NCBI GenBank assembly: GCA_024875585.1
Contig: GCA_024875585.1_4107.1
Length of the DNA: 64,000 nucleotides
Origin: a phage
Direction: 5' to 3' (one strand)
A model generated the notes under the pieces. It did not search any database. It had not been told where the DNA came from and saw only the letters and a program-made list of their open reading frames with translations. Below are positions 1 through 64,000 of this stretch, piece by piece. How positions within the stretch are numbered: the first letter of the stretch is position 1; every line of letters starts with the position of its first letter. The translations under genes were made by a program, and so were the position numbers.

Positions 1-72
1 AACTTCTATTTCGATTACAGATACGTAAAGAAAGCTATAGATAACGATATTAATAAACCACACGGGGGTTGA
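1..72 (+). CDS. 3' end of an upstream family-A paralog (partial)
   Basis: In-frame translation ...NFYFDYRYVKKAIDNDINKPHGG* resembles the C-termini of downstream paralogs (e.g. SFYFDYEYVEN); stop TGA 70-72. Confidence 0.4.
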   Translation, partial: NFYFDYRYVKKAIDNDINKPHGG

Positions 73-73
73 A

Positions 74-544
74 ATGAGTTTAGAAAGAGCATTAGAGATT
101 GCGAAGTTAATTGATTTATGCAGCAAAGAAATTGTATCAAATTGTCTCAATGGATATCTATTCAAGGAAGGTAAATCATATTGTCGAATGAGATACGATG
201 ACAGTAGTGAGTATATTCACATGTATGAAGAAGACCTTGATGATTCCGAAATAACACTGAATGGGTGTGATGTTAATCTGGAAGATAATTACATTTACTT
301 CAGTCGTGGTGCTGATATTTTAATACAAGAAACATCAATTCAACATGTGAATCCAGATGTATATCTTCCATATTCAGTACTGGATAATGACTGGGGAAGT
401 GAAGAGGTTTACTTTCAGCATAATACTATCTACGATGAAGATGTGCTTGACAAGCTTGTCATTCTGTGGTACTTTAAGAACACTGATACTCCCAACTTCT
501 ATATGGATTTGGATCTACTACGAGTTATAAAAGAGGATATATGA
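74..544 (+). CDS. family-A small acidic protein (MSL..AL N-terminus; PYSVLDNDWG..EEVYFQHNTIY..LWYFK)
   Basis: 156-aa ORF, ATG after GGGGG RBS; shares N- and C-terminal motifs with the next three ORFs; ATGA overlap with next gene. Confidence 0.7.
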   Translation: MSLERALEIAKLIDLCSKEIVSNCLNGYLFKEGKSYCRMRYDDSSEYIHMYEEDLDDSEITLNGCDVNLEDNYIYFSRGADILIQETSIQHVNPDVYLPYSVLDNDWGSEEVYFQHNTIYDEDVLDKLVILWYFKNTDTPNFYMDLDLLRVIKEDI

Positions 545-984
545 GTTTAGCAAGTGCACTTAAACTGGCACACAAAATACATCACTTCCACGATAACATA
601 AAAAGTGGGTTCTATGGTGATAAAGTAAGTGCATTGGGTAATGAGTATTATCTATCAGGTATAAAGACATACTCTGATGATATTTTACTTATGGGACATG
701 ATAAAGACAATACTATACAGTACTCTTCATGTAGTCAATATACTAGTTTTATGGTATATATTCCAGGTACTAAGATTACGTTTGACACATCAAATTCACC
801 TGTTGACTTCGGGGTACTTGATGGCCCGTGGGGTACTGAAGAGTATTACTTCCAACAGAGTCTTATTTTCAACCAAGAAATTCTTGATTCCTTGGTTGTT
901 TTGTGGTACTTTAAGGAATTGAATTTTGAACCATTCTTTCTTGACTGGGGAGCATGTGAGTATTTAAGTACAGGGGATTTGTAA
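541..984 (+). CDS. family-A small acidic protein (EEYYFQQSLIF..LWYFK)
   Basis: 147-aa ORF, start/stop coupling both sides, conserved family motif. Confidence 0.7.
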   Translation: MSLASALKLAHKIHHFHDNIKSGFYGDKVSALGNEYYLSGIKTYSDDILLMGHDKDNTIQYSSCSQYTSFMVYIPGTKITFDTSNSPVDFGVLDGPWGTEEYYFQQSLIFNQEILDSLVVLWYFKELNFEPFFLDWGACEYLSTGDL

Positions 985-1472
985 TGTCGTTACAAAGTGC
1001 ATTAAAAGAAGCAAAGAAAATCCATGAGTACATGATTATGGTACAAGAAGGTTCAGTCCCAGGTGTGTATAAAACATCTGATACTGAATTTTTTGTAAAA
1101 GACCGTGACGATTATGATGAGTCAGAGATATGTGCAGAAACGTTAGTACTGCACACTGATACTGGTGATAGTGATAACTGTGAATATCATATGTACAATC
1201 AGTACATTAGTTATTGCCGTAATGAAGATATTACCATCTACAACACAGATATTGATGCTGATGACACTATCATTCCGTATTCAGTACTGGAAGGTCCGTG
1301 GGATAGTGAAGGGTATTACTTTCAGAATAGTACTATCTACAATGAAGAAGAACTGGATGTTATTGTGATTATGTGGTACTTTAAAAGTATTGACTCCAGT
1401 AGTTTCTATTTTGATTATGAATATGTAGAGAATACAGTAGGAGAAGGTAATGTCATTACAAAGTGCTCTTGA
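984..1472 (+). CDS. family-A small acidic protein (EGYYFQNSTIY..MWYFK)
   Basis: 162-aa ORF, TAATG coupling, conserved family motif. Confidence 0.7.
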   Translation: MSLQSALKEAKKIHEYMIMVQEGSVPGVYKTSDTEFFVKDRDDYDESEICAETLVLHTDTGDSDNCEYHMYNQYISYCRNEDITIYNTDIDADDTIIPYSVLEGPWDSEGYYFQNSTIYNEEELDVIVIMWYFKSIDSSSFYFDYEYVENTVGEGNVITKCS

Positions 1473-1896
1473 AAAAGCAAAAGAAATACATGGATACTTT
1501 GAAGATATAAAGGCAGGAAAGTTCAAAGAAGTATACAAAGCCGAGAACGGTAACTACTACAAAGATGAAATATATAATAATTCCGTTGGTGTAAGGGTTA
1601 TTCTTGAGTTGAATTCCAATAGTCCTGTGTCGTTTTCTGAATACAATAGAGATGCAGAATTCATTAGTTATGTTGAAAATGGTAGCATTCGTTTTATTAA
1701 TAGACAAAAACCATTAATTTTGAATTATGAAGTTCTGGATGGTCAGTGGGATAATGAAGAGTATTACTTCCAAAACAGTACTGTATACGACGATGAAGTA
1801 CTTGAAGCATTAGTTATTATGTGGTACTTCAAGAGTATTAACTGTCCTCGATTTTATTTGGATTTCGAAGAACTTGGTAAAGATCCAGAGGTATAG
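1450..1896 (+). CDS. family-A small acidic protein (EEYYFQNSTVY..MWYFK)
   Basis: 148-aa ORF with conserved MSLQSAL N-terminus and family motif. Confidence 0.7.
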   Translation: MSLQSALEKAKEIHGYFEDIKAGKFKEVYKAENGNYYKDEIYNNSVGVRVILELNSNSPVSFSEYNRDAEFISYVENGSIRFINRQKPLILNYEVLDGQWDNEEYYFQNSTVYDDEVLEALVIMWYFKSINCPRFYLDFEELGKDPEV

Positions 1897-1897
1897 A

Positions 1898-2212
1898 ATG
1901 AAAAACTTATTCAGTGTTCAGTACGTTCCAGGTGAAATTAGTTTATTGTATCTCTTTGACCATGATAATTCATTATTACTAGTAGTAAAGAAATGTCAAG
2001 CTAGTTCGTTTGTTGAATACATTCACGATAATGAATATATACCTGATTTTTTAGAGTGCGATTATTACGATGATCATGAATCATTTATTTTTCAGGAATC
2101 GCTAGTATGGGACAAATCGATTAACTTCTTTACGTTAATTGAATTACAAAAGCAAGTGAAGTATCATTGGGATTATTTAATTACACAGGATTACATTGAG
2201 ATAGAAATATAA
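1898..2212 (+). CDS. family-A-like protein (ESFIFQESLVWD)
   Basis: ORF; ATG at 1898 preceded by GAGG; divergent family motif. Confidence 0.55.
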   Translation: MKNLFSVQYVPGEISLLYLFDHDNSLLLVVKKCQASSFVEYIHDNEYIPDFLECDYYDDHESFIFQESLVWDKSINFFTLIELQKQVKYHWDYLITQDYIEIEI

Positions 2213-2454
2213 TGACTAAAAATGAATTTGATTCACTTTGTACTGTTTATAATTCATTAACAGAAATACCTAACTTTATTAGTTATATTTCAGCTTTAAA
2301 TCACATTATGCATAGTTTTGAACAATCGTTTGAAGAGAAATATGCTGGAAGAAAAGTTCTATGTCATATGCCAATGTACTTAGGAGATGGTGAGCCTTAC
2401 ACTACAAGTACTACATGTGAAATAAAAAATATAATATATTATTGGGTACTATAG
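2212..2454 (+). CDS. hypothetical small protein (family-B-like EKYAGRKV motif)
   Basis: 80-aa ORF, start overlaps previous stop. Confidence 0.5.
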   Translation: MTKNEFDSLCTVYNSLTEIPNFISYISALNHIMHSFEQSFEEKYAGRKVLCHMPMYLGDGEPYTTSTTCEIKNIIYYWVL

Positions 2455-2515
2455 AATTCACAGTATCCAATGGCGGTAGTTATATGTACTTTAGAGATGG
2501 AGTGGTTGAATTATT

Positions 2516-2965
2516 ATGAGTTACGAAAGTGCAATCAAGAAAGCAAATGATATTCTACGCGTCGTTCAATTCTTCAAAGAAAATCCTGAATACGTAGATG
2601 ATAAAAACCAAGAGCACGATGAGAGATTGAGACGAAAAATTATCTCTTTATTTGACACTAATAAAGATAATTGGAGTCTAATTGAGTTAGCATACGATTA
2701 TATTTCATTGAACCGAAATGATGATGTAGTTAAGATAGAAAGGCATGAGTCAGAAGAATCTTTTAGAATTTCAGATATTTTATCCCTGAGTACTGAAGAA
2801 GGGTACTTCCAGGGTAGCACTCTTTATAATGAAGAAACACTTGACAATCTATGCACATTCAGTGTAATATATCAGAAATCTGTACTAGATATATTTTATC
2901 TTGACACTGCTGAACTGCATACCCTAACCAATTTTGTTACTACCGAAGAGGCTACATTCGAGTGA
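2516..2965 (+). CDS. family-A small acidic protein (EEGYFQGSTLY)
   Basis: 149-aa ORF, family motif. Confidence 0.65.
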   Translation: MSYESAIKKANDILRVVQFFKENPEYVDDKNQEHDERLRRKIISLFDTNKDNWSLIELAYDYISLNRNDDVVKIERHESEESFRISDILSLSTEEGYFQGSTLYNEETLDNLCTFSVIYQKSVLDIFYLDTAELHTLTNFVTTEEATFE

Positions 2966-3498
2966 TGAAAGTTAACATTAATGACTTTGATGCATTACAA
3001 GATTTATCAAAAAAGATTCGCACCATCGTACCAGTACTTAAAAAATGCAGTACTGGTTTAATCGATCCTAGTTCTGTTGTCAATGAGAAGTACAATTTTC
3101 ATCGTGTATTACAGGGGACAGGTGCATTTCAGAAGTGTGAGGTACGTGAGAAACATGTAATTGATACATCGTTGTTTTCTATTGGTGCACCTGTGTCAAA
3201 CAATACTATTTTCCTGGATGCCGCTGGAAATATTCAACAATTAACATTTAAGAAAAGGAAAAAGAATAATAACATTGGTGTGTACGAGATGAAGTGGGGA
3301 CAGCCAGAGTTGATGCGTGACATTCACATTCCTAAGTACAATTTCAATGCATTTGAAGAACAGTGTTTTCAACTTTCTTGTACTGACCCTGACTATGCTA
3401 TCATTCAATTCTATATGGAATTGCAGATTGCATTTAATAGTAATTTGTATATTAACTTATTGGCAATGAACATAGATGAAGTATTCAAAAACATTTAA
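2962..3498 (+). CDS. family-A-like protein (EEQCFQLSCTDPDY)
   Basis: 178-aa ORF, ATGA overlap, divergent motif. Confidence 0.55.
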   Translation: MMKVNINDFDALQDLSKKIRTIVPVLKKCSTGLIDPSSVVNEKYNFHRVLQGTGAFQKCEVREKHVIDTSLFSIGAPVSNNTIFLDAAGNIQQLTFKKRKKNNNIGVYEMKWGQPELMRDIHIPKYNFNAFEEQCFQLSCTDPDYAIIQFYMELQIAFNSNLYINLLAMNIDEVFKNI

Positions 3499-3694
3499 TC
3501 GAATTGAATACATGAGAACTGTGAGAGCGGTGTGGAATATATGGTACACTACTAAACCAAAAATGGATTACCATGATTTTAAGCTCTTGTTCTTTGTTGG
3601 CTCTAACAAACAGGATGTTGCAATGAAGGGTTATATTCAGCACTTACAGGAACTAATCCAGAAGAGAATATATGAAAATAATAGACCAAAATGA
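3476..3694 (+). CDS. hypothetical protein
   Basis: 72-aa ORF in operon-like context; no recognisable motif. Confidence 0.4.
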   Translation: MKYSKTFNRIEYMRTVRAVWNIWYTTKPKMDYHDFKLLFFVGSNKQDVAMKGYIQHLQELIQKRIYENNRPK

Positions 3695-3863
3695 CATTGC
3701 TAAACTATTCAATATATATTCTACTAGAATGATGCAAACAGATTCATATAGTACTAAATTCAAAGAGTTGAAAGTACTGATGTACTTGGGAACACAATAT
3801 CAGGAACAAGTTATTTTAGAATATATTAATTCATTAAAGAAGGATATCCGTGATGTACGATGA
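3672..3863 (+). CDS. hypothetical protein
   Basis: 63-aa ORF; overlaps neighbours. Confidence 0.4.
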   Translation: MKIIDQNDIAKLFNIYSTRMMQTDSYSTKFKELKVLMYLGTQYQEQVILEYINSLKKDIRDVR

Positions 3864-4413
3864 TTTAGATCTTGCGTTTGAACGCATGAAAATTTTAATG
3901 CAATGCAATGAAATGCATGAGACAATCCGTCGCACCAAAGGGATTGAATATACAAGTAAACTATTCTCATACGAAAGTCGTCGAGGGATGGATCATTTTT
4001 ACTGCACTGATTGTTCAAAGTTTTCAGTACTGAAATATTATCATCCTACTGTTTCCAATAATAGTTTAATATCCACATATGACGGTGATCTGTTTAGTGT
4101 AATGTATGACACATTACATCCATCAATTTCAATATATAAAGATTGCGATAGTAGTCTATCGTATATAATTGAAGATTACTTATCTCCTAATACTGAAGAG
4201 AATATATTTCAAAACAGTGTATTGCATGATGAATTAAGTATAAAATGCATCTATATGTTCAATAAGTTAAAAGAATACGTTGATAATAATTACTTAATTG
4301 ATGAGTTAGCTGTGTTTTCGGTTTCAGTTTTCAATACAAATGATGTTGATATGAAATACTATAACGAAATTTGTAAAGTACATAACATGTATAAGGAACT
4401 CTTATGCTACTAA
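3850..4413 (+). CDS. family-A-like protein (ENIFQNSVLHDE)
   Basis: 187-aa ORF, motif. Confidence 0.6.
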   Translation: MMYDDLDLAFERMKILMQCNEMHETIRRTKGIEYTSKLFSYESRRGMDHFYCTDCSKFSVLKYYHPTVSNNSLISTYDGDLFSVMYDTLHPSISIYKDCDSSLSYIIEDYLSPNTEENIFQNSVLHDELSIKCIYMFNKLKEYVDNNYLIDELAVFSVSVFNTNDVDMKYYNEICKVHNMYKELLCY

Positions 4414-5006
4414 ATGCCAATAAATGTTGTAGTGCAAATGTGCATTTGTTTTTTAAGAAATTGGCAAATGATATTATATATATGCAGGAAATGATTTACC
4501 ACAAACGAACAGATTTAGAAAAAGCATTAGGACAGTTCTCATTTATGCTTGATGGTGATATATTTCTACATGGTGATACATTGCGAACAGTACTGGACGG
4601 AAATTCAAATAGAAGTTTCATTTGTACAAATAATAAATTTTCTTCCCCGATGTGCCGTACTTTTTATAATCCTGATTCGGACTTATATCAAGTGTCGTAT
4701 TCTAAAGGTGCAATTGAATCATCATATTGTGATAGTTCAGCTTTAGGTAAAAGTCGTCCATATATGCAATCATTTGAAATTGAACTCATCAGTACTGATG
4801 AAGATGCAATGTTCACAAATGATATAACGATGGATCGTGAATCGGCAATGATATATATTACAAATTCTATGCATACATTCTTTCAACGATTAGAATTTGA
4901 TAATGTATATATATCAAATGTAAATATTTTCAATGATCTGTGTCAGTACTTGAAAAGTGTTTGTGATTTTGATGAAAGCTATTGTAAGCTTTATACTGAG
5001 GTATAA
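4404..5006 (+). CDS. hypothetical protein (divergent family-A-like, EDAMFTNDI)
   Basis: 200-aa ORF. Confidence 0.5.
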   Translation: MLLNANKCCSANVHLFFKKLANDIIYMQEMIYHKRTDLEKALGQFSFMLDGDIFLHGDTLRTVLDGNSNRSFICTNNKFSSPMCRTFYNPDSDLYQVSYSKGAIESSYCDSSALGKSRPYMQSFEIELISTDEDAMFTNDITMDRESAMIYITNSMHTFFQRLEFDNVYISNVNIFNDLCQYLKSVCDFDESYCKLYTEV

Positions 5007-5011
5007 AACAA

Positions 5012-5374
5012 ATGAACACATTAAGTATTACATACTATACAACTAAAAAATTAGTTACTTGTTTAATATCATTGAAGTCAAAAAATGATGATATGTTTGA
5101 TATGGCTGCATATGAATTAGAATTATCAGAAGATGGTTTCAAGATCTATGAAGTATATAGCTATGTTCGTGAAGATGTAATTGACACTACACTAATGCAA
5201 GAGGATGAGTTATTCCAAGAAAGTTTAGTATGGGATAATAAGTACGATTGTAACTTTGATTTCTTATGTTTAATCCAAAAAGAAATGAAAAGAATCTTTG
5301 ATAATTATCCAATCAAACGTTTCAGTACTGCACCTGAGCAATATAAAAGGATTATATTCACCTATGAAGATTGA
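5012..5374 (+). CDS. family-A-like protein (DELFQESLVWDN)
   Basis: 120-aa ORF, motif. Confidence 0.6.
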   Translation: MNTLSITYYTTKKLVTCLISLKSKNDDMFDMAAYELELSEDGFKIYEVYSYVREDVIDTTLMQEDELFQESLVWDNKYDCNFDFLCLIQKEMKRIFDNYPIKRFSTAPEQYKRIIFTYED

Positions 5375-5741
5375 ATTTGAAGTTATTACATATAGTATAG
5401 GTGATGGTATCCGTTGCTACGTACAAGCAAGGCATATTGTTCCTGATGATAAACTGTCACCCAAAAGTTTCCTTATTACACAAGAACTCTTAGATATTAA
5501 CAGAGAGAACAAGTATACATATTATCTCACTAAGGGTTATTGTGGTTCGCGTGGATTTAATATTGTAGCTGTTTCTAGAGATGAAATTGATGATTTAACT
5601 GAGTACGGTGAAGAAGAGATGTTCCAGTACAGTACTGTTTTTAATGAACTGGATGTGTTTCTGTTACGAAAAATACAACACATTATGCAAGAATGTTTGC
5701 ATCATAAGAGAGGTATTGTATGCGACGTGAATCTGAATTAG
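5364..5741 (+). CDS. family-A protein (EEMFQYSTVF)
   Basis: ORF; start moved to ATG 5364 (track start 5298 would overlap the previous gene extensively). Confidence 0.55.
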   Translation: MKIEFEVITYSIGDGIRCYVQARHIVPDDKLSPKSFLITQELLDINRENKYTYYLTKGYCGSRGFNIVAVSRDEIDDLTEYGEEEMFQYSTVFNELDVFLLRKIQHIMQECLHHKRGIVCDVNLN

Positions 5742-6061
5742 TTAAAGTAATGTACGCTACTCATATTAAACTACTACTTGTGAAATTTGATTATAATATA
5801 AAACATAATGATTTCTATACGTTGATTCGTGATGAAAATTCATTCTCATTGCGATGCAACAATATACAGTGGACGATAAGTGATTTTACTTCACTTGACG
5901 AGGGTGAATTATTTCAAGAATCATTAGTTTTTAATAGTAATATAAAAGTTGATATAGAAGCAATTAAACAGTATCAAATATTATTAAACAAAATTATTGA
6001 TTGTTATCCATGTGAAATAGGTGGTCATATGCAGTTCAAATCAAAAATGTACGAGTTATGA
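5720..6061 (+). CDS. family-A-like protein (GELFQESLVF)
   Basis: 113-aa ORF, motif. Confidence 0.55.
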   Translation: MRRESELVKVMYATHIKLLLVKFDYNIKHNDFYTLIRDENSFSLRCNNIQWTISDFTSLDEGELFQESLVFNSNIKVDIEAIKQYQILLNKIIDCYPCEIGGHMQFKSKMYEL

Positions 6062-6068
6062 GGTCTTT

Positions 6069-6605
6069 ATGTTAGATAAAAAAATGAACACTGGAACTCT
6101 ATACAATCATCTTAAGTTGGATACTTTCGAATCAGCTATCAGTACTGCACAAGATATTATCGATATTATTAAGTACATTAAAGAAAATAAGTTAAAATGT
6201 GTGAAAACACCCGAACGTACAATGTATAAAGATGACTGTATTCACGTATCTGTTGTTAATCCAAAAGATAAGGATGGTAATAGAGATTTCTATAATAACA
6301 GTGAGCAGTTCGAATGTGAATATGATCCAGAATTCAGAGGTGGTTTCATGTGTTACAGTATGAAGGATACCTCACACATTGAGATACGTTCATCTAAAGG
6401 TGGCATACGTACATTAGAGTTCATTGATATAGTTTTAAATCAGGAATACTACTTTCAACTATCATTATTGTTTCCTGCATACGATTTAGGAGTTCTATTC
6501 ATGTATAAGTACTTTCATGAGCACTGGAATGAAGACTTCTATCTGGACTTAGAAGATTACCAATTAGTTTGGGAAGAAATGGTAGAACTTCGCAACCACT
6601 CTTGA
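6069..6605 (+). CDS. family-A protein (QEYYFQLSLLF)
   Basis: ORF; ATG 6069 after GAGG; motif. Confidence 0.6.
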   Translation: MLDKKMNTGTLYNHLKLDTFESAISTAQDIIDIIKYIKENKLKCVKTPERTMYKDDCIHVSVVNPKDKDGNRDFYNNSEQFECEYDPEFRGGFMCYSMKDTSHIEIRSSKGGIRTLEFIDIVLNQEYYFQLSLLFPAYDLGVLFMYKYFHEHWNEDFYLDLEDYQLVWEEMVELRNHS

Positions 6606-6631
6606 CACCCACCGATTTTTTGTGATATAAT
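6602..6631 (+). promoter_or_regulatory. sigma70-type promoter TTGACA-N18-TGaTATAAT (extended -10)
   Basis: TTGACA 6602-6607, TG 6623-6624, TATAAT 6626-6631, in the intergenic gap before ORF 6665; followed by a 5'UTR hairpin ccctttata...taaaggg. Confidence 0.6.
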
Positions 6632-6664
6632 CCCTTTATATTAATTTTAAAGGGTTATAACACA

Positions 6665-7141
6665 ATGTCCAACGAACTCACATTCACCAATGCACAAAAA
6701 ATAGCAAAAGACATTATCAGGGTTTATAAATTCCTTGCGAATGTTACTGAAGATTTTTTAATTGATAAAAATAAAGTTATTAAGCGAAATGGATACCTTT
6801 CCTTTATGGATGGGTTGCTCTATAGTTCAGATGAGTCAGCTTGTAGTATTAGAGTACTTGATACTGTACCAAGTGGTGATTTTATTTCATACCATTTTCC
6901 AAGTTCAGATAAGTTCAAATACTACAATAGTATTCTCATAGCAGAAGACTTTGATACGATTGTAATTAACACTGAAGAAGAGTTCTTCCAGTACAGTACT
7001 GTGTACCCAGAGAGGATTGTTTTCAGTTCAGTGATTTACACTACCCTTAAAAATGAACTAAATTCCGATAGTGATCATTTCTACTTGGACCTGAATAATA
7101 TCGATTGTATTATTGAGTACATGGAGAAAAATGGTTTATGA
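6665..7141 (+). CDS. family-A protein (EEEFFQYSTVY)
   Basis: 158-aa ORF, motif. Confidence 0.65.
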   Translation: MSNELTFTNAQKIAKDIIRVYKFLANVTEDFLIDKNKVIKRNGYLSFMDGLLYSSDESACSIRVLDTVPSGDFISYHFPSSDKFKYYNSILIAEDFDTIVINTEEEFFQYSTVYPERIVFSSVIYTTLKNELNSDSDHFYLDLNNIDCIIEYMEKNGL

Positions 7142-7641
7142 TTACTACAGAATATGATTACAATAGTGTCCTTGAATTTGCAGAAAATATATATCGTATT
7201 GCAAAGGAGTTCAGAAGTCCTGAGCCGTTTGGTGGTATGTTCGAATACGATGAGTTTAGTTCATCAAAAGGAAGACTTGCATTTACTAATGGTAGAGGTA
7301 ATCAAATCTACACAGAGTACTTTGATGACAATGACTTTCATCACAAAGCCGAATACATTTCATATTGCCCTGGGTCTGATTTGAAGATTCATATTGAAAG
7401 AGATATAGAAAATGTATTTGTTCCATATACTGATTTAGTCTTCATGTCAGAGGAAATGTACTTTCAGGAATCATTGATTCATGATACAAAAGTACTTAAT
7501 ACTATATTATTATATGGTACACTACTTAATCATTACAAATACAATCAAAGATTCTTTTTAGATTTAGTAGTATACCATCAATGTGTGGATTATTTGAATG
7601 CAAAATCAGACAACAATTCAGTACATGACCGATGGTTCTGA
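7138..7641 (+). CDS. family-A protein (EEMYFQESLIHD)
   Basis: 167-aa ORF, ATGA overlap, motif. Confidence 0.65.
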   Translation: MITTEYDYNSVLEFAENIYRIAKEFRSPEPFGGMFEYDEFSSSKGRLAFTNGRGNQIYTEYFDDNDFHHKAEYISYCPGSDLKIHIERDIENVFVPYTDLVFMSEEMYFQESLIHDTKVLNTILLYGTLLNHYKYNQRFFLDLVVYHQCVDYLNAKSDNNSVHDRWF

Positions 7642-7960
7642 ATACTTTGTTTCAAGATATGTAATAAATCACAACCATTATGTAACCTATATTCCAGAGT
7701 ACAATCAATTTTATATCCAGATTTATCAACATAATGGAAAGAGAAATGATATATATTCAGAAATAAAAATCCCTGATTATAGTTCTTTATCAGAAGAGGA
7801 ATTGTTTCAGGAGAGCACTATCAGTACTGAAGATGTGTACGAAATAATGGAGTACCAGAAGGTACTTAAACATTTTCATGAAACAAATGATATACAAATA
7901 GATATTGTTAAACCGTGGTGTTACAATACATATGAGGTAAATTATGTTAGAAATGATTAA
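7625..7960 (+). CDS. family-A-like protein (EEELFQESTIS)
   Basis: ORF; start at ATG 7625 overlapping the previous stop. Confidence 0.55.
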   Translation: MTDGSEYFVSRYVINHNHYVTYIPEYNQFYIQIYQHNGKRNDIYSEIKIPDYSSLSEEELFQESTISTEDVYEIMEYQKVLKHFHETNDIQIDIVKPWCYNTYEVNYVRND

Positions 7961-8357
7961 AATTATGCAACGCTGTCTTATTGACAAATACGGGATATAT
8001 GGATATCGTTTAAGTGCTCCTATTGACAAAAATAAAACAACCTATGTAAGCTATAATGCTGTACAAGGGTTTGATATATTCATTAGTACTAATTATCAAA
8101 TCAAACAAGCTAAAGATGTGTCTATAATGACCCCTGATGAGTTATTTCAGTACAGCTTAGTTCTTCCTACATGTATCGATTTACAACGTCTAGGAGCGAT
8201 ACAGAAGGTTTTACGCGAACATAAAGTACAACCCAATAAAGTCACGCACATTCCAGAAACAATCTTCAAAACTATAGAAGTAGAAACCCCTGATTATATG
8301 TTAAGTGATGATGAATTCTACGAGAAGCACTTCCCTGGTAAAGTTTGGAGAGACTAA
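7944..8357 (+). CDS. family-A-like protein (DELFQYSLVL)
   Basis: 137-aa ORF. Confidence 0.55.
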   Translation: MLEMIKIMQRCLIDKYGIYGYRLSAPIDKNKTTYVSYNAVQGFDIFISTNYQIKQAKDVSIMTPDELFQYSLVLPTCIDLQRLGAIQKVLREHKVQPNKVTHIPETIFKTIEVETPDYMLSDDEFYEKHFPGKVWRD

Positions 8358-8839
8358 TGAACCGAAAGTACAGAGAAACTATGAAGTTCGCTAAGGAGTG
8401 TTTAGAGACATTTGATTTCATTTTCGATAACAAAGACTCACTTGGTCATTACTTCGTAATTACAAAAAAAGAAGATGAGAGATACAAGTGTCAAAGATTA
8501 GGATACAGTATTGAGTTATCCTTAATGAGTGATGGTATGATAAACTCCATATATGAATCTGGTAAGACAGATTACATTTCATTTAGATCATGGAGTGATA
8601 ATATAATGTTCTTGAGTCCTAATGGAAGTAAATATCCATTCATTAATGATTTATCAGAAGAAAGTTACTTTCAAAACAGTTTAATTTATACAGAAAAAGA
8701 ACTCAAAATGTTATTCATAATGTCGTACTTTAAAAAGTACTGTAAATTTAAATCATTATCTTTTGAGATTTCTGCGATGAAAGTATTCATTAAAAATGTA
8801 AAAGAATTAAAGAGGGCTTTTAATGTACATAGAAAATGA
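8357..8839 (+). CDS. family-A protein (EESYFQNSLIY..MSYFKK)
   Basis: ORF; ATG 8357; motif. Confidence 0.6.
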   Translation: MNRKYRETMKFAKECLETFDFIFDNKDSLGHYFVITKKEDERYKCQRLGYSIELSLMSDGMINSIYESGKTDYISFRSWSDNIMFLSPNGSKYPFINDLSEESYFQNSLIYTEKELKMLFIMSYFKKYCKFKSLSFEISAMKVFIKNVKELKRAFNVHRK

Positions 8840-9365
8840 GAATGTAAAATGCATCACTGACATTTGTATAAAATTAATGAAAATTTTCATTAACCCAAAA
8901 TACAAGACTCGTTCTTTACGTCATAATATTGATGAGCATTGTACCATTAATATCCTAGGTAGTATTCTTGATGTAAAATATGATGGTAAACTGTTATTCG
9001 GTATAAGAGAAGAGAAAATGGATGATGCATTCTTTTCTTGTAAAGATAAATTTGAACCTTCTGATTATAAAGTAATTATTCGTGATGATAGCATCTATAT
9101 TAGTAGTGATTATTCAAATTACTTCGATAAAATATACACTGAAAACGTTGATTACCATTATGAAATGCTAGATTTACCAGTAACAGACATTGATATGGAG
9201 AGAATCAAATTTTCATTATCAGATAATGAGTACTTAGGTATACAAACATATTATTCACTACAAGGAAAGATTCCACCTGCTATGTATATAAGGATTGAGA
9301 TTGGTAATGTATTCAATGATAAGGTTATATCAATTGCTGATAAAATATTGAGGGTTGAATTATGA
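8823..9365 (+). CDS. hypothetical protein
   Basis: 180-aa ORF; no family motif recognised. Confidence 0.5.
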   Translation: MYIENENVKCITDICIKLMKIFINPKYKTRSLRHNIDEHCTINILGSILDVKYDGKLLFGIREEKMDDAFFSCKDKFEPSDYKVIIRDDSIYISSDYSNYFDKIYTENVDYHYEMLDLPVTDIDMERIKFSLSDNEYLGIQTYYSLQGKIPPAMYIRIEIGNVFNDKVISIADKILRVEL

Positions 9366-9925
9366 ATGGCCATGATTACCAATTCCATAGACTAGAATTT
9401 AGACACTGTGTTGCATATGCAAAAACATTAATGTGCATCATTGACACTCTTTCATCCGAACAATTTTGTAAGGATAATGATTTATTGCTGAAAAAAGGTC
9501 GTATAACATCATCCGATATCGGTATTGAACTATTTGTTGAAATCAGTGTTGATACCGGAGACAGTACAAGGGCTGGTTGTATAGGTCATATTGGTACACA
9601 TTGTTTCACATGGAATCCAAATACAAGTCAAGTTAGAATTGATTATAGAAATTCACGTTGGGTTGATCTTAGTACTGAATCAGATTTAGAATCAGTTATG
9701 TTCCAGCTAAGTTTAATTCACGATCCTAATGAACTTCTTTATATTATTACTTTCAGTTATCTGTTACAAAACTACGATAGTCCATCAGGGTTTTTCATAG
9801 AATCAGATATAGATGAAATTATGGAAGAGATTCCTAGTTTAAAGAATATTCTGGAAGAAAAAGATTTCTATAAGGACTTCAGAGATTTATACGACATGCA
9901 CTTGGAGTTATTTAAGAATGGATAA
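9362..9925 (+). CDS. family-A-like protein (ESVMFQLSLIHD)
   Basis: 187-aa ORF, ATGA overlap. Confidence 0.6.
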   Translation: MNGHDYQFHRLEFRHCVAYAKTLMCIIDTLSSEQFCKDNDLLLKKGRITSSDIGIELFVEISVDTGDSTRAGCIGHIGTHCFTWNPNTSQVRIDYRNSRWVDLSTESDLESVMFQLSLIHDPNELLYIITFSYLLQNYDSPSGFFIESDIDEIMEEIPSLKNILEEKDFYKDFRDLYDMHLELFKNG

Positions 9926-10436
9926 AGATGATATTCTAATTAGACTAGTTCAGAGTTTGATAAAGTTCGCAAATAATGATATCAATACATACAAAGTAGG
10001 TGATATTGAATTCAAATCATTTGGTATGTACGGTGATGACGAAACATATTATGCTTCAATGAAATTTCAAGAATTTCACGAGATGTTAATATCGTTATCA
10101 TACGAAGATGTTGACCCAAGATGGAGTTCCAGTATTTCACTATCGAGAATGGTAATTCGTAGTAAGCATCGTTACATTTCGTCAAAGAATACTCCTAACT
10201 TGATTAATATTGTGTTGAATGAAAATACAAACCCCCTATCTAAACATGATATCGTACCTTTAACCGATGAAGCAATTTTTCAATTGCGTACTATTTGTGA
10301 TGAAGATGTGATATCATGTATGAAAATTTATGAGAAAGTTGGGGGTGATATTCCCATGAACTATTACCTAACTATAGATGAAACGTATCTCCAAGATGAT
10401 GTTCTGGCGTACATTGACAGTGTTTTACCAAAATAA
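9918..10436 (+). CDS. family-A-like protein (EAIFQLRTICDED)
   Basis: 172-aa ORF followed by a terminator. Confidence 0.6.
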   Translation: MDKDDILIRLVQSLIKFANNDINTYKVGDIEFKSFGMYGDDETYYASMKFQEFHEMLISLSYEDVDPRWSSSISLSRMVIRSKHRYISSKNTPNLINIVLNENTNPLSKHDIVPLTDEAIFQLRTICDEDVISCMKIYEKVGGDIPMNYYLTIDETYLQDDVLAYIDSVLPK

Positions 10437-10460
10437 AGACCCGTTATGGGTCTTTTTGTG
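10437..10460 (+). terminator. rho-independent terminator
   Basis: hairpin agaccc-gttat-gggtct followed by TTTTT. Confidence 0.7.
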
Positions 10461-10468
10461 TTTATGGC

Positions 10469-10497
10469 TTTACAAGAGCATTCAGGTGTGTTATACT
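10469..10497 (+). promoter_or_regulatory. sigma70-type promoter TTTACA-N17-TATACT with upstream TG
   Basis: TTTACA 10469-10474, TATACT 10492-10497, between a terminator and the next ORF. Confidence 0.5.
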
Positions 10498-10524
10498 TGA
10501 TTTCAAATAGAGTTGGAGGAATAT

Positions 10525-11088
10525 ATGAGTACTGAATTAATTAAAGAAGTTACCTTACTTCTGAAGCATTGTTTTAAGTTCATTCCTGATACTGGTTCAC
10601 GCCAGTACATTAAAGTTAATGAGAAATATAACATCAATATCCTTGTATCTGAAACTGCGAGCAGCTATGCTAACATTGAGTTGGATTCTGAAGAAAAATA
10701 TACAGTATTACAAATCATAGCAGATGTACAACGTAAACAAGATTATCGTTCTTCATTTGACAACGATTATCTGTGTGTTTGCTCAAACTTCAGTGAGAAT
10801 AAAATTGTGTATAAGAATTTATACACACATGAAGTGATTGATACATATAATTATAAAATTTCATCTGATGAATACAATGTTCTAATGTTCAACGCAAACC
10901 TTTTGTATGATGCCAGTACTGTACGCTGTTTAGAGTTAGCATATAAAATTCCAAAGATCATGGAAAGAAAAGATTTGATTCACTTTAAAACTATTTTAAA
11001 ATACAGTACAAAAGAATTAGAAGATTTAGTACAGGCTCTTAAGAATTTCATTAATGAACATGTACCTGTTAAATTAGAGGACTTATAA
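10525..11088 (+). CDS. hypothetical protein
   Basis: ORF; ATG 10525 preceded by GGAGGA. Confidence 0.6.
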   Translation: MSTELIKEVTLLLKHCFKFIPDTGSRQYIKVNEKYNINILVSETASSYANIELDSEEKYTVLQIIADVQRKQDYRSSFDNDYLCVCSNFSENKIVYKNLYTHEVIDTYNYKISSDEYNVLMFNANLLYDASTVRCLELAYKIPKIMERKDLIHFKTILKYSTKELEDLVQALKNFINEHVPVKLEDL

Positions 11089-11672
11089 TGCAAGTTGAAC
11101 ACATTCAAATTATGAAATTGATGCATGACATTGCGGAACTATCTGATAAGTACGATATTACTGTTCATGAGCCTATTGGAAATTATCGACTTAAAATTGA
11201 AAACAAATCACCACATCGTTTTGGTTCTGTAACTCTTGAATATTATAAAGTTTACGGTTATGAAACGGCAAAAAAAGGTTTCTGGGATACTATGGCAATG
11301 TATATCCGTACATCAAGACGTAGAGAACAAATCGGTTCAATCACGCCACATATGATATTTGTCAATGCTGTACACAGTGATATTAATCGAATTGTTGAAT
11401 CTAATTTTGGTGACGTTGAGAACGATACATATTTAGAAATTCCACCAGAACTAGATCAATGTGAAGACATTCGTGAAGCATACATTTTCCAGAGATCATT
11501 ACTTGACAACTTCAATGAGTTTGAGTACTTGATGCTTTGCTATGAAACTGCAAAAGCTATTAAGACTGGGGAATTGGTAATGTATAATAATTTCATTAAC
11601 TGCAAATCCGATACACTTAAAGAGTTACACACTGCCATAAAAAACATCAAGGATACATATGAACGCTTATAG
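11088..11672 (+). CDS. family-A-like protein (EAYIFQRSLLDN)
   Basis: 194-aa ORF. Confidence 0.6.
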   Translation: MQVEHIQIMKLMHDIAELSDKYDITVHEPIGNYRLKIENKSPHRFGSVTLEYYKVYGYETAKKGFWDTMAMYIRTSRRREQIGSITPHMIFVNAVHSDINRIVESNFGDVENDTYLEIPPELDQCEDIREAYIFQRSLLDNFNEFEYLMLCYETAKAIKTGELVMYNNFINCKSDTLKELHTAIKNIKDTYERL

Positions 11673-12237
11673 TTACATGACAGAACGTCATCAGATATTA
11701 TATGATATCAGTACTAAAATGTTATCAATTGTTAGTAGTGCGAAAGAAATTGAAAAACAATACCTCATCCGTGATGTAGCAATTTCATCTAAATGTTGGT
11801 CCAATGAATATTACGATCATGGTATTCTTACTATTTCTGGGGCTAGAAATATTTGTATTGTAAAAAATAAGAAAAAATGCAATGAAGAGTGTGAGATTAG
11901 TTCTGATATCCAAATAAAGGATGATGGAAGCTTTTCTCATCATCCATTCCATATTAGTACTATTGGTGTTTTATATAATATTAAAGTACTATTCGGTGAT
12001 GAAGAGTATGTGTTAAAAGCTATCAATCCAGAATCAAGTACAGTTGAAGAAGAACTGTTCCAGATGAGCACGGTTATACCTGAAGAGGTTCTTAGTACTG
12101 TTATTTTTTGTAGTTTAATTTATCATGAATACAAAAAGAACCAGTTCGATTTCCACATGTTAGGAACGTACATCTTCAATAATTTGAGCGTAGATCGTTT
12201 AAAAGCATTAAATTCAGCGATGGATAAGGTTCTATAA
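11659..12237 (+). CDS. family-A protein (EEELFQMSTVI)
   Basis: 192-aa ORF. Confidence 0.6.
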   Translation: MNAYSYMTERHQILYDISTKMLSIVSSAKEIEKQYLIRDVAISSKCWSNEYYDHGILTISGARNICIVKNKKKCNEECEISSDIQIKDDGSFSHHPFHISTIGVLYNIKVLFGDEEYVLKAINPESSTVEEELFQMSTVIPEEVLSTVIFCSLIYHEYKKNQFDFHMLGTYIFNNLSVDRLKALNSAMDKVL

Positions 12238-12665
12238 TGACAAGAGATGATTGTTTGTACATATGGGATGTAGTTGAAAATACACTTTCAAATCCAGAAA
12301 ATTATAAAACACAAAAAAGACAGCGACACAAAACATGGATAGATTTGTTCGTTGAGGACATACATGCAGTGACTATTTGGGATTCACCGAGGGCATCAGC
12401 ATCTACTCTATTGGACAATGAATGCATTGATTGCATTAATTCCACTTTTCATCTACACGGTTCTACAATTTTTGGTACATTTCTGGATATTGAAAATAAA
12501 GATGATATTGATTCACTTGCGTTACAATATCAAGTACTGTATAATACTAAATTAATTTACGATTTAGTACTAGCTTCTTATGTGTATAAATTAATGATGA
12601 AATATAATCACATTTCAGTATCAGTTTATACCAAGGATATTCTTTCATTAAGAGACAAAACATGA
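12237..12665 (+). CDS. hypothetical protein
   Basis: 142-aa ORF, ATGA-type coupling. Confidence 0.5.
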   Translation: MTRDDCLYIWDVVENTLSNPENYKTQKRQRHKTWIDLFVEDIHAVTIWDSPRASASTLLDNECIDCINSTFHLHGSTIFGTFLDIENKDDIDSLALQYQVLYNTKLIYDLVLASYVYKLMMKYNHISVSVYTKDILSLRDKT

Positions 12666-13171
12666 GTTTATTAAATGCACGAGAATTAGTTGAGATGTAT
12701 GAGATCTTATCTTCATATAAAAATTCCCCAAAAGATGTAATTCTCAACAAAAAGTTCCATGTCAATGTTGATCATATGAAAAATATAGATATGATTTCTT
12801 TAGTGGAAAGTAGTAAATCGGGTCTTGAGCGTGATATCATGCGTTTGATTTATATTACCAAACCATCATATACCAATGATAGTTCAATTAGTAATGAGAC
12901 GTTTTTGTACACTCCTTATACTGATTGTACTTTAGTTTCAGTGTCTAATCAGAAACAAGATAATTTCCAATTCATCTATACCAGTACTGACAACATTGAA
13001 GAAGTTGAATTCCAAAACAATACATTAAGTCCATGTGGTAGTGTTATAACTTTTATGTCGTATCTATGGTCATCTAAAACAAGTGCAATTGTATATAGTT
13101 CTAATTACACACAAGATAGTATTGTTGAATCATATAAAGCTCTGAAGGAATACTATGAAAATAACAAATGA
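12662..13171 (+). CDS. family-A-like protein (EEVEFQNNTLS)
   Basis: 169-aa ORF. Confidence 0.6.
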   Translation: MSLLNARELVEMYEILSSYKNSPKDVILNKKFHVNVDHMKNIDMISLVESSKSGLERDIMRLIYITKPSYTNDSSISNETFLYTPYTDCTLVSVSNQKQDNFQFIYTSTDNIEEVEFQNNTLSPCGSVITFMSYLWSSKTSAIVYSSNYTQDSIVESYKALKEYYENNK

Positions 13172-13736
13172 TTTTTTTAAATGTTTAGTACACCCTATGC
13201 TTAGTGTTATGAAAAAATTACAGAATCTACCGGAAGACAACGATTACAAGTTTAATCGTTTTGATTCAGATGTGTTTTGTATTGAAATGGAAATTAATAA
13301 TAATCGTAATTTGCATTTAAAATTCAAAGAATCGTCAAGTCCGTATTACAACTTTGATATGAATTTTAAAATAGATACTGACATTGAAGAAAACGTAATA
13401 TCAAATCATACTAGCAAAAATGGTTTTAAGCATAGAACTACTATGTACAATAATAAAAATAGTATTATATCTAAATGGTTTCACCAATTCACCAAAATTG
13501 GTGAAATTGAATATAGTGATTTTGGTGAAGAGCAATACTTTCAGTTGAGTACAATTCATGAACTTCCACCATATGATTATGTTAAAACATGGTTTGATAT
13601 TCATAATATAATTGATGATGCAATCAAACTTCCATTTGGGGTATCAATATCATATACTGCTCCTAAAACATTTGTTTTTACGGAAGATATGATTATGAAA
13701 AAGATATGGGCAATTATCCCACTTATGATGGATTAA
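13155..13736 (+). CDS. family-A protein (EEQYFQLSTIHE)
   Basis: 193-aa ORF. Confidence 0.6.
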   Translation: MKITNDFFKCLVHPMLSVMKKLQNLPEDNDYKFNRFDSDVFCIEMEINNNRNLHLKFKESSSPYYNFDMNFKIDTDIEENVISNHTSKNGFKHRTTMYNNKNSIISKWFHQFTKIGEIEYSDFGEEQYFQLSTIHELPPYDYVKTWFDIHNIIDDAIKLPFGVSISYTAPKTFVFTEDMIMKKIWAIIPLMMD

Positions 13737-13741
13737 ATTTA

Positions 13742-13768
13742 TACCAGGGGTTGACTCTGGTATTTTTG
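13742..13768 (+). terminator. rho-independent terminator
   Basis: hairpin taccag-gggttgact-ctggta then TTTTT. Confidence 0.55.
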
Positions 13769-13797
13769 TATGATACATTATCCTAAAGGAGAATTTT

Positions 13798-14349
13798 ATG
13801 AACTACAATCATGATCTTTTTACATTATGTGCATCAAAATGTGTTGATGGTTGGGCAGATAAAATCAATACCATAATTCATCGATATCTCGTCTTTAGTT
13901 CCCGTGCACGAAGTGAGGGGGCTATGGATTTCAAATATACACTATCTATTGATGGTGTAACTATCCATGCAGACGAAGAACGTCTGAGCATTAATTTGTA
14001 TGATTCCTGTGTATTTGCTATTCACCAAAAGATGGGGAAAGGATGGGGTTGTAATAACATTAACTCCAAAGCTATCTTTTGGGTTGGTCACCATCAGACA
14101 GTACTTGATCCTTCAATTAAATCTAATCTTTTATCCGATAATATGGTTTATGATTTATTGTACTCCGAAGAACAACATTTTCAATTAAGTACATTGCATG
14201 ATCTGGCACAGTACGAGGATTGTTACAAAACATTAGAACTATGCCATTCCCTTGAACTCAAAGATAAATTGATACAAGTTTACCCTTCATTCTTTCATGA
14301 AGAAGTACAATGCACACTAGAACATATTTTATATGGGTACGACAAATGA
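13798..14349 (+). CDS. family-A protein (EEQHFQLSTLHD)
   Basis: 183-aa ORF with AAAGGAG RBS. Confidence 0.65.
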   Translation: MNYNHDLFTLCASKCVDGWADKINTIIHRYLVFSSRARSEGAMDFKYTLSIDGVTIHADEERLSINLYDSCVFAIHQKMGKGWGCNNINSKAIFWVGHHQTVLDPSIKSNLLSDNMVYDLLYSEEQHFQLSTLHDLAQYEDCYKTLELCHSLELKDKLIQVYPSFFHEEVQCTLEHILYGYDK

Positions 14350-14948
14350 GAAAAAGTTATCAAGAAACTATTGACCTAATTAGAGAAGTTATTAAAGTGG
14401 CTCCTGGTGCGATAGCATTCAAGAAGTCCCTATATAAAAAGTATGGCTCCATGTCAAATATGTGTTGTCAAAAGAAACGTAGTAAATTCACTACGCAGTA
14501 CTGGCATGATTCTATTATCCTTAGTAATGAACATCAGCGTATTTTAACACTAGAATCTGAACCTAATGAGTACGAGGAAGGAAACATTTGTGTACCTGAT
14601 TATGATGAAATTAACTTCAACTGCGGTGATTTTGAAACAACATTATTACTTCACGAGGGTTATCCAGAAGGTGATGTATTAGCTGAGTACAATCCAAAAA
14701 CTAAAATTCTCAAAAGAGGAATCCAGTTCACTATTAATAACAAAGATGATGTTGAAGCAGCACTAATGCAACTGAGTACAAGTGAACCTATTACTATTAG
14801 TGTAGAAGAGTTATGGGGAATTATTTCAGTCCTCAATGAATGCTACAAAGTAAAATCATTGCGTAATCACACCCTTATATTGCATACTAATATGGCAAAT
14901 ATAAAATGTAAGCACATTCAAGAAATGGCGGTTCCAGATGGACTTTAA
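14346..14948 (+). CDS. family-A-like protein (EAALMQLSTSEP)
   Basis: ORF; start ATG 14346 in ATGA overlap. Confidence 0.55.
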   Translation: MRKSYQETIDLIREVIKVAPGAIAFKKSLYKKYGSMSNMCCQKKRSKFTTQYWHDSIILSNEHQRILTLESEPNEYEEGNICVPDYDEINFNCGDFETTLLLHEGYPEGDVLAEYNPKTKILKRGIQFTINNKDDVEAALMQLSTSEPITISVEELWGIISVLNECYKVKSLRNHTLILHTNMANIKCKHIQEMAVPDGL

Positions 14949-15531
14949 AGAAATTGAAAGTAAATTAAAGTACTTCAAAGATATCAAACTTCTTTGGGAA
15001 AAGTATAAAATTGATTACAAATTCAGTGATGATGAGACAATAAAATCCATTGATATTAATATCAAAATCAAGTTCAAGAATAATAATTATGGTGAAGTAA
15101 GCTTAAATCATACTGGTGTATCACTCAGGGACTATGATGGTTCAACACTCGCATATTTCGACTTCATTCCAGAACCAGGTGAAACACTACTTAGTGAGAT
15201 AAATTCCTATGATATGGAAATATTCGGCGGGAATCCGTTACTGTTCCGACTGTCTGAAGAGTGGAGTGAAGAATACTACACTTACAAAGATGGTGTAGTA
15301 CTTGACATTAATGGAGAAGTTGTGAATGACTTGGAAGAACGTTTGTTCCAAGAATTGTGTGTTTCAAATACTTCATATGCATACAATCATATCCTTGACA
15401 TGTTTGATTTATATAGTAAAATAGATGCTGAAATGAATGCACATGGTATTCATTACCTTACAATTAACGACTATGCACAACTCGAAACCGCTGTGACAGC
15501 ATTGTCTAAAGTACTGAAAATAGGAACGTAA
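14938..15531 (+). CDS. family-A-like protein (EERLFQELCVSN)
   Basis: 197-aa ORF. Confidence 0.55.
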   Translation: MDFKEIESKLKYFKDIKLLWEKYKIDYKFSDDETIKSIDINIKIKFKNNNYGEVSLNHTGVSLRDYDGSTLAYFDFIPEPGETLLSEINSYDMEIFGGNPLLFRLSEEWSEEYYTYKDGVVLDINGEVVNDLEERLFQELCVSNTSYAYNHILDMFDLYSKIDAEMNAHGIHYLTINDYAQLETAVTALSKVLKIGT

Positions 15532-15532
15532 T

Positions 15533-15946
15533 ATGAAACTGTACCATGCGAGTACTGTAAAAATTGATAACTTTTATATCCCGTATGGTGGCCTTCATAT
15601 GGGAGGCAAACATAGTGCTTTGGAAGCTGCATTACGCAAGCTAAGAAGCCCACTGAACGTTGTTGATGCTGATACAGTATACTTGCATACCTTAGAAGTG
15701 GACATTGATAACGTGCTTCTGTGTGAAGATTTAGGTAGTGATGATGAGTGGCGTTCACTTATTGAGAATTGCACTGCTCAAGGTTATGATGCTGTTCAGT
15801 ACAAAAATGATTACGAGCCAGACAATGTTCCTAGCTTTATGATTTGGGATGCATCTAAAGTTCGCATCATTGAAGTTGATGCTATGCATATGGATGATGC
15901 TGAAATGATTATCGAAGATTTTCTTGATGAATATGAAGGTGTATAA
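15533..15946 (+). CDS. hypothetical protein (unrelated to family A, locally GC-richer)
   Basis: 137-aa ORF. Confidence 0.55.
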   Translation: MKLYHASTVKIDNFYIPYGGLHMGGKHSALEAALRKLRSPLNVVDADTVYLHTLEVDIDNVLLCEDLGSDDEWRSLIENCTAQGYDAVQYKNDYEPDNVPSFMIWDASKVRIIEVDAMHMDDAEMIIEDFLDEYEGV

Positions 15947-16482
15947 TGTCTGACCCGATGGTAGCACTGGCACGTACTAAATTACTATTAAAGATTGGTG
16001 AGATATTCACAGATCTTCTGTGCAATAAAATTGATATTACCGAGCTAGATATTAAGCAACCGTGGGAAGTGAGTATGTTCTCGGCGTTTCACCGATTGTC
16101 ATATAAAGGTGAAAGTGTTCTTGATTTTAACCCCAAAGCTAAATTCATAGATTATGCCGCGTTGTACAGAGCATTGCACCGAAATAGTTATTCAGGTTGT
16201 ATAACAAATAACTTTGAACGAATTCAAGTTCAAACTGCATCACATGAGTTCAATGATTTACTCTATCCAGAATTTAATCTAACTGAAGAATTACTTTTTC
16301 AGTACTCGTTAATTCTCACAAATCTAGAATCACTCGAGTACTACACAAAGTTAGTAGATATTTTTATGAATACACGACTTTCAAAAGATATTGTGATATT
16401 CTGGTATACAGAGCATGTTACGGAGGAATTGCTTACTGAATTTCTTCTAAATATGACAGCTATAAAGGAGAAGTTATGTTAG
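15946..16482 (+). CDS. family-A-like protein (EELLFQYSLIL)
   Basis: 178-aa ORF. Confidence 0.6.
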   Translation: MSDPMVALARTKLLLKIGEIFTDLLCNKIDITELDIKQPWEVSMFSAFHRLSYKGESVLDFNPKAKFIDYAALYRALHRNSYSGCITNNFERIQVQTASHEFNDLLYPEFNLTEELLFQYSLILTNLESLEYYTKLVDIFMNTRLSKDIVIFWYTEHVTEELLTEFLLNMTAIKEKLC

Positions 16483-16949
16483 ATATTTTAGGAAACATCG
16501 ATACTGCAAATTATTTTATCCAAGACGCACTGTTTAATACACTACAAAAAGGTTTAGAAGTTCGTCACAATGTATACCAAGGTGATGGTTATTTCGTTGA
16601 TATTGTTGAGGCACGAAAGAATACGTTTAATCTTAACATTACGACGCTTGGAAGACAGAACATTGCACGAATTTTAGTAAGTAAAGATGAAATAGTACTG
16701 AGATACAGTGCTAAGTTTATGTTGACGTACAAGAAAAAAACTGACATGTTCAGTACTAATTTATTTGATGAGCCATTTGACCTTGAAGATATTGAAGCTA
16801 CCTTCTTTACTCAAAGTACTATGGTAAAATACACTGATGTTCAATTTTCATCAGACGTTATGTCTGAAACATTACAAATGATCAAGGTATTATTTTATGC
16901 ATTTGAGCAATTCAGAGAAGAAAGAAATAAGGTTAACAACCACAGATGA
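16476..16949 (+). CDS. family-A-like protein (EATFFTQSTMV)
   Basis: 157-aa ORF. Confidence 0.5.
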   Translation: MLDILGNIDTANYFIQDALFNTLQKGLEVRHNVYQGDGYFVDIVEARKNTFNLNITTLGRQNIARILVSKDEIVLRYSAKFMLTYKKKTDMFSTNLFDEPFDLEDIEATFFTQSTMVKYTDVQFSSDVMSETLQMIKVLFYAFEQFREERNKVNNHR

Positions 16950-17310
16950 ACTAATAGAGGCGATCACTAAGGATTCAAAATACCATAAAGGTATTCGTCT
17001 ATACTTTATAGATAATGGTTCGATGGAAGGTACATACATTTATGGTTCACAATCATTGTCTTATGATGCAATGCCAGATAAACATGTTAAAATCTTTCTA
17101 GGTTCAAGTAATAAAACTTTCTTGACAATTAATGATAACAGTGTTATTATGAATTCCCTGGGTCATGACAAAGTAGAAATTGACCTAAACACATTAGAAG
17201 AAATGGATTTTTTTCAATACGAGTGTTTAGGCGTTGACTTACATGGTATCAGTAGTGATATGATAAAATCATTAATTAAATATTTCGAAGGTGTTTATAA
17301 ATGTATCTAA
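16897..17310 (+). CDS. family-A-like protein (EEMDFFQYECLG)
   Basis: 137-aa ORF; start uncertain (overlaps previous by about 50 nt). Confidence 0.45.
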   Translation: MHLSNSEKKEIRLTTTDELIEAITKDSKYHKGIRLYFIDNGSMEGTYIYGSQSLSYDAMPDKHVKIFLGSSNKTFLTINDNSVIMNSLGHDKVEIDLNTLEEMDFFQYECLGVDLHGISSDMIKSLIKYFEGVYKCI

Positions 17311-17807
17311 CTAAATCGATGAAAAATTCATTAGATAATATAAAGAGTGTAATTAGTGGTGAGTATATTGCTAGTGTAACACAAACTGCTGACCAGATAC
17401 AAAGTAGTTCTAGTGATTGTACTGTGATTCTCGGTTTACACAGTCTACGTTTATCAATAGTAAATAATATTGACAACACTGCTATTGTAATCACACCATG
17501 TCATATTCAAAATGAGAATGGTGTATATCTTCATCACATGGGAACAGTATTTTACATTTTCAATACAAACAATACACTCGAAACAATTATCAAAGAATAT
17601 AATACACTTAACATTGATCCGGGTGAATTATTTCAGATGAGTACGTTGTATTCATGTGATTTTACAGATACCTCACATATTTTACCATTTTTCTTGGAAA
17701 TTCTAAAGAAAATGGAAAAATTAAATCGTGAATACAATAAAAAAATGGTTCCAGAAGCTATATTAAATATTACTGATGCTATGAAAAAATATAAAGCAGT
17801 GCCTTAA
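17301..17807 (+). CDS. family-A-like protein (GELFQMSTLY)
   Basis: 168-aa ORF. Confidence 0.55.
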   Translation: MYLTKSMKNSLDNIKSVISGEYIASVTQTADQIQSSSSDCTVILGLHSLRLSIVNNIDNTAIVITPCHIQNENGVYLHHMGTVFYIFNTNNTLETIIKEYNTLNIDPGELFQMSTLYSCDFTDTSHILPFFLEILKKMEKLNREYNKKMVPEAILNITDAMKKYKAVP

Positions 17808-17851
17808 TAAAAAAACGCACATGGAGTGCATATGAAGATCAAGGATAGATC

Positions 17852-18325
17852 ATGGAGATTAAAACTGTTGAAAATGGGAAAATTGATGACATTTTAGACT
17901 TGGACGCATTCAAAGTTCATGATATAATGTTTAATGTGAAGGACATTATTCAATGTCTGTTTTTATGCAGCAAGACTATGCATGATTTTTTTCACAACCC
18001 GAATACTAATGTTTTTATACTTACAATCAGTACTGAAAACTCGTTCATCATGGGTATGCCCATGAGTACAAATGAACAGTATATTGATTGTGTTATTCGC
18101 AATAATGATTGTATTACCCCACAATCTGAAGTTCGCAAAAAGAAAAACACTTACACAATCAAAGATGATAAAATCATGATGTGTTGCAGTAAAGGATTTA
18201 TATTGGACAATTTCATCGTCAAAGATAGTTATCATGACTTTAAAATTTCCGAAAATCAATCCAATGTAGTTCTTTATGCTAGTGATATCGAAAGTTTAAC
18301 AGTCAAAGATCCTAGTTTGGAGTAA
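17852..18325 (+). CDS. hypothetical protein
   Basis: 157-aa ORF with AAGGATAG RBS. Confidence 0.55.
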   Translation: MEIKTVENGKIDDILDLDAFKVHDIMFNVKDIIQCLFLCSKTMHDFFHNPNTNVFILTISTENSFIMGMPMSTNEQYIDCVIRNNDCITPQSEVRKKKNTYTIKDDKIMMCCSKGFILDNFIVKDSYHDFKISENQSNVVLYASDIESLTVKDPSLE

Positions 18326-18327
18326 GT

Positions 18328-18459
18328 ATGGCTAAGAAAGTAAACAATTTCGTACAGAAACACATGAATGAGTTTAACAAGCCTCAGACACATGTGGATC
18401 GTAAAAAAGAAATGAAAAATGGTAAAGTAAAACACAAGTCGAGATTTATTCTCGACTAA
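18328..18459 (+). CDS. small Lys-rich protein (43 aa)
   Basis: ATG 18328 after GGAG RBS; MAKKVNNFVQKH...; below the ORF-track length cutoff. Confidence 0.35.
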   Translation: MAKKVNNFVQKHMNEFNKPQTHVDRKKEMKNGKVKHKSRFILD

Positions 18460-18466
18460 TTTTTTG
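18438..18466 (+). terminator. rho-independent terminator
   Basis: hairpin gtcgag-atttatt-ctcgac then TTTTTTG. Confidence 0.55.
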
Positions 18467-18488
18467 TCTAAATTTTTGAGGATTGTAT

Positions 18489-19337
18489 ATGTTGGACATT
18501 TCAGATTTTCTTAATTTTAAAAAGTATTCAGTACTTGAACATATCAACGAATTTCTGAATTCCCCAACACCATTTGGTATCAGTACATCAGATTCATACG
18601 ATGGATATAGAATCTTCCCATGCAATGACTTTCAAATTTCTGTCAAAAAAGGTTTTACAAAAGAAGTTGCAATTCGTGATGTAGTAATGTATAGCGATTC
18701 TTCTATTTCTTACTGTCATGATGTGAACAATTTTGAATCTCTTTCAACACCTAATTGTTCATACTACAAATCCCATGACACGATGATGTATAAAGAACAA
18801 CATATCAATGGTGTTTCGTTCTACAAAACTAGCAGTGATAAATCATATACATCTAGAGATGATTTTGGAAAATACACATGTACTATGCACACGGATAATG
18901 AAAAAACAAATTACACTCATTCATTCGAGTCCAAATTCCAAGAGAGTGAAGTTTCAAATATCACTATACAAGAACAGGTTTCAGAAGGCATTGTATATCG
19001 TAGTACTGCATTCTTTCGCATGAAAGATGTTGCCACAGGCAGACCAATGATGTACAATATTGACATATACATGAAAGGTGATATATCAGAAGTAGTGATT
19101 AGTACTGGTTATCGTGAAAAATATACAGTTACAATGGAATCACCAGATGCATCGTTAGTTCACCTCTTTAACAATTTATATACATTCCAATTCGAACTTA
19201 GTTTAGACTACAATGAATATCAAATATTCGATATATTAAAAAGTAATATTATTAATAAGTTAGAATATTACTACAAGTTAGGTGGTAAGATGTGCATAGT
19301 TAATACTATGTTACATAACATAAAAGAAACATTATAA
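18489..19337 (+). CDS. hypothetical protein
   Basis: ORF; ATG 18489 after GAGGA. Confidence 0.6.
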   Translation: MLDISDFLNFKKYSVLEHINEFLNSPTPFGISTSDSYDGYRIFPCNDFQISVKKGFTKEVAIRDVVMYSDSSISYCHDVNNFESLSTPNCSYYKSHDTMMYKEQHINGVSFYKTSSDKSYTSRDDFGKYTCTMHTDNEKTNYTHSFESKFQESEVSNITIQEQVSEGIVYRSTAFFRMKDVATGRPMMYNIDIYMKGDISEVVISTGYREKYTVTMESPDASLVHLFNNLYTFQFELSLDYNEYQIFDILKSNIINKLEYYYKLGGKMCIVNTMLHNIKETL

Positions 19338-19353
19338 ATCTGGAGGATTTGGT

Positions 19354-19647
19354 ATGGATACTAAATTCAAAATTATTTTTAAAACTAAGCCGTATATTCC
19401 ACATACAGCAGAACGTTTTATACCACATGATGCAGAGGAAATTATTCATCAAGATGGTACAAAGTTATATCTAGTGCCATGTTCATATGAACGTGCAGTA
19501 GAAATGTTACTCATGAATTCTAAATTATGTACAAACAAGTACATTAGTTACTTATATAATGAACATATTTTAGATTTTAATGATGAAAATATGTTTATTC
19601 TGGCAATTGAAGATTTTAATAATTGGTACAACATTATTAAAATCTGA
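19354..19647 (+). CDS. hypothetical protein
   Basis: 97-aa ORF with GGAGGA RBS. Confidence 0.55.
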   Translation: MDTKFKIIFKTKPYIPHTAERFIPHDAEEIIHQDGTKLYLVPCSYERAVEMLLMNSKLCTNKYISYLYNEHILDFNDENMFILAIEDFNNWYNIIKI

Positions 19648-19654
19648 TAAAATA

Positions 19655-19685
19655 TTGTGAACATATTAAATCTTTATGATATAAT
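19655..19685 (+). promoter_or_regulatory. promoter with extended -10 TGATATAAT flanked by an inverted repeat
   Basis: TTGTGA 19655-19660, TGATATAAT 19677-19685; inverted repeat tgtgaacat / atgttcaca brackets the -10. Confidence 0.5.
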
Positions 19686-19717
19686 GTTCACATCTTTTTT
19701 TGATAATGGAGATATAG

Positions 19718-20104
19718 ATGAATACAAGTTCAATCCTAAAAGCAATTGGTGGTGTTTTACTTATTGAAGTGAAAGGTGAACCAAAACTGTGCTGTTTGGA
19801 AGATATGAAGAATACAAAACACTTCAGTACTGGTCAGATTTTTAATGCCATTCGTGTTCTAAATGATAAATCAATCGCTGATTATGGTAAAGTTTGGCCT
19901 GTATATCAAAACGCAGATGGTGATATCAGTTCTGACTGGAAAACCATTGAAGCAGTCCGACAAAGTTGTGATAGCGACTGGGACTTCATTGTAGAAGTAT
20001 GTGACCAACTTCAAGAAGATGTACCAGAAATTGTGGAACGAAAGGAAGTTCTGGCAAATCTAGAAAAGTTCCGTCATGGAACACTACCATATGATACAAT
20101 CTAA
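19718..20104 (+). CDS. hypothetical protein
   Basis: 128-aa ORF. Confidence 0.55.
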   Translation: MNTSSILKAIGGVLLIEVKGEPKLCCLEDMKNTKHFSTGQIFNAIRVLNDKSIADYGKVWPVYQNADGDISSDWKTIEAVRQSCDSDWDFIVEVCDQLQEDVPEIVERKEVLANLEKFRHGTLPYDTI

Positions 20105-20154
20105 TCTACTTATTAAAAAATAGCTAGTTAACATTATATAAAAAGGAATTTAAA

Positions 20155-20460
20155 ATGGAAGATAATGGAATGAAATTTGATATGTTTGAGGGTGTACCTG
20201 AGTTTGATTTTAACAAACTAGAAAATGGTGAAGAGTCAGAACTCGTTAGTGTTACACTTAAAGCAGATTCTAAAAAGAAATATTCATCAACGGTACGTTC
20301 ACGTTCACAAGAAGAATATGAATCTTTCATTGAAAGTATTCATTATGAAACATTATATCATAAAGATGGAACTCCATATGAAGTACGTGTAACAGTACTG
20401 AAGCCTGAAGTGAATCCAATGGAAAATCTACGTCCTGTTTACTGCTGGGCAAGTCACTAA
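20155..20460 (+). CDS. hypothetical protein
   Basis: 101-aa ORF with AAAGGAA RBS. Confidence 0.55.
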   Translation: MEDNGMKFDMFEGVPEFDFNKLENGEESELVSVTLKADSKKKYSSTVRSRSQEEYESFIESIHYETLYHKDGTPYEVRVTVLKPEVNPMENLRPVYCWASH

Positions 20461-20469
20461 TAAACCAAT

Positions 20470-20498
20470 GGACGGGATTTCATATCTCGTCCTTTTTT
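20470..20498 (+). terminator. rho-independent terminator
   Basis: hairpin ggacg...cgtcc then TTTTTT. Confidence 0.55.
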
Positions 20499-20511
20499 AT
20501 ATGGAGATTTT

Positions 20512-21366
20512 ATGAAACTTTATCTAATAGTTGACTATAATAAAGAATATGCTGGAAATTTTTCTGAAGATTCAGAAGGACATTGTACCTCTACTAATGT
20601 TAATGTGCGTTCCAGTAATACACATGAGCATGAATCAATTACTAATCTAAAAAATTTCATCACATATCGAGCCTTTGAAACCAATTTTTGTCGTTCGAGA
20701 TATTCTAAGTTTGAGTACCCATTAATTGATGTTCCTGATGAATTGATGTTCCAGCTAATGTTAACTGGAGTTCAAGATTATGATTATATTGCTTATAATC
20801 ACATAACAAAGAAGATTTACATTGGAACATCAGTACACGATACTTCCATGTATGCATCATGCCCAGATGATCGAATGAAGCATAGAAATTCATACTATAG
20901 TGGATCAGTTGGTTCAAATAATTCATCAAATAAAAATTCATTCTTTGAGTACGTGTATGATTACCATCACGAGAAAAAAGAACGTGAAGATTACTGTATA
21001 GAGATTGATAGTACTAATGGATATGAAGACGTAAAAGAAGCTCTTATGCCATACATTATAGAAAAATACTACAAAGATTTTCAGTACTGTAGTAATTTTC
21101 TAATCAGAAATTCTATTCAAATCGGTCGTCAATCCACTGCATACGCTATGTACTACAGTGATTCTCCAGTTGTAGCAGGAAATGAAAGGGGTGATATCCT
21201 ACCAATTCCACGTGAAGATATGACATTCATTTTTACATCTTTTATTGAGGATGATGAATTGTACGTTAAAAATAAGCATCGTTTCATGCCAAGTAAAATT
21301 GAGATTATTAGAAGCATCAGTGTTGATATATTAACCAATTTTACTGAAAAAACTGAATATAACTGA
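20512..21366 (+). CDS. hypothetical protein with family-A-like motif (DELMFQLMLTG)
   Basis: 284-aa ORF with GGAG RBS. Confidence 0.6.
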   Translation: MKLYLIVDYNKEYAGNFSEDSEGHCTSTNVNVRSSNTHEHESITNLKNFITYRAFETNFCRSRYSKFEYPLIDVPDELMFQLMLTGVQDYDYIAYNHITKKIYIGTSVHDTSMYASCPDDRMKHRNSYYSGSVGSNNSSNKNSFFEYVYDYHHEKKEREDYCIEIDSTNGYEDVKEALMPYIIEKYYKDFQYCSNFLIRNSIQIGRQSTAYAMYYSDSPVVAGNERGDILPIPREDMTFIFTSFIEDDELYVKNKHRFMPSKIEIIRSISVDILTNFTEKTEYN

Positions 21367-21383
21367 GACAAAATAGAAGTTAA

Positions 21384-21392
21384 TGATATAAT
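21384..21392 (+). promoter_or_regulatory. TGATATAAT extended -10 element
   Basis: same 9-mer as other intergenic promoters; directly abuts a terminator-like hairpin. Confidence 0.3.
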
Positions 21393-21396
21393 GTGA

Positions 21397-21426
21397 GGTG
21401 ACAGTATATACTGTCACCTTTTTTTA
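21397..21426 (+). terminator. strong rho-independent terminator
   Basis: perfect palindrome ggtgacagtatatactgtcacc followed by TTTTTTT. Confidence 0.8.
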
Positions 21427-21994
21427 ATCCTGAAAGGTTCCTATAAGGAAATGATTAAAAGCCTAATCCACTCGAAAATGTAGAGGGTAGATGAGTAGTC
21501 CTTTCAGTACGAACAGCAGATGAAACCCGTTAGATGATGGCATAGTTTGAACCACTCACGGCAATGCGGCTGTATAAAGAACTCCAATAGGATAAAGAGA
21601 GTTCCTAGATAGACATATAAGGATCGCACCTTACCAATTATCTAAGGGAGATTTCATAAGAAATATGCGGTCGGAATTATACAATATAGTTGCGTCCAAA
21701 TTTTGTGAAATCAAATACAAGTACTGGTCATATGGTATTTGTATTATGTGTCGGGATGTTTAAGACCGACGACCGTTGCTACAAGAACCGCGATAGAGAG
21801 AAACAGAGCAACCCGCTTTCGTCTCGTAAGAGAATTCGTGATATGAACTATGTGAAGGCCACCAGCGTCAAACTTTTTTGTTCTTTCCCCTGCGGGGGGG
21901 GATGAAATATGCTCAAGCAAACCTCGTCAATATTAATTAAAAGACTTTATAATACTTGTAGAATTGTACATGCACCGCATGGAGAATTCTACTG

Positions 21995-22591
21995 ATGTTG
22001 ATTACATCAACATCACGTATATTCATTGATGTTTCCATAGGAATAATGATGGCATTTATTAAAAAAGAAAAAACTATTACTTATAAAACTTTGAATTTTG
22101 ATGATTGTATTAATCAATCACAGGACGAAAATATTTTTACTGGATATGTGGTTATTAAAGAAAAAGGATGCATTTCTTATATAAAGGAATTGCAAAATGG
22201 CATTGAAGTCACTTCAGTTAAATTACTTCCTACACAAAAACCAACAATATCAAAAGCCCAGTACGGTAATTATTTCGAGGAAAGATACAGTAATAATTTA
22301 ATAAGTGTTAAAGCTCATATTGTAAAAGGAGAACTAGAAGGAGAATATAGAAAATTCAACCCACAAGGAAAATGTGTTTGGGTTAAATACTACAATTCAG
22401 GTGTTGATATAACATCTGAAATTATAGAGTTCTTAGGGTTGTCATGTACACCTGAAACTCTTCATGACTACAAATTTAATACTGAAGAAGAGTTTAATCT
22501 GATGATGCGTTATGGATCACATTTTAAATTTTTATATGAATATAACGTTGACAGTAGTATTTTTGATAAAATAGTACATAACTGTCTATAA
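21995..22591 (+). CDS. hypothetical protein with MORN-like G.Y..F...G repeats
   Basis: ORF; start uncertain (alternative ATG 22046 has an AGGAA RBS). Confidence 0.5.
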   Translation: MLITSTSRIFIDVSIGIMMAFIKKEKTITYKTLNFDDCINQSQDENIFTGYVVIKEKGCISYIKELQNGIEVTSVKLLPTQKPTISKAQYGNYFEERYSNNLISVKAHIVKGELEGEYRKFNPQGKCVWVKYYNSGVDITSEIIEFLGLSCTPETLHDYKFNTEEEFNLMMRYGSHFKFLYEYNVDSSIFDKIVHNCL

Positions 22592-22607
22592 CAAAAGGAT
22601 TTATATA

Positions 22608-23129
22608 ATGTCGAAGAAGGATACTTCGAATAAGCACTCAGTTCATTTCAGTACTGGAAAAGATAACTGGACAACCCCAAAAGATTTTTTTGAAGATTTA
22701 GATGAGTTATGGGGATTTACACTTGATGCTGCTTGTGTAGATGAGACTGCATTGTGTGATAATTTTTTCACTCCAGAAGATGATTCACTGTCACAGGATT
22801 GGGGAAATAATATAGTTTGGTTGAATCCACCATATAGTGACTTAAAAACATGGTTATCTAAAGCTGTAGATGCATATAATAACGGAGCAACTGTAGTTAT
22901 TCTTGTACCCTCAAGAACCGATACAATTGCTTTTCAGGATTATGCTGCTAAAATATGTGATTGTATTTGTTTTATTAAGGGAAGATTGCGATTTGGTATA
23001 CCAGAAGAACCCGATAAGAAAACTGATTCAGCACCATTTCCTTCGTGTCTGATAGTTCTGGATAAGTACTTAACCACTGCTAAAATCAATTGTCTTAAAT
23101 CTCTCGGATTGGTGATGAAGAATTTATGA
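22608..23129 (+). CDS. DNA N6-adenine methyltransferase (phage Dam family)
   Basis: N-terminal W-T-TP motif (DNWTTPKDFF) and catalytic NPPY (VWLNPPYSD); AAGGA RBS. Confidence 0.7.
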   Translation: MSKKDTSNKHSVHFSTGKDNWTTPKDFFEDLDELWGFTLDAACVDETALCDNFFTPEDDSLSQDWGNNIVWLNPPYSDLKTWLSKAVDAYNNGATVVILVPSRTDTIAFQDYAAKICDCICFIKGRLRFGIPEEPDKKTDSAPFPSCLIVLDKYLTTAKINCLKSLGLVMKNL

Positions 23130-23659
23130 AAGAAACATGTATATTATCATTTATGAGATGTAACCCAGTCCACAATGGACATGGTTTAGTTTTTGAAAAG
23201 GCCAAAACATTACAAGAACAGTACAATGCTGATTTAAAAATTTATCTAAGCACTAGTACTGACAATATAAAAAACCCACTACCACCTGAACTAAAAATGT
23301 ATTATACAGAGGGATTCTATCCTTCAGTGCAAGAGAACATCTACACAGAGGACAATCTATTTGATATAATGAGAGAACTGGATGGAAAGTACTTAGATGT
23401 TCTCTTCATATGTGGTTCTGACCGTATTGATTCTTTTCAGAAAACCCTTGACACTTACAATGGGAAGTTGTATAATTTTTGTAATATAAAAGTAATTCAA
23501 GCAGGTATTGACCGCCAATCAAGTCGATATAGCTCAACACAAATGCGTAAGTTTGCCAAAAATGAAGATTTTGATAGTTTTCGTGAGTTTTTGCCTGGAA
23601 ATGACGAGAACTTAAAAATTCAATTATTTGAAGATGTTATAAAATACATGAGGAAATAA
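23126..23659 (+). CDS. nucleotidyltransferase (NMN/NaMN adenylyltransferase-like, HxGH superfamily)
   Basis: F-x-x-x-NP-x-H-x-GH motif (SFMRCNPVHNGH) and SxTxxR motif (SSTQMR); ATGA overlap with the methyltransferase. Confidence 0.55.
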   Translation: MKETCILSFMRCNPVHNGHGLVFEKAKTLQEQYNADLKIYLSTSTDNIKNPLPPELKMYYTEGFYPSVQENIYTEDNLFDIMRELDGKYLDVLFICGSDRIDSFQKTLDTYNGKLYNFCNIKVIQAGIDRQSSRYSSTQMRKFAKNEDFDSFREFLPGNDENLKIQLFEDVIKYMRK

Positions 23660-23661
23660 TT

Positions 23662-23955
23662 ATGTCAGTACTGTTCAAAACTAATCCAGTACTTTGGGAA
23701 CAAAATGAACAATCAGGATTTCGTTCCATCCATGTTGAATACAAAGGTAATACAGTAGTTGCAATTATTGCTAACAAAACTCTAGGAAAATGGACCGCAC
23801 AGGTTGTTCCTATGGGCTATTCTTATACATCTGATGAGGTTCAATTTTTAGCTGAACTTTATCGTCAAGTTCCTTTTATTATTAATGTGTTAGAAGGCAA
23901 TGATACATTATCACATGAAGATGTGATTGATTTTCTTGGAAACTTACATGTGTGA
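23662..23955 (+). CDS. hypothetical protein
   Basis: 97-aa ORF. Confidence 0.5.
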   Translation: MSVLFKTNPVLWEQNEQSGFRSIHVEYKGNTVVAIIANKTLGKWTAQVVPMGYSYTSDEVQFLAELYRQVPFIINVLEGNDTLSHEDVIDFLGNLHV

Positions 23956-24235
23956 TGAAATAAATCTTACAGGATATTTTTTACAAGAATCTATGATCAA
24001 ATTTAGTGAACATTTCCCAGTACTGGATGGTATCGAAATGTGGCATGTCAAACCACTGTTTCACACTTTCAGTAAAGAGCACAAAATGTTATTGACTGAA
24101 GCGAGTAAATCAAATAACATATGTGAAATCAAAATTGGTGTAAATGTCTATAAAGGGATGGTTATCTTTTTTGACAATAACAGCAACTACTTTTATATTG
24201 TTAAGGAGCAATACGTTGACAAATACAAATACTAA
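23927..24235 (+). CDS. hypothetical protein
   Basis: 102-aa ORF. Confidence 0.45.
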   Translation: MIFLETYMCDEINLTGYFLQESMIKFSEHFPVLDGIEMWHVKPLFHTFSKEHKMLLTEASKSNNICEIKIGVNVYKGMVIFFDNNSNYFYIVKEQYVDKYKY

Positions 24236-24824
24236 TACATACTTCCGTTATCTTCGTTTAGGTCTTTCCCTTCGACCAATCCGTGGAAAGTGTGATTCAC
24301 TCGCAGACCTTGACTATGCATATGCATTACATCATGAGGGTGTACAGTATGTATTGGGTGATTATGGTGAATTTGAAGAAACAAATGACAGTACTGGAAT
24401 TAATGCTGGTGTAGAAAATCTCAACAACATTGCAAACAGTTCGCGTCATGATATTGTGTTACAGATTCAAAACTTTATTGAGCAACACACTGGTAAACGT
24501 GTTTGGTGTTATGTCGGAACTGATGCACAAATGTCTATTTCATTCGGTAATGATGACGGATATGTCGCACAGCTAATTATGGATTTTGAATCTGAAGAGA
24601 AGTTTTTAGAATTTAAAGATAAAATCATCAAATCACTCGTTGATATGGGTATCCCAGAAGATAAAATGCCAGAAGTTCAAAACATTGATGAATTTGTTTT
24701 GATTCCATCTGATGAGAAATACGATGCTATGTTTTCTGCTCTTAATATTCCAGGAGTCATTGTGGAGTACTTTGATGATGGTGATGATAGCATCTATATC
24801 GATTTAGATGACGATGATGAATAA
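24144..24824 (+). CDS. hypothetical protein with acidic C-terminal tail (DLDDDDE)
   Basis: ORF; true start uncertain, probably downstream of 24235. Confidence 0.45.
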   Translation: MSIKGWLSFLTITATTFILLRSNTLTNTNTNTYFRYLRLGLSLRPIRGKCDSLADLDYAYALHHEGVQYVLGDYGEFEETNDSTGINAGVENLNNIANSSRHDIVLQIQNFIEQHTGKRVWCYVGTDAQMSISFGNDDGYVAQLIMDFESEEKFLEFKDKIIKSLVDMGIPEDKMPEVQNIDEFVLIPSDEKYDAMFSALNIPGVIVEYFDDGDDSIYIDLDDDDE

Positions 24825-24828
24825 TATA

Positions 24829-24857
24829 TAGCCCGACATAAGTTCGGGCTATTTTTG
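24829..24857 (+). terminator. rho-independent terminator
   Basis: hairpin tagcccga-cataagt-tcgggcta then TTTTTG. Confidence 0.8.
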
Positions 24858-24868
24858 TAAGGGGAAAT

Positions 24869-25144
24869 ATGAATTATAAATTTCTACAATATACATACAC
24901 AATATTATTTGATTTACATCACAATGGACGATATATCAACACAATACGAGAAAACACATTTACTCATATGTTATGGATTGATTACTTAGAAACGATTCGT
25001 GCATATTTTGTTAATACTGAGATAATCATTCGTGGTAAAAAACAGAAGATTCAACATGTTAATAGTTATGGTGGTAAATTAACTCTAACATTTACCGATA
25101 ATAATACTAATGAAATATGTTGTATCGAGTTGGTGAACATATGA
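24869..25144 (+). CDS. family-C small protein (N-terminal F.QYTYT.L motif)
   Basis: 91-aa ORF; paralogous to the next five ORFs. Confidence 0.6.
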   Translation: MNYKFLQYTYTILFDLHHNGRYINTIRENTFTHMLWIDYLETIRAYFVNTEIIIRGKKQKIQHVNSYGGKLTLTFTDNNTNEICCIELVNI

Positions 25145-25407
25145 ATTATAAAGATTTCCAATTAACATATAAGATTATTCGCAATCTAGCACACAGCAAT
25201 AATAGCCCTAGTCTAGAAGACACATGCACAGAAATGATCCATACGATTCGTGCAAAGATTGAAGAAAATTTCAGTACTGTTATTATTAATGATGACCATG
25301 CAGAATTTTCTGATATAATCATTAGACGTGATGGTAAAGTTGAGGTTCAGTACTACACTGATTTTGGATTTACAAGTGTACCGTTGGAGATATTCCCTTG
25401 GGATTAA
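25141..25407 (+). CDS. family-C small protein
   Basis: ORF starting MNYKDFQLTYKII; ATGA overlap. Confidence 0.55.
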   Translation: MNYKDFQLTYKIIRNLAHSNNSPSLEDTCTEMIHTIRAKIEENFSTVIINDDHAEFSDIIIRRDGKVEVQYYTDFGFTSVPLEIFPWD

Positions 25408-25709
25408 ATTTAAATGATATACAATTCACTTATAAGGTACTATATGATTTGTATGATGCATACCTTGTTAGTAACAAAATAGGTTCACATAACCCAACCA
25501 AAGAACAATCATTTATTGATTTATATATTGAGTACTTAGATTCTATTGAAAACTATCTCAAAAAGAATTACAGTACTTTTATCGATGGAAATGATACATT
25601 CGATTTCTATGGTGTGCAATCATATGATGGTATAATCCATGTTCAATTTCAGGAAAGAACCGATAGGGAATTTATCGAAATTAAAGTTGTGAAGTTGGTG
25701 AATTTATAA
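25398..25709 (+). CDS. family-C small protein
   Basis: ORF with DIQFTYKVLYDL; probable TTG start. Confidence 0.5.
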   Translation: MGLNLNDIQFTYKVLYDLYDAYLVSNKIGSHNPTKEQSFIDLYIEYLDSIENYLKKNYSTFIDGNDTFDFYGVQSYDGIIHVQFQERTDREFIEIKVVKLVNL

Positions 25710-25719
25710 GAGGTTACAT

Positions 25720-26031
25720 ATGTTATTAAATGATATACAATTTACATACAAATTTTTGTATATCCAATTCGCAACGGTTGATGCTGGTGAATATATCTAC
25801 AGTGAAGTTTATCGTTCGATATGGATAAAGTTTTTAGATGAATTACATGAATATTACCATGATTTGCGTATAGTTCGTAATAATAAAATATACAAATTCC
25901 GCGATATTGTTAGTCATAGCGGTAAGCTACGATTGGAATTAAGTACTGATAGTGATGTTGATTGGATTGGTGTAAATTTACTGGAGTTGGAGAATGAAAA
26001 GCAACTTAAAGGAAATACAAGTATTTTATAA
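25720..26031 (+). CDS. family-C small protein
   Basis: ORF MLLNDIQFTYKFLY with AGAGG RBS. Confidence 0.6.
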   Translation: MLLNDIQFTYKFLYIQFATVDAGEYIYSEVYRSIWIKFLDELHEYYHDLRIVRNNKIYKFRDIVSHSGKLRLELSTDSDVDWIGVNLLELENEKQLKGNTSIL

Positions 26032-26278
26032 ATTCTTATACTTGTCATATGTTAAAGATGAGTACTATGAAAGTGTGTATTATTTTTTATGGCAACATTA
26101 CCGTACTATAGTAAGAGATTTATATCTAGGAAAATCTATCATATACAATGGTGAAAAATGTACATGTACGGATGTAGTTAGTTTTAATGGTTCTTTAACA
26201 CTGTGTTTCAGATGCGATAATAATAGTGGGTCATTTTCATTAAACGTATATCAGTTAGAAGGAATAAATTTTGAATAA
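25994..26278 (+). CDS. family-C small protein
   Basis: ORF with EIQVFYKFLYLS. Confidence 0.5.
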   Translation: MKSNLKEIQVFYKFLYLSYVKDEYYESVYYFLWQHYRTIVRDLYLGKSIIYNGEKCTCTDVVSFNGSLTLCFRCDNNSGSFSLNVYQLEGINFE

Positions 26279-26471
26279 GTGTCCATATTGTAACAGTACT
26301 CAATTAGCTCGTTTCCGTTTAGATTCAGACTGGGCAACTGGTGCTGGGGATTTCTTCCCTATTAATGATGATGCGGAATACACCGAAGAACAACACAAAG
26401 ATTTTGATAAATCATGGCGACCGGACATTGAGTGCATTTATTGCCTTAATTGTGAGCGTGTCCATGACTAA
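26271..26471 (+). CDS. small zinc-ribbon protein (CPYC...CIYCLNC)
   Basis: 66-aa ORF with two Cys pairs. Confidence 0.5.
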   Translation: MNKCPYCNSTQLARFRLDSDWATGAGDFFPINDDAEYTEEQHKDFDKSWRPDIECIYCLNCERVHD

Positions 26472-26727
26472 AGCTGAACTAATAGTTCATACATATAAAA
26501 TGATATCAAGTACTGAGTTATCATATAGTGAAGATAATCCGGTACTGGATTATTTTGTGGAATTATTGAAAGACCATTATATTGGTAAATCACTGAATCT
26601 TAATAATATTAATTTCACTGTAAAGGATGTAGCACCAGGTAAAAACGTACTAATAGTATGTGTTACTTCATCTGATAACCCAGTATACCCAATATCAATA
26701 ACTTTTGAGATATTAGGGGATGTATGA
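26464..26727 (+). CDS. family-B small protein (HYIGKSLNL)
   Basis: ORF; start ATG 26464 overlapping the previous stop. Confidence 0.5.
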   Translation: MTKAELIVHTYKMISSTELSYSEDNPVLDYFVELLKDHYIGKSLNLNNINFTVKDVAPGKNVLIVCVTSSDNPVYPISITFEILGDV

Positions 26728-27014
26728 ATATCATTTTAATACAAAAAACATATACTCTACTAATGAAAGAATATGCTAATACTTATGATGAAAGGTGTAG
26801 TGCAATTCATAATATGTATGAATTTATTACTCAAGAGTACAGGGATTATATATATGCTGCGTTAGTGGGTAGATATTTCAGTACTAGAAAATACCCAAAA
26901 CTTCAAATAGTTGATGTTTCTTTTTATTTCAATGGTCATATTACTATTCATAGTTTAGACCAAGATTCAACAACGTACTTAAACTTTTCATTTGATGAGG
27001 TAACATTTTTATGA
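26724..27014 (+). CDS. family-C small protein
   Basis: ORF with IQKTYTLLMKEY. Confidence 0.55.
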   Translation: MNIILIQKTYTLLMKEYANTYDERCSAIHNMYEFITQEYRDYIYAALVGRYFSTRKYPKLQIVDVSFYFNGHITIHSLDQDSTTYLNFSFDEVTFL

Positions 27015-27193
27015 GAACAGTATTTTTTATCTGGAGTCTTTTTTCATTGGCAGTACTGACAGTTTCAGGTGCTTATTCATTTTTAACAATGAACACATGG
27101 TATGTTAATTTACTATTCCCAATTGTTGGTGTTGGTTTAGGATTTAGTTTACATAGTGTATGTAAGGATTACAATGACAAATACAACAAATGA
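27011..27193 (+). CDS. small membrane protein (2 predicted TM helices)
   Basis: 60-aa hydrophobic ORF. Confidence 0.45.
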   Translation: MRTVFFIWSLFSLAVLTVSGAYSFLTMNTWYVNLLFPIVGVGLGFSLHSVCKDYNDKYNK

Positions 27194-27458
27194 AGTTCTT
27201 ATTGCTGAAACAATGAAGATGATTTACTTTATTACTACGGCACAGGATTTGTCTTATCCAGTGAAATCGTTACTTAGGTCAATGTATCTTGATATTGTAA
27301 AAGAATATTATAAATCTAAACACAGAAGCATTATTAGTGTTTATCGTGATTATGAAAGGATTCGTATTTTATTCTGGAACAAGAATCGAGTACGTTCTGA
27401 ATGTGATCTAGTAGATTTTAAATTAGAGAATCTTTATTGCTATAAACAGGAACAATAG
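27174..27458 (+). CDS. hypothetical small protein
   Basis: ORF; start ATG 27174. Confidence 0.45.
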   Translation: MTNTTNEVLIAETMKMIYFITTAQDLSYPVKSLLRSMYLDIVKEYYKSKHRSIISVYRDYERIRILFWNKNRVRSECDLVDFKLENLYCYKQEQ

Positions 27459-27467
27459 TTTAATTCA

Positions 27468-27476
27468 TGATATAAT
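27468..27476 (+). promoter_or_regulatory. TGATATAAT extended -10 promoter element
   Basis: intergenic, upstream of ORF 27517 (AAGGAG RBS). Confidence 0.45.
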
Positions 27477-27516
27477 AAAGGGTAAGGAACAATAATTAAC
27501 ACAAGGAGTGTGTGAA

Positions 27517-28245
27517 ATGCTTGACCGTATCCGTTTCGCTACAGAGATGGCGAATGAATTAAACATGGCAAATTTCCAAATGTTAACATCAGTAATGGCT
27601 GAACATGCATGTGCTTATTCTGTAAGTGGTGTGCAGTGTGGTCAGGAGAATATGTTAGCAGATGTTTATAGTGAAGTACAAAGTAAGCAATATAGTGTAA
27701 AGACTTACAAGGACAAGTTTGTAAGTCTTTACATGAATGAAGATATTAAAGAAGATCGTAAATTCACTGATTTTATTATTGAACGTCGAGTATCGGGTGT
27801 ATCTAATCCTAATGCATCAAGTGATGAAGTCTTTGCGGAAGTACTTCAAGATATATATGAAAATGAATTGAAAAGTAAGAATCATTACAATGTACGTGAA
27901 ACTAGCACAGTGCTCTTGGGATATGATGAAGACGAACAATATTATTATTTCCGTATGACTGAAGTTCCATTTGAATATAAATCACCAAACACCACATCAG
28001 TTAAAGAATTTACTGAAAAAAGTAAAAATTACATGAAACATGAAGGTAATCGCTGTAGTGTGAATGGTTATGATGAAAATGGTGTTCATGTTTACGAGTG
28101 GATTCATCCTAACTGTCAGACATACACCCGTTGCTTGAAAAAACGTTATAATTTAGAAGAGCATGACTCATTCTATTTTAAGGTAAAGAAACAAGATTAC
28201 CGTCGCCCTGATGATTCTGAATTAATGGGGATGGTCTATTTCTAA
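27517..28245 (+). CDS. hypothetical protein
   Basis: 242-aa ORF; ATG 27517 after AAGGAG. Confidence 0.6.
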   Translation: MLDRIRFATEMANELNMANFQMLTSVMAEHACAYSVSGVQCGQENMLADVYSEVQSKQYSVKTYKDKFVSLYMNEDIKEDRKFTDFIIERRVSGVSNPNASSDEVFAEVLQDIYENELKSKNHYNVRETSTVLLGYDEDEQYYYFRMTEVPFEYKSPNTTSVKEFTEKSKNYMKHEGNRCSVNGYDENGVHVYEWIHPNCQTYTRCLKKRYNLEEHDSFYFKVKKQDYRRPDDSELMGMVYF

Positions 28246-28255
28246 AGGAATCGTC

Positions 28256-28540
28256 ATGGATTTATACTCACATGCTTGGACATTCGAACAGTATATTTCA
28301 TTATATAATGAAATTTACAATACTGATATGTCATACTGCAATTATTTTCGCAATATGATCGATGAATATTCAAAGGAATTTAATAGTTTATACCTTTATG
28401 TTAATAAAGAAGTTACACATAAGACTATGAATAAAACAGGTACAATTGATGAAATTTCATTTGATTCCTATGGTGTGTATTTCTATATTACATTTTCTGA
28501 TGATACTTTAGGTATACACACTTATAGTGAGTTAAAATAA
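28256..28540 (+). CDS. hypothetical small protein
   Basis: 94-aa ORF followed by a terminator. Confidence 0.55.
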   Translation: MDLYSHAWTFEQYISLYNEIYNTDMSYCNYFRNMIDEYSKEFNSLYLYVNKEVTHKTMNKTGTIDEISFDSYGVYFYITFSDDTLGIHTYSELK

Positions 28541-28546
28541 AAATAT

Positions 28547-28571
28547 AGGCCAGCGTTTGCTGGTCTTTTTT
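28547..28571 (+). terminator. rho-independent terminator
   Basis: hairpin ccagc-gttt-gctgg then TCTTTTTT. Confidence 0.65.
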
Positions 28572-28584
28572 CGCAGGTACAAAG

Positions 28585-28887
28585 ATGATCAGTATAGATT
28601 TAATTGATAGTACTATAAAAATGTTGGCTGATTTAGTGAGACAATCCAATGAAACTTTATACCAATCAATGTATAAAATGTTTGACCGATACATCAAGGA
28701 TTGTAACATATCATTATATGGACTTGCTGTTGATATAGACGATTACTATGGTATTAATACTTCATATGAAACAGGAATTTTAATTGGTATTAATATAAAG
28801 ATGGGATATTATCCTTATTACTGTATAGGATTACCAGATAATACGTTGGTAGAATATCCAGCCAGTACTATTAAATTAAGAGGATAA
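28585..28887 (+). CDS. hypothetical small protein
   Basis: 100-aa ORF. Confidence 0.5.
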   Translation: MISIDLIDSTIKMLADLVRQSNETLYQSMYKMFDRYIKDCNISLYGLAVDIDDYYGINTSYETGILIGINIKMGYYPYYCIGLPDNTLVEYPASTIKLRG

Positions 28888-28894
28888 AACTAAA

Positions 28895-29473
28895 ATGAAT
28901 GTATTAGAATTAAGTACGAAGCTGATTAGTATGCGTAACGAGTGGTACGATTGGTTTTATAATGGTACTGATATGGATTTTTCAAAATATCCATTTATGG
29001 AATCAGGATGTGATTCAAGATACCGCTGGTTGAGCAAAAGTGGTTCTGGTTTATTCATTCGTGTTGATGATAGTGGTCGAGGAATTATAAAAGATTTCAT
29101 TCAAGTTGAAGAACTCGTCTATGATAATTGGGGTGATAACGATCCATACCTTGGAAATATGATTTATGTAAGTGAAAATGATTGCATATTCGTTATCCAG
29201 CGTCATGGTGATTCTATGTTTTATGTAGCGGACAACAATACACCTGACGGTGCAGCAGCCGATGGACTTATGCCTAAGATTGATATATTGGAATTTGGAT
29301 TACCTGAGCATTTTCAGATTAGTACTTTATACGATATCCCACCACTTGAGTTCTTTGAAGAATTTAAATTATACTACAATGAACTTCAAAAATTGAGTTC
29401 TGAACATCGAATTGAAATAACAGTCAAGTACATAGATGGGACAAAATTAACCGATACGGGGATAGAATTTTGA
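28895..29473 (+). CDS. family-A-like protein (PEHFQISTLYD)
   Basis: 192-aa ORF. Confidence 0.6.
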   Translation: MNVLELSTKLISMRNEWYDWFYNGTDMDFSKYPFMESGCDSRYRWLSKSGSGLFIRVDDSGRGIIKDFIQVEELVYDNWGDNDPYLGNMIYVSENDCIFVIQRHGDSMFYVADNNTPDGAAADGLMPKIDILEFGLPEHFQISTLYDIPPLEFFEEFKLYYNELQKLSSEHRIEITVKYIDGTKLTDTGIEF

Positions 29474-30159
29474 TTAAAGATTTAGATAGAATTTTATATG
29501 TACTAAGGGGTGTAATTACATTACATCCACACATCAATCGAATTGAAAGTACATTTCAGTTGGAGTCAAGAGAAACTCAATATTCACATATATCAAATGT
29601 AGTTGGCTCACTTAGTACTGAAGACTCGCCTTACGATATTTGTGTATGTGAAGTACAACCAAGTTCGGATCTTGGATTTGCTATTTTTGATAAAAATCAA
29701 AATCTCATTAGTATGTTTCAGTGCAATAATCCTTTTTGGAAAACATGCCTGTATCCAGAGTGGGCTATGCTTGATCCAACCAAGAGCACCATTAAAGTTT
29801 ATGACTCTAAAAATGATGAAGTCGTTATTGATTTGGATGAGTCAATGTCCGAGGAAGAACACTTTCAGCTAATGATGATGCGTGCTATGCCTGAATACAA
29901 TGCAATGATTAACACTGTGCAATACATTAAGGATACCATGCCATCATTGCGTACACATGAGTTTTGTCATCCGGTATTGTATGAACATTTAGATTTAGAT
30001 TTCAGTACTATTAAATTTAAAGATAGTGTCATTGAGTATATCCAAGAGGTTACTAAATTCGATTTCATTAGTACAATGAATAATAACCCTGAAACAAATT
30101 TCAGACGACAATACAATGAATCTTTGTCTAATGGACGTGATACAAGTTGGTGGAAATAA
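29470..30159 (+). CDS. family-A-like protein (EEEHFQLMMMR)
   Basis: 229-aa ORF. Confidence 0.6.
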   Translation: MIKDLDRILYVLRGVITLHPHINRIESTFQLESRETQYSHISNVVGSLSTEDSPYDICVCEVQPSSDLGFAIFDKNQNLISMFQCNNPFWKTCLYPEWAMLDPTKSTIKVYDSKNDEVVIDLDESMSEEEHFQLMMMRAMPEYNAMINTVQYIKDTMPSLRTHEFCHPVLYEHLDLDFSTIKFKDSVIEYIQEVTKFDFISTMNNNPETNFRRQYNESLSNGRDTSWWK

Positions 30160-30160
30160 T

Positions 30161-30424
30161 ATGAATATTCAAGATAGATTACAATTACTATACACTATTG
30201 AACAGGCTGCTTTTGAACTTGTTAATAAAATCTCCGAAGAACTTCCCAAAGGAACTATAGTTCGTGTACGTGAGAGGGATTATGAATCTGGAGAAATTGA
30301 AGAACTAGTACTGACCGTGAATAAAGTAACATACTATGAATCTGAGTTGGCTATCCAATGTAGATCGGAAGATGGTAAAATATACTATTATGACACTGGT
30401 GTAGATATAGAGGTAATAAAATGA
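30161..30424 (+). CDS. family-B small protein
   Basis: ORF; ATG 30161. Confidence 0.5.
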   Translation: MNIQDRLQLLYTIEQAAFELVNKISEELPKGTIVRVRERDYESGEIEELVLTVNKVTYYESELAIQCRSEDGKIYYYDTGVDIEVIK

Positions 30425-31563
30425 CCCTTTTGCAAATATATGAAGATTTAATGCACTTGTGCAATACAAACGATGCGTTCTTTTATGTGGATCATAAAAG
30501 TCCTGCTGGTGGAACGTATCGTGTATTCAGTTATCGTCTAGCATCATATACTGATTTCATGCAACCCAATGCATTAGAAACCCGTGGATCTATGTGGGAA
30601 ATTGATGAAGAAGGTAATATGATTCGTTGTGCTGCTCGTACTATGAAAAAGTTCTTTAATGCTTACGAGAATCCTGCTACAATGTTCCCTGCTAACACCA
30701 CATGCGATGACATTGCAGTAGTGATGCCTAAATTGGATGGTTCAGTGATCAGTACTTACCGTGACAATGATGGTGAGATTCGTTGTAAATCACATACTGC
30801 ATTGTATTCTGACCATGCGATTAACAGTACTCGACTTATTAACGAGAACCAGAATCTATATCAGTACATCGATGAAGCTGAACGTTTAGGTTACACAGTT
30901 AATATGGAGTATACAAGCCCAGAGTACCGAATTGTATTACCGTATCAGGTAGAACAATTGTTTGTGCTGAACGTTCGTCATCGTGTAAGTGGTGAGTTGC
31001 TATGTGGTAAAGCATTACGTGATAAGTTTCCATGTCTTTCACAGTACAGCACTAATATGACAGGAAAAGATATTCATCACACTTTTCCTGTGCGAAATTC
31101 ATTCCGTGAAAGCGTTGATGAAGTTCATAAAATGCTTGACATTGAGGGTTTTGTTTGCATTTTAAAAGATGGGACAATGTGTAAAATAAAGACTGACTGG
31201 TACAGTTCATTACATCTTACAAAAGATAGTATTATTATTGATTCTCATTTATATGAAGCTGTATTAAATGGTTCAAGTGATGATTTAAAACAATTGTTCA
31301 GTTCTGACGAATATGCTATGCAAAAGATATTAAGAATGGAACAGTTGGTTTTTTCGTGCTATAATGCATTACAAGATGAAGTAGAAAGCTTCGTCAATGA
31401 ACACAAGCACTTAGAGCGAAAGGAATTCGCATTGAAGGTTCAGACGTGCTTATCTAGTGAACTGAATCGTCAGGGCTTGGCATTTGCAATGTATAATAAT
31501 AAGAAAGTTGATTACAAAGATACACTTATCAAATACATGAAAATTATACTAAAAGATTTTTAG
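30421..31563 (+). CDS. rnlA: RNA ligase 1 (T4 gp63/RnlA-like)
   Basis: 380 aa; N-terminal GGTYRVFSY...ALETRG and KxDG adenylation motif (MPKLDGS), laid out as I recall T4 Rnl1. Confidence 0.88.
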   Translation: MTLLQIYEDLMHLCNTNDAFFYVDHKSPAGGTYRVFSYRLASYTDFMQPNALETRGSMWEIDEEGNMIRCAARTMKKFFNAYENPATMFPANTTCDDIAVVMPKLDGSVISTYRDNDGEIRCKSHTALYSDHAINSTRLINENQNLYQYIDEAERLGYTVNMEYTSPEYRIVLPYQVEQLFVLNVRHRVSGELLCGKALRDKFPCLSQYSTNMTGKDIHHTFPVRNSFRESVDEVHKMLDIEGFVCILKDGTMCKIKTDWYSSLHLTKDSIIIDSHLYEAVLNGSSDDLKQLFSSDEYAMQKILRMEQLVFSCYNALQDEVESFVNEHKHLERKEFALKVQTCLSSELNRQGLAFAMYNNKKVDYKDTLIKYMKIILKDF

Positions 31564-31593
31564 TACTAACTAGCCTAAGCACAAGGAGAAGTG

Positions 31594-31848
31594 ATGGCTA
31601 AACCTAAGTATAAAAATGACGGTTCCCTTTCTCCAACTGAGTTCAGGAAAATACAACAAGAAATCGATGAATTACAGCACAAACGCTCAATGAAAGGTGT
31701 GAAGATAAGTAAGAAGAGAATCGAGAATACTTTCGGATGTAGTAGTACTGAATATAAGAAGAAAAGGAAACCGAAGGGTGTTAAGCCGAGAATACATGAT
31801 GTAACTCGCTATACATCAAAACGTGAAAATAAATTTGATCCACTATAA
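31594..31848 (+). CDS. small basic protein
   Basis: 84-aa Lys/Arg-rich ORF with AAGGAG RBS. Confidence 0.5.
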   Translation: MAKPKYKNDGSLSPTEFRKIQQEIDELQHKRSMKGVKISKKRIENTFGCSSTEYKKKRKPKGVKPRIHDVTRYTSKRENKFDPL

Positions 31849-31857
31849 GGAGTTCAT

Positions 31858-32088
31858 ATGAAAGTTGAAGTTCAGCATAGTATTGTTCAAGATATGTCTG
31901 TAGTTAAATTTCTTTCATTAAAAGATTACTTTAGATGTATCAAGTTCCTAGAAGAATCTCATTTAAAATGGACTCCATTAAAGTACAGTTCATCCAAAGA
32001 CACTGCTAGTATTCGTTGTGATGAAGCTGTACTCGTAAAAATCTCTAAAAGATTTGGGATAGGTAAAGTGAATGAGCACAGTAAATGA
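31858..32088 (+). CDS. hypothetical small protein
   Basis: 76-aa ORF. Confidence 0.5.
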   Translation: MKVEVQHSIVQDMSVVKFLSLKDYFRCIKFLEESHLKWTPLKYSSSKDTASIRCDEAVLVKISKRFGIGKVNEHSK

Positions 32089-32326
32089 ACTAAAATACTA
32101 CAACAAAATTGCGGATACGTTTATTACTCATTTATATGAAGAATTCAGTAGTATCCGCAAGGAATATACAGGTAAATGTATTTTATATAGTTCTTATCTT
32201 AGTGGAAGAATTGAACGTGCTTACATTACTAAAGTGAAGTTTTCTGATGATTATCAATTACTATTTGAATTGGATGATTGTTTAGTCATTGAAGCTGATT
32301 TAATAGTAGATGTGCTGAACAATTGA
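32072..32326 (+). CDS. hypothetical small protein
   Basis: 84-aa ORF. Confidence 0.5.
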   Translation: MSTVNELKYYNKIADTFITHLYEEFSSIRKEYTGKCILYSSYLSGRIERAYITKVKFSDDYQLLFELDDCLVIEADLIVDVLNN

Positions 32327-32332
32327 GGACAT

Positions 32333-32647
32333 ATGAATAAAGAACTTGCATATAAGGGTATCGAAAAGCTAAAGTTCGTTGAAAAGGAACTAATAGAATC
32401 AGTTGAAACAATGGTTGAAGATTACGTTTTTGATTTTAAGAAAACATTAATTGGATGTAAAGTCAAATGCTGGGATCATACCATTAGAGAATGGTTCAGT
32501 GCTATAATTCTTGATGTTAAAGTATCTCGAACTGGTATTGGTAACTTAGTAAATGGTGAATGCTTTGTATACACTGAATACAATAACGGTACAAGACACC
32601 TTTCAAAAGGATGGCACAATCTCGAAGATGTAGAATTCATTGAGTAA
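32333..32647 (+). CDS. family-B small protein (LIGCKVKC)
   Basis: 104-aa ORF. Confidence 0.5.
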   Translation: MNKELAYKGIEKLKFVEKELIESVETMVEDYVFDFKKTLIGCKVKCWDHTIREWFSAIILDVKVSRTGIGNLVNGECFVYTEYNNGTRHLSKGWHNLEDVEFIE

Positions 32648-32659
32648 CAAGGAGTAATA

Positions 32660-33592
32660 ATGCCAACTATCACCTTAACAATTGGGTTGCCTGGGTGTGG
32701 TAAAACTACATGGGCAGTGCAAGAGATTAAAAACGCCAAATCTAAGACTATCAACATCAACCGTGATGATATTCGTGAATCTATGGCGGGGTCACATGAT
32801 GCTTACAAATTCAACGATGCTAATGAGCAGTACGTAACTACTTTACAGTTCAGTGCAGCAAATTTAGCAGCAGAGAATGGTTGGAACATCATCATATCCG
32901 ATACGAACCTTAAACAACATTTCCGTGATCTCTGGAAAGTATGGGCTAAAGATAATGATTATGATTACAAAGAAAAGAACTTCTATGATGATTTTGTACC
33001 TAATGAAGACCGTGGTGCAGATGTTCATGAATTCTTTAAGATTAAAGAGTTCGTAAAACTTTGTAAGAAATATAACCGCCAGCGTGAGCGTTCAGTACAA
33101 GATAATATCATTGACACTATGGCAGATACTTACTATTATAGTAAAGCAATGCACATTGGTTACTATGGTAATTCAAGAGAAGCCGCTGTTATCGTTGATA
33201 TTGACGGAACTCTTGCTCATAAATGGGGTCGTAATCCTTACGATGAAAGTACTGTACTACAAGATACACCAGATGAAGAAGTTATTTTGTCTATTATCGC
33301 TGAAGCAGTTTTCCATAAACGTAAGATTATTGTAATGAGTGGGCGTACTGAAGGGTGTCGTGCAGACACAGAACAGTGGCTTAAGAATTGGGGTGTTCCT
33401 TACGATGCATTGTTTATGCGAGGCATCGATGATAAACGACCCGATGATGTGGTAAAATATGAGTTGTATATGAATAACGTCGTGCATCATTACGATGTTA
33501 AAAAAGTATACGATGACAGATCACAAGTCGTATTCATGTGGCGTAAACTACTTGGATTAAAAGTGATGCAAGTTGCAGAAGGAAATTTCTGA
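32660..33592 (+). CDS. pseT: polynucleotide 5'-kinase/3'-phosphatase (T4 PseT-like)
   Basis: P-loop GLPGCGKTT in the N-terminal kinase domain; HAD phosphatase motif DIDGTLA plus DDR near the C-terminus; AAGGAG RBS. Confidence 0.9.
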   Translation: MPTITLTIGLPGCGKTTWAVQEIKNAKSKTININRDDIRESMAGSHDAYKFNDANEQYVTTLQFSAANLAAENGWNIIISDTNLKQHFRDLWKVWAKDNDYDYKEKNFYDDFVPNEDRGADVHEFFKIKEFVKLCKKYNRQRERSVQDNIIDTMADTYYYSKAMHIGYYGNSREAAVIVDIDGTLAHKWGRNPYDESTVLQDTPDEEVILSIIAEAVFHKRKIIVMSGRTEGCRADTEQWLKNWGVPYDALFMRGIDDKRPDDVVKYELYMNNVVHHYDVKKVYDDRSQVVFMWRKLLGLKVMQVAEGNF

Positions 33593-33597
33593 CACAA

Positions 33598-33628
33598 AAG
33601 GGATCAATGTATGATCCCTTTTTCTTTT
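33598..33628 (+). terminator. rho-independent terminator
   Basis: hairpin gggatca-atgta-tgatccc then TTTTTC. Confidence 0.8.
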
Positions 33629-33640
33629 AAGGTATATTAT

Positions 33641-33817
33641 AATGAATGTAAAAACACAGATGTTATTACAAAAAGAATACTTAGAAAATATAGAAATGTT
33701 CTATAGATTGTCTTTATACGAAAATAAACATAAAAAATATAACTTTTCTAAACAACTAACCACAAGTACTAATGATTATCTATTTTCATCAATGTTTTAT
33801 GTGAGAGGTTTATTATA
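33641..33817 (+). CDS. small hypothetical protein (58 aa)
   Basis: ORF below track cutoff; stop overlaps the next ATG (TAATG). Confidence 0.3.
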
Positions 33818-34075
33818 ATGGATAAATTTCACACAGATATAACACAGATAGGTAATCTTATCAATAGTCTAATTACTGATTTAGAAGAAAAGTACTTAGG
33901 TCGAAATGTATACGTTGAAATGTATGAAACATATGGTGTTATTGATATGATTTATTACAGTGCATTGAAGTGTGAAATACGTTTAACAGTATGTTTGTTT
34001 GAAAAAGATACATTCAACAGAAGTACTGCAATTCGTCAGGTTGGTGTAGATGACATTGAATTATATGAGGAATAA
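33818..34075 (+). CDS. family-B small protein (KYLGRNVYV)
   Basis: 85-aa ORF. Confidence 0.55.
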   Translation: MDKFHTDITQIGNLINSLITDLEEKYLGRNVYVEMYETYGVIDMIYYSALKCEIRLTVCLFEKDTFNRSTAIRQVGVDDIELYEE

Positions 34076-34329
34076 TGATGTTTGAACAGGACGTAGAGCT
34101 ATTCAAAAGACATATTGAATATTTGACTGTTTTAGAGAATGATTTAACCACAAAATACAAAGGAATTAGAGTCCAGTGTTGGTATGATGACTGGGATTAT
34201 AAAAGGGAACTTACTATTGACCGAATTTATTTCAGTGATGGTGTACTGAATGTACATGGTGTAAATGATTTTGGTCATTCATATACATATTCTAATAATG
34301 CTAAATTTAAAAGGATCTGCAATGAATGA
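34075..34329 (+). CDS. family-B small protein (KYKGIRVQC)
   Basis: 84-aa ORF. Confidence 0.55.
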   Translation: MMFEQDVELFKRHIEYLTVLENDLTTKYKGIRVQCWYDDWDYKRELTIDRIYFSDGVLNVHGVNDFGHSYTYSNNAKFKRICNE

Positions 34330-34624
34330 ATATTATCATAATTTATTCGATTACATAAAACTAATAGATGATCTTTCTTTTGAATTTCTCAGTACTGAAA
34401 AAGTTGATGAACCTCTCTATTATGATTGTATTAGTTCACTGTGTTTAGATGAAAAAGAGATATTAGCAAATAACTTACCATCCACGGTCTGTGTAATCAA
34501 TGGTTCCAAGGCTGTGGTGTCTGAGGTTAATTTTCATAAATCACTTAATACAATTGTTTACAAGTTCGATAACACTTGGTTTAATCACGTAACTAGTAAT
34601 ATTAAATCTGTGAGATTTTTATGA
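34322..34624 (+). CDS. hypothetical small protein
   Basis: ORF; start ATG 34322. Confidence 0.5.
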   Translation: MNEYYHNLFDYIKLIDDLSFEFLSTEKVDEPLYYDCISSLCLDEKEILANNLPSTVCVINGSKAVVSEVNFHKSLNTIVYKFDNTWFNHVTSNIKSVRFL

Positions 34625-34917
34625 ATATAAAAAAATTATTTGAACAAGTAAATTTATTGTACTTGTGTTCAGACGGCTCAGATAAGGAATATAGTGAAGT
34701 TTATTTAGAACTATTTAGAACTGAAATACATCTAATTCGAAGATACCTAATTGATAACAAAACTGAAGTAAAAGTTAGATACCATAATGGTACTTTAAAG
34801 AATGGTATAATTATTGGATTGATAGTTACAAGAATGTCCAGTAATATTAAAGTTGCAGTAAGATTAATGACTGATGATGGTGTCTACACAATAGAAGCTA
34901 ATGAGATTATATATTAA
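34621..34917 (+). CDS. hypothetical small protein
   Basis: 98-aa ORF, ATGA overlap. Confidence 0.5.
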   Translation: MNIKKLFEQVNLLYLCSDGSDKEYSEVYLELFRTEIHLIRRYLIDNKTEVKVRYHNGTLKNGIIIGLIVTRMSSNIKVAVRLMTDDGVYTIEANEIIY

Positions 34918-35223
34918 ATGGATATACAAACATTCAATAAACTAAAGTACTATGATAATGGTTTTGTATTAATAATTAACGAACTTGATAGTATACCATA
35001 CGAATATCATAATCAAGTAATGAATATAGTAAAAAATATATGTGAAGAACTAAAAAGTATATTTAAAAATGAATATGTTTATGATTTAGGTAATAATAGA
35101 ACAAAACTATACATAAAGAAATTCTGGGGAACACATTGTGGTTTGATGGTCGATTTGGGTTTAAGTTTAGACAATAATTTCGAATCATGTTCATTATATT
35201 TGGACGAAATGAGAATCTCATGA
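34918..35223 (+). CDS. hypothetical small protein
   Basis: 101-aa ORF. Confidence 0.5.
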   Translation: MDIQTFNKLKYYDNGFVLIINELDSIPYEYHNQVMNIVKNICEELKSIFKNEYVYDLGNNRTKLYIKKFWGTHCGLMVDLGLSLDNNFESCSLYLDEMRIS

Positions 35224-35240
35224 GACATAAGGACATTCGG

Positions 35241-35249
35241 TGATATAAT
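35241..35249 (+). promoter_or_regulatory. TGATATAAT extended -10 promoter element
   Basis: intergenic, upstream of ORF 35281. Confidence 0.45.
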
Positions 35250-35280
35250 TTGATTATATCATTAATAAGGAGAGGTTGAA

Positions 35281-35607
35281 GTGAATGGGTCGTTTTTAGA
35301 AATACTAGAAAAGACAACTGGGATGCTTTCAAGTTCACTAATGCACATTTTCAGTACTAGTAATTTTTACGATTCGCGTGTGTTAGATGTAATTTGTAAT
35401 AGCTATGTTGAATGTGTGTCTAATACAATATGTCCATTTAACGCTTATTCAAATGATGGTGTTGAAAAGTTTATTATATCCAAGATTCAATGTGGTTTTG
35501 GTGATTGGATAGTTCTATGTGAACGTAGTGGTGTGTCTTTATACATCGAAGAAATTGGAAAATTTATATACAAAGGAGTAGAATATGTTAGTCCCAATTA
35601 TTATTAG
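35281..35607 (+). CDS. hypothetical protein
   Basis: 108-aa ORF; GTG start after AAGGAGAGG. Confidence 0.5.
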   Translation: MNGSFLEILEKTTGMLSSSLMHIFSTSNFYDSRVLDVICNSYVECVSNTICPFNAYSNDGVEKFIISKIQCGFGDWIVLCERSGVSLYIEEIGKFIYKGVEYVSPNYY

Positions 35608-36232
35608 TAGTGCATATGTCATCGGTATTATTATTTCTGGTATGCTTGCATATAACTATAACAGAAGTATTCTAGGTTATGCAGTACTTGGTGCAGTTCT
35701 AAGTCCAGTAATTGCAATTGGTGTTCTTATCATCTTAGGTGAGAAAAACACAAAATATTTTATTACTGAAGAACTTGATAAAATCACTCCAGCACCGGAG
35801 ACGGTTATTCCAGAAGTTGAAGAAGAAGTAAAAGAAGTTGAAGTTCAAATGCAAGTTAAAGTACATAATACACTCGAAGAAACTGATCCTAAAGTTGTGG
35901 TGAATGTAGTTCCTGTCGTTGAAGATGTAAAACCAAAAGCCCAAAGATCCAAAAAAACCACTAAAACACAGAAAAATACTAAAACTGCAAAAAAATCACG
36001 TAACACTAAAGGTAAGAATAAAGGGAAATCGACGGATGAACAACAACTAGGTGTTCATAACCATACTGCACAAATTACATCGGCAGCGGCAGCGGGGGCA
36101 ATCGTAACATCACCAATCTACAACAATGATGATTACAGTGATTATAGTCGTCACAGTAGTTCCCCTTCTGATTCTTGTTCTTATGATAGTTCTAGCTCTG
36201 ATTCAAGTTCATCTTCTGGAAGTTGTGATTAA
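35585..36232 (+). CDS. membrane protein with Lys-rich linker and Ser/Asp-rich C-terminal tail
   Basis: two N-terminal hydrophobic helices, then a KTQKNTKTAKK stretch, then SSSDSSSSSGS low complexity. Confidence 0.55.
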   Translation: MLVPIIISSAYVIGIIISGMLAYNYNRSILGYAVLGAVLSPVIAIGVLIILGEKNTKYFITEELDKITPAPETVIPEVEEEVKEVEVQMQVKVHNTLEETDPKVVVNVVPVVEDVKPKAQRSKKTTKTQKNTKTAKKSRNTKGKNKGKSTDEQQLGVHNHTAQITSAAAAGAIVTSPIYNNDDYSDYSRHSSSPSDSCSYDSSSSDSSSSSGSCD

Positions 36233-36561
36233 TGTCAATGAAACCACTAATTCAACATAATATTTTTTATAGTTCATTATTCAAAATACAAGATGATTTT
36301 TATCAGACGTTGAGTAATGATCTTATAGGTAAAACTGTACGATATTCGGACCAATACATCAAACGTATGACAAGTCAGTATATTGACCCTGAATACGAAT
36401 ACGACATTGAACACATTAATCCCAATACTAGAATGAAAATCATTGAGATATTTAAGAATGGGAGAACTATAGGTGCTGAAATTGAGTACTTGAATTGTGA
36501 TTGTTATATAGATACAGAGTTGAGTTTGGATTATCTTGTTTTAGTGGATGATGAGGAATAA
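36232..36561 (+). CDS. family-B small protein (LIGKTVRY)
   Basis: 109-aa ORF. Confidence 0.55.
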   Translation: MSMKPLIQHNIFYSSLFKIQDDFYQTLSNDLIGKTVRYSDQYIKRMTSQYIDPEYEYDIEHINPNTRMKIIEIFKNGRTIGAEIEYLNCDCYIDTELSLDYLVLVDDEE

Positions 36562-36563
36562 TT

Positions 36564-36779
36564 ATGATAACATTTTTCGCAATATATGGATTTGTGGTAT
36601 TTGTCACATTTATAACCAACTTTTTAGTACTTAATTGGGGTTGTTTTAAAGATGAAATCATGATTGCCATGAATCTCCAAACAGCCGCACTAATGGCTAT
36701 TATTTGGCCTGTAACGTTAGTATACCTTTTTATTTCACTTACTCAAGATATTATTAACAAATATAAGAGAAAGAACTAA
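36564..36779 (+). CDS. small membrane protein
   Basis: 71-aa ORF with two hydrophobic segments. Confidence 0.5.
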   Translation: MITFFAIYGFVVFVTFITNFLVLNWGCFKDEIMIAMNLQTAALMAIIWPVTLVYLFISLTQDIINKYKRKN

Positions 36780-37036
36780 TGTTCAAAACCGACTTATCAC
36801 ATTTTCGATATCTTAGGTCTTTGGCTGATGATTTTATAAATGATCTTAAGCCAAAATATATTGGTCAAGAAGTACGATTAATAAACTCCAGAGGGTATGG
36901 AAAGTATATTATATCGGATATGTATATTAGTGCAGGTGAGTGGCGTTTTAAAATTAACACTTATCTTAAAGATGGTTCTTTTGCTGGAACACAAGTTACT
37001 AAACATACTAATATTATATGGTTGGAGCAACAATGA
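36779..37036 (+). CDS. family-B small protein (KYIGQEVRL)
   Basis: 85-aa ORF. Confidence 0.55.
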   Translation: MFKTDLSHFRYLRSLADDFINDLKPKYIGQEVRLINSRGYGKYIISDMYISAGEWRFKINTYLKDGSFAGTQVTKHTNIIWLEQQ

Positions 37037-37776
37037 AACACTTTTTAGAAGTAACCGTGCCTGATGATAAAGATTTATATATTGTAGGTGATTTGCATGG
37101 TAATGGTAAACTATGGGATGCTACAGTAAAAGAATTTGGTATTACACACAATGATTATGTTTTCAGTGTAGGTGATGTTATCGACCGTGGAGAACAAAAT
37201 TCAAAGCTCCTATTTGAATTTTTGTTCGGAGAAAATCGTTACATGATTGCTGGAAATCATGAGATGATGTGTGTTGATTCAGAAACACTTCGAGATTGGT
37301 ATCATTGTTGGATAAGTAATGGCGGTGATAAATTCCTTGATGAAGTTGGGGGAACAGGCATTCAATTCTTTCGTCAGTACTTGAAAGATTTACCTATGAT
37401 TATCCAAATCAACCATAGAGGCTTGAAGATCGGGTTAGTTCATGCTGGAGTTCCTTTGGAATATACAACATGGGAACGATTTGTTAATGGGACAAAATCA
37501 CTTAGTGCTGATATAGTTGATAAGTGTTTGTGGGATAGGAAAACATTCGATTATTGTAGGACAAATAATACTTATTATGCACCTAAGTTAGATGGAGTGC
37601 ATTGTGTCTTTAGTGGACATACAGCAGTTACTGAACCACTCATTTATGGCAATCGCATTTGGATTGATAGTCAGTTCTTGACGGGTGACTTAACTCTCGC
37701 TACTCCACAAAGTGGTGGGATGAGATACTTACGTAAAGAAAAAGATGAGTACTCATTCAGTCGTTTCAAAAGGTAA
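37033..37776 (+). CDS. PPP-family metallophosphatase (Ser/Thr phosphatase or ApaH-like)
   Basis: signature motifs GDLHGN, GDVIDRG, GNHE. Confidence 0.75.
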   Translation: MKHFLEVTVPDDKDLYIVGDLHGNGKLWDATVKEFGITHNDYVFSVGDVIDRGEQNSKLLFEFLFGENRYMIAGNHEMMCVDSETLRDWYHCWISNGGDKFLDEVGGTGIQFFRQYLKDLPMIIQINHRGLKIGLVHAGVPLEYTTWERFVNGTKSLSADIVDKCLWDRKTFDYCRTNNTYYAPKLDGVHCVFSGHTAVTEPLIYGNRIWIDSQFLTGDLTLATPQSGGMRYLRKEKDEYSFSRFKR

Positions 37777-37781
37777 TAATT

Positions 37782-38051
37782 ATGCATGATGTAGTTAAAA
37801 AATATTTGAATGATAGATATATCATGGAAAAATCTATTAATTCTATCCTAAAAGATCATGATAATCAAATACGTGAGATTCTATCAAATAAACTTATTGG
37901 TTGTTCAGTTGAGTTCAACTACAAAAAGAATGTAGTGAAGATTGGAGTTATTAAACGTGTAGTTGCTGTTTATGTCCAAAATGTATATGTTGAAATTGAA
38001 TATGATGGTAAATTATCACAATTAAGCACTGAAGATTTAACATTTTTATAA
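37782..38051 (+). CDS. family-B small protein (LIGCSVEF)
   Basis: 89-aa ORF. Confidence 0.55.
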   Translation: MHDVVKKYLNDRYIMEKSINSILKDHDNQIREILSNKLIGCSVEFNYKKNVVKIGVIKRVVAVYVQNVYVEIEYDGKLSQLSTEDLTFL

Positions 38052-38061
38052 GGAAATAGAA

Positions 38062-38289
38062 ATGAAAGTAATTCAAGTTATGGTAGAAAAATACCAAACT
38101 GAAGATGGTCGTATTTTTGATTCAGCTAAACAAGCTGAACATCATGAACGTATTATTTCGGGTACACGTAAAGTGTGTCCTACATGTAATGGAACACAAC
38201 AAGTGCCGTCAGAAGATTACCGCAGCTTTTATGCTTGTCCATACTGTGATGGGAAAGGCTATGTAGAAAAACAAGAGGTATGGAAATGA
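38062..38289 (+). CDS. small zinc-ribbon protein (CPTC...CPYC)
   Basis: 75-aa ORF with two CxxC pairs. Confidence 0.5.
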   Translation: MKVIQVMVEKYQTEDGRIFDSAKQAEHHERIISGTRKVCPTCNGTQQVPSEDYRSFYACPYCDGKGYVEKQEVWK

Positions 38290-38699
38290 AATTGTATTGC
38301 TTAACTAATATGTACTGTCAAGGTGTCCAAGCTGGTATTCAAGCATTTCATGCTGGTGTTAAACTAATCAAAGAATATGAAGGTACTGCTTTCAGTACTA
38401 TGATTGATGAATGGTATAATGAGCACGAAACTATTGTAGTACTAAATGCGGGTGGACATGATAAATTAAATTCTTATTATAAAGACCTTAACAAACAGGG
38501 AACAGTTCCGTTTGCCAAATTCAATGAAGCTGGATTGAATGATGCTATTACATGTATCGCAGTACTGTGTACATCTGAAATGATTGAAGACATGGCTGTT
38601 ATGCGTATGAATCTTCCTGCTGGTGATCAGCTAATGCAAGTGAAATATGGTGCATTGTTTGACACACTTAAAGCAATCAGTACGATGAGGACAATTTGA
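38280..38699 (+). CDS. hypothetical protein
   Basis: 139-aa ORF. Confidence 0.55.
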   Translation: MEMKLYCLTNMYCQGVQAGIQAFHAGVKLIKEYEGTAFSTMIDEWYNEHETIVVLNAGGHDKLNSYYKDLNKQGTVPFAKFNEAGLNDAITCIAVLCTSEMIEDMAVMRMNLPAGDQLMQVKYGALFDTLKAISTMRTI

Positions 38700-39898
38700 T
38701 GGATTTTCCAGAGAAGTTATTTGTTGCACGTTCCTATGTAAACCACAACCAAGTTGATGGTTTTATCATTGATGCAACCAAATCACACACAAAAGCATTT
38801 GAGACAAAGAAAGAAAGAGCAGAGTATTGGGCAAAGAAGAACAATCTTCCATCGTTGTTTATTGACAACGTTCCAACCACTGGATTTTGTGTAGTTGATA
38901 AATTAACAATTCATGCACGAGAAACATATTTCACAATCCGTCACCCAGAAGGATTTGAATTTATGATTAGTGCAAAAAACATGAATGATTTAATTATCAA
39001 TAATGATATCATTAAAGGTGTTTTTGTAGACCCAATGTTTTTTAACAATAACTTAGAATTGATTAATGGTAAAACAAAAACATTTGCTAAGTTAGTTGAA
39101 AAACAAAATAAAAAAGAACAACAAAAAGAAACTGTGGCAAGTCTTAAAGTTGGTGATGGTTTCACTTATCTTAAAGAAGATTACTATTACTGCGGTAAAG
39201 TACATGCAATTTGTATCAAGAAAACTAAAGAATTTGCATATCCAGATAAAAGTTCAATATATCATTTAGTTTTTAATAGTACTCGTGGAACTTATGCATT
39301 GAATAAACGTTTGGATAATTACAATCTGGAACCTCGTGCACTCTTGAATAAGAAGACTACGACAGATGAAGAAATTAAACTTGCTAATGAATTTTGGCAA
39401 AGCTATAGAACAAACAGACATAACCCATTAGGTGAATCTAACATTCCAGTACTGGTACACAATAAATCATTTAAAGCAAAAGACCTAAAAATTAAATACG
39501 AAGAAATAAATGTTGATGACCTTATGAATAATGGACGTTTTAACGAGAACGTACCATTCATGACTAAAGATAATGAACAATCTTATCGCGTATTTTTTGG
39601 TGTAAGTAATAATACAACGCGTAGTTATTATGGACGTAACGGGGATTATACTATTCATTATATTGATAAATTTGAACGCTTTAGTGCATACCCAGTTCAA
39701 ATTGATGATAATGGAATTATGTCAATGGATGTTGATATTAATGAGCACACATCATTTAGTACATGGAATGGTTATCGTTCTCCATTCTTTCCACCAAATG
39801 AACGCAAAACATCAAGTACTCGTTACTATCAGGATAAACCATCTCACGTCCAATTATCAATTAGCAATCCACTTTTTATTGGAAAGTATTATCTATAA
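38696..39898 (+). CDS. hypothetical protein (400 aa)
   Basis: long ORF with ATGA overlap; no motif recognised. Confidence 0.6.
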   Translation: MMDFPEKLFVARSYVNHNQVDGFIIDATKSHTKAFETKKERAEYWAKKNNLPSLFIDNVPTTGFCVVDKLTIHARETYFTIRHPEGFEFMISAKNMNDLIINNDIIKGVFVDPMFFNNNLELINGKTKTFAKLVEKQNKKEQQKETVASLKVGDGFTYLKEDYYYCGKVHAICIKKTKEFAYPDKSSIYHLVFNSTRGTYALNKRLDNYNLEPRALLNKKTTTDEEIKLANEFWQSYRTNRHNPLGESNIPVLVHNKSFKAKDLKIKYEEINVDDLMNNGRFNENVPFMTKDNEQSYRVFFGVSNNTTRSYYGRNGDYTIHYIDKFERFSAYPVQIDDNGIMSMDVDINEHTSFSTWNGYRSPFFPPNERKTSSTRYYQDKPSHVQLSISNPLFIGKYYL

Positions 39899-39909
39899 AG
39901 GAATATACA

Positions 39910-41328
39910 ATGAGCATTTTAGCAATTCTTGAAAGCATTAAAAATACTAGCAGTACTCTGGGTAAAAAAGCTATCCTTGAACAAAACAAAGATAACCAAA
40001 CATTACAAAAAGTACTGAAATATACACTAGACCCTTCAATTGTAAGTGGGTATAAAAAGCTACCACAAGCTGATGATGTATACCAACATATGACATTAGA
40101 TGAAGCAATTGATAAGCTAGAATGCATTTACAAACGTGGTGTAACCGGAAATGCTGGACGTGACTTCATTGCTTCAGTACTGGGTTCTGTATCTGAAGAT
40201 GATCAGGAAGTTCTACGAAGAATGCTCACTAAGAACCTTGATTGTGGTATTCAAGAAAAGAACTGCAATGATGTGTTCGGGAAAGGTTTTATCAAAGACG
40301 AACCATACATGCGTTGTTCTTTAATTGACAAAAAGACTGCAAAGAACATTAACTTCAAAGATTATGGTTATGCTATATCAGAAGTGAAAATGGATGGTCA
40401 GTACTTGAACCACGTTGTCATTAATGGTTCATTAACTTCTACATCCCGTAATGGTAAACTATACGACTTCCTGGGTTGTCGTGATGGTGAGATGGCAGGT
40501 CTTGCTCACATCATCCAAAGTAAAGATGAACGTTTTAGTAGTGGTGTAGTCTTTATGGGTGAAGGTGTAGTACTGGACAATGATGGAGAAACCATTCTCC
40601 CACGCACTACTGGCAATGGTATAATTCAGAAAGCTGGAAAAGATAGTATCAGTCAGAATGAAGCAATGCGTACTGTATTTGTTCTATGGGATGTTGTTCC
40701 ATATGATGCATTTTGTGAAGGTGTATGGGATGTAAAACGTAAAGAACGTCGCGAGATCTTAGTAGATGCAATTAACGAACTCAGTAGTGATTTTGTTCGT
40801 ATGGTTGGATTCCGTAAAGTTCTAAACATCAAAGAAGCATTTGAGTACAATAGTGAACTAATGAACGAAGGTGAAGAGGGTTCAGTACTGAAATGTGAAG
40901 ATGGTATCTGGAAATCTCACACTTCTCCTAAGCAATTGAAAATGAAACTCAAAATGCAACTGGACTTGCGTATTGTTGGTTTCAATGAAGGTGAAGGTAA
41001 GCGTAAAGGTAGCCTTGGTTCTTTACAACTGGAAAGTGCGTGTGGTACATTGAAAGTTAATGTAGGTACAGGTATCCGTGAAAAAGATGCCGAATGGACA
41101 TTTAAAACTATCTGGGAAAGAATGCAAGAACTTATTGGTAAAGTGGTTACAGTTGAGTGTAATGACATTGTATTCGATAAGCGTACTGGTGAACCATCAC
41201 TATTTTTACCTGTATTTATTGAATTTAGATTTGACAAAAACACTTGCGACGATTATACTCGTATCTTAGAAATTCGTGATAGTGCAGTTGAAGTGTTTTC
41301 AAACAGTATTATTGAAGCATTAGGTTAA
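39910..41328 (+). CDS. ATP-dependent DNA ligase (T4 gp30-like)
   Basis: adenylation motif I KxDG (SEVKMDGQY); N-terminal ILEQNKDN and C-terminal LPVFIEFRFDK match T4 ligase as I recall it; 472 aa. Confidence 0.9.
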   Translation: MSILAILESIKNTSSTLGKKAILEQNKDNQTLQKVLKYTLDPSIVSGYKKLPQADDVYQHMTLDEAIDKLECIYKRGVTGNAGRDFIASVLGSVSEDDQEVLRRMLTKNLDCGIQEKNCNDVFGKGFIKDEPYMRCSLIDKKTAKNINFKDYGYAISEVKMDGQYLNHVVINGSLTSTSRNGKLYDFLGCRDGEMAGLAHIIQSKDERFSSGVVFMGEGVVLDNDGETILPRTTGNGIIQKAGKDSISQNEAMRTVFVLWDVVPYDAFCEGVWDVKRKERREILVDAINELSSDFVRMVGFRKVLNIKEAFEYNSELMNEGEEGSVLKCEDGIWKSHTSPKQLKMKLKMQLDLRIVGFNEGEGKRKGSLGSLQLESACGTLKVNVGTGIREKDAEWTFKTIWERMQELIGKVVTVECNDIVFDKRTGEPSLFLPVFIEFRFDKNTCDDYTRILEIRDSAVEVFSNSIIEALG

Positions 41329-41347
41329 CCATTTATTGGAGGTAATT

Positions 41348-42139
41348 ATGAAATTTGTCGTAACATCTGATGTACACGGTAGCACTGATTACCTTCATAG
41401 TGGGGATTACAGCGATACAGTACTGTTCATTGCTGGAGACTTCGATGAAGTTAAACGCAGTCGTTACCGTACTGGTATCGAATCACTATGTAAGCAGTTC
41501 AAAAATGTAGTGCTGGTTCCTGGCAATCACGAATACTATGGTTCTAATATCCACAAAACGCATAAAGTTCTGTCTGACATGCAAGATGAGATTCCCAATT
41601 TCATCTTTTTGCAAAACAAATTTGTATGGCTGGATGGGGTACTTCTTGTTGGTAGTACTCTGTGGACAGACTTCGATAAAGGTAACTCTTTGACTAAGTT
41701 TGATGCTCGTCAAAAGATGAATGATTATAAACATATCCGTCATGGAACAACATCCGAGCCTTGGCGTAAGAAGTTGACACCAGATGATACGGAGTTCATG
41801 CATTATAAAGATAAACAATTTATTAAAAATTCTATTGACACGGCTCGCTTTATGCATGATAATGATTTCAAGGTAATTGTGATTACACATCACGCACCAA
41901 GTTATCAAAGTGTTTCACCAAAATATAAAAATGATTCCCTGAATGGCTGTTACTGTTCAGATATGGATCAGTACATTGAAGATTTGGGTGCTGATATTTG
42001 GATTCATGGTCATGTTCATAGTAGCTTTGACTACCACATTGGTAAGACACGTATCATTTGTAATCCACGAGGCTATGAATCGTACAGTGGTGCTTGTGAG
42101 AATTTTGATTACAATCCTAAATTAGTATTTGAAATTTAA
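41348..42139 (+). CDS. calcineurin-like metallophosphoesterase
   Basis: DVHG, GDF and GNHEYY motifs; later HH and GHxH; GGAGG RBS. Confidence 0.65.
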   Translation: MKFVVTSDVHGSTDYLHSGDYSDTVLFIAGDFDEVKRSRYRTGIESLCKQFKNVVLVPGNHEYYGSNIHKTHKVLSDMQDEIPNFIFLQNKFVWLDGVLLVGSTLWTDFDKGNSLTKFDARQKMNDYKHIRHGTTSEPWRKKLTPDDTEFMHYKDKQFIKNSIDTARFMHDNDFKVIVITHHAPSYQSVSPKYKNDSLNGCYCSDMDQYIEDLGADIWIHGHVHSSFDYHIGKTRIICNPRGYESYSGACENFDYNPKLVFEI

Positions 42140-42151
42140 TAAGAGGATATT

Positions 42152-42535
42152 GTGTCATTAATTTATTTTGAACTACCCGAATATACCAATTATCCAAGCC
42201 GAGTTATTTGCTCAATATATAGTAATGCATACCATCACTTGTTAGTGAATAGTAATAAAGCTGTGCATTATTATCGAGATAAAGAACCAATTATATTAAA
42301 GAATCGTTATGGATTTAACTCAACTGATCCTGAAGTTAAACTCTGTGATTTATCAGGGGAAGTGTTGGTTGTAATGAAATGTGATACTAATCTTTTCCAT
42401 ACATACAAACTTAATCAGTACTTTATGGAAACACTTTCTATACGTTCCCATGCTCCGATGATTAAAGTTGATTTGAATTATGTTGATGATAAATTAAAAT
42501 ACGATCTCATAAATTCACTTGTTTATTTGGAGTAA
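42152..42535 (+). CDS. hypothetical protein
   Basis: ORF with GTG start after AGAGGA. Confidence 0.45.
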   Translation: MSLIYFELPEYTNYPSRVICSIYSNAYHHLLVNSNKAVHYYRDKEPIILKNRYGFNSTDPEVKLCDLSGEVLVVMKCDTNLFHTYKLNQYFMETLSIRSHAPMIKVDLNYVDDKLKYDLINSLVYLE

Positions 42536-42536
42536 T

Positions 42537-42941
42537 ATGAATATACGTTCAGTACGAATATTTTCATTTGTTGATAAGAATGAAAAACACTCTTATGTGT
42601 TTGAAAATGTCAATAAGTTAAATCCTCATACAGCAAAAATGATTGAAACAATGAAAATCTTTAGCTGGAAGATAGAAGTGTTCCATCTTAATGACGATTC
42701 TGTTTTTATATATGATGATGGATGGTATGACGGTGTATTTTATGAGGACATTTTCACATCAGCAGATTACTACTTTCTAGTGAGTAATCCACTTTTCAGT
42801 ACTAACACGTTGTTTGACATTACCATTTCAAACGCGTATGAAACAAGTCATGTTGAGTTACTTAAGTTTGATCCCGTATTATTCAATAAAGAAACAGCTT
42901 ACTGGATGACTGATTTCTTTTCAAATATTCCAGTAAAATAG
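42537..42941 (+). CDS. hypothetical protein
   Basis: ORF; ATG 42537 after GGAG. Confidence 0.5.
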   Translation: MNIRSVRIFSFVDKNEKHSYVFENVNKLNPHTAKMIETMKIFSWKIEVFHLNDDSVFIYDDGWYDGVFYEDIFTSADYYFLVSNPLFSTNTLFDITISNAYETSHVELLKFDPVLFNKETAYWMTDFFSNIPVK

Positions 42942-42942
42942 T

Positions 42943-42971
42943 TTGGACATTTTAAATCTTAGTGATATAAT
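42943..42971 (+). promoter_or_regulatory. sigma70-type promoter TTGGAC-N17-TATAAT with extended -10 TGATATAAT
   Basis: intergenic, upstream of clpP. Confidence 0.55.
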
Positions 42972-43005
42972 ACTCACAACAACGAAATAATAGAGGAAAT
43001 TAATA

Positions 43006-43701
43006 ATGGTTGAACAATTCAATTTTGGTGGTTATGCTAATGGTGAAGTAAGTAACATTTCTATTCCGTATGTAGTTGAAAAAGTTAATGGTTCAGAGCG
43101 TACATATGATCTAGCATCTCGTATGATGCAAGACCGTATCATTTTCCTTGATACTGATTTCAATGACCAGATGGCACATATCATCAAACAACAATTGGTG
43201 TGGTTAGACTCACAAGGTGATTCCCCTATTACATTCTATATTAGTTCACCAGGTGGTTCAGTACATGCAGGTTTGGGCATCGCTGATATTGCTAAATCTT
43301 GTGTATCACCAATCCGTACTGTAGTAATGGGTTATGCAGCATCAATGGGGTGTTATACACAATCTGTTATTGGGACTAAAGGTTTCCGTTTGGGTGGTAA
43401 ACGTTCCTACTTCATGTGTCACCAAGTAAGTTCTGGTACGAAAGGTCTAATTACTGACCAGAAAATTTCACTTAAACATTCTGATGAACTGAACACGTTG
43501 CTGACGAAAGAAATCGCTGAAGCTGTTGGCGTTTCTCATGAACAACTACTGAAAGATGCAGACCGTGATTTGTGGTTGAATGCTGAAGAAGCACTCGAAT
43601 ATGGTGAAAAAGGATTTATCGATGGTATTATCCTTGGACCACGCAACGAGAAAGGTCAATACCTAGTCAAGCGTCGTGGTGGTGTTGAAGAGTGGGTTTG
43701 A
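43006..43701 (+). CDS. clpP: ClpP-family serine protease
   Basis: strongly resembles the bacterial ClpP core as I recall it: SSPGGSV, GYAASMG (catalytic Ser), MCHQ (His), ADRD (Asp); GAGGA RBS. Confidence 0.85.
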   Translation: MVEQFNFGGYANGEVSNISIPYVVEKVNGSERTYDLASRMMQDRIIFLDTDFNDQMAHIIKQQLVWLDSQGDSPITFYISSPGGSVHAGLGIADIAKSCVSPIRTVVMGYAASMGCYTQSVIGTKGFRLGGKRSYFMCHQVSSGTKGLITDQKISLKHSDELNTLLTKEIAEAVGVSHEQLLKDADRDLWLNAEEALEYGEKGFIDGIILGPRNEKGQYLVKRRGGVEEWV

Positions 43702-43756
43702 TTTAGTGATGATTACACTTTATACCCACATTGTGTGGTATTTCTAAGGAGCAAAA

Positions 43757-44053
43757 ATGACAAAAACTTTAGTTCGTAATAATTCAGCACAAGAGGCTGA
43801 TGTTCTTGAAGATTCAGAATTCATCACTGTTGCACTGGAACAAATTAGTACTCAAGCATTGGCACTAAAAGATACTACACAGTCAGAAGACCTACTGGTT
43901 GGGATGGCTAATATCCTTGAACTAATGCAGGAAGTTCTAGTAAAGAACAATATTACACCAATTGATGCAGTACAATATGCTGCAAATCTACGAGCAGAAT
44001 TCGGTTCATTCTGTGATAAGAAATATATCAGTACTGAAGAGGAAAAAGAATAA
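43757..44053 (+). CDS. hypothetical acidic protein
   Basis: 98-aa ORF. Confidence 0.55.
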   Translation: MTKTLVRNNSAQEADVLEDSEFITVALEQISTQALALKDTTQSEDLLVGMANILELMQEVLVKNNITPIDAVQYAANLRAEFGSFCDKKYISTEEEKE

Positions 44054-44054
44054 T

Positions 44055-44501
44055 ATGTCTAATGCACAATACAAAGAAGGTTCTGCCGCGTTTAAAAACA
44101 AAGTAGTTTTTAACAATGAACAGCTAAAATCACAGCACCCACTATTCCGTCAAGGTTATCGTGCTGCACAAGCTGAAGCAATGAAGAAAAGTAATGTGAC
44201 ATTCCCAACTACATTATATGATATTCCTAAACGTCCACATATTTTTAAAGCAGAATGGACTGATATTATGGCAGCGACAAAGCGACCTCGTTTTGCTAAA
44301 CTTCATACTGATCAAGGACGTTGGCTACTAATTGGTATTATGAAAGCAGTAGAAAATCAATCACATAAGATTTCCCGATATAAAGATGTTATTGCTATGG
44401 TCGATAAAGCATTTGATCTTGTTCTGCAATATGGTTATGACGAAGGTGTTCTAACTGTTGCTGATTGTGAGCAATATCAGTACACTCCATATCAAAAATG
44501 A
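44055..44501 (+). CDS. hypothetical protein
   Basis: ORF; ATG 44055 after GAGGA. Confidence 0.55.
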   Translation: MSNAQYKEGSAAFKNKVVFNNEQLKSQHPLFRQGYRAAQAEAMKKSNVTFPTTLYDIPKRPHIFKAEWTDIMAATKRPRFAKLHTDQGRWLLIGIMKAVENQSHKISRYKDVIAMVDKAFDLVLQYGYDEGVLTVADCEQYQYTPYQK

Positions 44502-44504
44502 TAT

Positions 44505-44543
44505 AAAAAATAGGAATCCCACACAAGGATTCCTATTTTTATT
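44505..44543. terminator. rho-independent terminator (A-run / hairpin / T-run)
   Basis: hairpin taggaatcc-cacacaa-ggattccta flanked by AAAAAA and TTTTT. Confidence 0.8.
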
Positions 44544-44592
44544 ATTGCACGTCAAATTGGATTCATTGATGTTTATAATCTAGAGGGACATA

Positions 44593-45117
44593 ATGAAATA
44601 TACACACCTAAGTATAGATGATACTAATATCTGGTTAGATAACATAATCAAGACATTAGAATTAATTAAGCTTACATTACAGAAATCAATTGATATTGAA
44701 ACTAATATTAAACACGAAATATTAAATTATTATCACAAAAACAAATATTGTAAGTTTTTCTCTAAATTAATTTATGGATTATATGATAGTGAAGATATTT
44801 GTATCGGTTACAGTACTGGTATTTGCTTTACAATTAATGGTCTTATGAATGATTTAAATTTCCGTCTTTCAGAAGAACAGCGAAATTTTCGTCTATTTTG
44901 TAAGGATATTATGGATGAAGATGAAATATCATTTGTTGTTGAATTGAATAGAACATGGTCTACATATGCAGATAAACCATTTGAAATCAATGAAACCGAT
45001 GTGTTAAACTATTTTCGAGTTATGAAAATTCATGATTTGTGTAAAAACGCATTGTTAAGTATTGGAGCTTATAATGAAACATACGACTTGGTTGAAGATA
45101 GCAGAAGTAGTTGCTGA
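44593..45117 (+). CDS. hypothetical protein
   Basis: 174-aa ORF. Confidence 0.55.
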   Translation: MKYTHLSIDDTNIWLDNIIKTLELIKLTLQKSIDIETNIKHEILNYYHKNKYCKFFSKLIYGLYDSEDICIGYSTGICFTINGLMNDLNFRLSEEQRNFRLFCKDIMDEDEISFVVELNRTWSTYADKPFEINETDVLNYFRVMKIHDLCKNALLSIGAYNETYDLVEDSRSSC

Positions 45118-45553
45118 AGAAAGTAAATGTATTTCACAAAAAGTTGGTTGTGTTATTGTTAAAAATAATCGAGTATTGAGTACTGGATATAACGGTACAC
45201 CATCAAAGCAACCTAACTGTTGTGATGTTAATAAACATCTCGTAAACAATGGTCAATTTCAAAATTGGATTGATGACGATGCTAAACACTTACATCACGA
45301 GTGGAGTAATATTCATGAGATCCATGCAGAAATGAATGCATTACTATATAGTTCACCACAAGAACGTCAAGGTGCAACACTTTACACCACACTCCAACCG
45401 TGCTATACTTGTTCTAAGTTAATTGCCGGTAGTGGTATTTCTCGTGTAATTTACGAAAAATCGTATCGTCGTACTCCACCAGAAGCTATTAAAGTACTGG
45501 AAGATGCTGGAATTATTGTTAATTGCATTTATGATAAGGGTCTTGATAAATGA
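45074..45553 (+). CDS. cd: dCMP deaminase
   Basis: zinc-binding HAEMNAL and PCYTCSKL motifs of the dCMP deaminase family; GGAG RBS. Confidence 0.85.
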   Translation: MKHTTWLKIAEVVAEESKCISQKVGCVIVKNNRVLSTGYNGTPSKQPNCCDVNKHLVNNGQFQNWIDDDAKHLHHEWSNIHEIHAEMNALLYSSPQERQGATLYTTLQPCYTCSKLIAGSGISRVIYEKSYRRTPPEAIKVLEDAGIIVNCIYDKGLDK

Positions 45554-45807
45554 CAGTAATAATTATTATTGCTTTTCTAATAACAGTGTTTTTTATTTTT
45601 ATGTTATATATAGTTGCTATGGATGAACCTAATAGTTCTTTTAGAAATTATGAAGTTCGTTTTTCTGCACAAAATAATAAGTACTATATTGTAAACTGTG
45701 TACATTGTAGTGAGAAAAAGGTAACTGGTAGGTTTGGGTTTACAATTTATTATAAAGATCGAGTAGAAGCTGATATGGTTTGTCAAAAACTTAACACAGT
45801 AGAATAA
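45550..45807 (+). CDS. small protein with N-terminal TM helix
   Basis: 85-aa ORF, ATGA overlap with cd. Confidence 0.5.
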   Translation: MTVIIIIAFLITVFFIFMLYIVAMDEPNSSFRNYEVRFSAQNNKYYIVNCVHCSEKKVTGRFGFTIYYKDRVEADMVCQKLNTVE

Positions 45808-45836
45808 AAAAAGGAGCCGCATGGCTCCTTTTTTAT
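45805..45836. terminator. bidirectional rho-independent terminator
   Basis: AAAAAAA - hairpin aggagcc-gcat-ggctcct - TTTTTT; sits between convergent plus and minus transcription units. Confidence 0.8.
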
Positions 45837-46073
45837 GTTTTTACGTAAGATGTATAGATCATTATGTAATTTGATTTTGTTAATCATATACATAGTACAA
45901 AAACCTTCAACATCTGCTTTTTCATCTTTCAATTTAATGAAGAAAGTATCATCTCTTAGACTTTCATCTGAATTTTCGATACTATCAATAGAAAAAGGAA
46001 GTCTTCCGGTTAATGTAATTATTCTTCTCTAAGGAAAGTGCATGATAATTATCATGCACTATATTATTAAAAA

Positions 46074-48746
46074 TTACGCACTGATTGTTACAGTTGCAGT
46101 ATCTTTTTTATTACCATCCACAGTAGTCACTGTAATGATTACAGAACCTTCTTCTAGAGCAGTTACTAATCCATCATCACTAATAGATACTTTAGTAGGT
46201 TCATCTGCACTATAAGTTACTGATTTGTTAGTTGCTTTAGCTGGAAGAACTTCAGGAACTAGTTGAACTGTTTTAGTTCCTGATAGTGAAAGTTCAGTAG
46301 TTTTAGGTGTTAAACTAACACTGGATACTGGAACTGGAATATTAACGATTACTGATGTTTGACCAGTAACATCACTACCATCAGCGGCAGTAGCGATAAT
46401 ATTTGCAGTACCATTAGTTAGTGCAGTTACGATACCAGTATTAGCATCTACTTTAGCAATTTCTGGAGCACTGGATGACCAAATTACTTTTTTATTGGTT
46501 GCATTACTTGGGGTAATTGCAGCAGTCATCTGTTTAGTTGCATTCAATGTAGTCAAAGTTTGATCTTTAGGAGTTACATCAATTGCAGTTACTGGCACTG
46601 GAATATTAACAGTAATAACACCTTGACCTGTTTTACCACTTCCATCAGCAGCAGTTGCGATAATGTTTGCAGAACCGTTAGTTAACGCAGTTACAACACC
46701 AGTACTAGCATCTACTTTCGCTACAGCAGGTTTACTGGAAGACCATGTTACAGATTTATTTGTTGCGTTAGTTGGAAGAACTTCAGCAGCCATTGCTTGA
46801 GTTGCGTTAACAGCAGTCAATGTTTTAGTTGCTGGAGTAACATTAATAGATGCGACTGGAACTGGAATTGCTACAGTTACCGCACATTTTGCAGTTTTTG
46901 CTCCATCAGCAGTTGTTACTGTGATATCAGCAGTGCCATTTGCTACAGCAGTGATTAAACCAGTTGGACTAACAGTTGCCACTCCATCAGCAGAAGTACT
47001 ATAAGTTACTGCTTTGTTGGTAGCATTAGGTGGTAGTACAGTTGGTGTTAGTTGTTGAGTATCACCGACTGAAGTTAATTTAGCACTTGTTGGAGATACT
47101 GATACACTTGCAACAGGAACTGGAATATTAACATTTACCACGCAAACTTTAGTAAATCCACCATCAGATGTGGTTGCTGTAATATTTGCAGTACCGTTTG
47201 CAACAGCAGTGATTAAACCAGTTGGACTTACCGTTGCGACACCCTCAGCAGAAGTAGTGTATGAAATATCTTTACGACGAGCGTTATCTGGAATAACAGA
47301 TGCAGTTAGTTGTTGAGTAGCACCTACAGAAGTTAGGGTTGCTGTCAACGGAGTCATATTAATACCAGTTACTGGGATCGTTACATCAATCACTGATTCA
47401 GCAGTTTTAGCACCATCATCAGTGGTAACAGTAATAGTTGTAGTACCGTTATCAACCGAAGTTACTAGACCAGTATTGCTAACTTTTGCCACGTCTGGAT
47501 ATGAAGAAACATATGAAACTGCTTTATTGGATGCAGTTGTAGGAGCAACGGTTGTTTCTAATTGTTTAGTATCACCTAATGTTGAGAATGTATAAGTACT
47601 AGGAGTCATAGTGACACCAGATACAGGTGTTTTCACAGTGATAGTAGTAGTATCAGTTTTAGCACCATCTTCGGTTGTTGCTGTAATCACCACTGTACCG
47701 TTAGCAACACCAGTTACTAGACCAGAAGTAGGGTTAACAGTTGCTATATCAGGTGTTGCTGAAGACCACGTGACGTTTTTATTAGTTGCATCATCAGGAG
47801 ATATTGTAGCAGTTAATTGTTGAGTACCGCCAACGTTAATTGTTGCAGTTTTAGGAGAAACAACAACACCACTAACTGGAGTTGTTACAGTAACAGTACA
47901 TTTTGAAACAAATATGCCATCAACAGTAGTTGCAATTACATCAGTACTACCATCTGCAACACCAGTTACCATACCAGATGGACTTACAGTTGCGACGCGT
48001 GGTATACTAGATAACCAATTAACACGTTTATCACTTGCATCATCGGGTGATACGGTAGCTGTTAGTTGTTGAGTTTTACCAACACTAAGAGATAGAGTTG
48101 AAGGAGAAACAACAACACCACTAACTGGAGTTGTTACGGTAAATGCACAAACATCAGTGAAACCACCATCATGAGTAGTAACTGTTACATTTGCGTTACC
48201 ATTAGCACGGGCAATTGCTAAACCAGTTTGAGCATCAACTTCAACAATTGTTGGAGCAGAGGAACTATAACTTACTGTTTTATCATTTGCATAATCTGGA
48301 TCAATTGTAGCTGATAGCTGTTGTGTACTACCAACTTTAAGTGCTACTACTTTAGGTGAAATAATTACACCATCAACTGGAGTAGTATAATCACGTTTAA
48401 CCACACGACCATTGTTCAATTTAATAATACGACCCATATAAAGAGTAGTATATCCTTTACTAATCCCATCATCTACATAAATCATGAATGAATTGTCTTG
48501 AACCATATTAATTGCGTCTACTGGTTTAACGGAATTTGGAATGTCGATACCACGGGTATCATACCAACACATGGAAACTTTGTAATAGATATCACCATTA
48601 TCATTTATGAGATCATAAACGTTACTGGAACGTTGACGGTTAATATATAAAGTTTCGGTTAACACCTTACCATCGATTTTAGCGACAGAAACTTTAATAC
48701 CACCAATACCAAATGGCAATTTACCTTCACTAGATATTGCTTTCAT
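46074..48746 (-). CDS. Ig-like (Big_2) repeat virion surface protein, Hoc-like or adhesin-like
   Basis: 890 aa; unique N-terminal ~120 aa followed by about nine ~85-aa repeats (VSGVVVSP...TQQLTAT..PDDA..K.V.WSS...ATV...GLVTGVANGT); only long minus-strand gene; AAGGA RBS. Confidence 0.7.
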   Translation of the reverse strand: MKAISSEGKLPFGIGGIKVSVAKIDGKVLTETLYINRQRSSNVYDLINDNGDIYYKVSMCWYDTRGIDIPNSVKPVDAINMVQDNSFMIYVDDGISKGYTTLYMGRIIKLNNGRVVKRDYTTPVDGVIISPKVVALKVGSTQQLSATIDPDYANDKTVSYSSSAPTIVEVDAQTGLAIARANGNANVTVTTHDGGFTDVCAFTVTTPVSGVVVSPSTLSLSVGKTQQLTATVSPDDASDKRVNWLSSIPRVATVSPSGMVTGVADGSTDVIATTVDGIFVSKCTVTVTTPVSGVVVSPKTATINVGGTQQLTATISPDDATNKNVTWSSATPDIATVNPTSGLVTGVANGTVVITATTEDGAKTDTTTITVKTPVSGVTMTPSTYTFSTLGDTKQLETTVAPTTASNKAVSYVSSYPDVAKVSNTGLVTSVDNGTTTITVTTDDGAKTAESVIDVTIPVTGINMTPLTATLTSVGATQQLTASVIPDNARRKDISYTTSAEGVATVSPTGLITAVANGTANITATTSDGGFTKVCVVNVNIPVPVASVSVSPTSAKLTSVGDTQQLTPTVLPPNATNKAVTYSTSADGVATVSPTGLITAVANGTADITVTTADGAKTAKCAVTVAIPVPVASINVTPATKTLTAVNATQAMAAEVLPTNATNKSVTWSSSKPAVAKVDASTGVVTALTNGSANIIATAADGSGKTGQGVITVNIPVPVTAIDVTPKDQTLTTLNATKQMTAAITPSNATNKKVIWSSSAPEIAKVDANTGIVTALTNGTANIIATAADGSDVTGQTSVIVNIPVPVSSVSLTPKTTELSLSGTKTVQLVPEVLPAKATNKSVTYSADEPTKVSISDDGLVTALEEGSVIITVTTVDGNKKDTATVTISA
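46150..48400 (-). repeat. tandem ~250-270-bp coding repeats (Ig-like domain units)
   Basis: recurring DNA blocks such as actggaactggaat...gcagtaccatt within the Big_2 gene. Confidence 0.6.
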
Positions 48747-48782
48747 ATACTTTCCTTTATAAATTGTATTGTATTGTTATAT

Positions 48783-48790
48783 TATTTATA
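48783..48790 (-). promoter_or_regulatory. T4-type late promoter TATAAATA
   Basis: exact TATAAATA on the minus strand about 40 nt upstream of the Big_2 start codon. Confidence 0.55.
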
Positions 48791-49058
48791 TTATAACAAA
48801 ATTATTTTAGTATTAAAAAGGAGTTCTAATGTTCCTTTATATTTTAAAGGAACATACTGTGTAAATCTGGTTTGGTCAGGTAAATCTTTCGGAGAGAAGG
48901 AAGTAGTGAATGACATTTTATCATTAAAATCATCTCCTTACCTTTAAAATAGAATTGTAAACTGCCTCCTAATATGATACCATAGTTCAAATGGTAAATC
49001 AATGAACTTAACAAAAAAAACACTTGATACTACAGTCATAATTGTTCAGTTTTTGTGC

Positions 49059-49087
49059 TTGACATAATTAATCAATTATTGTACTAT
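49059..49087 (+). promoter_or_regulatory. sigma70-type promoter TTGACA-N17-TACTAT
   Basis: in the divergent intergenic region upstream of ORF 49123. Confidence 0.5.
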
Positions 49088-49122
49088 TAATAATGTTCCT
49101 TAACTCAAATCCGAGGTAATTA

Positions 49123-49728
49123 ATGAAACGATTATTGAAAGAGATTATACAAACCGTTGTTATAATTGCTGCATTAAACTTTCCAGCGGCGGCAGAAGTT
49201 TCAAAAAAAGCATCTGTTTTTCTATTAAATGATCATGTTGGGTCAATTGATGGTGAACTAAATGATAAAACTGTACAAGATGTGGAGCAGTTGTGGAAAG
49301 AAAAAAAATTTAAAATTTTAACAATTACATCACCTGGGGGTGATTTTGATGCTGGTATTAAAATGGGAAATTTTGTTAGAGACAATGGTATAAATTTAAT
49401 TGTTTCTAGATATTGCAATTCAGCATGTACTGTGGTATTCTTTAGTGTGTCCCCTGAAAAACGATATATGACAAATCAATCAGTACTGGGATTACATAAC
49501 ATTTCAATCAAAAGTAACGTTAGAGATAGGGATAATACTTTTGTATCTGTTAGACAATTATCAACATTTACTGAAGAAATGGCAACAAAAGTAGGATTTT
49601 TATTTACACTATATTCAGCTAATGGAATTCCACCTAGCGTTCTATATAGAGTTAGTCGTGCACGTGGTGAAGATGTTGTTATCTTAACAAAAAAAGACCT
49701 AATTCATTACGGTTCGGTAAATCCATAA
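49123..49728 (+). CDS. secreted ClpP/crotonase-fold protein (putative periplasmic protease)
   Basis: N-terminal signal-peptide-like segment (VVIIAALNFPAAAEV); TSPGGDFDAG resembles the ClpP/SppA GG motif. Confidence 0.4.
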   Translation: MKRLLKEIIQTVVIIAALNFPAAAEVSKKASVFLLNDHVGSIDGELNDKTVQDVEQLWKEKKFKILTITSPGGDFDAGIKMGNFVRDNGINLIVSRYCNSACTVVFFSVSPEKRYMTNQSVLGLHNISIKSNVRDRDNTFVSVRQLSTFTEEMATKVGFLFTLYSANGIPPSVLYRVSRARGEDVVILTKKDLIHYGSVNP

Positions 49729-49796
49729 AAATAATTATAATAACAGGATGATTATGTTGTTCTTCCTTTGTTATTAACTATATCGGAAATATAACT

Positions 49797-50057
49797 ATGA
49801 CAAACATCCAGAATTTGACGTCTATTATTTTTTATGCTACAGTGGTGATGTATGCTATTGTACTTATTTTAACAGTTTTTATTTACAAAGATTACAAAAA
49901 AGGCTTTATTAATAGTACAACAATGAAGTTCAATTCTAAATTTGAAGCAATTATATTTTATGTTTTGACAACATCATATTTGTTGTGTATAATGTTACTA
50001 GGGTCATTGATTTATATTTTATATACAACATTATTTGCAATTGGAGCTATTTTATGA
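49797..50057 (+). CDS. small membrane protein (3 predicted TM)
   Basis: 86-aa hydrophobic ORF. Confidence 0.45.
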   Translation: MTNIQNLTSIIFYATVVMYAIVLILTVFIYKDYKKGFINSTTMKFNSKFEAIIFYVLTTSYLLCIMLLGSLIYILYTTLFAIGAIL

Positions 50058-50650
50058 CATGTATTATTGCACACACTGATGGTGTAACTTCATTTATTGC
50101 AGGGGACAAGATGGGGAGTGATGGTTTTACGAAATCAATCCAAACAGAGCCTAAAGTGTTTGAGAAAGAATTTGTAAAGATTAGTGGTGATGACGGCTTG
50201 ACTCGTACAAAAGATGTTATGACAATTGGATTCACTACATCATTTCGTATGGGTCAACTGCTAACTTATAATTTAAATTTACCAGACCAAAATTCAAATG
50301 AGACGTTTCTACAGTATTTAGTACTGAAAGTTATTCCTCTTATTCGTCAAATGTTTAAAGACGAATGGGGTGCACGTGATACAACCCAAGATGTTGGTGG
50401 TGGTCAATTTATTATTTTACACAATCATACGATTTATGAAATTCAGGAAGATTTTTCGGTTCTCCAGTCAAAATCAAGAGTTGCATCTGTTGGTAGTGGT
50501 ACATATCATGCAATTGCAGCTATGCAAGCATATATTGATCTTGAGAAAGAAACTAACGTACAACTACATGAACGTATCAAATCCATTTTCAAAATTGTTA
50601 GTGATAATGTATCGAGTGTAAGCGAAGAGTTTGATGTATTAAAATATTAA
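50054..50650 (+). CDS. HslV/proteasome-beta-like N-terminal nucleophile hydrolase
   Basis: begins M-T-CIIAHTDGVTSFIAGD (Thr at position 2; cf. HslV TTIVSV..IAGD); later GSGTYHAIAAMQA resembles HslV GSGGPYAQAAA. Confidence 0.5.
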   Translation: MTCIIAHTDGVTSFIAGDKMGSDGFTKSIQTEPKVFEKEFVKISGDDGLTRTKDVMTIGFTTSFRMGQLLTYNLNLPDQNSNETFLQYLVLKVIPLIRQMFKDEWGARDTTQDVGGGQFIILHNHTIYEIQEDFSVLQSKSRVASVGSGTYHAIAAMQAYIDLEKETNVQLHERIKSIFKIVSDNVSSVSEEFDVLKY

Positions 50651-50665
50651 AATTATAAGAGAGAA

Positions 50666-50860
50666 ATGATGGCATACACAATTTATGAATGGATTTTGAG
50701 TTTTATTATAGTATTTTTTATGGTTGTAATTTACAATAATGCTAAATGCTTATATAGAGATTTAAAATCCAATGGTTATCATGCAAACAATAATTTAATG
50801 TATGCCTATCATATTGGAATCATTCTATTATTATCAATATATTTAATTGGTTTTATTTAA
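50666..50860 (+). CDS. small membrane protein (2 TM)
   Basis: 64-aa hydrophobic ORF. Confidence 0.45.
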   Translation: MMAYTIYEWILSFIIVFFMVVIYNNAKCLYRDLKSNGYHANNNLMYAYHIGIILLLSIYLIGFI

Positions 50861-50869
50861 GGATTGCGT

Positions 50870-51622
50870 ATGATATCAGAAAAATTTATAAGTAATGAGG
50901 GAAACAAGAGATTACTTATTATCTCAGGAGCAGGTCTTTCCGTTGAAAGTGGGATGGAGCCATTTCGATTTGATGATGGCTTATGGGATACATTTAAAAT
51001 TAATGACGTATGTAATATTGCAAATTTAGATACAAAATATCATGTTGTTCATTCGTTTTATAACACACTGCGTGTTAAACTGGGTCAATGTGAACCAAAT
51101 GCAATGCATTATTTTATAAAATCCTTAGAGGACCAATATGGTGATTGTTTTCTTCATATGACCTCCAATATGGATGATCTTTATACACGTATTGGTGGCA
51201 AAGAACTAAAACTTCATGGTAATTTATGTGAAGTGATAGAAAATTATAGTATTAATGGTGATGATTATAACATTGTTAACTGTGGTTATGAGCCATATAT
51301 ACCAAAACATGATGTTTTTGCTAAACCAAATGTAGTGATGATTGGTGAATATCACCGTTATGTTGATGGTGTTCGTTTGCCAATATATGAAGAAAGAAAT
51401 AATGTTTTAAAAACACTTAATGAAAACGATACTGTGATTGTTATTGGAAGTAGTGATACAGTACTTGTGTGGTCCAGATTAGCTGCGGCATTACCCTGTT
51501 ATAGCGTTAATGTTAACATTCGTAAAAATGATAATGATTTTCTGTTCAATGAAAAAATTATTCAACCAGCTACCAAAGCAATACCACAATTAGAGACTAT
51601 AATTAAGGAACGTATGAAATGA
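50870..51622 (+). CDS. Sir2-family NAD-dependent deacylase/ADP-ribosyltransferase-like protein
   Basis: sirtuin motifs GAGLSVESGMEPFR, TSNMDDL, LHG, VMIGE, VIGSS; AAGGA RBS. Confidence 0.7.
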   Translation: MISEKFISNEGNKRLLIISGAGLSVESGMEPFRFDDGLWDTFKINDVCNIANLDTKYHVVHSFYNTLRVKLGQCEPNAMHYFIKSLEDQYGDCFLHMTSNMDDLYTRIGGKELKLHGNLCEVIENYSINGDDYNIVNCGYEPYIPKHDVFAKPNVVMIGEYHRYVDGVRLPIYEERNNVLKTLNENDTVIVIGSSDTVLVWSRLAAALPCYSVNVNIRKNDNDFLFNEKIIQPATKAIPQLETIIKERMK

Positions 51623-52170
51623 GTGTTAAAGAAGTTCCCTTTGGTGAATATGGTTCACGTGCCAATTTTGTATTTTGCTATTTCTTTGCAAGAAAATGTA
51701 ACCCTTACGAAAATTACGAATTGAATGATATACCAGAAGTAAATTTAGTATTACTTCAATTACGTTGGGATGGCCTTCTAGGGGGATGTGGTGGGACAGT
51801 TGAAAGTACTGATATCTCACTAGAAGATGCGTTACGTCGTGAAATTCAAGAAGAGATGGATTACAATATTTTTGTTTCCCATCTTCGACCACTTAAAACT
51901 TTTGAAATTTACCCAGGTGCAAACAGTCATAGTTTTAGCTATGAAGTAACCTATGATGAGTTGAAACACATTAGAGATGGATACACTAATGCTAAACATG
52001 CGAGTGCTGAAGTGGCTGGTGTAAATTTATGTCATATTTCTCGTTATTCTAAGGGACAAAATCGAGAAGCGGGATATAATAATCTTATGACTCAGAACTT
52101 CATTGGTACAGCAAAACAAGAATTGGAGTATCTGGTTCAAAAAGAAAACTTACTAATTAGTTATCTATAG
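51619..52170 (+). CDS. Nudix hydrolase
   Basis: Nudix-box-like GG..E...LRREIQEEMD (spacing not fully canonical); ATGA overlap with the Sir2 gene. Confidence 0.55.
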   Translation: MSVKEVPFGEYGSRANFVFCYFFARKCNPYENYELNDIPEVNLVLLQLRWDGLLGGCGGTVESTDISLEDALRREIQEEMDYNIFVSHLRPLKTFEIYPGANSHSFSYEVTYDELKHIRDGYTNAKHASAEVAGVNLCHISRYSKGQNREAGYNNLMTQNFIGTAKQELEYLVQKENLLISYL

Positions 52171-52179
52171 GAGTTTAAC

Positions 52180-52500
52180 ATGTCTTACTCAATGTTTTTG
52201 GATGATATCCGTGATGCAAATCTATATTATCCAAACCAAGATATGGTGGTATGTCGTGACTTTAAAAGTGCATGTGAATATGTTATTGAAAATGGAATTC
52301 CAGCATTTGTATCATTCGACCATGACTTGGGTGATGTGAGCGAAGACGAAAAGACTGGATATTCTTTTGCTAAGTTTCTTATTGATTATATGTTTGATAA
52401 TAATATTAAAGAACCGTTTGAGTACTTTGTTCACAGTAGTAATCCTGTTGGTAAAATTAATATTGAAACATACTTAAACAATGGGTTTAACGCATTATGA
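52180..52500 (+). CDS. hypothetical protein (possible receiver-like fold)
   Basis: 106-aa ORF; acidic DD...SFDHDLGD pattern. Confidence 0.4.
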   Translation: MSYSMFLDDIRDANLYYPNQDMVVCRDFKSACEYVIENGIPAFVSFDHDLGDVSEDEKTGYSFAKFLIDYMFDNNIKEPFEYFVHSSNPVGKINIETYLNNGFNAL

Positions 52501-52799
52501 TTCAAACACACATCAAAAGTCTTATTTGTACTGTTCTGTTAGGTGTAGGTGTTCTTTGGTTCGGATATTATCACGAGAACACTAAGCGTACTAACATTCA
52601 CTACAATACCGCAGAAGTTGTTAGTTTAGGGCAATGTAGTGAGTCAAAATGTGCATTTACGTACAAAACCAGTAATGGTGAAATACGTAATGGACTATCA
52701 AGAGAACCAGTTTCGATTGGTCAACTTGTTTACCAGGAGTGCTGGGAAGAAAAGGTTCGAGGTTCACGTTGCTATGTTGAATACGAACCAAATATGTAA
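52497..52799 (+). CDS. small membrane-anchored protein
   Basis: 100-aa ORF with N-terminal TM helix. Confidence 0.5.
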   Translation: MIQTHIKSLICTVLLGVGVLWFGYYHENTKRTNIHYNTAEVVSLGQCSESKCAFTYKTSNGEIRNGLSREPVSIGQLVYQECWEEKVRGSRCYVEYEPNM

Positions 52800-52859
52800 T
52801 AATCCAAGTCAATAACATTAGTCGAGTACAAGGATGTACTCATAACTCAAGGATGTTTT

Positions 52860-54299
52860 ATGAAAAAATATACAATTGACACAAACGTACTACTATCTGA
52901 TCCAAATGCGTCTGTTGCTTTTGATGGTGCTGCAATCATTCTACCATTTACAGTACTGGAAGAATTGGATTCGATTAAGAGTCGCAATGTTGATGTTTCA
53001 CGTGATGCTCGTGTTGCGATTCGTAACATTGAAGCAATTATTGCAGAGGCATCACATAATGAGATTAGTTGTACTGGTGTTAATATTGCTGATGTTCATA
53101 CCAATATGAATCCTGATAGCAAATTGTTTGTTATTACAACCGAAGAAGCTGAGGCACTAATTCGTACTAAAGGTTCAGACGAGAAAGTTCAAACCCTTCT
53201 TAAAAGTACTGTACCTGATGATAAAATTATTCTGGTAGCTTTAGCAACCGAATCAGTACTGGTAACTCGTGATATCAACATGCGTATCAAAGCACTAAGT
53301 TATGGTGTCGAGGTACAAGACTATCGTCATGATATTGTTATTGGTGATAGTGATTTGATGCACATTGGTCAACATCATTTGGAACTCAATTTTTGGGATG
53401 TATATAGCAATTTAGCAAATACAAATATTAAAACTGAACAAATTGGTCGTCGATTGTATCATTACATTCCTAAAAGCTTGATTGGTCATTTACTTCCACA
53501 AAATCTATGCATTGGTGATTATCTATATGATGATGCTGATGTATTATTTGTATATGAAGGCCAATCAGCCATTGAGGAAGATGATGGCACACTAACACCA
53601 GAAGATATTTTGGTATTCCAAGACATTGGTCAATCTGTAGCTTTGCGTGCTAAAGTATGGGATATTAAAGCAAAGAATATTCAACAAGCACTTGCAATCA
53701 ACAGTATTCTCGATCCTGATGTACACCTAACAGTGCTGCTAGGTTCTGCTGGAACTGGCAAAACATTAATTACGATTGCTACTGCACTAGAGTTAGTACT
53801 GGAAAAACGCAAATACGACCGTATTATCTTCTCTAAAACACAAGATTCACAGTTTGAAGATATAGGATTCTTGCCAGGTTCTGAGACAGAGAAAGTTATC
53901 CCATTCTGTGGACCTGCAATTGATGCTCTTGAGTATCTTCATAAAGATGATGTATCACCACAAGGTAGCATCGAAGAGATTCTCAAACGTAACGTGATGC
54001 AATTTAAAGCATTGAACTTTATTCGTGGTCGTTCTTTTGCCAATACAATTCTAATTGTGGATGAAGCACAGAACTTAACACCAGCCCAGTTAAAAACTGT
54101 CTTGACAAGAGCCGGAGAAAACTGTAAAGTAATCATACTTGGTAACCTAGCACAGATTGATAACAAGTTTATCAGTCCAGTAAACAGTGGTTTGACATAT
54201 GTAACTGAAAAATTCAAGGATTGGAGTGGTTGTCGTATCATTGAATTAGAAGGTGTTGTTCGTTCACCACTTGCTGAATTTGCTGAAGAAAATATGTAA
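52860..54299 (+). CDS. phoH: PhoH-like ATPase with N-terminal PIN domain
   Basis: PIN-like N-terminus (YTIDTNVLLSDP...LEELD); Walker A GSAGTGKT and Walker B IVDEAQN. Confidence 0.85.
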   Translation: MKKYTIDTNVLLSDPNASVAFDGAAIILPFTVLEELDSIKSRNVDVSRDARVAIRNIEAIIAEASHNEISCTGVNIADVHTNMNPDSKLFVITTEEAEALIRTKGSDEKVQTLLKSTVPDDKIILVALATESVLVTRDINMRIKALSYGVEVQDYRHDIVIGDSDLMHIGQHHLELNFWDVYSNLANTNIKTEQIGRRLYHYIPKSLIGHLLPQNLCIGDYLYDDADVLFVYEGQSAIEEDDGTLTPEDILVFQDIGQSVALRAKVWDIKAKNIQQALAINSILDPDVHLTVLLGSAGTGKTLITIATALELVLEKRKYDRIIFSKTQDSQFEDIGFLPGSETEKVIPFCGPAIDALEYLHKDDVSPQGSIEEILKRNVMQFKALNFIRGRSFANTILIVDEAQNLTPAQLKTVLTRAGENCKVIILGNLAQIDNKFISPVNSGLTYVTEKFKDWSGCRIIELEGVVRSPLAEFAEENM

Positions 54300-54327
54300 T
54301 ATAATATGGGATGTACTGTCCCATACA

Positions 54328-54336
54328 TGATATAAT
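54328..54336 (+). promoter_or_regulatory. TGATATAAT extended -10 promoter element
   Basis: intergenic, upstream of ORF 54368; preceded by inverted repeat atggga-tgtactg-tcccat. Confidence 0.45.
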
Positions 54337-54367
54337 GTTGTTATCATAATACAAAAGGAGATATAAA

Positions 54368-54556
54368 ATGGCTAAACAACCCAAGAAAAAAGAACCAGTA
54401 GCTAAAGTTAAAAAAGAAAAAGTTATTCAATCCAAAGAACAACGTATGTACGAACAACGTAAGAGTGAAACTCTATCTGGGCTACAAGCTCTACGCAAAC
54501 AAGGTATTCTAACTCGTGCACAATATCGTGAACTAGTATCTATGAAAGGTTTTTGA
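54368..54556 (+). CDS. small basic protein
   Basis: 62-aa Lys-rich ORF with AAAGGAG RBS. Confidence 0.5.
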   Translation: MAKQPKKKEPVAKVKKEKVIQSKEQRMYEQRKSETLSGLQALRKQGILTRAQYRELVSMKGF

Positions 54557-54657
54557 TTCATTTGAAGCAATATTATGGAGTTCTTAATAAATACTTTTAT
54601 AAGAATAATAATACTTTTTATTAAATTAAAAAGAACTCCATGTGTTATTTCAGTTTT

Positions 54658-54688
54658 TTATCCCTGTCAATTGGCAGGGATTTTTTTC
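54658..54688 (+). terminator. rho-independent terminator
   Basis: hairpin tccctg-tcaattgg-caggga then TTTTTTT. Confidence 0.75.
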
Positions 54689-54783
54689 TATCTCTATCTT
54701 GACAAAAGGTTTAAAACATGAGAACATACATTAAAGGTAGAATGACATTCCATTAGGTTATTTTTAACTTAAAGGAGATATAT

Positions 54784-55341
54784 ATGTTTTTTGACCAAAC
54801 ATTTACGTTGTATCACGATTCTGGTAAAGTTGAGATTATTGATAATCTGCTACTGTACATTTCTGAGCATGAAGGGATAGACCGTTTTCATAGTAAGATG
54901 AAATTCGATTTAGCTGAATTCAACAAAAAGAATCGTGAAACTTTTTGGAAGAACCGATTCTATTATGAAATGTTCCCAGAAAGGTTTGTTGGTTATTATC
55001 TTTGTACTGAGAAAGGTTTATTAGTATCTCCAGATTTACTTATGGGTGAATACATGGTTCTCTATAATGAGTACTGGAAAAATAAACGTAACGCTCGTGA
55101 CATTGAATGGAGACACAAGCGTTCGTACATGTACAAACACAACCACTCCCGATACAAACGTCCTAAGACTCAACAAGAGCGTCGTATGGCGTGTGCGGTA
55201 TTGAAGGATGAGGGGGAACCTGATATACGTGGTAAGCGTAAAATGCGTTCAATACCTTCATACTGGGATGATATCAGAACAAGACACAGTACTGGCTGGA
55301 AATACAGTACTAAGCGTAAAAAACAATACAAAGGGAGCTAA
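54784..55341 (+). CDS. hypothetical protein with basic C-terminus
   Basis: 185-aa ORF with AAAGGAG RBS. Confidence 0.55.
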   Translation: MFFDQTFTLYHDSGKVEIIDNLLLYISEHEGIDRFHSKMKFDLAEFNKKNRETFWKNRFYYEMFPERFVGYYLCTEKGLLVSPDLLMGEYMVLYNEYWKNKRNARDIEWRHKRSYMYKHNHSRYKRPKTQQERRMACAVLKDEGEPDIRGKRKMRSIPSYWDDIRTRHSTGWKYSTKRKKQYKGS

Positions 55342-55368
55342 TGCTCCCTATTTTATAGGTTAAACTTT

Positions 55369-55698
55369 ATGAGCAAAATTAATGTTGATGTAGTTATTGG
55401 TTATATTGAAATTGAACCGTGTAGTATTGATACAATGATTGACACTCTTAGTAAGTATCGTTTAGAGTACAGGGGACATATTAGTATTTCGCCCGACGGT
55501 GGTTACGGTGGATTCCATGGATACAATGTAATTTGGACCAGAGAAGAAACTGACGAAGAATATAATACACGAATTGAAGCTGAATCTAAAAGACGTGAAG
55601 AAATTGATCGTCAAGAAATGAAACAATTAATGAACAAGAAATCATTAAGTTCCGAAGAGAAAGAAAAACTTCTAACATACATCAAGGATTACATGTAA
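55369..55698 (+). CDS. hypothetical protein
   Basis: 109-aa ORF. Confidence 0.55.
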   Translation: MSKINVDVVIGYIEIEPCSIDTMIDTLSKYRLEYRGHISISPDGGYGGFHGYNVIWTREETDEEYNTRIEAESKRREEIDRQEMKQLMNKKSLSSEEKEKLLTYIKDYM

Positions 55699-56537
55699 TG
55701 AAAAATGTAACTCAAGAAAAGATTCTGTACCTTGCAAAGTACAATGGTGGTTTCAATATCATTAGCCGTGAGTATCGTGGTAATTTGGCTAAGTTGATTG
55801 ACAGCTTGTTAGAATTCGATTTCATTAAATGGGAAACTAATGAACTTTGGTATGAATATGCTGGTCAGAAATGGGAAAGTGATTATGATAATGCAACACA
55901 TACCTATACTATCACCAAAGCAGGTGAAGTTCGTCTATTGATTTATCGTCTAGCATATGCTTATAAGAATCATAAAGATACTGATAAGCACCAACGTAGG
56001 ATTGATGAATTACAGCAAGCACTTCAACAATATGATTTAGATATTAATAATTTCAAAGATTGTTGTTCTAAGAATGAACTTAAAGCAATTAATGATTTCA
56101 ATAGTAAGACCACAAATGTTGAATTAACTGATTCTGTTGACTTAGAACTTTCACCATACAATACCAATCCTACTTGGGGAAGAACTCTTACTAATATCAA
56201 TGATATTGATTTCAGCCAACCAGCACTGAATAATATGTTCCAAATGAGTTCAATGCTGGGTGCTAAAGGTTTTGATGCGTCAAGAACTGATGATTATGTT
56301 CTTCGTAAAATAAATGAAGAACTTGGTGAAATGACACTTGAAATGAACATCCGTGATGGGTTATCATATAAAGAAGCAGGTAAAGATGGTGTCAAAGGTG
56401 AAGCTGTAGATCTTTGCATTTGTGCACTTGACATGTTCGCTTTGCAATGCGATAATATGAGTCCAGAAGAGATGGAACGTGAGTTCCTTACTTACATGAA
56501 TGTTAAACTAGCCAAATGGCGTAAATCAATTCAATAG
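55698..56537 (+). CDS. hypothetical protein with possible C-terminal MazG-like NTP pyrophosphohydrolase domain
   Basis: EELGEMTLE ... GEAVDLCICALD resembles the MazG EExxE/ExxD pattern (weak). Confidence 0.5.
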   Translation: MKNVTQEKILYLAKYNGGFNIISREYRGNLAKLIDSLLEFDFIKWETNELWYEYAGQKWESDYDNATHTYTITKAGEVRLLIYRLAYAYKNHKDTDKHQRRIDELQQALQQYDLDINNFKDCCSKNELKAINDFNSKTTNVELTDSVDLELSPYNTNPTWGRTLTNINDIDFSQPALNNMFQMSSMLGAKGFDASRTDDYVLRKINEELGEMTLEMNIRDGLSYKEAGKDGVKGEAVDLCICALDMFALQCDNMSPEEMEREFLTYMNVKLAKWRKSIQ

Positions 56538-56545
56538 GTTTTTTA

Positions 56546-57517
56546 ATGAAAACTAAAATTATTTCTGAACAAAAAATCGGCAATACTACAGTACTGAATC
56601 TTGAAGTTCAAGATCTTAGTAATGTTCGTTCTCTTACTGTTTGTACTCAGAGAGATGATTTGACTGATTTTTATAGCTCCGAATACATGTCAGAAGAACA
56701 TTGGGATATGGGATGGTTAGACGGTAGTAGTTATATCAGTTCTCGTTATAGTTTTGGTTCTCATGAAAATATTGAACAAGTAAAAAATGAGTATATTAAA
56801 CTCAGTGATACTATTGAAATGAAAGAAGAAGATTGTGTAGAACTTTTCATTTTTGAATTCGATGCAGGAAATGGTAATTCATTACTAGTAAGTAATATTG
56901 AAGAACATTTAATGTATCATGATATTGAAGATGTAGATTTTAAAAGTATTAAAAATGTTGTTCATATGGTTGGTGGTAGTATTACTGATGATTCAGATAT
57001 CGGTCATAATATTTCACTGTGCTTAATTTCTCATCCAAAAACTCGTGGTTTTAAAGTTCCACAAGATGAAACTTACGTGTTTGAAACTGCTGATGAAGGA
57101 ATTTATCCTTGGAATGATTATGTAGAATACTATGGTCATTTCTGTTCTGATATAAAAGAACTGAAAAAAGGCGAACGATATTTTGATATGTTCCGTGCTG
57201 CACAGCGTTTAGTACTGAATAATACTGAACTATTTCCTGATCGCGGTGAAGAAAATATGATTGATATTATCTTCAAGAACTATGATTATGTGCAGAACAT
57301 TCCTGATAATGTACATTTGGAATATGTTCACGGTTCTTCAAACAAATTCTATAATATTGAATTGAATGCTCCAGTGTGTGAAGTAATCATTGAGTACGGT
57401 GCTATTGGTAAAACCAGTACTACCGATGGTGAAGAATTCGAAACTATTGAAGAAGCACGTAAGTTCTTCGAGAAGAAAGTAATTTCCAAAATTAAAAGTG
57501 GTTATATCCCAAAATGA
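56546..57517 (+). CDS. hypothetical acidic protein (323 aa)
   Basis: long ORF. Confidence 0.55.
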   Translation: MKTKIISEQKIGNTTVLNLEVQDLSNVRSLTVCTQRDDLTDFYSSEYMSEEHWDMGWLDGSSYISSRYSFGSHENIEQVKNEYIKLSDTIEMKEEDCVELFIFEFDAGNGNSLLVSNIEEHLMYHDIEDVDFKSIKNVVHMVGGSITDDSDIGHNISLCLISHPKTRGFKVPQDETYVFETADEGIYPWNDYVEYYGHFCSDIKELKKGERYFDMFRAAQRLVLNNTELFPDRGEENMIDIIFKNYDYVQNIPDNVHLEYVHGSSNKFYNIELNAPVCEVIIEYGAIGKTSTTDGEEFETIEEARKFFEKKVISKIKSGYIPK

Positions 57518-57527
57518 GAAAAATATC

Positions 57528-57761
57528 ATGAAAAATATATTCATTACATTAACAATATTTGTATCCATTATTCTCTGTGGTTGTGCTCCTAAAGTTGATG
57601 AGATGGATGCTGAAATCATCCGTCAAGGTTTAACAAAACTAAATCACCAAGGAACACTATACGCATGTCATACTATGCGTCATGGGCAAGATCTTAATCT
57701 CATGTGCAGGAAGATTGTGAACCGCAAACGTCTTAATACTATTCCGAAGGATGCACAATGA
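57528..57761 (+). CDS. small secreted protein or lipoprotein
   Basis: N-terminal hydrophobic segment ending ILCGC. Confidence 0.4.
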   Translation: MKNIFITLTIFVSIILCGCAPKVDEMDAEIIRQGLTKLNHQGTLYACHTMRHGQDLNLMCRKIVNRKRLNTIPKDAQ

Positions 57762-57928
57762 AAGAAGTAATTGGCTACAAATGTAAAAATTGTGGCAAAG
57801 ATATGGGTAAGCATTCAGTACAAGGTATGGCTTGTCCAAATCCAGGACGTGGTAATTTTAGAGGGTTCAGTACTGAAAAGTCTTATGAACCTGATTATTC
57901 AAAACCAGTGATGGGCTATAAGTTATGA
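57758..57928 (+). CDS. small Cys-containing protein (56 aa, CKNC...CPNP)
   Basis: ORF below track cutoff; ATGA overlap with the next gene. Confidence 0.35.
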   Translation: MKEVIGYKCKNCGKDMGKHSVQGMACPNPGRGNFRGFSTEKSYEPDYSKPVMGYKL

Positions 57929-58284
57929 GTGATTATGTGGCATTTGTTCATCGATTTGGTGAAGCTAAAGAAAAACATATTATTCGTATGCCCGTATATG
58001 GTGAAAAAGACTGGCACAAAAGCACTATCAGTGTAGGTGCATTTCGTGACCGTGAAGCTGAATTCTTTCTTGGTAAGCAACATGAACGCGAGGTACTTTG
58101 CTCACTTTGGCGTTTAGATGAATGGGATAGTGAAAATTCCAGAACGGCTGAATCAATGATGGCTATTGTTGGTATTGCGAACTATCAGCACCCATATGAT
58201 CTATTACCTACATTTGAACATGCTTCTTTGTTTGACTTTTACAAAGCAGTAGGGTATGATTATAAAAAGAAACGTTACATTTAA
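57925..58284 (+). CDS. hypothetical protein
   Basis: 119-aa ORF. Confidence 0.55.
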   Translation: MSDYVAFVHRFGEAKEKHIIRMPVYGEKDWHKSTISVGAFRDREAEFFLGKQHEREVLCSLWRLDEWDSENSRTAESMMAIVGIANYQHPYDLLPTFEHASLFDFYKAVGYDYKKKRYI

Positions 58285-58312
58285 TAACAGCACCTTTTAA
58301 ATTGGAGAAATC

Positions 58313-58927
58313 ATGACTACATCTGAAAAGTACTGGTGGATTTTGGGCCATCCTAAATTCATCAACGGAGATATGGTTCCCCCAAGGATTGATATCGAAC
58401 CACATGATGTGTGTCCAATCACAAACCGCATTGAATCATTTAAAGCTCTGAATACAAAGACACAATTTTGGGTAGAATTCATCTCACCTATGTACGTTGA
58501 GCAAGATGATGAATGGGTACAAGCACATGATTATGAGTTAGATTGCGGTGGTGATACTTATGATGAGGCAATTGACGCACTATACAAAAATGTGCTAAAC
58601 ACTTATGGTGATTACACCCAACAAGAAGCAGACGATACGTTTAATAAGATCCATGCAGCCATTTCTACATCATCAATTTACAATCCAGCAAAAACAGTTT
58701 GGGAAGAACGTCACGGGTGGAGTTCATCTGTAATTGATGCAGAAGCCAAAGAAACAATTCTCGAAGACATAAAAAATATAAAAAGTACAATAGAAGCCTT
58801 GCGTGAATTTATAAAGTCTTGTACAATAGAACAACAGAAAGAGGCAAAGATGCATTTGGAAAGTGAAGAATGTAAACTTTGGGTTCTAGAGAAATCTATT
58901 GAAAAGGGTATAGACTTAGACTTATGA
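58313..58927 (+). CDS. hypothetical protein
   Basis: 204-aa ORF. Confidence 0.55.
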   Translation: MTTSEKYWWILGHPKFINGDMVPPRIDIEPHDVCPITNRIESFKALNTKTQFWVEFISPMYVEQDDEWVQAHDYELDCGGDTYDEAIDALYKNVLNTYGDYTQQEADDTFNKIHAAISTSSIYNPAKTVWEERHGWSSSVIDAEAKETILEDIKNIKSTIEALREFIKSCTIEQQKEAKMHLESEECKLWVLEKSIEKGIDLDL

Positions 58928-59292
58928 ATAGTAAATTGGAGAAATTAATCGAAGAATTACGCCAGATGCCACCGATTGAACAAGTAGGTAATTATAAACG
59001 GTATCGTATTATTGCTCGTGCACTTGATAAAAAAGGTCGAGTACTGGCAACTCGCACCAATTCTTATACACAGACTCACCCTAAGCAGAAAAACTTTGCA
59101 GTTAAAGCTGGAAGAAATGATGCAATATGGTTACATGCTGAAATAAGCTGTTTACTCGCAGCAAGGGCTGATGTTCACACATTATTAATTGCACGGGTTA
59201 GTAAAGATGGAATTCCCGTTTCTGCAAAACCATGTGAAATTTGCTCTTTAGCAATACAAGAATACGGAGTAGTTGAAGTAATACATACATAG
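58924..59292 (+). CDS. CDA-fold zinc deaminase (short)
   Basis: HAE (HAEISCL) and PCxxC (PCEICSL) zinc-binding motifs; 122 aa. Confidence 0.55.
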   Translation: MNSKLEKLIEELRQMPPIEQVGNYKRYRIIARALDKKGRVLATRTNSYTQTHPKQKNFAVKAGRNDAIWLHAEISCLLAARADVHTLLIARVSKDGIPVSAKPCEICSLAIQEYGVVEVIHT

Positions 59293-59305
59293 GTAGAATA
59301 TTTTC

Positions 59306-59596
59306 ATGGAAGAAATAAAAAAAGAATTAAATCAATTTAATGAATACGTATATAATTTGTATTTTAATAAAAATATTATTTTTACTTGGATGAAACCTGA
59401 AGATATAAAGTATATAAAAACATCATCATCAAGTAAATCTCCATTTTACTTTGAAAAATTAATACTCAATAAATCATTTTCAAATTATCATTTTGAATTT
59501 CTTGGTTTTAATATAAAAAAATCAGATGATTGGATAGGAAAGCTTACAAATATAGTAATTAAGTTGAATGATATAATATATATATACGTAACATAA
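59306..59596 (+). CDS. hypothetical protein (very AT-rich)
   Basis: 96-aa ORF. Confidence 0.45.
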   Translation: MEEIKKELNQFNEYVYNLYFNKNIIFTWMKPEDIKYIKTSSSSKSPFYFEKLILNKSFSNYHFEFLGFNIKKSDDWIGKLTNIVIKLNDIIYIYVT

Positions 59597-59610
59597 AATC
59601 TTTTTTGGAG

Positions 59611-60384
59611 ATGCCTGTGACTCTCAAGCGTGTCCCATATGTGATTCATAATTCTAATAATATTAGTTACTATTTAAACAAATACAATAAAAATTTAAAA
59701 TATATAAATTGTATGTATGATAAAATCAATGAAAAAACTTATTTAGATTTACAATGTAAAATATGTGGTTATGAATATAAATCATGTTTAAACAATATTA
59801 AACATAGAAATACAGATTGTCCTGGTTGTATGAATAATGTTGTATTATCTGAAGATGATATGTTATATAGAATAACATTGAAATTATATACACAGCCACA
59901 TATAAAATTATTAAATTTCAACTATAATAACGGTGGTAATAAGAATGCAATAGGTACATATTATTGTGAAATACACAATTATACATGGGATTCTATGTAT
60001 TTTGGGACAATTGCAAAAGATCAAAGTTGTAAACTTTGTATGCAAGGTCAATCTAAAGGTGAAAAATATATCACTGAAATATTGGATAATTTAAAGGTAA
60101 ATTATATAAGAGAATATAAATTTGATAAATGTTTTAATCAAAGAAAATTACCTTTTGATTTTTATATTCCAGATTTCAATTTATGTATAGAATATGATGG
60201 AAGACAACATTTTGAATCTGTGGATTTTTATGGTGGAAACGATGCTTTTTTTATAAGAAAAAAGAATGATGAAATAAAAAATTCATTCTGTGAAAATAAT
60301 AATATTACATTATTAAGATTTAATGATCTCAATTTTTCTCGTATTGAATCAACATTGAATAGAATACTAAAAAGTGTTAAATAA
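59611..60384 (+). CDS. putative freestanding endonuclease (zinc-finger N-terminus, Vsr/DUF559-like C-terminal domain)
   Basis: several CxxC pairs; C-terminal FDFYIP..CIEYDGRQHF...RFN pattern; very AT-rich. Confidence 0.45.
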   Translation: MPVTLKRVPYVIHNSNNISYYLNKYNKNLKYINCMYDKINEKTYLDLQCKICGYEYKSCLNNIKHRNTDCPGCMNNVVLSEDDMLYRITLKLYTQPHIKLLNFNYNNGGNKNAIGTYYCEIHNYTWDSMYFGTIAKDQSCKLCMQGQSKGEKYITEILDNLKVNYIREYKFDKCFNQRKLPFDFYIPDFNLCIEYDGRQHFESVDFYGGNDAFFIRKKNDEIKNSFCENNNITLLRFNDLNFSRIESTLNRILKSVK

Positions 60385-60606
60385 ATGAAAATTGAACGCT
60401 ACCAAAACCATACAGTTGTGGCTGAAGATGATATATTTTATTATTATATTTTCAGACCCACACACTGTTTACAAATAACGACATTTGAGAATGATAATTT
60501 CAAAGATGTCAACTTCCATATAACAGATTTAGCTAAATATTCCAGTACTGAACACTTTAGTAATCTAGTATTTGTGTACTGTATTCCAAACTCAAATAAT
60601 AAGTAG
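60385..60606 (+). CDS. hypothetical small protein
   Basis: 73-aa ORF. Confidence 0.45.
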   Translation: MKIERYQNHTVVAEDDIFYYYIFRPTHCLQITTFENDNFKDVNFHITDLAKYSSTEHFSNLVFVYCIPNSNNK

Positions 60607-60616
60607 GAGATTAAAA

Positions 60617-60976
60617 ATGGCTAAAACAATTTCTTTAAAAAATGAAAAGGTAGGACAACGAAAAGATGGCTTCTATGGTTTTTCTTGGACCACATTATTT
60701 TTTGGACCTTTCCCTGCATTGTTCCGTGGTGACTTTATTACGTTTATCGGTGCATTTGTAATTTACTTCATCCTAAACGCAGTGTCTTTTTGGATTGTAG
60801 GTTCTATTGCCATGATCGTATGGGCATTTCTTTATAATAAGTACTACACAGTGAATCTCATCAAGAATGGGTATAAATTCAATGGTACACATGAAGAAAA
60901 TGCTGAAGCTGCAATGGCTTTGCAAATTGATTTGAATAAAAACAACACAGTTGATAAAAATAAAGATCCTGAGTAA
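60617..60976 (+). CDS. membrane protein (2 TM)
   Basis: ORF; ATG 60617 after AGGAG; hydrophobic helices. Confidence 0.55.
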   Translation: MAKTISLKNEKVGQRKDGFYGFSWTTLFFGPFPALFRGDFITFIGAFVIYFILNAVSFWIVGSIAMIVWAFLYNKYYTVNLIKNGYKFNGTHEENAEAAMALQIDLNKNNTVDKNKDPE

Positions 60977-61195
60977 ATGGAAAAATACGATATAATTTAC
61001 GATTATTATGGTAAGGCTTATATGAAGTGTGGGCGTTATGTTGAACTATCTAATAGAGATTCAATAGATCCTCACACTATTATAACAATTCACAACTCTT
61101 ACTATAAAAAAGTTACAATAGCTAATTTTGCAACATACGTAAATAATCCTTTATTTCCTTACATTATTCAGTACTACTGTCGAGTTATAAAATAA
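60977..61195 (+). CDS. hypothetical small protein
   Basis: 72-aa ORF. Confidence 0.45.
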   Translation: MEKYDIIYDYYGKAYMKCGRYVELSNRDSIDPHTIITIHNSYYKKVTIANFATYVNNPLFPYIIQYYCRVIK

Positions 61196-61206
61196 GGTAA
61201 AAAGAC

Positions 61207-61617
61207 ATGTTAGCCGATGATTTTATGTCTCTAAGTACCAAAATATTTGATATATTAGGAGATGAAATCGATTTTCATCTAAATGATGCAACTATACCGT
61301 TAGAAGATGGTGGTTATTTTTTCGCAATTGGTTATAAGTACAATGTTGATTTTTCAATTCCGATTCCTGATGGAAGTGATTACACATCATCAACATATTT
61401 TGAATTTCAGTTCAGAGGACACAAAGAGCGTTTACTAACATATAGACGTAAAGGTAATTTCAGTAGACCAGAGATTATATTAATGGATATTGAAAAACGC
61501 ATAGAAATTGCAAAGAATAATCCATTCTTCAGTTCTTATGCATTAAACCAACTTATTGAACTATTTGATGGCTATCCAGACAGAATACGAGGGTCGTTAC
61601 GTATAAATGCAGAATGA
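61207..61617 (+). CDS. hypothetical protein
   Basis: 136-aa ORF. Confidence 0.55.
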   Translation: MLADDFMSLSTKIFDILGDEIDFHLNDATIPLEDGGYFFAIGYKYNVDFSIPIPDGSDYTSSTYFEFQFRGHKERLLTYRRKGNFSRPEIILMDIEKRIEIAKNNPFFSSYALNQLIELFDGYPDRIRGSLRINAE

Positions 61618-61792
61618 AATCTTTAAAAAAGAATACGATGGTGAAAGCCTTTATGATATTCAGAGAGATGTTCATGAAGCCTTTGATTCAAAATTTAACC
61701 CATTAGCTGAACAAATCCCACAAGATGAATTTGGTTTTCAGGAAGGCACTTTCACAGTGACTATTACATGGAGTCCAGATGAGACTAGCTAA
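61607..61792 (+). CDS. hypothetical small protein
   Basis: 61-aa ORF. Confidence 0.45.
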   Translation: MQNEIFKKEYDGESLYDIQRDVHEAFDSKFNPLAEQIPQDEFGFQEGTFTVTITWSPDETS

Positions 61793-61894
61793 ACTTGTCA
61801 TAGGGTGTAGTGCAATTGCTGCATATATGATTTTTTCACCTCCAACCAATGTATTACTGCTAATTTGGGCGGTTGTTATATTAGCAGTACTTTA

Positions 61895-61918
61895 AAAGCA
61901 CCTTAGTGGTGCTTTTTA
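61895..61918 (+). terminator. rho-independent terminator
   Basis: hairpin agcacc-ttagt-ggtgct then TTTT. Confidence 0.65.
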
Positions 61919-61952
61919 TATTTGTGCAAATAAAAACCAATGTGACTTTTCC

Positions 61953-61966
61953 TTGATATATATCAA
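61953..61966. promoter_or_regulatory. FNR-type binding site TTGAT-N4-ATCAA
   Basis: perfect TTGATATATATCAA palindrome centred about 41.5 bp upstream of the predicted nrdD transcription start. Confidence 0.6.
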
Positions 61967-61988
61967 GAGAAATAGCCTGTTCTGACGC

Positions 61989-61994
61989 TATAAT
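61989..61994 (+). promoter_or_regulatory. -10 hexamer TATAAT of the nrdD promoter
   Basis: TATAAT with no good -35, as expected for a class II activator-dependent promoter. Confidence 0.5.
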
Positions 61995-62058
61995 ATTGTC
62001 TGGTGATATTAAATATCTTCACCCCCAGATGATTTCAAAATACAAGGAATGTACAATG

Positions 62059-63861
62059 CAGCTAGATAAATTATATAATGACGTAACGAATTTCCTAAAT
62101 CAGAGTAATACAGATCTCACAAATGAAAATGCGAACAAAGATGCGAAGTGCGTCAATACACACAGGGATTTACTTGCAGGTATCCTATCTAAACATTATT
62201 CACAAGATGTTATCCCAAATGAACTAATGCAGTGGCATAATGATGGTTATGGACATATTCATGATTTAGACTACTACATCAGCCCATTAACCAACTGTTG
62301 CTTAGTCAACTACCCAGATATGCTAAAAAATGGATTTACTATTGGCTGTGCTAAAATTGAAGAACCAAAAAGTTTTAGTGTTGCATGTACAGTACTAACA
62401 CAGATTGTACAAGCTGTAGCTAGTTCACAATACGGAGGACAATCGTTGGCTCACATTGATGTCGGGTTGGAACCTTACGTTAAAAAGTCATGGGATAAAC
62501 TATTAGAAAAACAAAAGAAATATAATCTAAGTGATGAGTACATTGAAGAAGAATTACGAAAAGAAGTATACGATGGATGTCAAACATTACTTTATCAAAC
62601 TAATTCAATGATTAGTACTAATGGTCAAGCTGCATTTATTTCTCTTAGTTTAGGTTTGAATACTTCCAAATTTGGTAAATTAATCACCGAACAGTACTTA
62701 AAAGTTCATGAGAATGGTTTAGGTAAAGATAAGATTACTCCAGTGTTTCCTAAAGTGATTTTCTTTTTACAAGATGGTATAAACATGAATACCAATGATT
62801 GTAATTATGACCTTAAACAGTTAGCTATGCGTTGTGCATCAAAGCGAATCTACCCAGACTTTGTTTCAGTTCCATTAAATCACAAAGTGACGGGAAGTAG
62901 TAGTACTGCTGTAACACCGATGGGCTGTCGTTCATTCTTAGGAAAATGGGAAGATTCAAATGGAAATGAACAATATAACGGTCGCTTCAATTTAGGTGTA
63001 GTTTCTATCAATTTACCACTAATTGCTCTTGAAAGTGCTACAGATGGAGAGTTTTTTGATAAGATAGATGAGCATATGAATATTGCATATCGTGCTCAGA
63101 TGAACCGCGTCGAGCGTTTAAAAGGTACAAAAGCGAAACAGAATCCAATTTTGTTTATGGAAGGTGCATTAGCACGTTTAGATGCAGAAGAGACTATTGA
63201 CAAGCTATTTTACAATGGTTATGCTAGTATTAGTATTGGTTATGTTGGACTTGTTGAATGTTCGGAAATCCTCACTGGTTCTATCAGTAAGGAGTTTTGT
63301 ATGTCAGTACTGAATTATATGAAAGTAAAATGCGATGAGTTTAAAAAAGAAAGTAATATTGCTTTTAGTTTATATGGAACTCCAGCAGAGTCACTTTGTT
63401 ATAAATTTGCACGTTGCATTGAAGCAAAGTATCCGTCTGTTCTAAAACGTAATTATATTACAAATTCATTCCATCAACCAGTATGGGTTGAAAGTTCTGC
63501 TTTTGAAAAGTGGGATTATGAGGAAAACTTTGCTTATCTAAGCAATGGTGGTAATATTAGCTATGTCGAAACACCAAACTTAACAAACAACATTCAAGCA
63601 CTTGAAACATTAATCAATTATGCCTATAAAAAAATTCCATATTTTGGAATAAACCAGCCTATAGATCATTGTCATAAATGTAATTTTGAAGGTGAATTCA
63701 GCGTCGATAAAAACGGTTTCCACTGTCCAGTTTGTAATAATAGAGATGAAAAATCTATGTCAGTTATTCGAAGAGTTAGCGGATATCTTAGTGCACCAAA
63801 TAGTCGCCCATTCAATAAAGGAAAGCAAGATGAAGTGATTCAGAGAATTCGCCATTTATAA
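62059..63861 (+). CDS. nrdD: anaerobic ribonucleoside-triphosphate reductase (class III RNR)
   Basis: C-terminal glycyl-radical motif RRVSGYLS and Cys-rich CHKCNFEGEF...CPVCN zinc site; N-terminal NENANKD region; start set at ATG 62059 with AAGGAA RBS (track start 61996 rejected). Confidence 0.9.
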   Translation, partial: QLDKLYNDVTNFLNQSNTDLTNENANKDAKCVNTHRDLLAGILSKHYSQDVIPNELMQWHNDGYGHIHDLDYYISPLTNCCLVNYPDMLKNGFTIGCAKIEEPKSFSVACTVLTQIVQAVASSQYGGQSLAHIDVGLEPYVKKSWDKLLEKQKKYNLSDEYIEEELRKEVYDGCQTLLYQTNSMISTNGQAAFISLSLGLNTSKFGKLITEQYLKVHENGLGKDKITPVFPKVIFFLQDGINMNTNDCNYDLKQLAMRCASKRIYPDFVSVPLNHKVTGSSSTAVTPMGCRSFLGKWEDSNGNEQYNGRFNLGVVSINLPLIALESATDGEFFDKIDEHMNIAYRAQMNRVERLKGTKAKQNPILFMEGALARLDAEETIDKLFYNGYASISIGYVGLVECSEILTGSISKEFCMSVLNYMKVKCDEFKKESNIAFSLYGTPAESLCYKFARCIEAKYPSVLKRNYITNSFHQPVWVESSAFEKWDYEENFAYLSNGGNISYVETPNLTNNIQALETLINYAYKKIPYFGINQPIDHCHKCNFEGEFSVDKNGFHCPVCNNRDEKSMSVIRRVSGYLSAPNSRPFNKGKQDEVIQRIRHL

Positions 63862-64000
63862 TATAGTATAACATGATTACCTCGATTTAACATAAATATT
63901 TAAAATTAAATCGAGTAAACTAATTATGAAATGAAAAATGAACAAAGAATCTAATTTTTTGTTCATTTGTTTATGAAATATCGTTTGATGATAGAATATT

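Follow-up and report, generated by a model that had tools for sequence, protein, structure and literature searches.

Three genes of peptidase families in an Asteriusvirus jumbo phage: a divergent ClpP, a predicted exported ClpP-fold protein and a proteasome-like Ntn hydrolase

Why should a bacteriophage carry three genes of protease families close to one another, and would they serve the building of the particle, the handling of host proteins, or some task in common? The question arises from a stretch of 64,000 nucleotides (the window) of an Asteriusvirus, a jumbo coliphage of the 121Q/PBECO4 type with E. coli as its host, whose DNA is 95% identical to that of UE-S1 and 84–86% identical to those of 121Q, PBECO4 and phAPEC6. 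A preliminary description had proposed here a ClpP homologue (ORF1), a secreted ClpP-fold protein (ORF2) and an HslV-like hydrolase (ORF3); the three reading frames are real, the features named in them are all present, and profile searches and alignments bear out the families to which they were assigned as well as the catalytic residues suggested for them. At the level of annotation the genes are ordinary, as all of them had been annotated previously, the 121Q orthologues being labeled ClpP-like, ClpP-like and ClpYQ-like protease, respectively; a search of the literature for experimental tests of ORF1, ORF2 or ORF3 found none. The claim that such genes are uncommon calls for some qualification: the ClpP-related head proteases are very common in phages, cellular-type ClpP is found in 162 of 50,697 phage records, and the HslV-like family of ORF3 in 198 of the same records, with at least 583 HslV-like stretches in IMG/VR. 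All three genes are under purifying selection, as judged by dN/dS. With moderate confidence we regard them, as a whole, as three independent, non-structural peptidase-family genes, probably expressed by the host RNA polymerase: ORF1 a ClpP that works with a phage ClpA and ClpS, ORF2 an exported ClpP-fold protein, and ORF3 a cytoplasmic Thr1 Ntn hydrolase.

ORF1 (43006..43701, + strand, 231 aa) is, judging from its sequence, a complete but divergent ClpP. It aligns from end to end with the bacterial peptidase of ClpAP and ClpXP (MEROPS S14, PF00574), at 36–40% identity to the E. coli and B. subtilis proteins, matches the Pfam family with 141 bits and the ClpPs of the PDB at 1e-36, and retains the SPGG oxyanion loop, the N-terminal axial segment and the Ser-His-Asp triad, which the alignment places at S113/H139/D188 and finds intact, as had been proposed. 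It differs from the bacterial enzyme in having about 25 aa added at the C terminus, as a conserved, clade-specific tail, and about 19 aa at the N terminus, and in scoring about half of the NCBIfam equivalog cut-offs (151 bits against 308.6); its dN/dS of 0.042 indicates strong purifying selection. In the pocket, Y62, I90, M92 and L189 are kept, whereas Y60, F82 and L114, E. coli positions taken to contact IGF/IGL loops, are changed to Thr, Ser and Gly, respectively.

Prohead proteases with the ClpP fold occur commonly among tailed phages, and ORF1 shares with them its fold, its catalytic type and the database label of its orthologues: RefSeq calls those of 121Q, PBECO4, RaK2 and CBB head maturation proteases, and the match to phrog_94, of the same name, reaches E=1.3e-43. 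That ORF1 is itself a prohead protease is nevertheless highly improbable, principally because the capsid module of this lineage has a protease of the T4 gp21 type: in phAPEC6, gp227c is a Pfam Peptidase_S77 protein (74.5 bits) that adjoins a Gp23-type capsid gene, and in 121Q the gene of the prohead protease, 601, has the portal gene (598) on one side and the scaffold gene (602) on the other. ORF1, in contrast, lies outside the head module, among ligase, phosphoesterase and deaminase genes and behind a sigma70-type promoter match, and it fits the NCBIfam ClpP models (about 150 bits) far better than the ClpP-related head-maturation model NF045542 (51.6 bits, cut-off 120). Furthermore, the 62 proteins of the phAPEC6 virion include gp227c and the products of neighboring genes, gp347 and gp341c, but not gp353c, gp346c and gp345c, the orthologues of the three genes (PMC7247149), although phAPEC6 is a relative, at about 85% DNA identity, and a protein missing from the mature virion could still act transiently in the prohead. 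The suggestion that the three proteins serve morphogenesis finds no support beside the separate S77 protease, the virion data and the sigma70-type promoter matches of ORF1 and ORF2, and none of the three genes appears to build the virus particle. The other suggestion, that they may remodel host proteostasis, is a plausible hypothesis.

The arrangement of the transcription signals points in a similar direction, with the promoters called as consensus matches, from which function is inferred. Upstream of ORF1 stands a sigma70-type match (42944..42971, +; TGGACA-16-TATAAT, 11/12, extended TG) that is identical in 121Q, and upstream of ORF2 another (49059..49087, +; TTGACA-17-TACTAT, 10/12), with TTGACT...TATTAT at the same position in 121Q; the perfect match of ORF3 is not conserved in 121Q, and ORF3 is probably co-transcribed with ORF2. 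ORF1 is followed by two ORFs to which no function is assigned, one of 98 aa (43757..44053, +; dN/dS 0.17), probably co-transcribed with it, as no terminator-like site stronger than a stem of 5–6 bp lies between the two, and one of 148 aa (44055..44501, +; dN/dS 0.09), the last gene before a 15 bp hairpin set between runs of A and T (44506..44540, bidirectional terminator-like). The ORF1 transcription unit probably ends at this hairpin, and the annotation of UE-S1 has a terminator at the corresponding position. Strong sigma70 matches in the window number 11 on the + strand and 1 on the - strand, against 2.1 in shuffles, while the single T4-late motif, TATAAATA, stands before a structural gene with Ig repeats. 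The three genes would thus probably have early-type expression by the host RNA polymerase.

If ORF1 is a ClpP, with which unfoldase would it work? The ClpA and ClpS genes of the lineage fall outside the 64 kb window; what is said of them here comes from 121Q, where they were examined, and from UE-S1, where they were located, and not from the genome to which the window belongs. The 121Q protein gp581 matches E. coli ClpA (1ksf) over residues 17–741 with E=2.4e-180, has the Pfam domains AAA, AAA_lid_9, AAA_2 and ClpB_D2-small and two Walker A/B pairs, one in each AAA+ module, and carries IGM at 626–628, the position of the IGL loop by which ClpA docks onto ClpP; in 121Q, RaK2, CBB and PAC2 this loop reads SIGM, SIGV, SLGM or SIGF, that is, [I/L]-G-[M/V/F]. 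The ClpS-like protein, found in 72 records, is above the Pfam ClpS threshold and retains the Asp-Asp pair; the UE-S1 copies of ClpA and ClpS are 95.8% and 97% identical, respectively. ClpA-like (Escherichia 33, Klebsiella 11, Salmonella 8, Erwinia 8, Yersinia 4), ClpS-like (34, 10, 8, 8 and 4, in the same order) and ORF1 records (Escherichia 34, Klebsiella 10, Salmonella 8, Erwinia 8) have the same clade-wide distribution with nearly identical counts, a co-occurrence that, being confined to one clade, is not phylogenetically independent. Since related genomes, UE-S1 included, encode both a ClpS-like adaptor and a full-length ClpA homologue in which the docking tripeptide is conserved, the most likely role of ORF1 is that of the peptidase in a ClpA/ClpS/ClpP system encoded by the phage, in which it would form the proteolytic chamber, the phage ClpA would dock onto this chamber, and the phage ClpS would hand over a subset of the substrates. 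The result would be a private degradation machine of the ClpAPS type during infection, with host or phage proteins as its targets.

The preliminary description had instead thought of assembly with host ClpX or ClpA, overlooking the lineage's own ClpA homologue and ClpS-like adaptor. It is possible, though we give it the smaller share of our belief, that ORF1 acts mainly with these host unfoldases, which it would redirect, or that it enters mixed rings together with host ClpP, as the axial segment and the pocket residues Y62, I90, M92 and L189 are conserved, and the host offers both ClpX and ClpA to a phage that is itself without ClpX; against this are the complete phage ClpA and the ClpS that accompany ORF1 throughout the clade, the changes at Y60, F82 and L114, and the conserved tail of 25 aa added near the apical surface. 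The two arrangements are not mutually exclusive.

Among jumbo phages, ClpP has been described as the most prominent of the patchily distributed peptidases, probably directed at the host (Iyer et al. 2021, PMC7824862). ORF1 resembles the ClpPs of PA5oct-like phages, Lak, SCTP-2 and Atu_ph07 (Iyer et al. 2021, PMC7824862; Attai et al. 2018, PMC6102473) in its cellular type, its patchy distribution, the Clp ATPases or adaptors alongside and the host-directed role proposed. However, those are often found with ClpX, whereas the Rak2-like clade has ClpA and ClpS and no ClpX, and ClpS, presented by Iyer et al. (PMC7824862) as an alternative to ClpP, here occurs together with it. The three Clp genes are, moreover, scattered over the phage genome, and are not housekeeping genes as in the cell.

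ORF2 (49123..49728, +, 201 aa) would belong, from its sequence, to a large family of exported ClpP-fold proteins. The signal peptide and the ClpP-type SPGG-like loop described for it are both there, the former as residues 1–24 (49123..49194, +), with a cleavage predicted by rule-based features between A-A-A and E, and the latter as S70-x-G72-G73. In close relatives F20, P21, A22 and A24 are invariant, a hydrophobic N-terminal segment is found in 122 of 149 wider relatives, and the SxGG loop, C98-x-S100-x-C102 and H125 are invariant in the 149 non-redundant relatives, with S100 and H125 aligning on the Ser and His of ClpP. The fold assignment rests on sub-threshold profiles (Pfam 17.5 against a GA of 20.2; PDB profile E=0.017), although 10 of 24 family members match Pfam CLP_protease and the top Foldseek matches of the structure model are all ClpP, in a model whose pLDDT is 63 and falls below 50 over residues 100–146. 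These invariant residues point to a Ser-His hydrolase of the periplasm, most probably acting as a peptidase, that would be exported by Sec with its leader cut after A24, and in which a C98–C102 disulfide may staple the nucleophile elbow. Its dN/dS of 0.28, the fastest evolution of the three, fits a role in the envelope or facing the host.

NfeD and SppA/S49, the membrane or periplasmic proteases of the ClpP fold, are similarly extracytoplasmic, with an SxGG loop and the nucleophile Ser at the equivalent position. In their dyads the partner of Ser is Lys, whereas in ORF2 it is a His at the position of ClpP's own; ORF2 further stands below all Pfam thresholds, lacks an OB domain and has a C-x-S-x-C of its own. 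It is rather unlikely that ORF2 is not an active exported peptidase but either an inert ClpP-fold binding protein or a protein of NfeD-like or scaffolding kind, held in the membrane by an N-terminal anchor that is not cleaved. Weak NfeD1b_N matches (ORF2 and 5 of 24 members), the poor structure model, the small membrane proteins encoded alongside and the want of a conserved acidic triad residue in the 149 non-redundant relatives speak for it; against it, these same relatives keep the two Cys, the SxGG and the Ser and His almost without exception, which argues for catalysis, the A-x-A and preceding Pro are invariant in close relatives, and, by reading, no stomatin-like partner was noted among the window ORFs and the 121Q annotations.

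ORF3 (50054..50650, +, 198 aa) would belong to the proteasome-beta superfamily, as a Thr1 Ntn hydrolase (proteasome-beta/HslV/BPH type) that acts in the cytoplasm. The HslV-like character attributed to it, with a Thr1 nucleophile and a GSG, is borne out by the alignment of Thr2 (Thr1 in the mature protein), D18, K34 and G147-S-G149, and, as in HslV, removal of the methionine would suffice to expose the nucleophile. Neither HslU nor ClpX is encoded in the whole 121Q genome, so that ORF3 would either work by itself as a ring protease, in the manner of BPH, or borrow host HslU. That it is a true substitute of HslV (ClpQ), docking host HslU in a hybrid HslUV of altered specificity, seems doubtful. 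ORF3 is 13–19% identical to HslV, below the HslV equivalog cut-offs and without a co-encoded HslU, and it has the family motifs C3 and TSFRMGQLL; in the jumbo-phage members a hairpin of about 17 aa is inserted as well. From BPH (the beta-proteobacterial proteasome homologue) and Anbu it differs in turn, as the similarity is marginal (profile E ~1e-4) and the family is overwhelmingly phage-borne. The invariant C3 and TSFRMGQ, absent from HslV, together with weak matches to the Connectase N-terminal domain in 4 of 36 family members (best 7e-4) and diverse genomic contexts, often of nucleotide metabolism and sometimes beside a portal gene, could also indicate that ORF3 is not a chambered protease but a Thr1 Ntn enzyme of another kind, for example a transpeptidase/ligase resembling Connectase or an amidohydrolase with one specific substrate, a reading that we consider distinctly unlikely. 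The family is widespread over many phage lineages; in 13 of 91 loci, from small phages, the homologue lies in the head module, which tells against a non-structural reading.

Finally, could the three genes form a single proteolysis module? All lie within 7.6 kb. Little space separates ORF2, an 86 aa membrane protein with 2–3 TM segments (49797..50057, +; conserved in 121Q as gene 474), whose stop overlaps the start of ORF3 (ATGA), and ORF3 itself, and the three are probably transcribed together, in the same string as a 64 aa membrane protein with 2 TM segments (50666..50860, +) between ORF3 and Sir2; in one metagenomic phage contig a ClpP-fold-like gene stands directly upstream of an ORF3 homologue. 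However, the L011 neighbor reached an hhalign probability of 7% against the ORF2 profile, the 86 aa protein is no recurrent partner of ORF3 homologues, and no conserved neighbor of these was found in 91 loci. A module is scarcely credible and largely refuted by the distribution data: of 80 viral loci that carry an ORF3 homologue, only 2 have an ORF2- or ClpP-like gene within 5 kb, one of them being 121Q itself, and ORF2 occurs in no more than 49 records, all Rak2/Asterius-like, against the 198 records, of many lineages, of the ORF3 family. From these sequence comparisons the three genes would not be functionally linked, and the predicted compartments differ as well, ORF2 belonging to the periplasm and ORF3 to the cytoplasm.

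All three protease-like genes of the preliminary description are present on the + strand where it placed them: a ClpP homologue (ORF1, 43006-43701, 231 aa), a ClpP-fold protein predicted to be exported (ORF2, 49123-49728, 201 aa) and an HslV-like Ntn hydrolase (ORF3, 50054-50650, 198 aa). Its family calls were right, that for ORF3 as a fold and not as family membership, and on alignment the catalytic residues are retained in each protein, that is, the triad of ORF1, the Ser and His of ORF2, and the Thr, Asp, Lys and GSG of ORF3. The 7.6 kb stretch that carries them is closest to the Escherichia phage UE-S1 (95% identity across 96% of its length), followed by 121Q, PBECO4, phAPEC6, slurp01 and other Asteriusvirus members (84-86% identity, approximately half of the stretch being covered), which are "Rak2-like" jumbo myophages with genomes of about 350 kb. 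At the level of annotation the observation is already in the public record, because the 121Q record describes the orthologous genes 464, 473 and 475 as "protease (ClpP-like)", "protease (ClpP-like)" and "protease (ClpYQ-like)", respectively, and because PHROGs families exist for ORF1 (phrog_94), ORF2 (phrog_26024, "protease") and ORF3 (phrog_1040, "peptidase HslV family"); comparative papers have also taken up related points. Since the proteins are deposited (98-100% identity in public databases) and annotated, the observation matters little by itself. The paper on UE-S1 makes no mention of these genes, and literature searches found no experimental work on them. All three are constrained, with dN/dS values against 121Q of 0.042 (ORF1), 0.279 (ORF2, the fastest-evolving) and 0.099 (ORF3), and none is matched in a PADLOC scan for defence systems.

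ORF1 matches Pfam CLP_protease (PF00574, S14) at 141.4 bits (GA 20.2), over profile positions 2-179 of 182, and the ClpPs solved in the PDB with a best E of 3.6e-36. In alignments its identity is 36% to E. coli ClpP and 40% to B. subtilis ClpP, and its triad S113/H139/D188 stands in register with S97/H122/D171 of E. coli. These residues are kept in the RaK2, CBB and PAC2 orthologues. ORF1 also retains the SPGG loop and, near its N-terminus, the segment IPYVVE...GER, and it lacks hydrophobic segments, as does ORF3. Because its scores fall below the equivalog cut-offs of the NCBIfam models for cellular ClpP (TIGR00493, 151 against 308.6 bits; PRK00277, 154.8 against 249), ORF1 is placed by its sequence on a divergent branch, and not as an equivalog of the cellular enzyme.

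The suggestion that these proteases serve morphogenesis finds no support. ORF1 reaches 51.6 bits against the model for ClpP-related head maturation proteases (NF045542), below the cut-off of 120, and its neighbours are genes for a DNA ligase, a metallophosphoesterase and a dCMP deaminase, the head module (portal-protease-scaffold-capsid) being found elsewhere. In phAPEC6, the product of that module gp227c matches Pfam Peptidase_S77 (T4 gp21) and its gene adjoins a Gp23-type capsid gene; an identical protein is encoded in 121Q by gene 601, flanked by the portal (598) and by the scaffold (602) and capsid (603). By these homologies the Rak2-like lineage has a separate S77, gp21-type prohead protease in its head module. 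Among the 62 proteins of the phAPEC6 virion proteome, gp227c was detected, together with gp347 (an Ig protein) and gp341c (PhoH), and the orthologues of ORF1, ORF2 and ORF3 (gp353c, gp346c and gp345c) were not (PMC7247149). The orthologues of ORF1 are nonetheless named "head maturation protease" in the RefSeq genomes NC_025447, NC_027364, NC_019526 and NC_041878, in whose head modules a capsid maturation protease similar to T4 gp21 is annotated as well. Since a separate prohead protease exists and the ORF1 orthologue went undetected in virions, the name is most likely a mis-transfer from other phages whose prohead proteases do have a ClpP fold, probably a systematic one propagated from PHROG 94, and it is a label that the curators of RefSeq and PHROG could correct for ClpPs of the ORF1 type.

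When the whole annotation of 121Q (NC_025447) was inspected for Clp partners, a ClpA-like and a ClpS-like gene came to light, both outside the window and both located also in UE-S1. The first (gene 581, 298257-300545; 283704-285986 in UE-S1) encodes a full-length ClpA homologue of 762 aa in 121Q, is annotated "ClpA-like", and matches E. coli ClpA (1ksf) with E=2.4e-180 over residues 17-741. Pfam resolves its product into AAA + AAA_lid_9 + AAA_2 + ClpB_D2-small, and each of the two modules has a Walker A and a Walker B motif. At the place of the ClpP-docking loop of E. coli ClpA, KSIGLIHQD, it reads RSIGMSGSD, and the docking tripeptide [IL]G[MVF] is conserved as SIGM, SIGV, SLGM and SIGF in 121Q, RaK2, CBB and a PA5oct-like phage (PAC2). 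The second (gene 48, 34461-35006; 22695-23237 in UE-S1), a "protease adapter protein ClpS" of 181 aa in 121Q, scores above the Pfam ClpS threshold and retains the Asp-Asp pair aligned to D35/D36 of E. coli ClpS. The UE-S1 copies are 95.8% (ClpA-like) and 97% (ClpS-like) identical. The ClpS-like gene adjoins a KTSC/DnaJ-like gene.

In the phage collection, ClpA-like records come from phages of Escherichia (33), Klebsiella (11), Salmonella (8), Erwinia (8) and Yersinia (4), ClpS-like records from the same hosts (34, 10, 8, 8 and 4, respectively), and those of ORF1 from the first four (34, 10, 8 and 8), a distribution which nearly matches the other two. Neither ClpX nor HslU has a homologue in the whole 121Q genome or in the window, so that a phage-encoded copy of either was dropped as a candidate, and tblastn places ClpX homologues in other jumbo lineages only. 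Because of these homologies, the docking tripeptide, the near-identical distributions and the lack of ClpX and HslU, ORF1 is read as the peptidase that would pair with the phage ClpA and ClpS, in a dispersed ClpA/ClpS/ClpP set whose genes co-occur across the Rak2-like clade. The earlier proposal of assembly with host ClpX/ClpA should therefore be replaced, or at the least widened, by one in which the partners are the ClpA and ClpS of the phage, both present in 121Q and UE-S1. Of ten positions in the hydrophobic pocket of E. coli ClpP that accepts the IGF/IGL loop of a Clp ATPase, several are kept or conservatively replaced in ORF1 (F49W, Y62, I90V, M92, L189I) and three are changed (Y60T, F82S, L114G), and a C-terminal tail of some 25 residues (NEKGxYxVKRRGGVEEWV) is conserved in ORF1 and in the RaK2 and CBB orthologues; as a speculation, the changed pocket and the added tail could mean co-adaptation with the phage ClpA. 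ClpA had been described as conserved in Rak2-like phages (Attai et al., 2018, PMC6102473), and ClpP as the most prominent of the patchily distributed peptidases of jumbo phages, with a suggested action on host proteins and with ClpS named as its alternative in other phages (Iyer et al., 2021, PMC7824862). ORF1 is best read jointly with ClpA and ClpS, and the Rak2-like coliphages would offer a tractable system in which to ask what a virus gains from carrying an AAA+ protease complete.

For ORF3, fold and family have to be told apart. Its true start is the ATG at 50054 (MTCIIAH), which shares an ATGA with the stop of the gene before it; relatives are annotated in the same way. M1, D18, K34, G59, S63, F64, Q68, G117, G147 and G149 never vary among 36 diverse relatives, and T2, C3 and I4 hardly do; T2, D18, K34 and G147-S-G149 correspond to Thr1/Asp17/Lys33/GSG of the proteasome-type hydrolases; the Thr-1 nucleophile that had been proposed is borne out as a residue prediction, T2 being aligned with Thr1 of HslV. 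A PDB search with the single sequence gave nothing meaningful; the profile matches HslV (3.6e-8), the 20S beta subunit (4e-5) and BPH (1e-4), the AF2 monomer model is confident (pLDDT 93.5), and ORF3 has the proteasome-beta Ntn fold. The term "HslV-like" holds as a description of that fold and fails as family membership, as the scores against the HslV equivalogs are far below their cut-offs (TIGR03692, 17 against 157.75 bits; PRK05456, 16.9 against 137). ORF3 itself has no match in Pfam, and 4 of the 36 relatives reach Proteasome (PF00227), with a weak match to the Connectase domain likewise in 4.

The family comprises 323 clusters, with 198 GenBank phage records, which include T5-like Epseptimavirus, Vibrio and Aeromonas phages, Geobacillus E3, XacN1 and SCTP-2, and at least 583 stretches in IMG/VR. 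In large phages the homologue usually lies among genes of nucleotide metabolism and replication. Unbiased clustering of neighbours at 91 loci found no conserved partner and no recurring ATPase, nor was HslU or ClpX a neighbour at any of them; the commonest families were portal-MuF (13 loci, in small phages, where the homologue follows this gene), NAD-ligase (10), HD (9) and ThyA (8). Since the HslV cut-offs are not reached, the family is widespread in phages and no partner recurs, ORF3 is assigned, by homology, to a branch of its own within the proteasome-beta superfamily, one carried by phages, which points to a sizeable uncharacterised family with clear catalytic-residue predictions that would be cheap to test. 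It may act by itself or together with the HslU of the host. In one small-phage locus (IMGVR_UViG_3300031227_000727, 1378-9119) and 12 similar ones, the HslV-like gene lies between a portal-MuF fusion and an HK97-type head-maturation protease, a head-module site that contrasts with the replication-region site in large phages; a role of these homologues as the prohead proteases of small phages was discarded, as that locus already has its HK97-type protease (phrog_80). A small membrane protein upstream of ORF3 homologues was also considered as a recurrent companion and rejected, its 4 of 68 loci being at the 5.6% background.

ORF2 begins with MKRLLKE (net +2), followed by a hydrophobic core of 13 residues and by a textbook signal-peptidase-I site, with predicted cleavage between FPAAA and EV. 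On a rule-based reading, the n, h and c regions are as expected and so is the A-x-A site, which does not vary in close relatives, and the protein is predicted to be exported. Taken alone it scores 17.5 bits against Pfam CLP_protease, under the GA of 20.2, and a single-sequence PDB search gave nothing meaningful. Its close relatives are limited to 49 records of Rak2/Asterius-like phages; 2,317 distant ones, mostly of 230-300 aa, emerged when 1.84 billion representatives were searched with a profile, and a third homologue search contributed just 3 usable sequences. The named relatives are called "hypothetical protein" (chromosomal, Ferrimonas balearica) or "ClpP class serine protease". Among 149 non-redundant relatives S70 (146), G72 (145), G73 (146), C98 (144), S100 (144), C102 (146) and H125 (137) are nearly invariant, neither an acidic residue nor a Lys is conserved, and a hydrophobic segment is present at the N-terminus of 122. 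Against the PDB the profile finds ClpP as its best match (E=0.017), S100 and H125 being aligned with the Ser and His of the catalytic site, and 10 of 24 family members match Pfam CLP_protease (best 2.4e-7). The AF2 model (pLDDT 63, and below 50 over residues 100-146) is too weak for active-site geometry, and it is on this model that the top 50 Foldseek matches are all ClpP, at a TM of about 0.36.

Membership of the NfeD or SppA groups was weighed for ORF2 and rejected: NfeD1b_N scores 17.2 against a threshold of 40 bits, and Peptidase_S49 gives no match, the conserved partner residue of the family being His, with no conserved Lys and hence no Ser-Lys dyad as in NfeD and SppA. ORF2 would be a periplasmic Ser-His hydrolase, its ClpP-like fold being tentative. 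The mature protein has exactly two cysteines, which are the invariant pair flanking the Ser, and the nucleophile elbow may be stapled by a disulfide. ORF2 points to a sizeable uncharacterised family of exported C-x-S-x-C ClpP-fold proteins, whose catalytic residues are clearly predicted and could be tested cheaply.

Matches of at least 11/12 to the sigma70-type promoter number 11 on the + strand of the window (6602, 15395, 17122, 23448, 24171, 33111, 41231, 41835, 42944, 49965 and 56428) and 1 on the - strand, with 2.1 expected from shuffles. Because of this excess on the + strand, the whole region would be an early block transcribed by the host RNA polymerase. The match before ORF1 is identical in 121Q, and before ORF2 there is a 10/12 match whose position is kept in 121Q. 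The perfect match (12/12, TTGACA-17-TATAAT, 49965-49993, + strand) lies inside the gene of an 86 aa membrane protein (orf86), 60 nt upstream of ORF3; in 121Q both hexamers are mismatched there (TCTGGCA... and TCTAATG, against TTTGACA... and TATAATG), so that ORF3 is probably read through from ORF2, and the match may be a lineage-specific internal promoter or due to chance.

In IMG/VR, an ORF2- or ClpP-like gene lies within 5 kb of an ORF3 homologue at 2 of 80 loci, and no co-occurrence of the ORF2 and ORF3 families was found among these loci outside the Rak2-like clade. Since their predicted compartments differ (ORF2 being exported) and the ORF2 and ORF3 families do not co-occur beyond this clade, the three genes are neighbours, not a module. 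An ORF2-ORF3 two-gene module had been considered because of a T4-like contig (L011; Logan SRR10605998_79), where a gene at 5258-5977, downstream of PhoH and directly upstream of an HslV-like gene, has a product of 239 aa that shows ClpP-like motifs (xxGG, C-S-S-A and His) and matches NfeD1b_N weakly. This protein aligns to the ORF2 profile with an hhalign probability of 7%, at which ORF2-family membership is undetectable and the resemblance superficial; with this, and with the 2 of 80 loci, the two-gene module was dropped.

It is conceivable, if on balance rather improbable, that the Rak2-like jumbo phages run a private and partly orthogonal proteolysis network. This would have three parts: (i) a ClpA-ClpS-ClpP set, insulated from the host Clp by the Y60T, F82S and L114G pocket, the C-terminal tail and the [I/L]G[M/V] loop, which would degrade phage-chosen host proteins via an N-degron-like route; (ii) ORF3 as a proteasome-like ring independent of an ATPase; (iii) and finally, ORF2 as a ClpP-fold hydrolase of the periplasm whose nucleophile is stapled by a disulfide, standing for a large uncharacterised cellular family. 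The remaining value of the observation would be in the correction of the label, in a tractable phage ClpAPS system and in the two uncharacterised enzyme families with their catalytic-residue predictions.

The sole minus-strand gene of this stretch (46074-48746) encodes 890 aa with nine Big_2 Ig-like repeats, and it is the only gene of the 64 kb window preceded by the T4-late-type TATAAATA, whose single occurrence lies 44 nt upstream of it. This is the consensus of the late promoters of T4, established for that phage and assumed here for the Rak2-like clade, which encodes a gp55-like sigma factor. The gene varies widely in length: the CDS of UE-S1 has 1902 nt (633 aa), and that of 121Q (gene 471) encodes 125 aa and matches gp347, a 14 kDa virion protein of phAPEC6. 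It contains an internal tandem duplication of 264 bp (46373-46868), and has the look of a decoration gene, of capsid or tail, that undergoes rapid expansion and contraction. Directly downstream of ORF3 and of a 64 aa membrane protein (orf64) there are, on the + strand, translationally coupled Sir2-like and Nudix genes (50864-52170), highly constrained (dN/dS of about 0.03), and then a gene for a PhoH-like protein of 479 aa (52860-54299), the phAPEC6 orthologue of which, gp341c, is virion-associated; the Sir2-like/Nudix string may relate to NAD metabolism or to counter-defence. There are no tRNA genes in the 64 kb window. A set of six paralogues (74-1896, 7138-7641 and 8357-8839, + strand), ORFs of about 150-165 aa with no known function, includes four that form a head-to-tail array; the set corresponds to the many hypothetical genes of similar size that follow one another in 121Q from gene 370 onward.

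Follow-up and report, generated by a model that had tools for sequence, protein, structure and literature searches.

A lone minus-strand gene in an Asteriusvirus-like jumbo coliphage probably encodes a late-expressed virion surface protein with nine Ig-like repeats

Background

The window analysed here, a 64-kb stretch of phage DNA, belongs to an Asteriusvirus-like jumbo coliphage of the PBECO4/121Q group and contains a single long gene on its minus strand. This locus raises the question of what such a gene encodes, when in infection it would be expressed and whether its product is part of the virion. A sequence-only reading had proposed a late virion decoration or adhesin protein built of Ig-like repeats, and the evidence bearing on this proposal is evaluated below.

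Results and discussion

The gene and its conservation

Only one of the 56 ORFs of at least 150 aa in the 64-kb window lies on the minus strand (46074..48746), as the sequence-only reading had noticed, and it is also the sole sizeable minus-strand ORF of the window found outside plus-strand ORFs. It begins with ATG and encodes 890 aa followed by a stop codon. The gene and its parts are the following:

46074..48746, minus strand: coding sequence, putative N-terminal anchor domain followed by nine Big_2 repeats (ORF list, Pfam, ph0011 identity, dN/dS)
48751..48758, minus strand: Shine-Dalgarno-like AAGGAAAG, ending 4 nt before the ATG (read from the sequence)
48381..48746, minus strand: N-terminal domain, predicted virion-association module (phrog_33171, tblastn, AF2, dN/dS 0.06)
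46077..48380, minus strand: nine tandem Big_2 repeats (repeat boundaries, as for R1 to R9)
48129-48380, minus strand: repeat R1
47880-48128, minus strand: repeat R2
47628-47879, minus strand: repeat R3
47376-47627, minus strand: repeat R4
47124-47375, minus strand: repeat R5
46866-47123, minus strand: repeat R6
46602-46865, minus strand: repeat R7
46338-46601, minus strand: repeat R8
46077-46337, minus strand: repeat R9

The 890-aa ORF is intact in two isolates, with phage ph0011 carrying it intact at 95.6% identity. In the comparison with ph0011, dN/dS was 0.22 for the whole gene, 0.06 for the N-terminal domain and 0.09 for the distal repeat R9, which is conserved, while R2 and R8 gave values near 1 on very few substitutions. 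From the intact ORF in two isolates and the low dN/dS, the gene appears to be functional. Its dS against ph0011 is 0.059, versus 0.69 for the neighbouring cd gene. Neither a signal peptide nor a membrane segment could be read in the protein sequence.

The long allele is known only in ph0011 (WAE77065), UE-S1 (UTS53789) and A4, where it is annotated as "hypothetical protein". The papers on these three phages do not mention the long-allele gene, and the gene is not discussed in those on UE-S1 and fEgEco12. A single-sequence word-indexed protein search returned only two hits and a profile query 15; an IMG/VR scan with the single protein found no relatives. Elsewhere in the window, we considered whether 22 consecutive ORFs of about 156-200 aa at 1-16.9 kb form one paralogue array, an idea that was rejected as only 4 of 30 tested ORFs (1-24.8 kb) are related.

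Ig-like repeats

The protein matches Pfam Big_2 (PF02368) with 451.5 bits against a cut-off of 22.8, in nine matched stretches, and phrog_215 ("structural protein with Ig domain") with an E-value of 5e-205. Nine units of 83-88 aa each could be delimited, together covering aa 123-890, so that the earlier count of about nine Big_2-like repeats is confirmed. Solved Big_2-bearing proteins match the repeats by sequence, and AF2, run on aa 1-205, modelled the R1 region entirely as beta-strands (block-mean pLDDT 85-98). Pairwise, the repeats are 34-67% identical in amino-acid sequence and most similar in the adjacent pairs R2/R3, R5/R6 and R7/R8, and TRF reports a period of 264 across R7/R8. Recent tandem duplication was rejected as the origin of the repeats, their DNA identity being only 52-73%.

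The number of repeats among relatives is 9, 7, 6, 2, 1 or 0. The differences, also among close relatives, consist of whole in-frame repeats, in agreement with the suggestion that repeat number varies by recombination.

A conserved N-terminal domain family

The domain preceding the repeats (aa 1-122) had been taken as unique. It belongs instead to a conserved family: over aa 1-113 it matches phrog_33171 ("virion structural protein"; E 9.5e-15), tblastn found it in 55 phage records, and it is 38% identical to PBECO4 gp098 (E 1e-18). The family alignment has eight invariant columns. In nearly all of 56 representative proteins the domain is N-terminal, and in ten representatives that were scanned it is followed by different Ig-type arrays (Big_2, Big_1/Invasin_D3, HYDIN-like). 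Both ph0011 and UE-S1 have a single family copy, in the long form.

The members found at the cd locus of Rak2-like jumbo phages (CBB_112, RaK2 gp496 = F403_gp039, 121Q gp471, PBECO4 gp098 and phAPEC6 gp347) are 28-38% identical to our protein in this domain, with shared motifs such as KQRS..[FY]DL. They carry no repeat (125 aa), one (212-224 aa) or two (301 aa), compared with nine here.

Structure prediction, which had been proposed as a check, gave a confident all-beta model of the N-terminal domain (pLDDT 83, pTM 0.77), with a conserved and predictedly flexible arm in the first 12 aa or so. Searches of the PDB by sequence, profile and fold found no solved homologue or similar fold, the matches to engineered OspA and a cadherin being spurious, and BFVD returned only family members and uncharacterised proteins. 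Since no known capsid-binding domain resembles it, we infer that this domain is a particle anchor from architecture and homologue mass spectrometry alone.

A probable late promoter of modified T4 type

The motif TATAAATA begins 44 nt before the ATG, where the sequence-only reading had placed an exact T4-type late motif about 40 nt upstream of the start.

48783..48790, minus strand: late-promoter motif TATAAATA, with the group consensus ATAAATA at 48783-48789 (motif counts, cross-phage spacing)

This is the only copy on both strands of the 64 kb, against 14.6 +/- 3.4 expected. The shorter ATAAATA begins 43 nt before the ATG, which is the modal spacing, and is depleted about 12-fold in the window (4 copies, about 50 expected). 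A T4-type late promoter is recognised by a TATAAATA-like -10 element that stands a short distance upstream of the gene and lacks a -35 partner, and this arrangement is present at -44/-43. The exact 8-mer, the short leader and the avoidance of the motif elsewhere are all shared with the late promoters of T4 (TATAAATA, gp55/gp33/gp45-dependent), whereas the group consensus is without the first T. The exact 8-mer as a genus-wide late promoter was in fact rejected, because 50 kb of phAPEC6 structural genes contain no copy of it, and ATAAATA is the working motif; the leading T lies outside the group motif.

The use of ATAAATA is best seen in the structural region of phAPEC6, where 6 of 10 copies precede a gene on the same strand by 42-85 nt (binomial P 9e-9). 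The products of four of these six genes, the tail sheath among them, were confirmed in virions by mass spectrometry. The motif precedes phAPEC6 virion genes by 42-57 nt and, in other genera, the orthologous gene by 37-52 nt. The genus possesses a gp55-like sigma factor: homologues of CBB_244 listed for Asteriusvirus-type phages are 74-76% identical, and CBB_244, whose C-terminal part is related to cyanophage gp55, matches 33 Escherichia phage records. No gp55-, gp33- or gp45-type gene is located inside the window. The phage is T4-related, as judged from the Gp23-type major capsid protein of CBB and the gp55-like sigma factor of the group; however, the authors of the CBB study did not detect homologues of gp33 and gp45, and the mechanism of late transcription may therefore differ from that of T4. 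The PA5oct omics paper describes no late motif. Motif depletion, the 43-nt spacing, the position conserved across genera and the sigma factor support the earlier claim of late expression, suggesting that the gene is probably switched on late in infection.

Hairpins, relics and cassette exchange

Several structures and gene remnants surround the coding sequence:

45807..45834, no strand assigned: bidirectional intrinsic terminator, also left edge of the variable cassette (folding, homology break)
45840..46015, minus strand: pseudogene relic of a short (~124-aa) N-terminal-domain paralogue (tblastn, frame reading, blastn)
46037..46060, minus strand: the gene's own hairpin (folding; largely conserved in A4)
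48829..48855, minus strand: AT-rich hairpin upstream of the late promoter (folding, upstream comparison)
48851..48925, minus strand: Big_2 fragment relic of the upstream paralogue, copy 1 (tblastn, frame 2 reading)

The gene had been described as ending at a hairpin shared with the convergent plus-strand unit, which consists of the dCMP deaminase gene and an 85-aa ORF. The hairpin is real and bidirectional, with a symmetric GGAGCC/GGCTCC stem between an A-run and a T-run and folding energies of -17.2 kcal/mol (z -5.7) on the minus and -20.7 kcal/mol (z -6.1) on the plus strand, but the stop codon lies 240 nt away. In PBECO4, the stop codon of the short gene abuts the same hairpin. A second hairpin (10 bp, -15.1 kcal/mol, z -4.65, no U-tract) is found on the minus strand 13 nt past the stop; its counterpart in phage A4 lies between the long gene and a short downstream paralogue without a late motif of its own, and it is probably a 3' stabiliser or a leaky terminator. 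The 10-bp-stem hairpin indicated further upstream, at about 48827-48853, is also there, with 11 bp at about 48829-48855 (-11.8 kcal/mol, z -3.7). It is poorly conserved and absent in ph0011; at that spot A4 has a canonical terminator, with which the decayed upstream paralogue ends.

The genomic position is constant, the N-terminal domain being located beside dCMP deaminase in all Rak2-like jumbo phages. In RaK2, CBB, 121Q, PBECO4, Munch, fHe-Yen9-04, BF and EJP2 the family gene is a lone opposite-strand gene beside the dCMP deaminase gene, as is the 890-aa gene, and cd-locus members share the ATAAATA-type motif upstream. Homology to PBECO4/121Q stops at 45834-45839, and the cassette has been exchanged between genomes otherwise about 90% identical. 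Relatives have up to three tandem anchor-gene paralogues, two of which are decayed relics here. The downstream relic (77.6% identity to A4_463 aa 74-122 by tblastn) has lost its start codon and suffered an internal deletion, LTGRLPFSI being joined directly to DS..ESLRDDTFFIKLKDE, with about 180 bp missing compared with A4 by blastn. The upstream relic (72% identity to A4_465 aa 16-40 by tblastn) is preceded by a ribosome binding site with ATG and, according to a promoter scan, by a sigma-70-like promoter at 48974-49002 on the minus strand.

The gene occupies a swappable cassette of about 3.5 kb flanked by the relics of two paralogues, which explains why the shared terminator is reached only 240 nt past the stop codon, behind the hairpin of the gene itself; ancestrally this terminator belongs to the now decayed downstream paralogue. 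The locus as a whole looks like a recombination hot-spot in which whole repeats are gained and lost in register.

Virion presence of homologues and competing explanations

The proposal of a virion decoration or adhesin finds support in published mass spectrometry of homologues with the same N-terminal domain and locus. CBB_112 was detected in purified virions with 4 peptides and 24.3% coverage (PMC5259590), and phAPEC6 gp347 with 8 peptides and 75.2% coverage, the highest in the table, compared with 74.9% for the major head protein and 68.0% for the sheath, sequence coverage being no measure of copy number (PMC7247149). On the basis of these two homologues, the 890-aa protein is predicted to be a virion component. 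For RaK2 gp496, a part in host interaction has only been a matter of speculation by the authors, and the jumbo-capsid paper of Hua 2017 does not mention gp471. In phiKp24, cryo-EM showed an undecorated T=27 capsid consisting solely of the major capsid protein. Two external proteins of the phAPEC6 capsid are unassigned, one of them as numerous as the major capsid protein, and on the phAPEC6 tail cryo-EM showed fibres and, at two levels, further decoration proteins without assignment. Identity with the "hairy" whiskers of CBB and phAPEC6 was rejected, given that those phages carry the 1-repeat or 0-repeat form and that the CBB hairs measure 119 nm.

Taken together, the 890-aa protein is probably a late-expressed surface decoration or adhesin of the virion of this jumbo coliphage. 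Host RNA polymerase with the gp55-like sigma factor would start at ATAAATA late in infection, giving a leader of roughly 30 nt. The all-beta N-terminal domain of about 120 aa, with its flexible arm, would then dock on the assembled particle, as shown for the homologues, and the nine Big_2 domains would form a flexible filament of roughly 35 nm, whose repeats could bind weakly and reversibly to carbohydrates of mucus or the host surface, in the way that has been suggested for T4 Hoc and T5 pb10. The attachment site that we favour is the capsid.

A site on the tail (sheath, tube or collar), for example in the ring-like decorations of phAPEC6 tails, is in our estimate unlikely. Orthologues are named "major tail protein" in RefSeq, but this label derives only from the Big_2 domain; many PHROG hits are likewise tail proteins with Big_2, whereas the N-terminal domain matches no tail protein fold. 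The decoration proteins and fibres of the phAPEC6 tail would accommodate such a placement, while gp347, covered as fully as the major head protein, suits a site of very high copy number, and two external proteins of the capsid await assignment. It is less probable still, and we give it little credence, that the protein is a receptor-binding fibre acting as primary host-range determinant, with cassette exchange retargeting the phage. The swapping of the locus between genomes otherwise about 90% identical, the low dS relative to the cd gene and the conservation of the distal R9 could be read in this way; however, the Ig-like repeats run to the end of the protein, which has no distinct C-terminal domain for receptor binding or trimerisation, the 125-aa repeat-less form is all that most Asteriusvirus members have when they infect E. 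coli, and the group has known tail-fibre genes distinct from this one.

Two observations might even point away from the virion: both flanking paralogues are pseudogene relics, and R2 and R8 have dN/dS near 1, if on very few substitutions. The product could then be an intracellular or secreted accessory protein, or the gene could be drifting to decay behind a fortuitous promoter match. This is very improbable, since two isolates carry the ORF intact, with an overall dN/dS of 0.22, signal peptide and membrane segment are absent, a depleted motif sits at the modal 43-nt spacing in a position conserved across genera, and homologues are found in virions.

Comparison with T5 pb10 and T4 Hoc

In T5 pb10, an N-terminal domain binds the particle and the Ig-like domain behind it is exposed to solvent. 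The 890-aa protein has the same order of modules and the same presumed accessory, non-essential role, but nine Ig-like domains instead of one, and its N-terminal domain shows no sequence similarity to pb10, so that it does not belong to the pb10 family. T4 Hoc is a late, non-essential surface protein of tandem Ig-like domains for which weak glycan adhesion has been proposed. Its capsid-binding domain is C-terminal, whereas the putative anchor is N-terminal here, and it has three Ig-like domains against nine Big_2; nor does Hoc appear among the PDB sequence or fold matches of our protein, which is thus not assigned to the Hoc family. In kind, it is probably an ordinary Hoc/pb10-like late decoration or adhesin protein, a familiar sort of phage adhesin whose anchor domain has no solved relative.

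Conclusions

An anchor domain without a solved relative, together with a repeat-less homologue that is the best covered protein of the phAPEC6 proteome, makes this family a concrete candidate for the unassigned densities in the capsid maps of 121Q and phAPEC6. We suggest, tentatively and as a doubtful proposition, that the family is one of the two external proteins of the T=28 capsid of 121Q/phAPEC6 type, either the inter-capsomer lattice protein or the hexamer-centre anchor; it should be noted that the N-terminal domain is only 38% identical to phAPEC6 gp347 and may not bind the same site. If the suggestion is true, every such site in the long-allele phages (this window, ph0011, UE-S1) would bear a nine-Ig filament of about 35 nm, a head could carry anything from several hundred to more than a thousand of them, and the tandem paralogues, silent relics included, would be a reservoir for surface-allele swapping by recombination.

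The depletion and positional conservation of ATAAATA provide a practical late-gene finder in poorly annotated 350-kb genomes. Ig-like decoration proteins are believed to prolong the stay of phages on host or mucosal surfaces, and they also serve as display platforms. With 0, 6, 7 or 9 Ig-like domains attached to one type of anchor, the genus offers a natural graded series, in which the influence of filament length on adsorption or on adherence to mucus could be measured directly.

Gene context

The Ig-repeat gene had been described from the sequence alone as the only long minus-strand gene of the window, and this description holds: of the 56 ORFs that reach 150 aa, no other is on the minus strand, and no other sizeable minus-strand ORF lies outside the plus-strand ORFs. 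The window has just one further candidate gene on that strand, a 60-aa ORF at 57657-57839 (-), which overlaps no long plus-strand ORF. By megablast, every match to region 45500-49200 came from the PBECO4/121Q (Asteriusvirus) group, either jumbo coliphages or Salmonella phages, ph0011 matching best (95.6% identity across 90% of the query), followed by UE-S1 (93.3%) and A4 (85.2%); in the other 20 records the match is confined to the first ~305-340 nt, on the side of the dCMP deaminase gene (cd).

According to the annotation of relatives, the downstream neighbours at 49123-54299 (+) are a ClpP-like protease, an HslV-like protease, a Sir2-like protein, a Nudix hydrolase and a PhoH-like protein, whose homologue gp341c is also a member of the phAPEC6 virion proteome. 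A promoter with the perfect sigma-70 consensus (TTGACA, 17-nt spacer, TATAAT, 12/12) is found at 49965-49993 (+), within an 86-aa membrane-like ORF; the HslV-like protease gene, by the start annotated in relatives, begins ~60 nt further downstream. Farther away, four ORFs of ~160 aa (74-544, 984-1472, 7138-7641 and 8345-8839, all +) make up a small family of paralogues (blastp E < 1e-5), and the remaining ORFs of the 30 tested by blastp at 1-24.8 kb showed no mutual relationship.

The N-terminal domain

Residues 1-113 match phrog_33171, 'virion structural protein' (125-position profile), and tblastn found the domain in 55 phage records from Escherichia, Klebsiella, Salmonella, Erwinia, Yersinia, Pectobacterium and Serratia jumbo phages; what had been called a unique domain is therefore a conserved module. 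In every genome examined it lies in a lone opposite-strand gene beside the dCMP deaminase gene.

Homologues carrying the N-terminal domain
PBECO4 gp098, 121Q gp471, phAPEC6 gp347: 125 aa, no repeats
RaK2 gp039 (212 aa), CBB_112 (218 aa), Munch (224 aa): one Big_2
BF: 301 aa
fHe-Yen9-04: two tandem genes, 345 and 301 aa
EJP2: two copies

When 1.84 billion representative proteins were scanned exhaustively with HMMER, 56 members emerged (102-1859 aa), and in nearly all of them the domain is N-terminal. Since the Ig-type arrays downstream of it differ among the ten members scanned (Big_2, Big_1/Invasin_D3 or HYDIN-like), the pattern fits a constant anchor with a variable display part.

The AF2 model of the domain, based on a 14-sequence alignment, is confident (pLDDT 83, pTM 0.77) and shows an all-beta fold containing a single short helix; its first ~10 residues come out disordered, yet they are among the most conserved. 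No solved structure resembles the domain: Foldseek against the PDB gave at best a tandem Tudor (E 0.18, TM 0.29), PDB sequence and profile searches gave spurious matches only, and BFVD returned family members, one Atu_ph07 protein and uncultured-phage proteins. Membership of the Hoc or pb10 families was therefore ruled out; with pb10 the likeness is one of architecture, anchor first and Ig-like domain second.

Repeats and their variation

The expected nine or so Big_2-like repeats were recovered (Pfam Big_2, 451.5 bits, nine stretches), with units of 83-88 aa spanning aa 123-890; in an AF2 model of aa 1-205 the first repeat region is all beta-strand (block-mean pLDDT 85-98). Because the repeats share 34-67% protein and 52-73% DNA identity within the gene, they are old, and the most alike are neighbours (R2/R3, R5/R6, R7/R8). 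The suggestion that repeat number could vary is confirmed by the relatives: ph0011 shares all nine repeats, A4 (722 aa) has seven, with an R7-like repeat ahead of an R6-like one, and UE-S1 (633 aa) has six (R1, R3, R4, R5, R7, R9), exactly one member of each similar pair missing, all changes being clean, in-frame and of whole repeats. Against ph0011, on small substitution counts, dN/dS is 0.22 overall, 0.06 in the N-terminal domain, 0.09 in the distal R9 and ~0.9-1.0 in R2 and R8.

Probable late promoter motif

Elements upstream of the Ig-repeat gene
46074..48746 (-): Ig-repeat gene, 890 aa
48783-48790 (-): late-promoter 8-mer TATAAATA, 44 nt before the ATG
between TATAAATA and the ATG (-): Shine-Dalgarno AAGGAAAG, read from the sequence
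41213(-), 48783(-), 54587(+), 63892(+): ATAAATA copies in the window

The sequence-only reading proposed a T4-type late promoter. The exact TATAAATA is indeed there, the single copy in the window versus 14.6 +/- 3.4 expected, but it cannot be the genus consensus, as no copy occurs in the 50-kb structural region of phAPEC6. The MEME motif reported upstream of CBB structural genes is ATAAATA (PMC5259590). In the window it is ~12-fold under-represented (4 copies versus 49.7 +/- 6.9 expected), and ahead of the Ig-repeat gene its spacing is 43 nt. For the three copies besides 48783(-), no placement ahead of a gene is obvious: one is antisense in a 472-aa ORF and two are intergenic.

In the phAPEC6 structural region there are 10 copies versus 26.6 +/- 4.7 expected, six of which precede same-strand genes by 42, 43, 43, 50, 57 and 85 nt (binomial P 9e-9); among these genes are the one for the tail sheath gp277c and those for gp245, gp253 and gp275c, all three confirmed by mass spectrometry. 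A seventh, around 30487, is followed by a Shine-Dalgarno-like GAGGAAA in the unannotated gap 29599-32525 of the stretch examined, so that a late gene was probably overlooked there by annotation. ATAAATA or a 6-of-7 variant stands 37-52 nt upstream of the orthologue in CBB, fHe-Yen9-04, BF, EJP2, Munch and RaK2, in surrounding sequence that differs between them. Among the group's genes is also one for a gp55-like late sigma factor (CBB_244), with 33 matching Escherichia phage records, homologues listed for Asteriusvirus-type phages at 74-76% identity, and a C-terminal part related to cyanophage gp55. From the depletion, spacing and positional recurrence of ATAAATA, together with this sigma factor, late, gp55-type transcription of the Ig-repeat gene is well supported by inference.

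History of the locus

Remnants recognised by comparison with A4
48851-48925 (-): remnant of an upstream Big_2 fragment
~45840-46015 (-): relic of a short copy, start codon lost, with an internal deletion

Homology to PBECO4/121Q ends at 45834-45839, at the bidirectional terminator, and returns at 49321 inside the ClpP-like gene. A4 has three tandem copies, namely an upstream one with an in-frame stop and a Big_2 fragment (A4_466 and A4_465; 5394-5897 of the A4 stretch examined), the long gene A4_464 and the short A4_463. Gene comparison thus presents the Ig-repeat locus as a cassette with decayed paralogues. A4_466/A4_465 and 121Q gp472 (43 aa; 2873-3004 of the 121Q stretch examined) are annotated as separate CDSs; they are pieces of a paralogue, now decayed, of the gene for the virion N-terminal domain.

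The hairpins at 45807-45834, 46037-46060 and ~48829-48855 each fold significantly better than shuffled sequence, the last being the upstream hairpin noted previously. The hairpin proposed as a shared bidirectional terminator (45807-45834) is real, but since the short downstream paralogue has decayed, the gene's own 3' element is the previously unnoticed hairpin at 46037-46060, in which a U-tract is lacking. The short gene of PBECO4 has its stop codon directly against the terminator, which in the window is a legacy of the lost downstream paralogue. In the comparison with ph0011, dS is 0.059 for the Ig-repeat gene versus 0.69 for the adjacent cd (45074-45553), which indicates a mosaic junction and a recent exchange of the cassette.

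Probable virion location and function

Purified CBB virions yielded 4 unique peptides of CBB_112 (24.3% coverage; PMC5259590). The repeat-less gp347, at the same locus in phAPEC6, was found with 8 peptides and 75.2% coverage, the highest among 62 listed virion proteins (major head protein 74.9%, sheath 68.0%; PMC7247149); the N-terminal domain alone, per this homologue, therefore suffices for incorporation. Two external capsid proteins of phAPEC6 have no gene assignment, one a lattice protein in copies equal to the major capsid protein and the other a fibre anchor at hexamer centres, and the tail decorations likewise have no assigned protein (PMC7247149).

We consider a late virion decoration or adhesin protein the probable product. 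Its N-terminal domain would anchor it to the virion and its nine Ig-like domains, at roughly 4 nm each, would form a flexible filament of ~35 nm, whose contacts with carbohydrates would be weak, in the manner proposed for Hoc and pb10. Attachment to the tail instead of the capsid is rather unlikely. A primary receptor-binding or host-range fibre is a good deal less likely still, and a non-virion protein or a decaying gene, set beside the virion detections of homologues and the overall dN/dS, is the most improbable reading. The 119-nm whiskers of CBB and phAPEC6 are not explained by this gene, since the form found in these two phages has just one repeat or none.

Ig-like domains are well known from phage virion proteins, and in relatives this family has already been annotated and seen by mass spectrometry. 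Three deposited genomes carry the long allele under the label 'hypothetical protein', and the papers describing them do not discuss it. What is new here is the recognition of the anchor module, which has no solved fold relative, the graded repeat series, the history of paralogues and cassette, and the ATAAATA rule.

Follow-up and report, generated by a model that had tools for sequence, protein, structure and literature searches.

The 64,000-nucleotide stretch of phage DNA analyzed in this study, referred to as the window, was assigned to an Asteriusvirus jumbo phage and shares 97.8% identity with Escherichia phage UE-S1. The host on which the phage grows is E. coli. A sirtuin-family gene (Sir2) and a gene for a Nudix hydrolase were found in the window as the first two genes of a five-gene block that is common to RaK2-like giant phages. 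The features of the block and its surroundings are collected in Table 1.

Table 1. Genes and signals in and around the sirtuin-Nudix block, with the RNA ligase and kinase genes of the same phage (positions in the window).
Feature	Position	Strand	Remarks
Rnl1-type RNA ligase, phage's own	30421-31563		
Polynucleotide kinase-phosphatase, phage's own	32660-33592		
ClpP/NfeD-like protein, signal-peptide-like N-terminus	49123..49728	+	Loosely linked upstream neighbour
Perfect match to sigma-70 consensus, TTGACA-17-TATAAT	49965..49993	+	Within ORF 49797-50057, upstream of HslV-like gene
HslV-family-like protein	50054..50650	+	Upstream neighbour, variably present
Predicted Zn-less sirtuin (Sir2), phage-specific clade, 250 aa	50870..51622	+	Pfam SIR2, PHROG 2162, AF2 model
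Predicted NUDT16/X29-family Nudix hydrolase, 183 aa	51619..52170	+	Start overlaps Sir2 stop (ATGA)
cREC (cyclic-phosphate-processing receiver-like) domain protein, 106 aa	52180..52500	+	Pfam PF20274
Small protein, N-terminal hydrophobic segment and Cys-rich C-terminal part, 100 aa	52497..52799	+	PHROG 14661
PIN + PhoH (PhoH2-type) RNA nuclease/helicase-like protein, 479 aa	52860..54299	+	Pfam
Small Lys-rich ORF, 62 aa	54368..54556	+	Last gene ahead of terminator; UES1_432 in UE-S1
Intrinsic-terminator-like hairpin, 9-bp stem and T run	54660..54681	+	

The open reading frame of Sir2 was listed from position 50864 or 50870 to 51622, its 250 amino acids being counted from the ATG. At the junction of the two genes, which reads CGT ATG AAA TGA / ATG AGT, the ATG of Nudix (51619-51621) shares bases with the TGA of Sir2 (51620-51622), resulting in a 4-nt ATGA overlap. 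The overlap is evident in both the ORF list and the sequence, which bears out the ATGA overlap noted in a first-pass annotation of this DNA, and an AAGGA-type Shine-Dalgarno sequence precedes the start codon of each gene. In comparison with phage 121Q, dN/dS was 0.029 for Sir2 and 0.031 for Nudix, and both genes are under strong purifying selection. Together with conservation in other genera, where identity falls as low as 44-56%, these values indicate real genes rather than chance ORFs.

The sirtuin motifs named in the first-pass annotation were located at residues 20-33 (GAGLSVESGMEPFR), 98-104 (TSNMDDL), and 115-117 (LHG) of Sir2. The protein matched the Pfam SIR2 family (PF02146; 4.3e-20, 72.8 bits against a cut-off of 24) and PHROG 2162 (6.5e-78), and its best sequence match in the PDB was E. 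coli CobB (1e-22). CobB was also the best fold match (TM 0.78-0.86) of an AF2 model with a pLDDT of 92.9, and the predicted structure has a Rossmann fold like that of solved sirtuins, as expected for a member of the superfamily. A lack of catalytic residues would have spoken against the original reading; the alignment showed that the NAD+-binding and catalytic residues are kept, with G20, G22, S27, N100, D102, H116, and G117 invariant in 30 homologues. The four-cysteine zinc module is absent from the phage sirtuin clade, where no Cys is conserved in the small domain, and the zinc cysteines were retained only in the distant homologue P0042 and in CobB. The Gln of the QNxD motif is missing as well, and Ser, Thr, or Ala is found there instead. 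Among the other positions compared with CobB, Cys48 is nearly invariant and clade-specific and aligns with Ala76 of CobB at an acyl-pocket position, Tyr64 is conserved and aligns with Tyr92, the position of Arg95 is occupied by a Leu, and eight extra residues are inserted after the GE motif. Sir2 did not reach the NCBIfam deacylase equivalogs (93.5 bits against 318 for NF001755, and 86 against 320 for NF040867), and no PADLOC family among the defence SIR2 models was matched at E <= 0.01. As judged from sequence and modelled structure, Sir2 resembles CobB and not the defence NADases.

The Nudix protein passed the cut-off of the Pfam family Nudt16-like (PF22327; 1e-18, 68.3 bits against 27), matched NUDIX at 1e-6, and had NUDT16/X29 as its PDB sequence match (2e-12). 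Its AF2 model (pLDDT 92.3) had human NUDT16 (3COU, 2XSQ) as best fold match, with a TM of 0.80 and an E-value of 2e-14, compared with 4e-7 for the next Nudix family. The Nudix-box residues G58, G59, E62, R74, E75, E78, and E79 are invariant. An intact Nudix box, a profile match above cut-off, and a NUDT16 fold in the model place the protein in the NUDT16/X29 family, whose solved structures include ADP-ribose complexes. The structure prediction that had been proposed for both proteins thus returned a sirtuin fold and a NUDT16 fold. A HMMER search of 1.84 billion representatives recovered 473 relatives of Nudix at E <= 1e-3, as sequences without genomic context, and a pattern scan of genome contigs gave no bacterial relatives with the patterns used. 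Elsewhere, Nudt16-like domains are fused to Ham1/ITPase, HD_4, and CTP_transf_like, partners of such variety that no single substrate can be deduced from them. They leave room for a role in cleaning the nucleotide pool, to which a low likelihood is given because of the fusion to cREC and the coupling to Sir2.

Downstream of Nudix, the cREC domain was identified well above the cut-off (PF20274; 1.5e-22, 80.5 bits against 27), and its LDD, SFDHDLGD, and HSxNPVG motifs are invariant, including the receiver-type aspartates. This ORF had originally been counted among small membrane proteins; it encodes a receiver-fold domain instead. The start of the next gene forms a second ATGA overlap with the cREC stop, and its small product matched PHROG 14661, labelled 'membrane protein' (5e-42; dN/dS 0.29). 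The following protein combines matches to PIN_4 (1.3e-20) and PhoH (6.5e-46) with one to the NCBIfam 'RNA 5'-3' helicase PhoH2' model (2.4e-49, under its cut-off). The small protein sits between cREC and PIN-PhoH, and PIN-PhoH keeps its position, in each RaK2-like locus that reaches that far. Lys-rich ORFs of the MAKQ...KK... type similar to the one in the window come after PIN-PhoH in L002, L007, L008, and L012. The hairpin that follows is likely to mark the end of the transcription unit, as its sequence suggests, and the annotation of UE-S1 has a terminator at the corresponding site.

The upstream neighbours are less firmly linked to the block. The ClpP/NfeD-like protein matched PHROG 26024 'protease' (1.4e-84), with CLP_protease and NfeD1b_N of Pfam at 0.004 each, under cut-off, and the HslV-like protein matched PHROG 1040 (1.1e-21), with a weak NCBIfam HslV match (0.004). 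A ClpP/NfeD-like gene also lies upstream in RaK2-like loci, but NadM and Nampt intervene before Sir2, and an HslV-like gene was found upstream of Sir2 in L002, L003, L008, L009, and L011 and is missing from BF-type loci. Hence, the two genes that had been placed in a common locus with the pair, at 49123-52799, do occur there, by weak matches, but they come and go among relatives. The boundary drawn for that locus does not hold, as the conserved partners are the downstream cREC, small membrane protein, and PIN-PhoH2 genes. The PIN-PhoH gene is missing from the earlier description of the locus. The perfect sigma-70 sequence is regarded as a consensus match only, because the count of promoter-like sites in the region was not above shuffled expectation. 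Neighbouring genes scanned against Pfam included no macrodomain and no SLOG, HerA, or Argonaute family.

The order Sir2, NUDT16-like Nudix, cREC, small membrane protein, and PIN-PhoH2 was kept in all 21 RaK2-like loci examined (21/21), among which the identity of Sir2 ranges from 42 to 95%. In the BF, Yen9-04, CBB, and GAP32 lineages, Nudix and cREC form one polypeptide, which ties the two hydrolases to one pathway. With the exception of Asteriusvirus, all RaK2-like genera examined carry NadM and Nampt at a distance of 0.5-4 kb upstream of Sir2, among them phages of the RaK2, K64-1-like, BF, CBB, GAP32, and Yen9-04 types. In the BF, CBB, L008, L010, and L019 loci, Sir2 is preceded by a gene for an Acb1-family 2H phosphodiesterase, and a small zinc-binding ORF lies between the two in BF-type loci. 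The BF 2H protein matched PF23474 (3.6e-15), and its sole significant PDB matches were to Acb1. Neither Nampt nor NadM was found in the window or, by tblastn, in OR844650.1, a complete Asteriusvirus genome of a different isolate that is about 90% identical to the window, and the 2H proteins of BF and L008 likewise had no tblastn match in either. Since Asteriusvirus retains the block in the absence of all three, the tight functional unit appears to extend from Sir2 to PhoH2.

Two unrelated groups of phages also have a sirtuin of the Zn-less clade beside genes for RNA end processing. An rV5-like locus (L053) carries genes for a metallophosphoesterase, a T4-type RNA ligase, and a P-loop kinase ahead of Sir2, in that order, and in a T5-sized phage (L045), the gene after Sir2 encodes the 'Swiss Army Knife RNA repair' phosphatase HAD_SAK_2. 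Both contexts reproduce those of PMC9503650, section 3.7.3.

The first-pass annotation had proposed that the pair consumes NAD+ and breaks down ADP-ribose, with an NMNAT-like gene at 23126-23659 joining the module. The former part is reasonable on grounds of homology, because the residues of Sir2 are kept and its partner is a NUDT16-family Nudix; the link to the distant gene did not stand. An ORF with the motifs HNGH (16-19) and SSTQMR (136-141) is present at 23126-23659, and H16, G18, H19, S136, S137, and R141 are invariant, but HxGH and SxTxxR define the whole HIGH superfamily, not NMNAT. The protein scored 17.4 bits against the 112-bit cut-off of the NadD profile TIGR00482, had no PDB match in either a sequence or a profile search, and showed no similarity to phage NadM in BLASTP (E 0.09). 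Its match to CTP_transf_like of Pfam was under cut-off (0.019), and PHROG labels it 'cytidyltransferase'. The gene lies 27 kb from the block and overlaps, or is coupled to, a Dam-like methylase ORF. As an NMNAT partner of the block, it is unsupported by the profile, PDB, and NadM comparisons. A NAD-homeostasis loop, in which Sir2 and Nudix consume NAD+ and ADP-ribose and this nucleotidyltransferase rebuilds NAD+ from NMN, is consistent with the two motifs and with the true NAD+ salvage genes that adjoin the block in relatives; given the results above, and with no Nampt or NadM found in the window or the complete Asteriusvirus genome, it is very improbable.

As the best explanation, the block may tentatively be read as the Asteriusvirus version of a KptA/Tpt1-like, NAD+-dependent RNA-end repair system. 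The arrangement was described by Iyer, Burroughs, Anantharaman and Aravind (2022; Viruses 14:1977, PMC9503650 section 3.7.3), who predicted a KptA/Tpt1-like system for the NAD+-dependent removal of RNA 2'-phosphates, a reading absent from the first-pass annotation. Gene identity, folds, and order are observed, and from them we infer every chemical step and the RNA substrate. The Zn-less sirtuin would use NAD+, release nicotinamide, and move ADP-ribose to an acceptor, most probably an RNA 2'- or terminal phosphate arising from nuclease damage, in a KptA/Tpt1-like reaction. The NUDT16-type Nudix would cleave the pyrophosphate bond, and the cREC phosphoesterase would remove or open a cyclic or mono-phosphate. 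PIN-PhoH2 would handle the RNA, and ends could be sealed by the phage's Rnl1-type ligase and polynucleotide kinase-phosphatase. This reading is preferred because the block order is kept in all the RaK2-like loci, because ATGA overlaps join Sir2 to Nudix and cREC to the small protein, because the sirtuin clade adjoins RNA end-processing genes in rV5-like and T5-sized phages, because the Nudix belongs to the NUDT16/X29 RNA-decapping family, and because no scanned neighbour is a macrodomain. When RNA ends have been modified by PARP10 and TRPT1, human NUDT16 erases their ADP-ribose signal (PMC6582358).

Against RNA repair, the nearest characterised relatives of Sir2 are protein deacylases (CobB), and the residues for deacylation are all present. 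To our knowledge, RNA has not been demonstrated as the substrate of any sirtuin. Repair by T4-type Pnkp and Rnl1 does not need 2'-phosphate removal, the RNA ligase and kinase genes lie 17-20 kb from the block in the window, and the products of PIN domains are 3'-OH ends, not cyclic phosphates. Additionally, the NAD+ salvage and Acb1-family neighbours found elsewhere fit counter-defence equally well. A more specific proposal, that the Zn-less sirtuin is the first nucleic-acid-directed sirtuin and ADP-ribosylates RNA 2'- or terminal phosphates, with Nudix and cREC acting on RNA-linked ADP-ribose, is considered unlikely. If true, the phage would, in its conflict with host nucleases, employ either a way to remove RNA 2'-phosphates that does not depend on Tpt1 or an ADP-ribose mark that can be placed on RNA and taken off again. 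An activity directed at RNA was the idea of Iyer et al. (2022), and the suggestion that Nudix acts on an RNA conjugate came from the NUDT16 assignment of the present analysis.

Sir2 may instead be a CobB-like NAD+-dependent protein lysine deacylase, with Nudix and cREC destroying the O-acyl-ADP-ribose or ADP-ribose by-product. CobB and Sirt5 are its best sequence and fold matches, His116, N100, D102, the GAGxS motif, and Tyr64 (aligned with CobB Tyr92) are conserved, and Nudix enzymes such as Ysa1 control the levels of ADP-ribose and O-acetyl-ADP-ribose (PMC4004948). However, the score for every NCBIfam deacylase equivalog fell well short of its cut-off (93 bits against 318), the zinc cysteines and the Gln of QNxD have been lost from the clade, and it carries its own Cys in the acyl pocket (CobB Ala76) with no equivalent of CobB Arg95. 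The invariable linkage to cREC and PIN-PhoH2 and the RNA-repair neighbours in rV5-like and T5-like phages would also be left unexplained, which makes this a somewhat doubtful alternative.

A counter-defence function is less probable again. Nudix and cREC would degrade ADP-ribose-derived or cyclic immune signals, or strip host ADP-ribose from phage nucleic acids, with Sir2 supplying or modulating an ADP-ribose derivative. Thoeris-type cyclic ADP-ribose isomers are an example of such signals, and cREC, Nudix, and Macro domains were proposed to degrade signals of this kind (Iyer et al., 2021; PMC7824862). The NadM and Nampt genes 0.5-4 kb upstream of Sir2 in RaK2-like genera except Asteriusvirus point in this direction, as the NARP2 pathway, whose enzyme types are Nampt and Nmnat, counters NAD+-depleting defences (bioRxiv 10.1101/2024.02.11.579819), and so does the Acb1-family 2H gene upstream of Sir2 in BF, CBB, L008, L010, and L019. 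Yet no case of signal degradation by NUDT16-type Nudix or cREC proteins is known, the role of a sirtuin with intact catalytic residues is left without an explanation, and the Asteriusvirus block persists in the absence of Nampt, NadM, and an Acb1-like gene; adjacency in a large, gene-dense genome is itself weak evidence. Least probable of all is a phage-borne exclusion or abortive system, with Sir2 as a NAD+-depleting effector like ThsA, DSR, or SIR2-HerA, even though the NAD+-binding residues of the Sir2 domain are intact. No PADLOC defence SIR2 model was matched at E <= 0.01, CobB and Sirt5, which are true sirtuins, are its nearest matches in sequence and fold, and the single-domain protein of 250 aa comes without a sensor or partner (SLOG, HerA, pAgo, or a long C-terminal sensor). 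Moreover, the gene belongs to the syntenic core of a lineage of lytic jumbo phages and often lies beside NAD+-rebuilding genes. The analogy to NAD-depleting defence effectors drawn in the first-pass annotation gave way to CobB/Sirt5-type matches, and a defence-type SIR2 NADase was rejected from the absent PADLOC match and the CobB-like fold.

The block is not a new system, because Sir2 and Nudix are already annotated in GenBank and NAD+-dependent RNA-end repair has been predicted in print. In Asteriusvirus, it is orthologous to the sirtuin-centred system of Iyer et al. (2022), for which Serratia phage BF is the example, and literature searches returned no experiments on the module. The present analysis establishes the gene identities, retained catalytic residues, folds, gene order, Nudix-cREC fusion, and purifying selection. 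New among its results are the loss of the zinc cysteines in the sirtuin clade and the placement of Nudix specifically in the NUDT16/X29 family, together with the location of the block beside NadM, Nampt, and Acb1-family 2H genes in other genera. If the sirtuin targets RNA phosphates, or if the block dismantles ADP-ribose-based immune signals, a new activity of the sirtuin superfamily would follow, and under either reading, if true, the cREC domain and a phage NUDT16-type Nudix would each gain a first function. The worth of the window lies in a compact, well-delimited test case, in which neither 2H nor NAD+ salvage genes are linked to the five genes.

Among known systems, configuration 1 of Iyer et al. 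(2022) in Serratia phage BF (AQW88637.1) has the same order of sirtuin, Nudix, cREC, and PIN-domain protein, and neither it nor the window block has a macrodomain partner. Between the BF locus (L012) and the window, Sir2 shares 44% and Nudix-cREC 51% identity, and PIN-PhoH matched at a phmmer E of 2e-217. The four configuration-1 genes of the window fall within 50870-54299, with only 52497-52799 between cREC and PIN-PhoH. Nudix and cREC are separate genes in the window and fused in BF, and the linked 2H and the adjacent Nampt and NadM of BF are absent from the window and the complete Asteriusvirus genome; in their place, the upstream side holds HslV-like and small membrane genes. Both NARP2 enzyme types likewise neighbour the block in relatives and are not its members, and they are absent here.

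With E. coli CobB and the class III sirtuins, Sir2 shares the Rossmann core, the GAGxS motif, the N/D pair, and the catalytic His-Gly, at an identity to CobB of 27-28% in structure-based alignments and about 31% in a multiple alignment. It departs from CobB in the missing zinc cysteines and QNxD Gln, in Cys48, in the Leu at the Arg95 position, and in the 8-residue insertion. The KptA/Tpt1 pathway runs from Tpt1 through a 2H cyclic phosphodiesterase to ADP-ribose processing. The candidate transferase of the window adopts the Rossmann fold of sirtuins instead of an ART fold, and a shared function would be by analogy. The phage Nudix has the Nudt16-like match, the TM of 0.80, and the Nudix box in common with human NUDT16 and Xenopus X29; its identity to them is 24-28%, and it differs from them in its coupling or fusion to cREC. 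Human NUDT16 hydrolyses both protein-linked ADP-ribose and ADP-ribose attached to RNA ends (PMC6582358). Lastly, the SirTM-macrodomain pairs (PMC4518038) resemble the window in coupling a sirtuin to an enzyme that can act on ADP-ribose conjugates, a logic of writer and eraser. The partner in the window is Nudix and cREC, not a macrodomain, and by sequence and fold the closest solved relatives of its sirtuin are of the CobB type.

The sirtuin (Sir2) and Nudix genes overlap by 4 nt in an ATGA junction (CGT ATG AAA TGA / ATG AGT), and an AAGGA-type ribosome-binding site precedes each start. These open reading frames, their Pfam matches, and the low dN/dS against phage 121Q (0.029 for Sir2 and 0.031 for Nudix) bear out the overlapping pair described in the first-pass annotation, whose interpretation of the pair was supported only in part. 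The gene following the Nudix gene, previously taken for a membrane protein, instead encodes a cREC domain. Purifying selection was found on all five genes of the block (Sir2, Nudix, cREC, small membrane protein, and PIN-PhoH2; 50870-54299), with dN/dS ranging from 0.03 to 0.29. Relative to the 121Q locus, dS was 0.955 for Sir2, 0.223 for Nudix, 0.035 for cREC, and 0.434 for PIN-PhoH, and this 27-fold spread among adjacent genes points to mosaic exchange, with recombination breakpoints within the block. A scan of the region revealed no overall enrichment of promoter-like sites.

Coordinates of features in the window and of 2H genes in related viral loci
Feature	Position	Remarks
Rnl1-type RNA ligase	30421-31563	encoded in window
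Polynucleotide kinase-phosphatase	32660-33592	encoded in window
Perfect sigma-70 consensus	49965-49993	
Sir2 ORF	50870 (ATG) to 51622	in-frame TTG at 50864
Nudix ORF	51619-52170	
cREC domain protein	52180-52500	Pfam PF20274, 1.5e-22
PIN+PhoH protein	52860-54299	Pfam PIN_4 1.3e-20, PhoH 6.5e-46; next large gene after cREC
Terminator-like hairpin	54660-54681	end of unit
2H gene, L012 (Serratia phage BF)	5311-5757	
2H gene, L017	5273-5719	
2H gene, L019	5298-5753	
2H gene, L008	5537-5983	
2H gene, L010	5538-5984	

A 4-kb query around the pair matched 40 phage records, led by Escherichia phage UE-S1 (Asteriusvirus, 358 kb) at 97.8% identity, while 121Q, PBECO4, and their relatives matched at ~89%; G+C across the window is ~32%. 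GenBank labels in these records read 'Sir2-like protein / NAD-dependent deacylase' and 'nudix hydrolase'. Both genes had thus been annotated before, and the system had been described in print as a prediction; a literature search turned up no experiments on the module.

Scanning viral contigs with the Sir2 alignment yielded 50 loci, in all of which ORFs were called and searched with the window proteins. The five-gene block was present in 21 of 21 RaK2-like loci, which include 121Q, RaK2, Serratia BF, Yersinia fHe-Yen9-04, CBB, GAP32, and metagenomic relatives. Contigs bearing the Nudix homologues farthest from the window protein (61% and 56% identity) showed a single gene order of Sir2, Nudt16-like, cREC, a ~100-aa protein, and PIN-PhoH, directly preceded by genes for Nampt and a NadM-type NMNAT-Nudix protein. 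In L012-L021, Nudix and cREC form one ORF of ~300 aa in which Pfam confirmed both domains, and such a fused protein from Pectobacterium phage CBB was the top viral-model match of the window Nudix (TM 0.97). Three points are firmly established: translational coupling joins an intact sirtuin, predicted to use NAD+, to a predicted pyrophosphatase of the NUDT16 type; the latter is fused or adjacent to cREC, a predicted phosphoesterase; and after these three there invariably come genes for a small membrane protein and for PIN-PhoH2. The coupling seen in the window is not universal, since in one jumbo-phage lineage an ORF of 122-123 aa separates Sir2 from Nudix (L008 6750-7121 and L010 6750-7118); the L008 copy had no Pfam match.

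Among the RaK2-like loci, NadM and Nampt occur 0.5-4 kb upstream in every lineage but Asteriusvirus. Both are absent from the window, and tblastn detected no Nampt, NadM, or BF-type 2H gene in one complete Asteriusvirus genome. In BF, CBB, L008, L010, and L019, a 2H gene of 148-151 aa lies directly 5' of Sir2, with a small zinc-binding ORF in between in the BF-type loci. The BF 2H protein scored above the Pfam cut-off for Acb1 (anti-CBASS; 3.6e-15), and its significant PDB matches were Acb1 structures only. Together with the NadM and Nampt genes close by, this Acb1-type gene gives the region in BF, CBB, and related jumbo phages the look of a putative counter-defence island; the 2H gene has been read as serving RNA-end healing (Iyer et al., 2022; PMC9503650).

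UE-S1 has a single 389-aa gene, UES1_434, where the window has two ORFs (109 and 279 aa; 55369-56537). The window copy is interrupted by a frameshift near codon 91 and may be either a true pseudogene or the product of an error in sequencing; the 279-aa C-terminal ORF had no Pfam match. A 1.1-kb insertion relative to UE-S1 (59243-60388) carries a DUF723-like ORF (match at 60025-60324), and at about 41299-41338 the window is without the ~1.1 kb that carries UES1_412. The RaK2-like locus L005 also has a DUF723 gene, flanked there by NadM and Nampt, a position that would suit a mobile element of the endonuclease type. Facing the block on the minus strand, a hypervariable gene encodes an 890-aa protein (46074-48746) built of some nine or ten Big_2-type Ig-like repeats. 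The segment 45834-49321 had no alignment to the ECO103 4-12-1 genome and aligned only patchily to UE-S1, where the Big_2 gene is shorter. A 323-aa protein (56546-57517), 2.2 kb downstream of PIN-PhoH, bears a WGR domain at its C terminus (Pfam 1.9e-10); elsewhere this domain is known from PARPs and certain proteins of DNA repair. At 24869-26727, five or six small paralogous ORFs (91-128 aa) form a tandem array, several overlapping head to tail, with 23-40% pairwise identity (BLASTP E 6e-9 to about 7e-4).

The sirtuin matched Pfam SIR2 at 4.3e-20, and its nearest solved sequences were E. coli CobB (1e-22), followed by archaeal Sir2 and Sirt5. Its confident AlphaFold model (pLDDT 92.9) had CobB structures as top fold matches (TM 0.78-0.86). 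Residues G20, G22, S27, N100, D102, H116, and G117 did not vary across 30 homologues, so the loss of catalytic residues that the first-pass annotation had named as refuting its reading was not observed. The phage clade is nonetheless distinct. The zinc-binding cysteines are missing, being retained only in CobB and a distant homologue (P0042); the Gln of QNxD is replaced by Ser, Thr, or Ala; Cys48, the counterpart of the acyl-pocket residue CobB Ala76, is nearly invariant; and Leu occupies the position of CobB Arg95. The T5-like and rV5-like sirtuins share these traits, minus an insertion after the GE motif that is extra in the RaK2-like subgroup. NCBIfam deacylase equivalogs scored well under cut-off (93 bits vs 318), and no PADLOC defence SIR2 model matched.

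The Nudix protein matched Pfam Nudt16-like (1e-18) and NUDIX (1e-6), and a PDB sequence search returned NUDT16, X29, and TIRR/syndesmos only (2e-12). Its model (pLDDT 92.3) matched human NUDT16 (TM 0.80, E 2e-14), including complexes with ADP-ribose, di-ADP-ribose, IMP, and FAD, while the second-ranking Nudix family reached 4e-7. A profile search of 1.84 billion representatives recovered 473 relatives at E <= 1e-3, and Nudix-box residues were unvarying among homologues. In other proteins (P0088, P0092, P0142, and P0177), the Nudt16-like domain occurs in fusion with Ham1/ITPase, HD_4, or a cytidylyltransferase-like domain. The family serves several nucleotide-centred contexts, not ADP-ribose alone.

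An NMNAT-like gene at 23126-23659 had been proposed as a partner of the pair. Its product carries HNGH and SSTQMR motifs with key residues invariant in homologues, but the NadD model scored 17 bits against a cut-off of 112, sequence and profile searches gave no PDB match, no similarity to phage NadM was found, and Sir2 lies 27 kb away. Pfam CTP_transf_like was under cut-off (0.019), and the PHROG label is 'cytidyltransferase'. The protein is a HIGH-superfamily nucleotidyltransferase with no apparent link to the pair. Its 4-nt overlap with an upstream NPPY-motif ORF, a Dam-like N6-adenine methylase (22608-23659 for both), suggests a role other than NAD+ synthesis. An NAD-homeostasis loop including this gene is poorly supported and very improbable, and a poorly supported exclusion NADase is hardly credible at all.

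That Sir2 is a CobB-like protein deacylase, whose by-product the partner enzymes would clear, agrees with the closest homologues; the reading is doubtful, as it leaves both the derived Sir2 features and the gene linkage unaccounted for. A counter-defence role of the block would draw on the enzyme types of NARP2, whose function has been documented (10.1101/2024.02.11.579819), and on the Acb1 family in the neighbourhood, but no matching activity is known for these families, which makes such a role unlikely. The best-supported reading, put forward tentatively, is that the block may process damaged RNA ends in an NAD+-dependent manner. Three arguments carry it: guilt by association, seen in three phage groups unrelated to one another; the membership of the Nudix in an RNA-related family; and the fact that the block from Sir2 to PhoH2 persists where the NAD+ salvage and 2H neighbours are missing.

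In humans, NUDT16 cleaves ADP-ribose attached to proteins at its pyrophosphate, and from RNA ends that PARP10 or TRPT1 has modified it strips the ADP-ribose signal (PMC6582358). In the study that defined cREC (Iyer et al., 2021; PMC7824862), this receiver-like domain is linked with RNA ligases and with NAD+/ADP-ribose enzymes. In the rV5-like locus L053, Sir2 follows genes for a calcineurin-like phosphoesterase, a T4-type RNA ligase, a P-loop kinase, and an unknown protein, and precedes an ATP-dependent DNA ligase; in the T5-sized genome L045, the gene after it encodes a phosphatase of the HAD_SAK_2 'Swiss Army Knife RNA repair' type. The RNA ligase and kinase-phosphatase of the window sit 17-20 kb upstream of the block. 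For their predicted system, Iyer et al. (2022; PMC9503650) proposed that the sirtuin is KptA-like and takes off RNA 2'-phosphates; the remaining enzymes would either resolve cyclic phosphates or act on ADP-ribose cyclic phosphate. All three neighbourhood types of that system were recovered among the loci analyzed here, and the window block is orthologous to its BF example.
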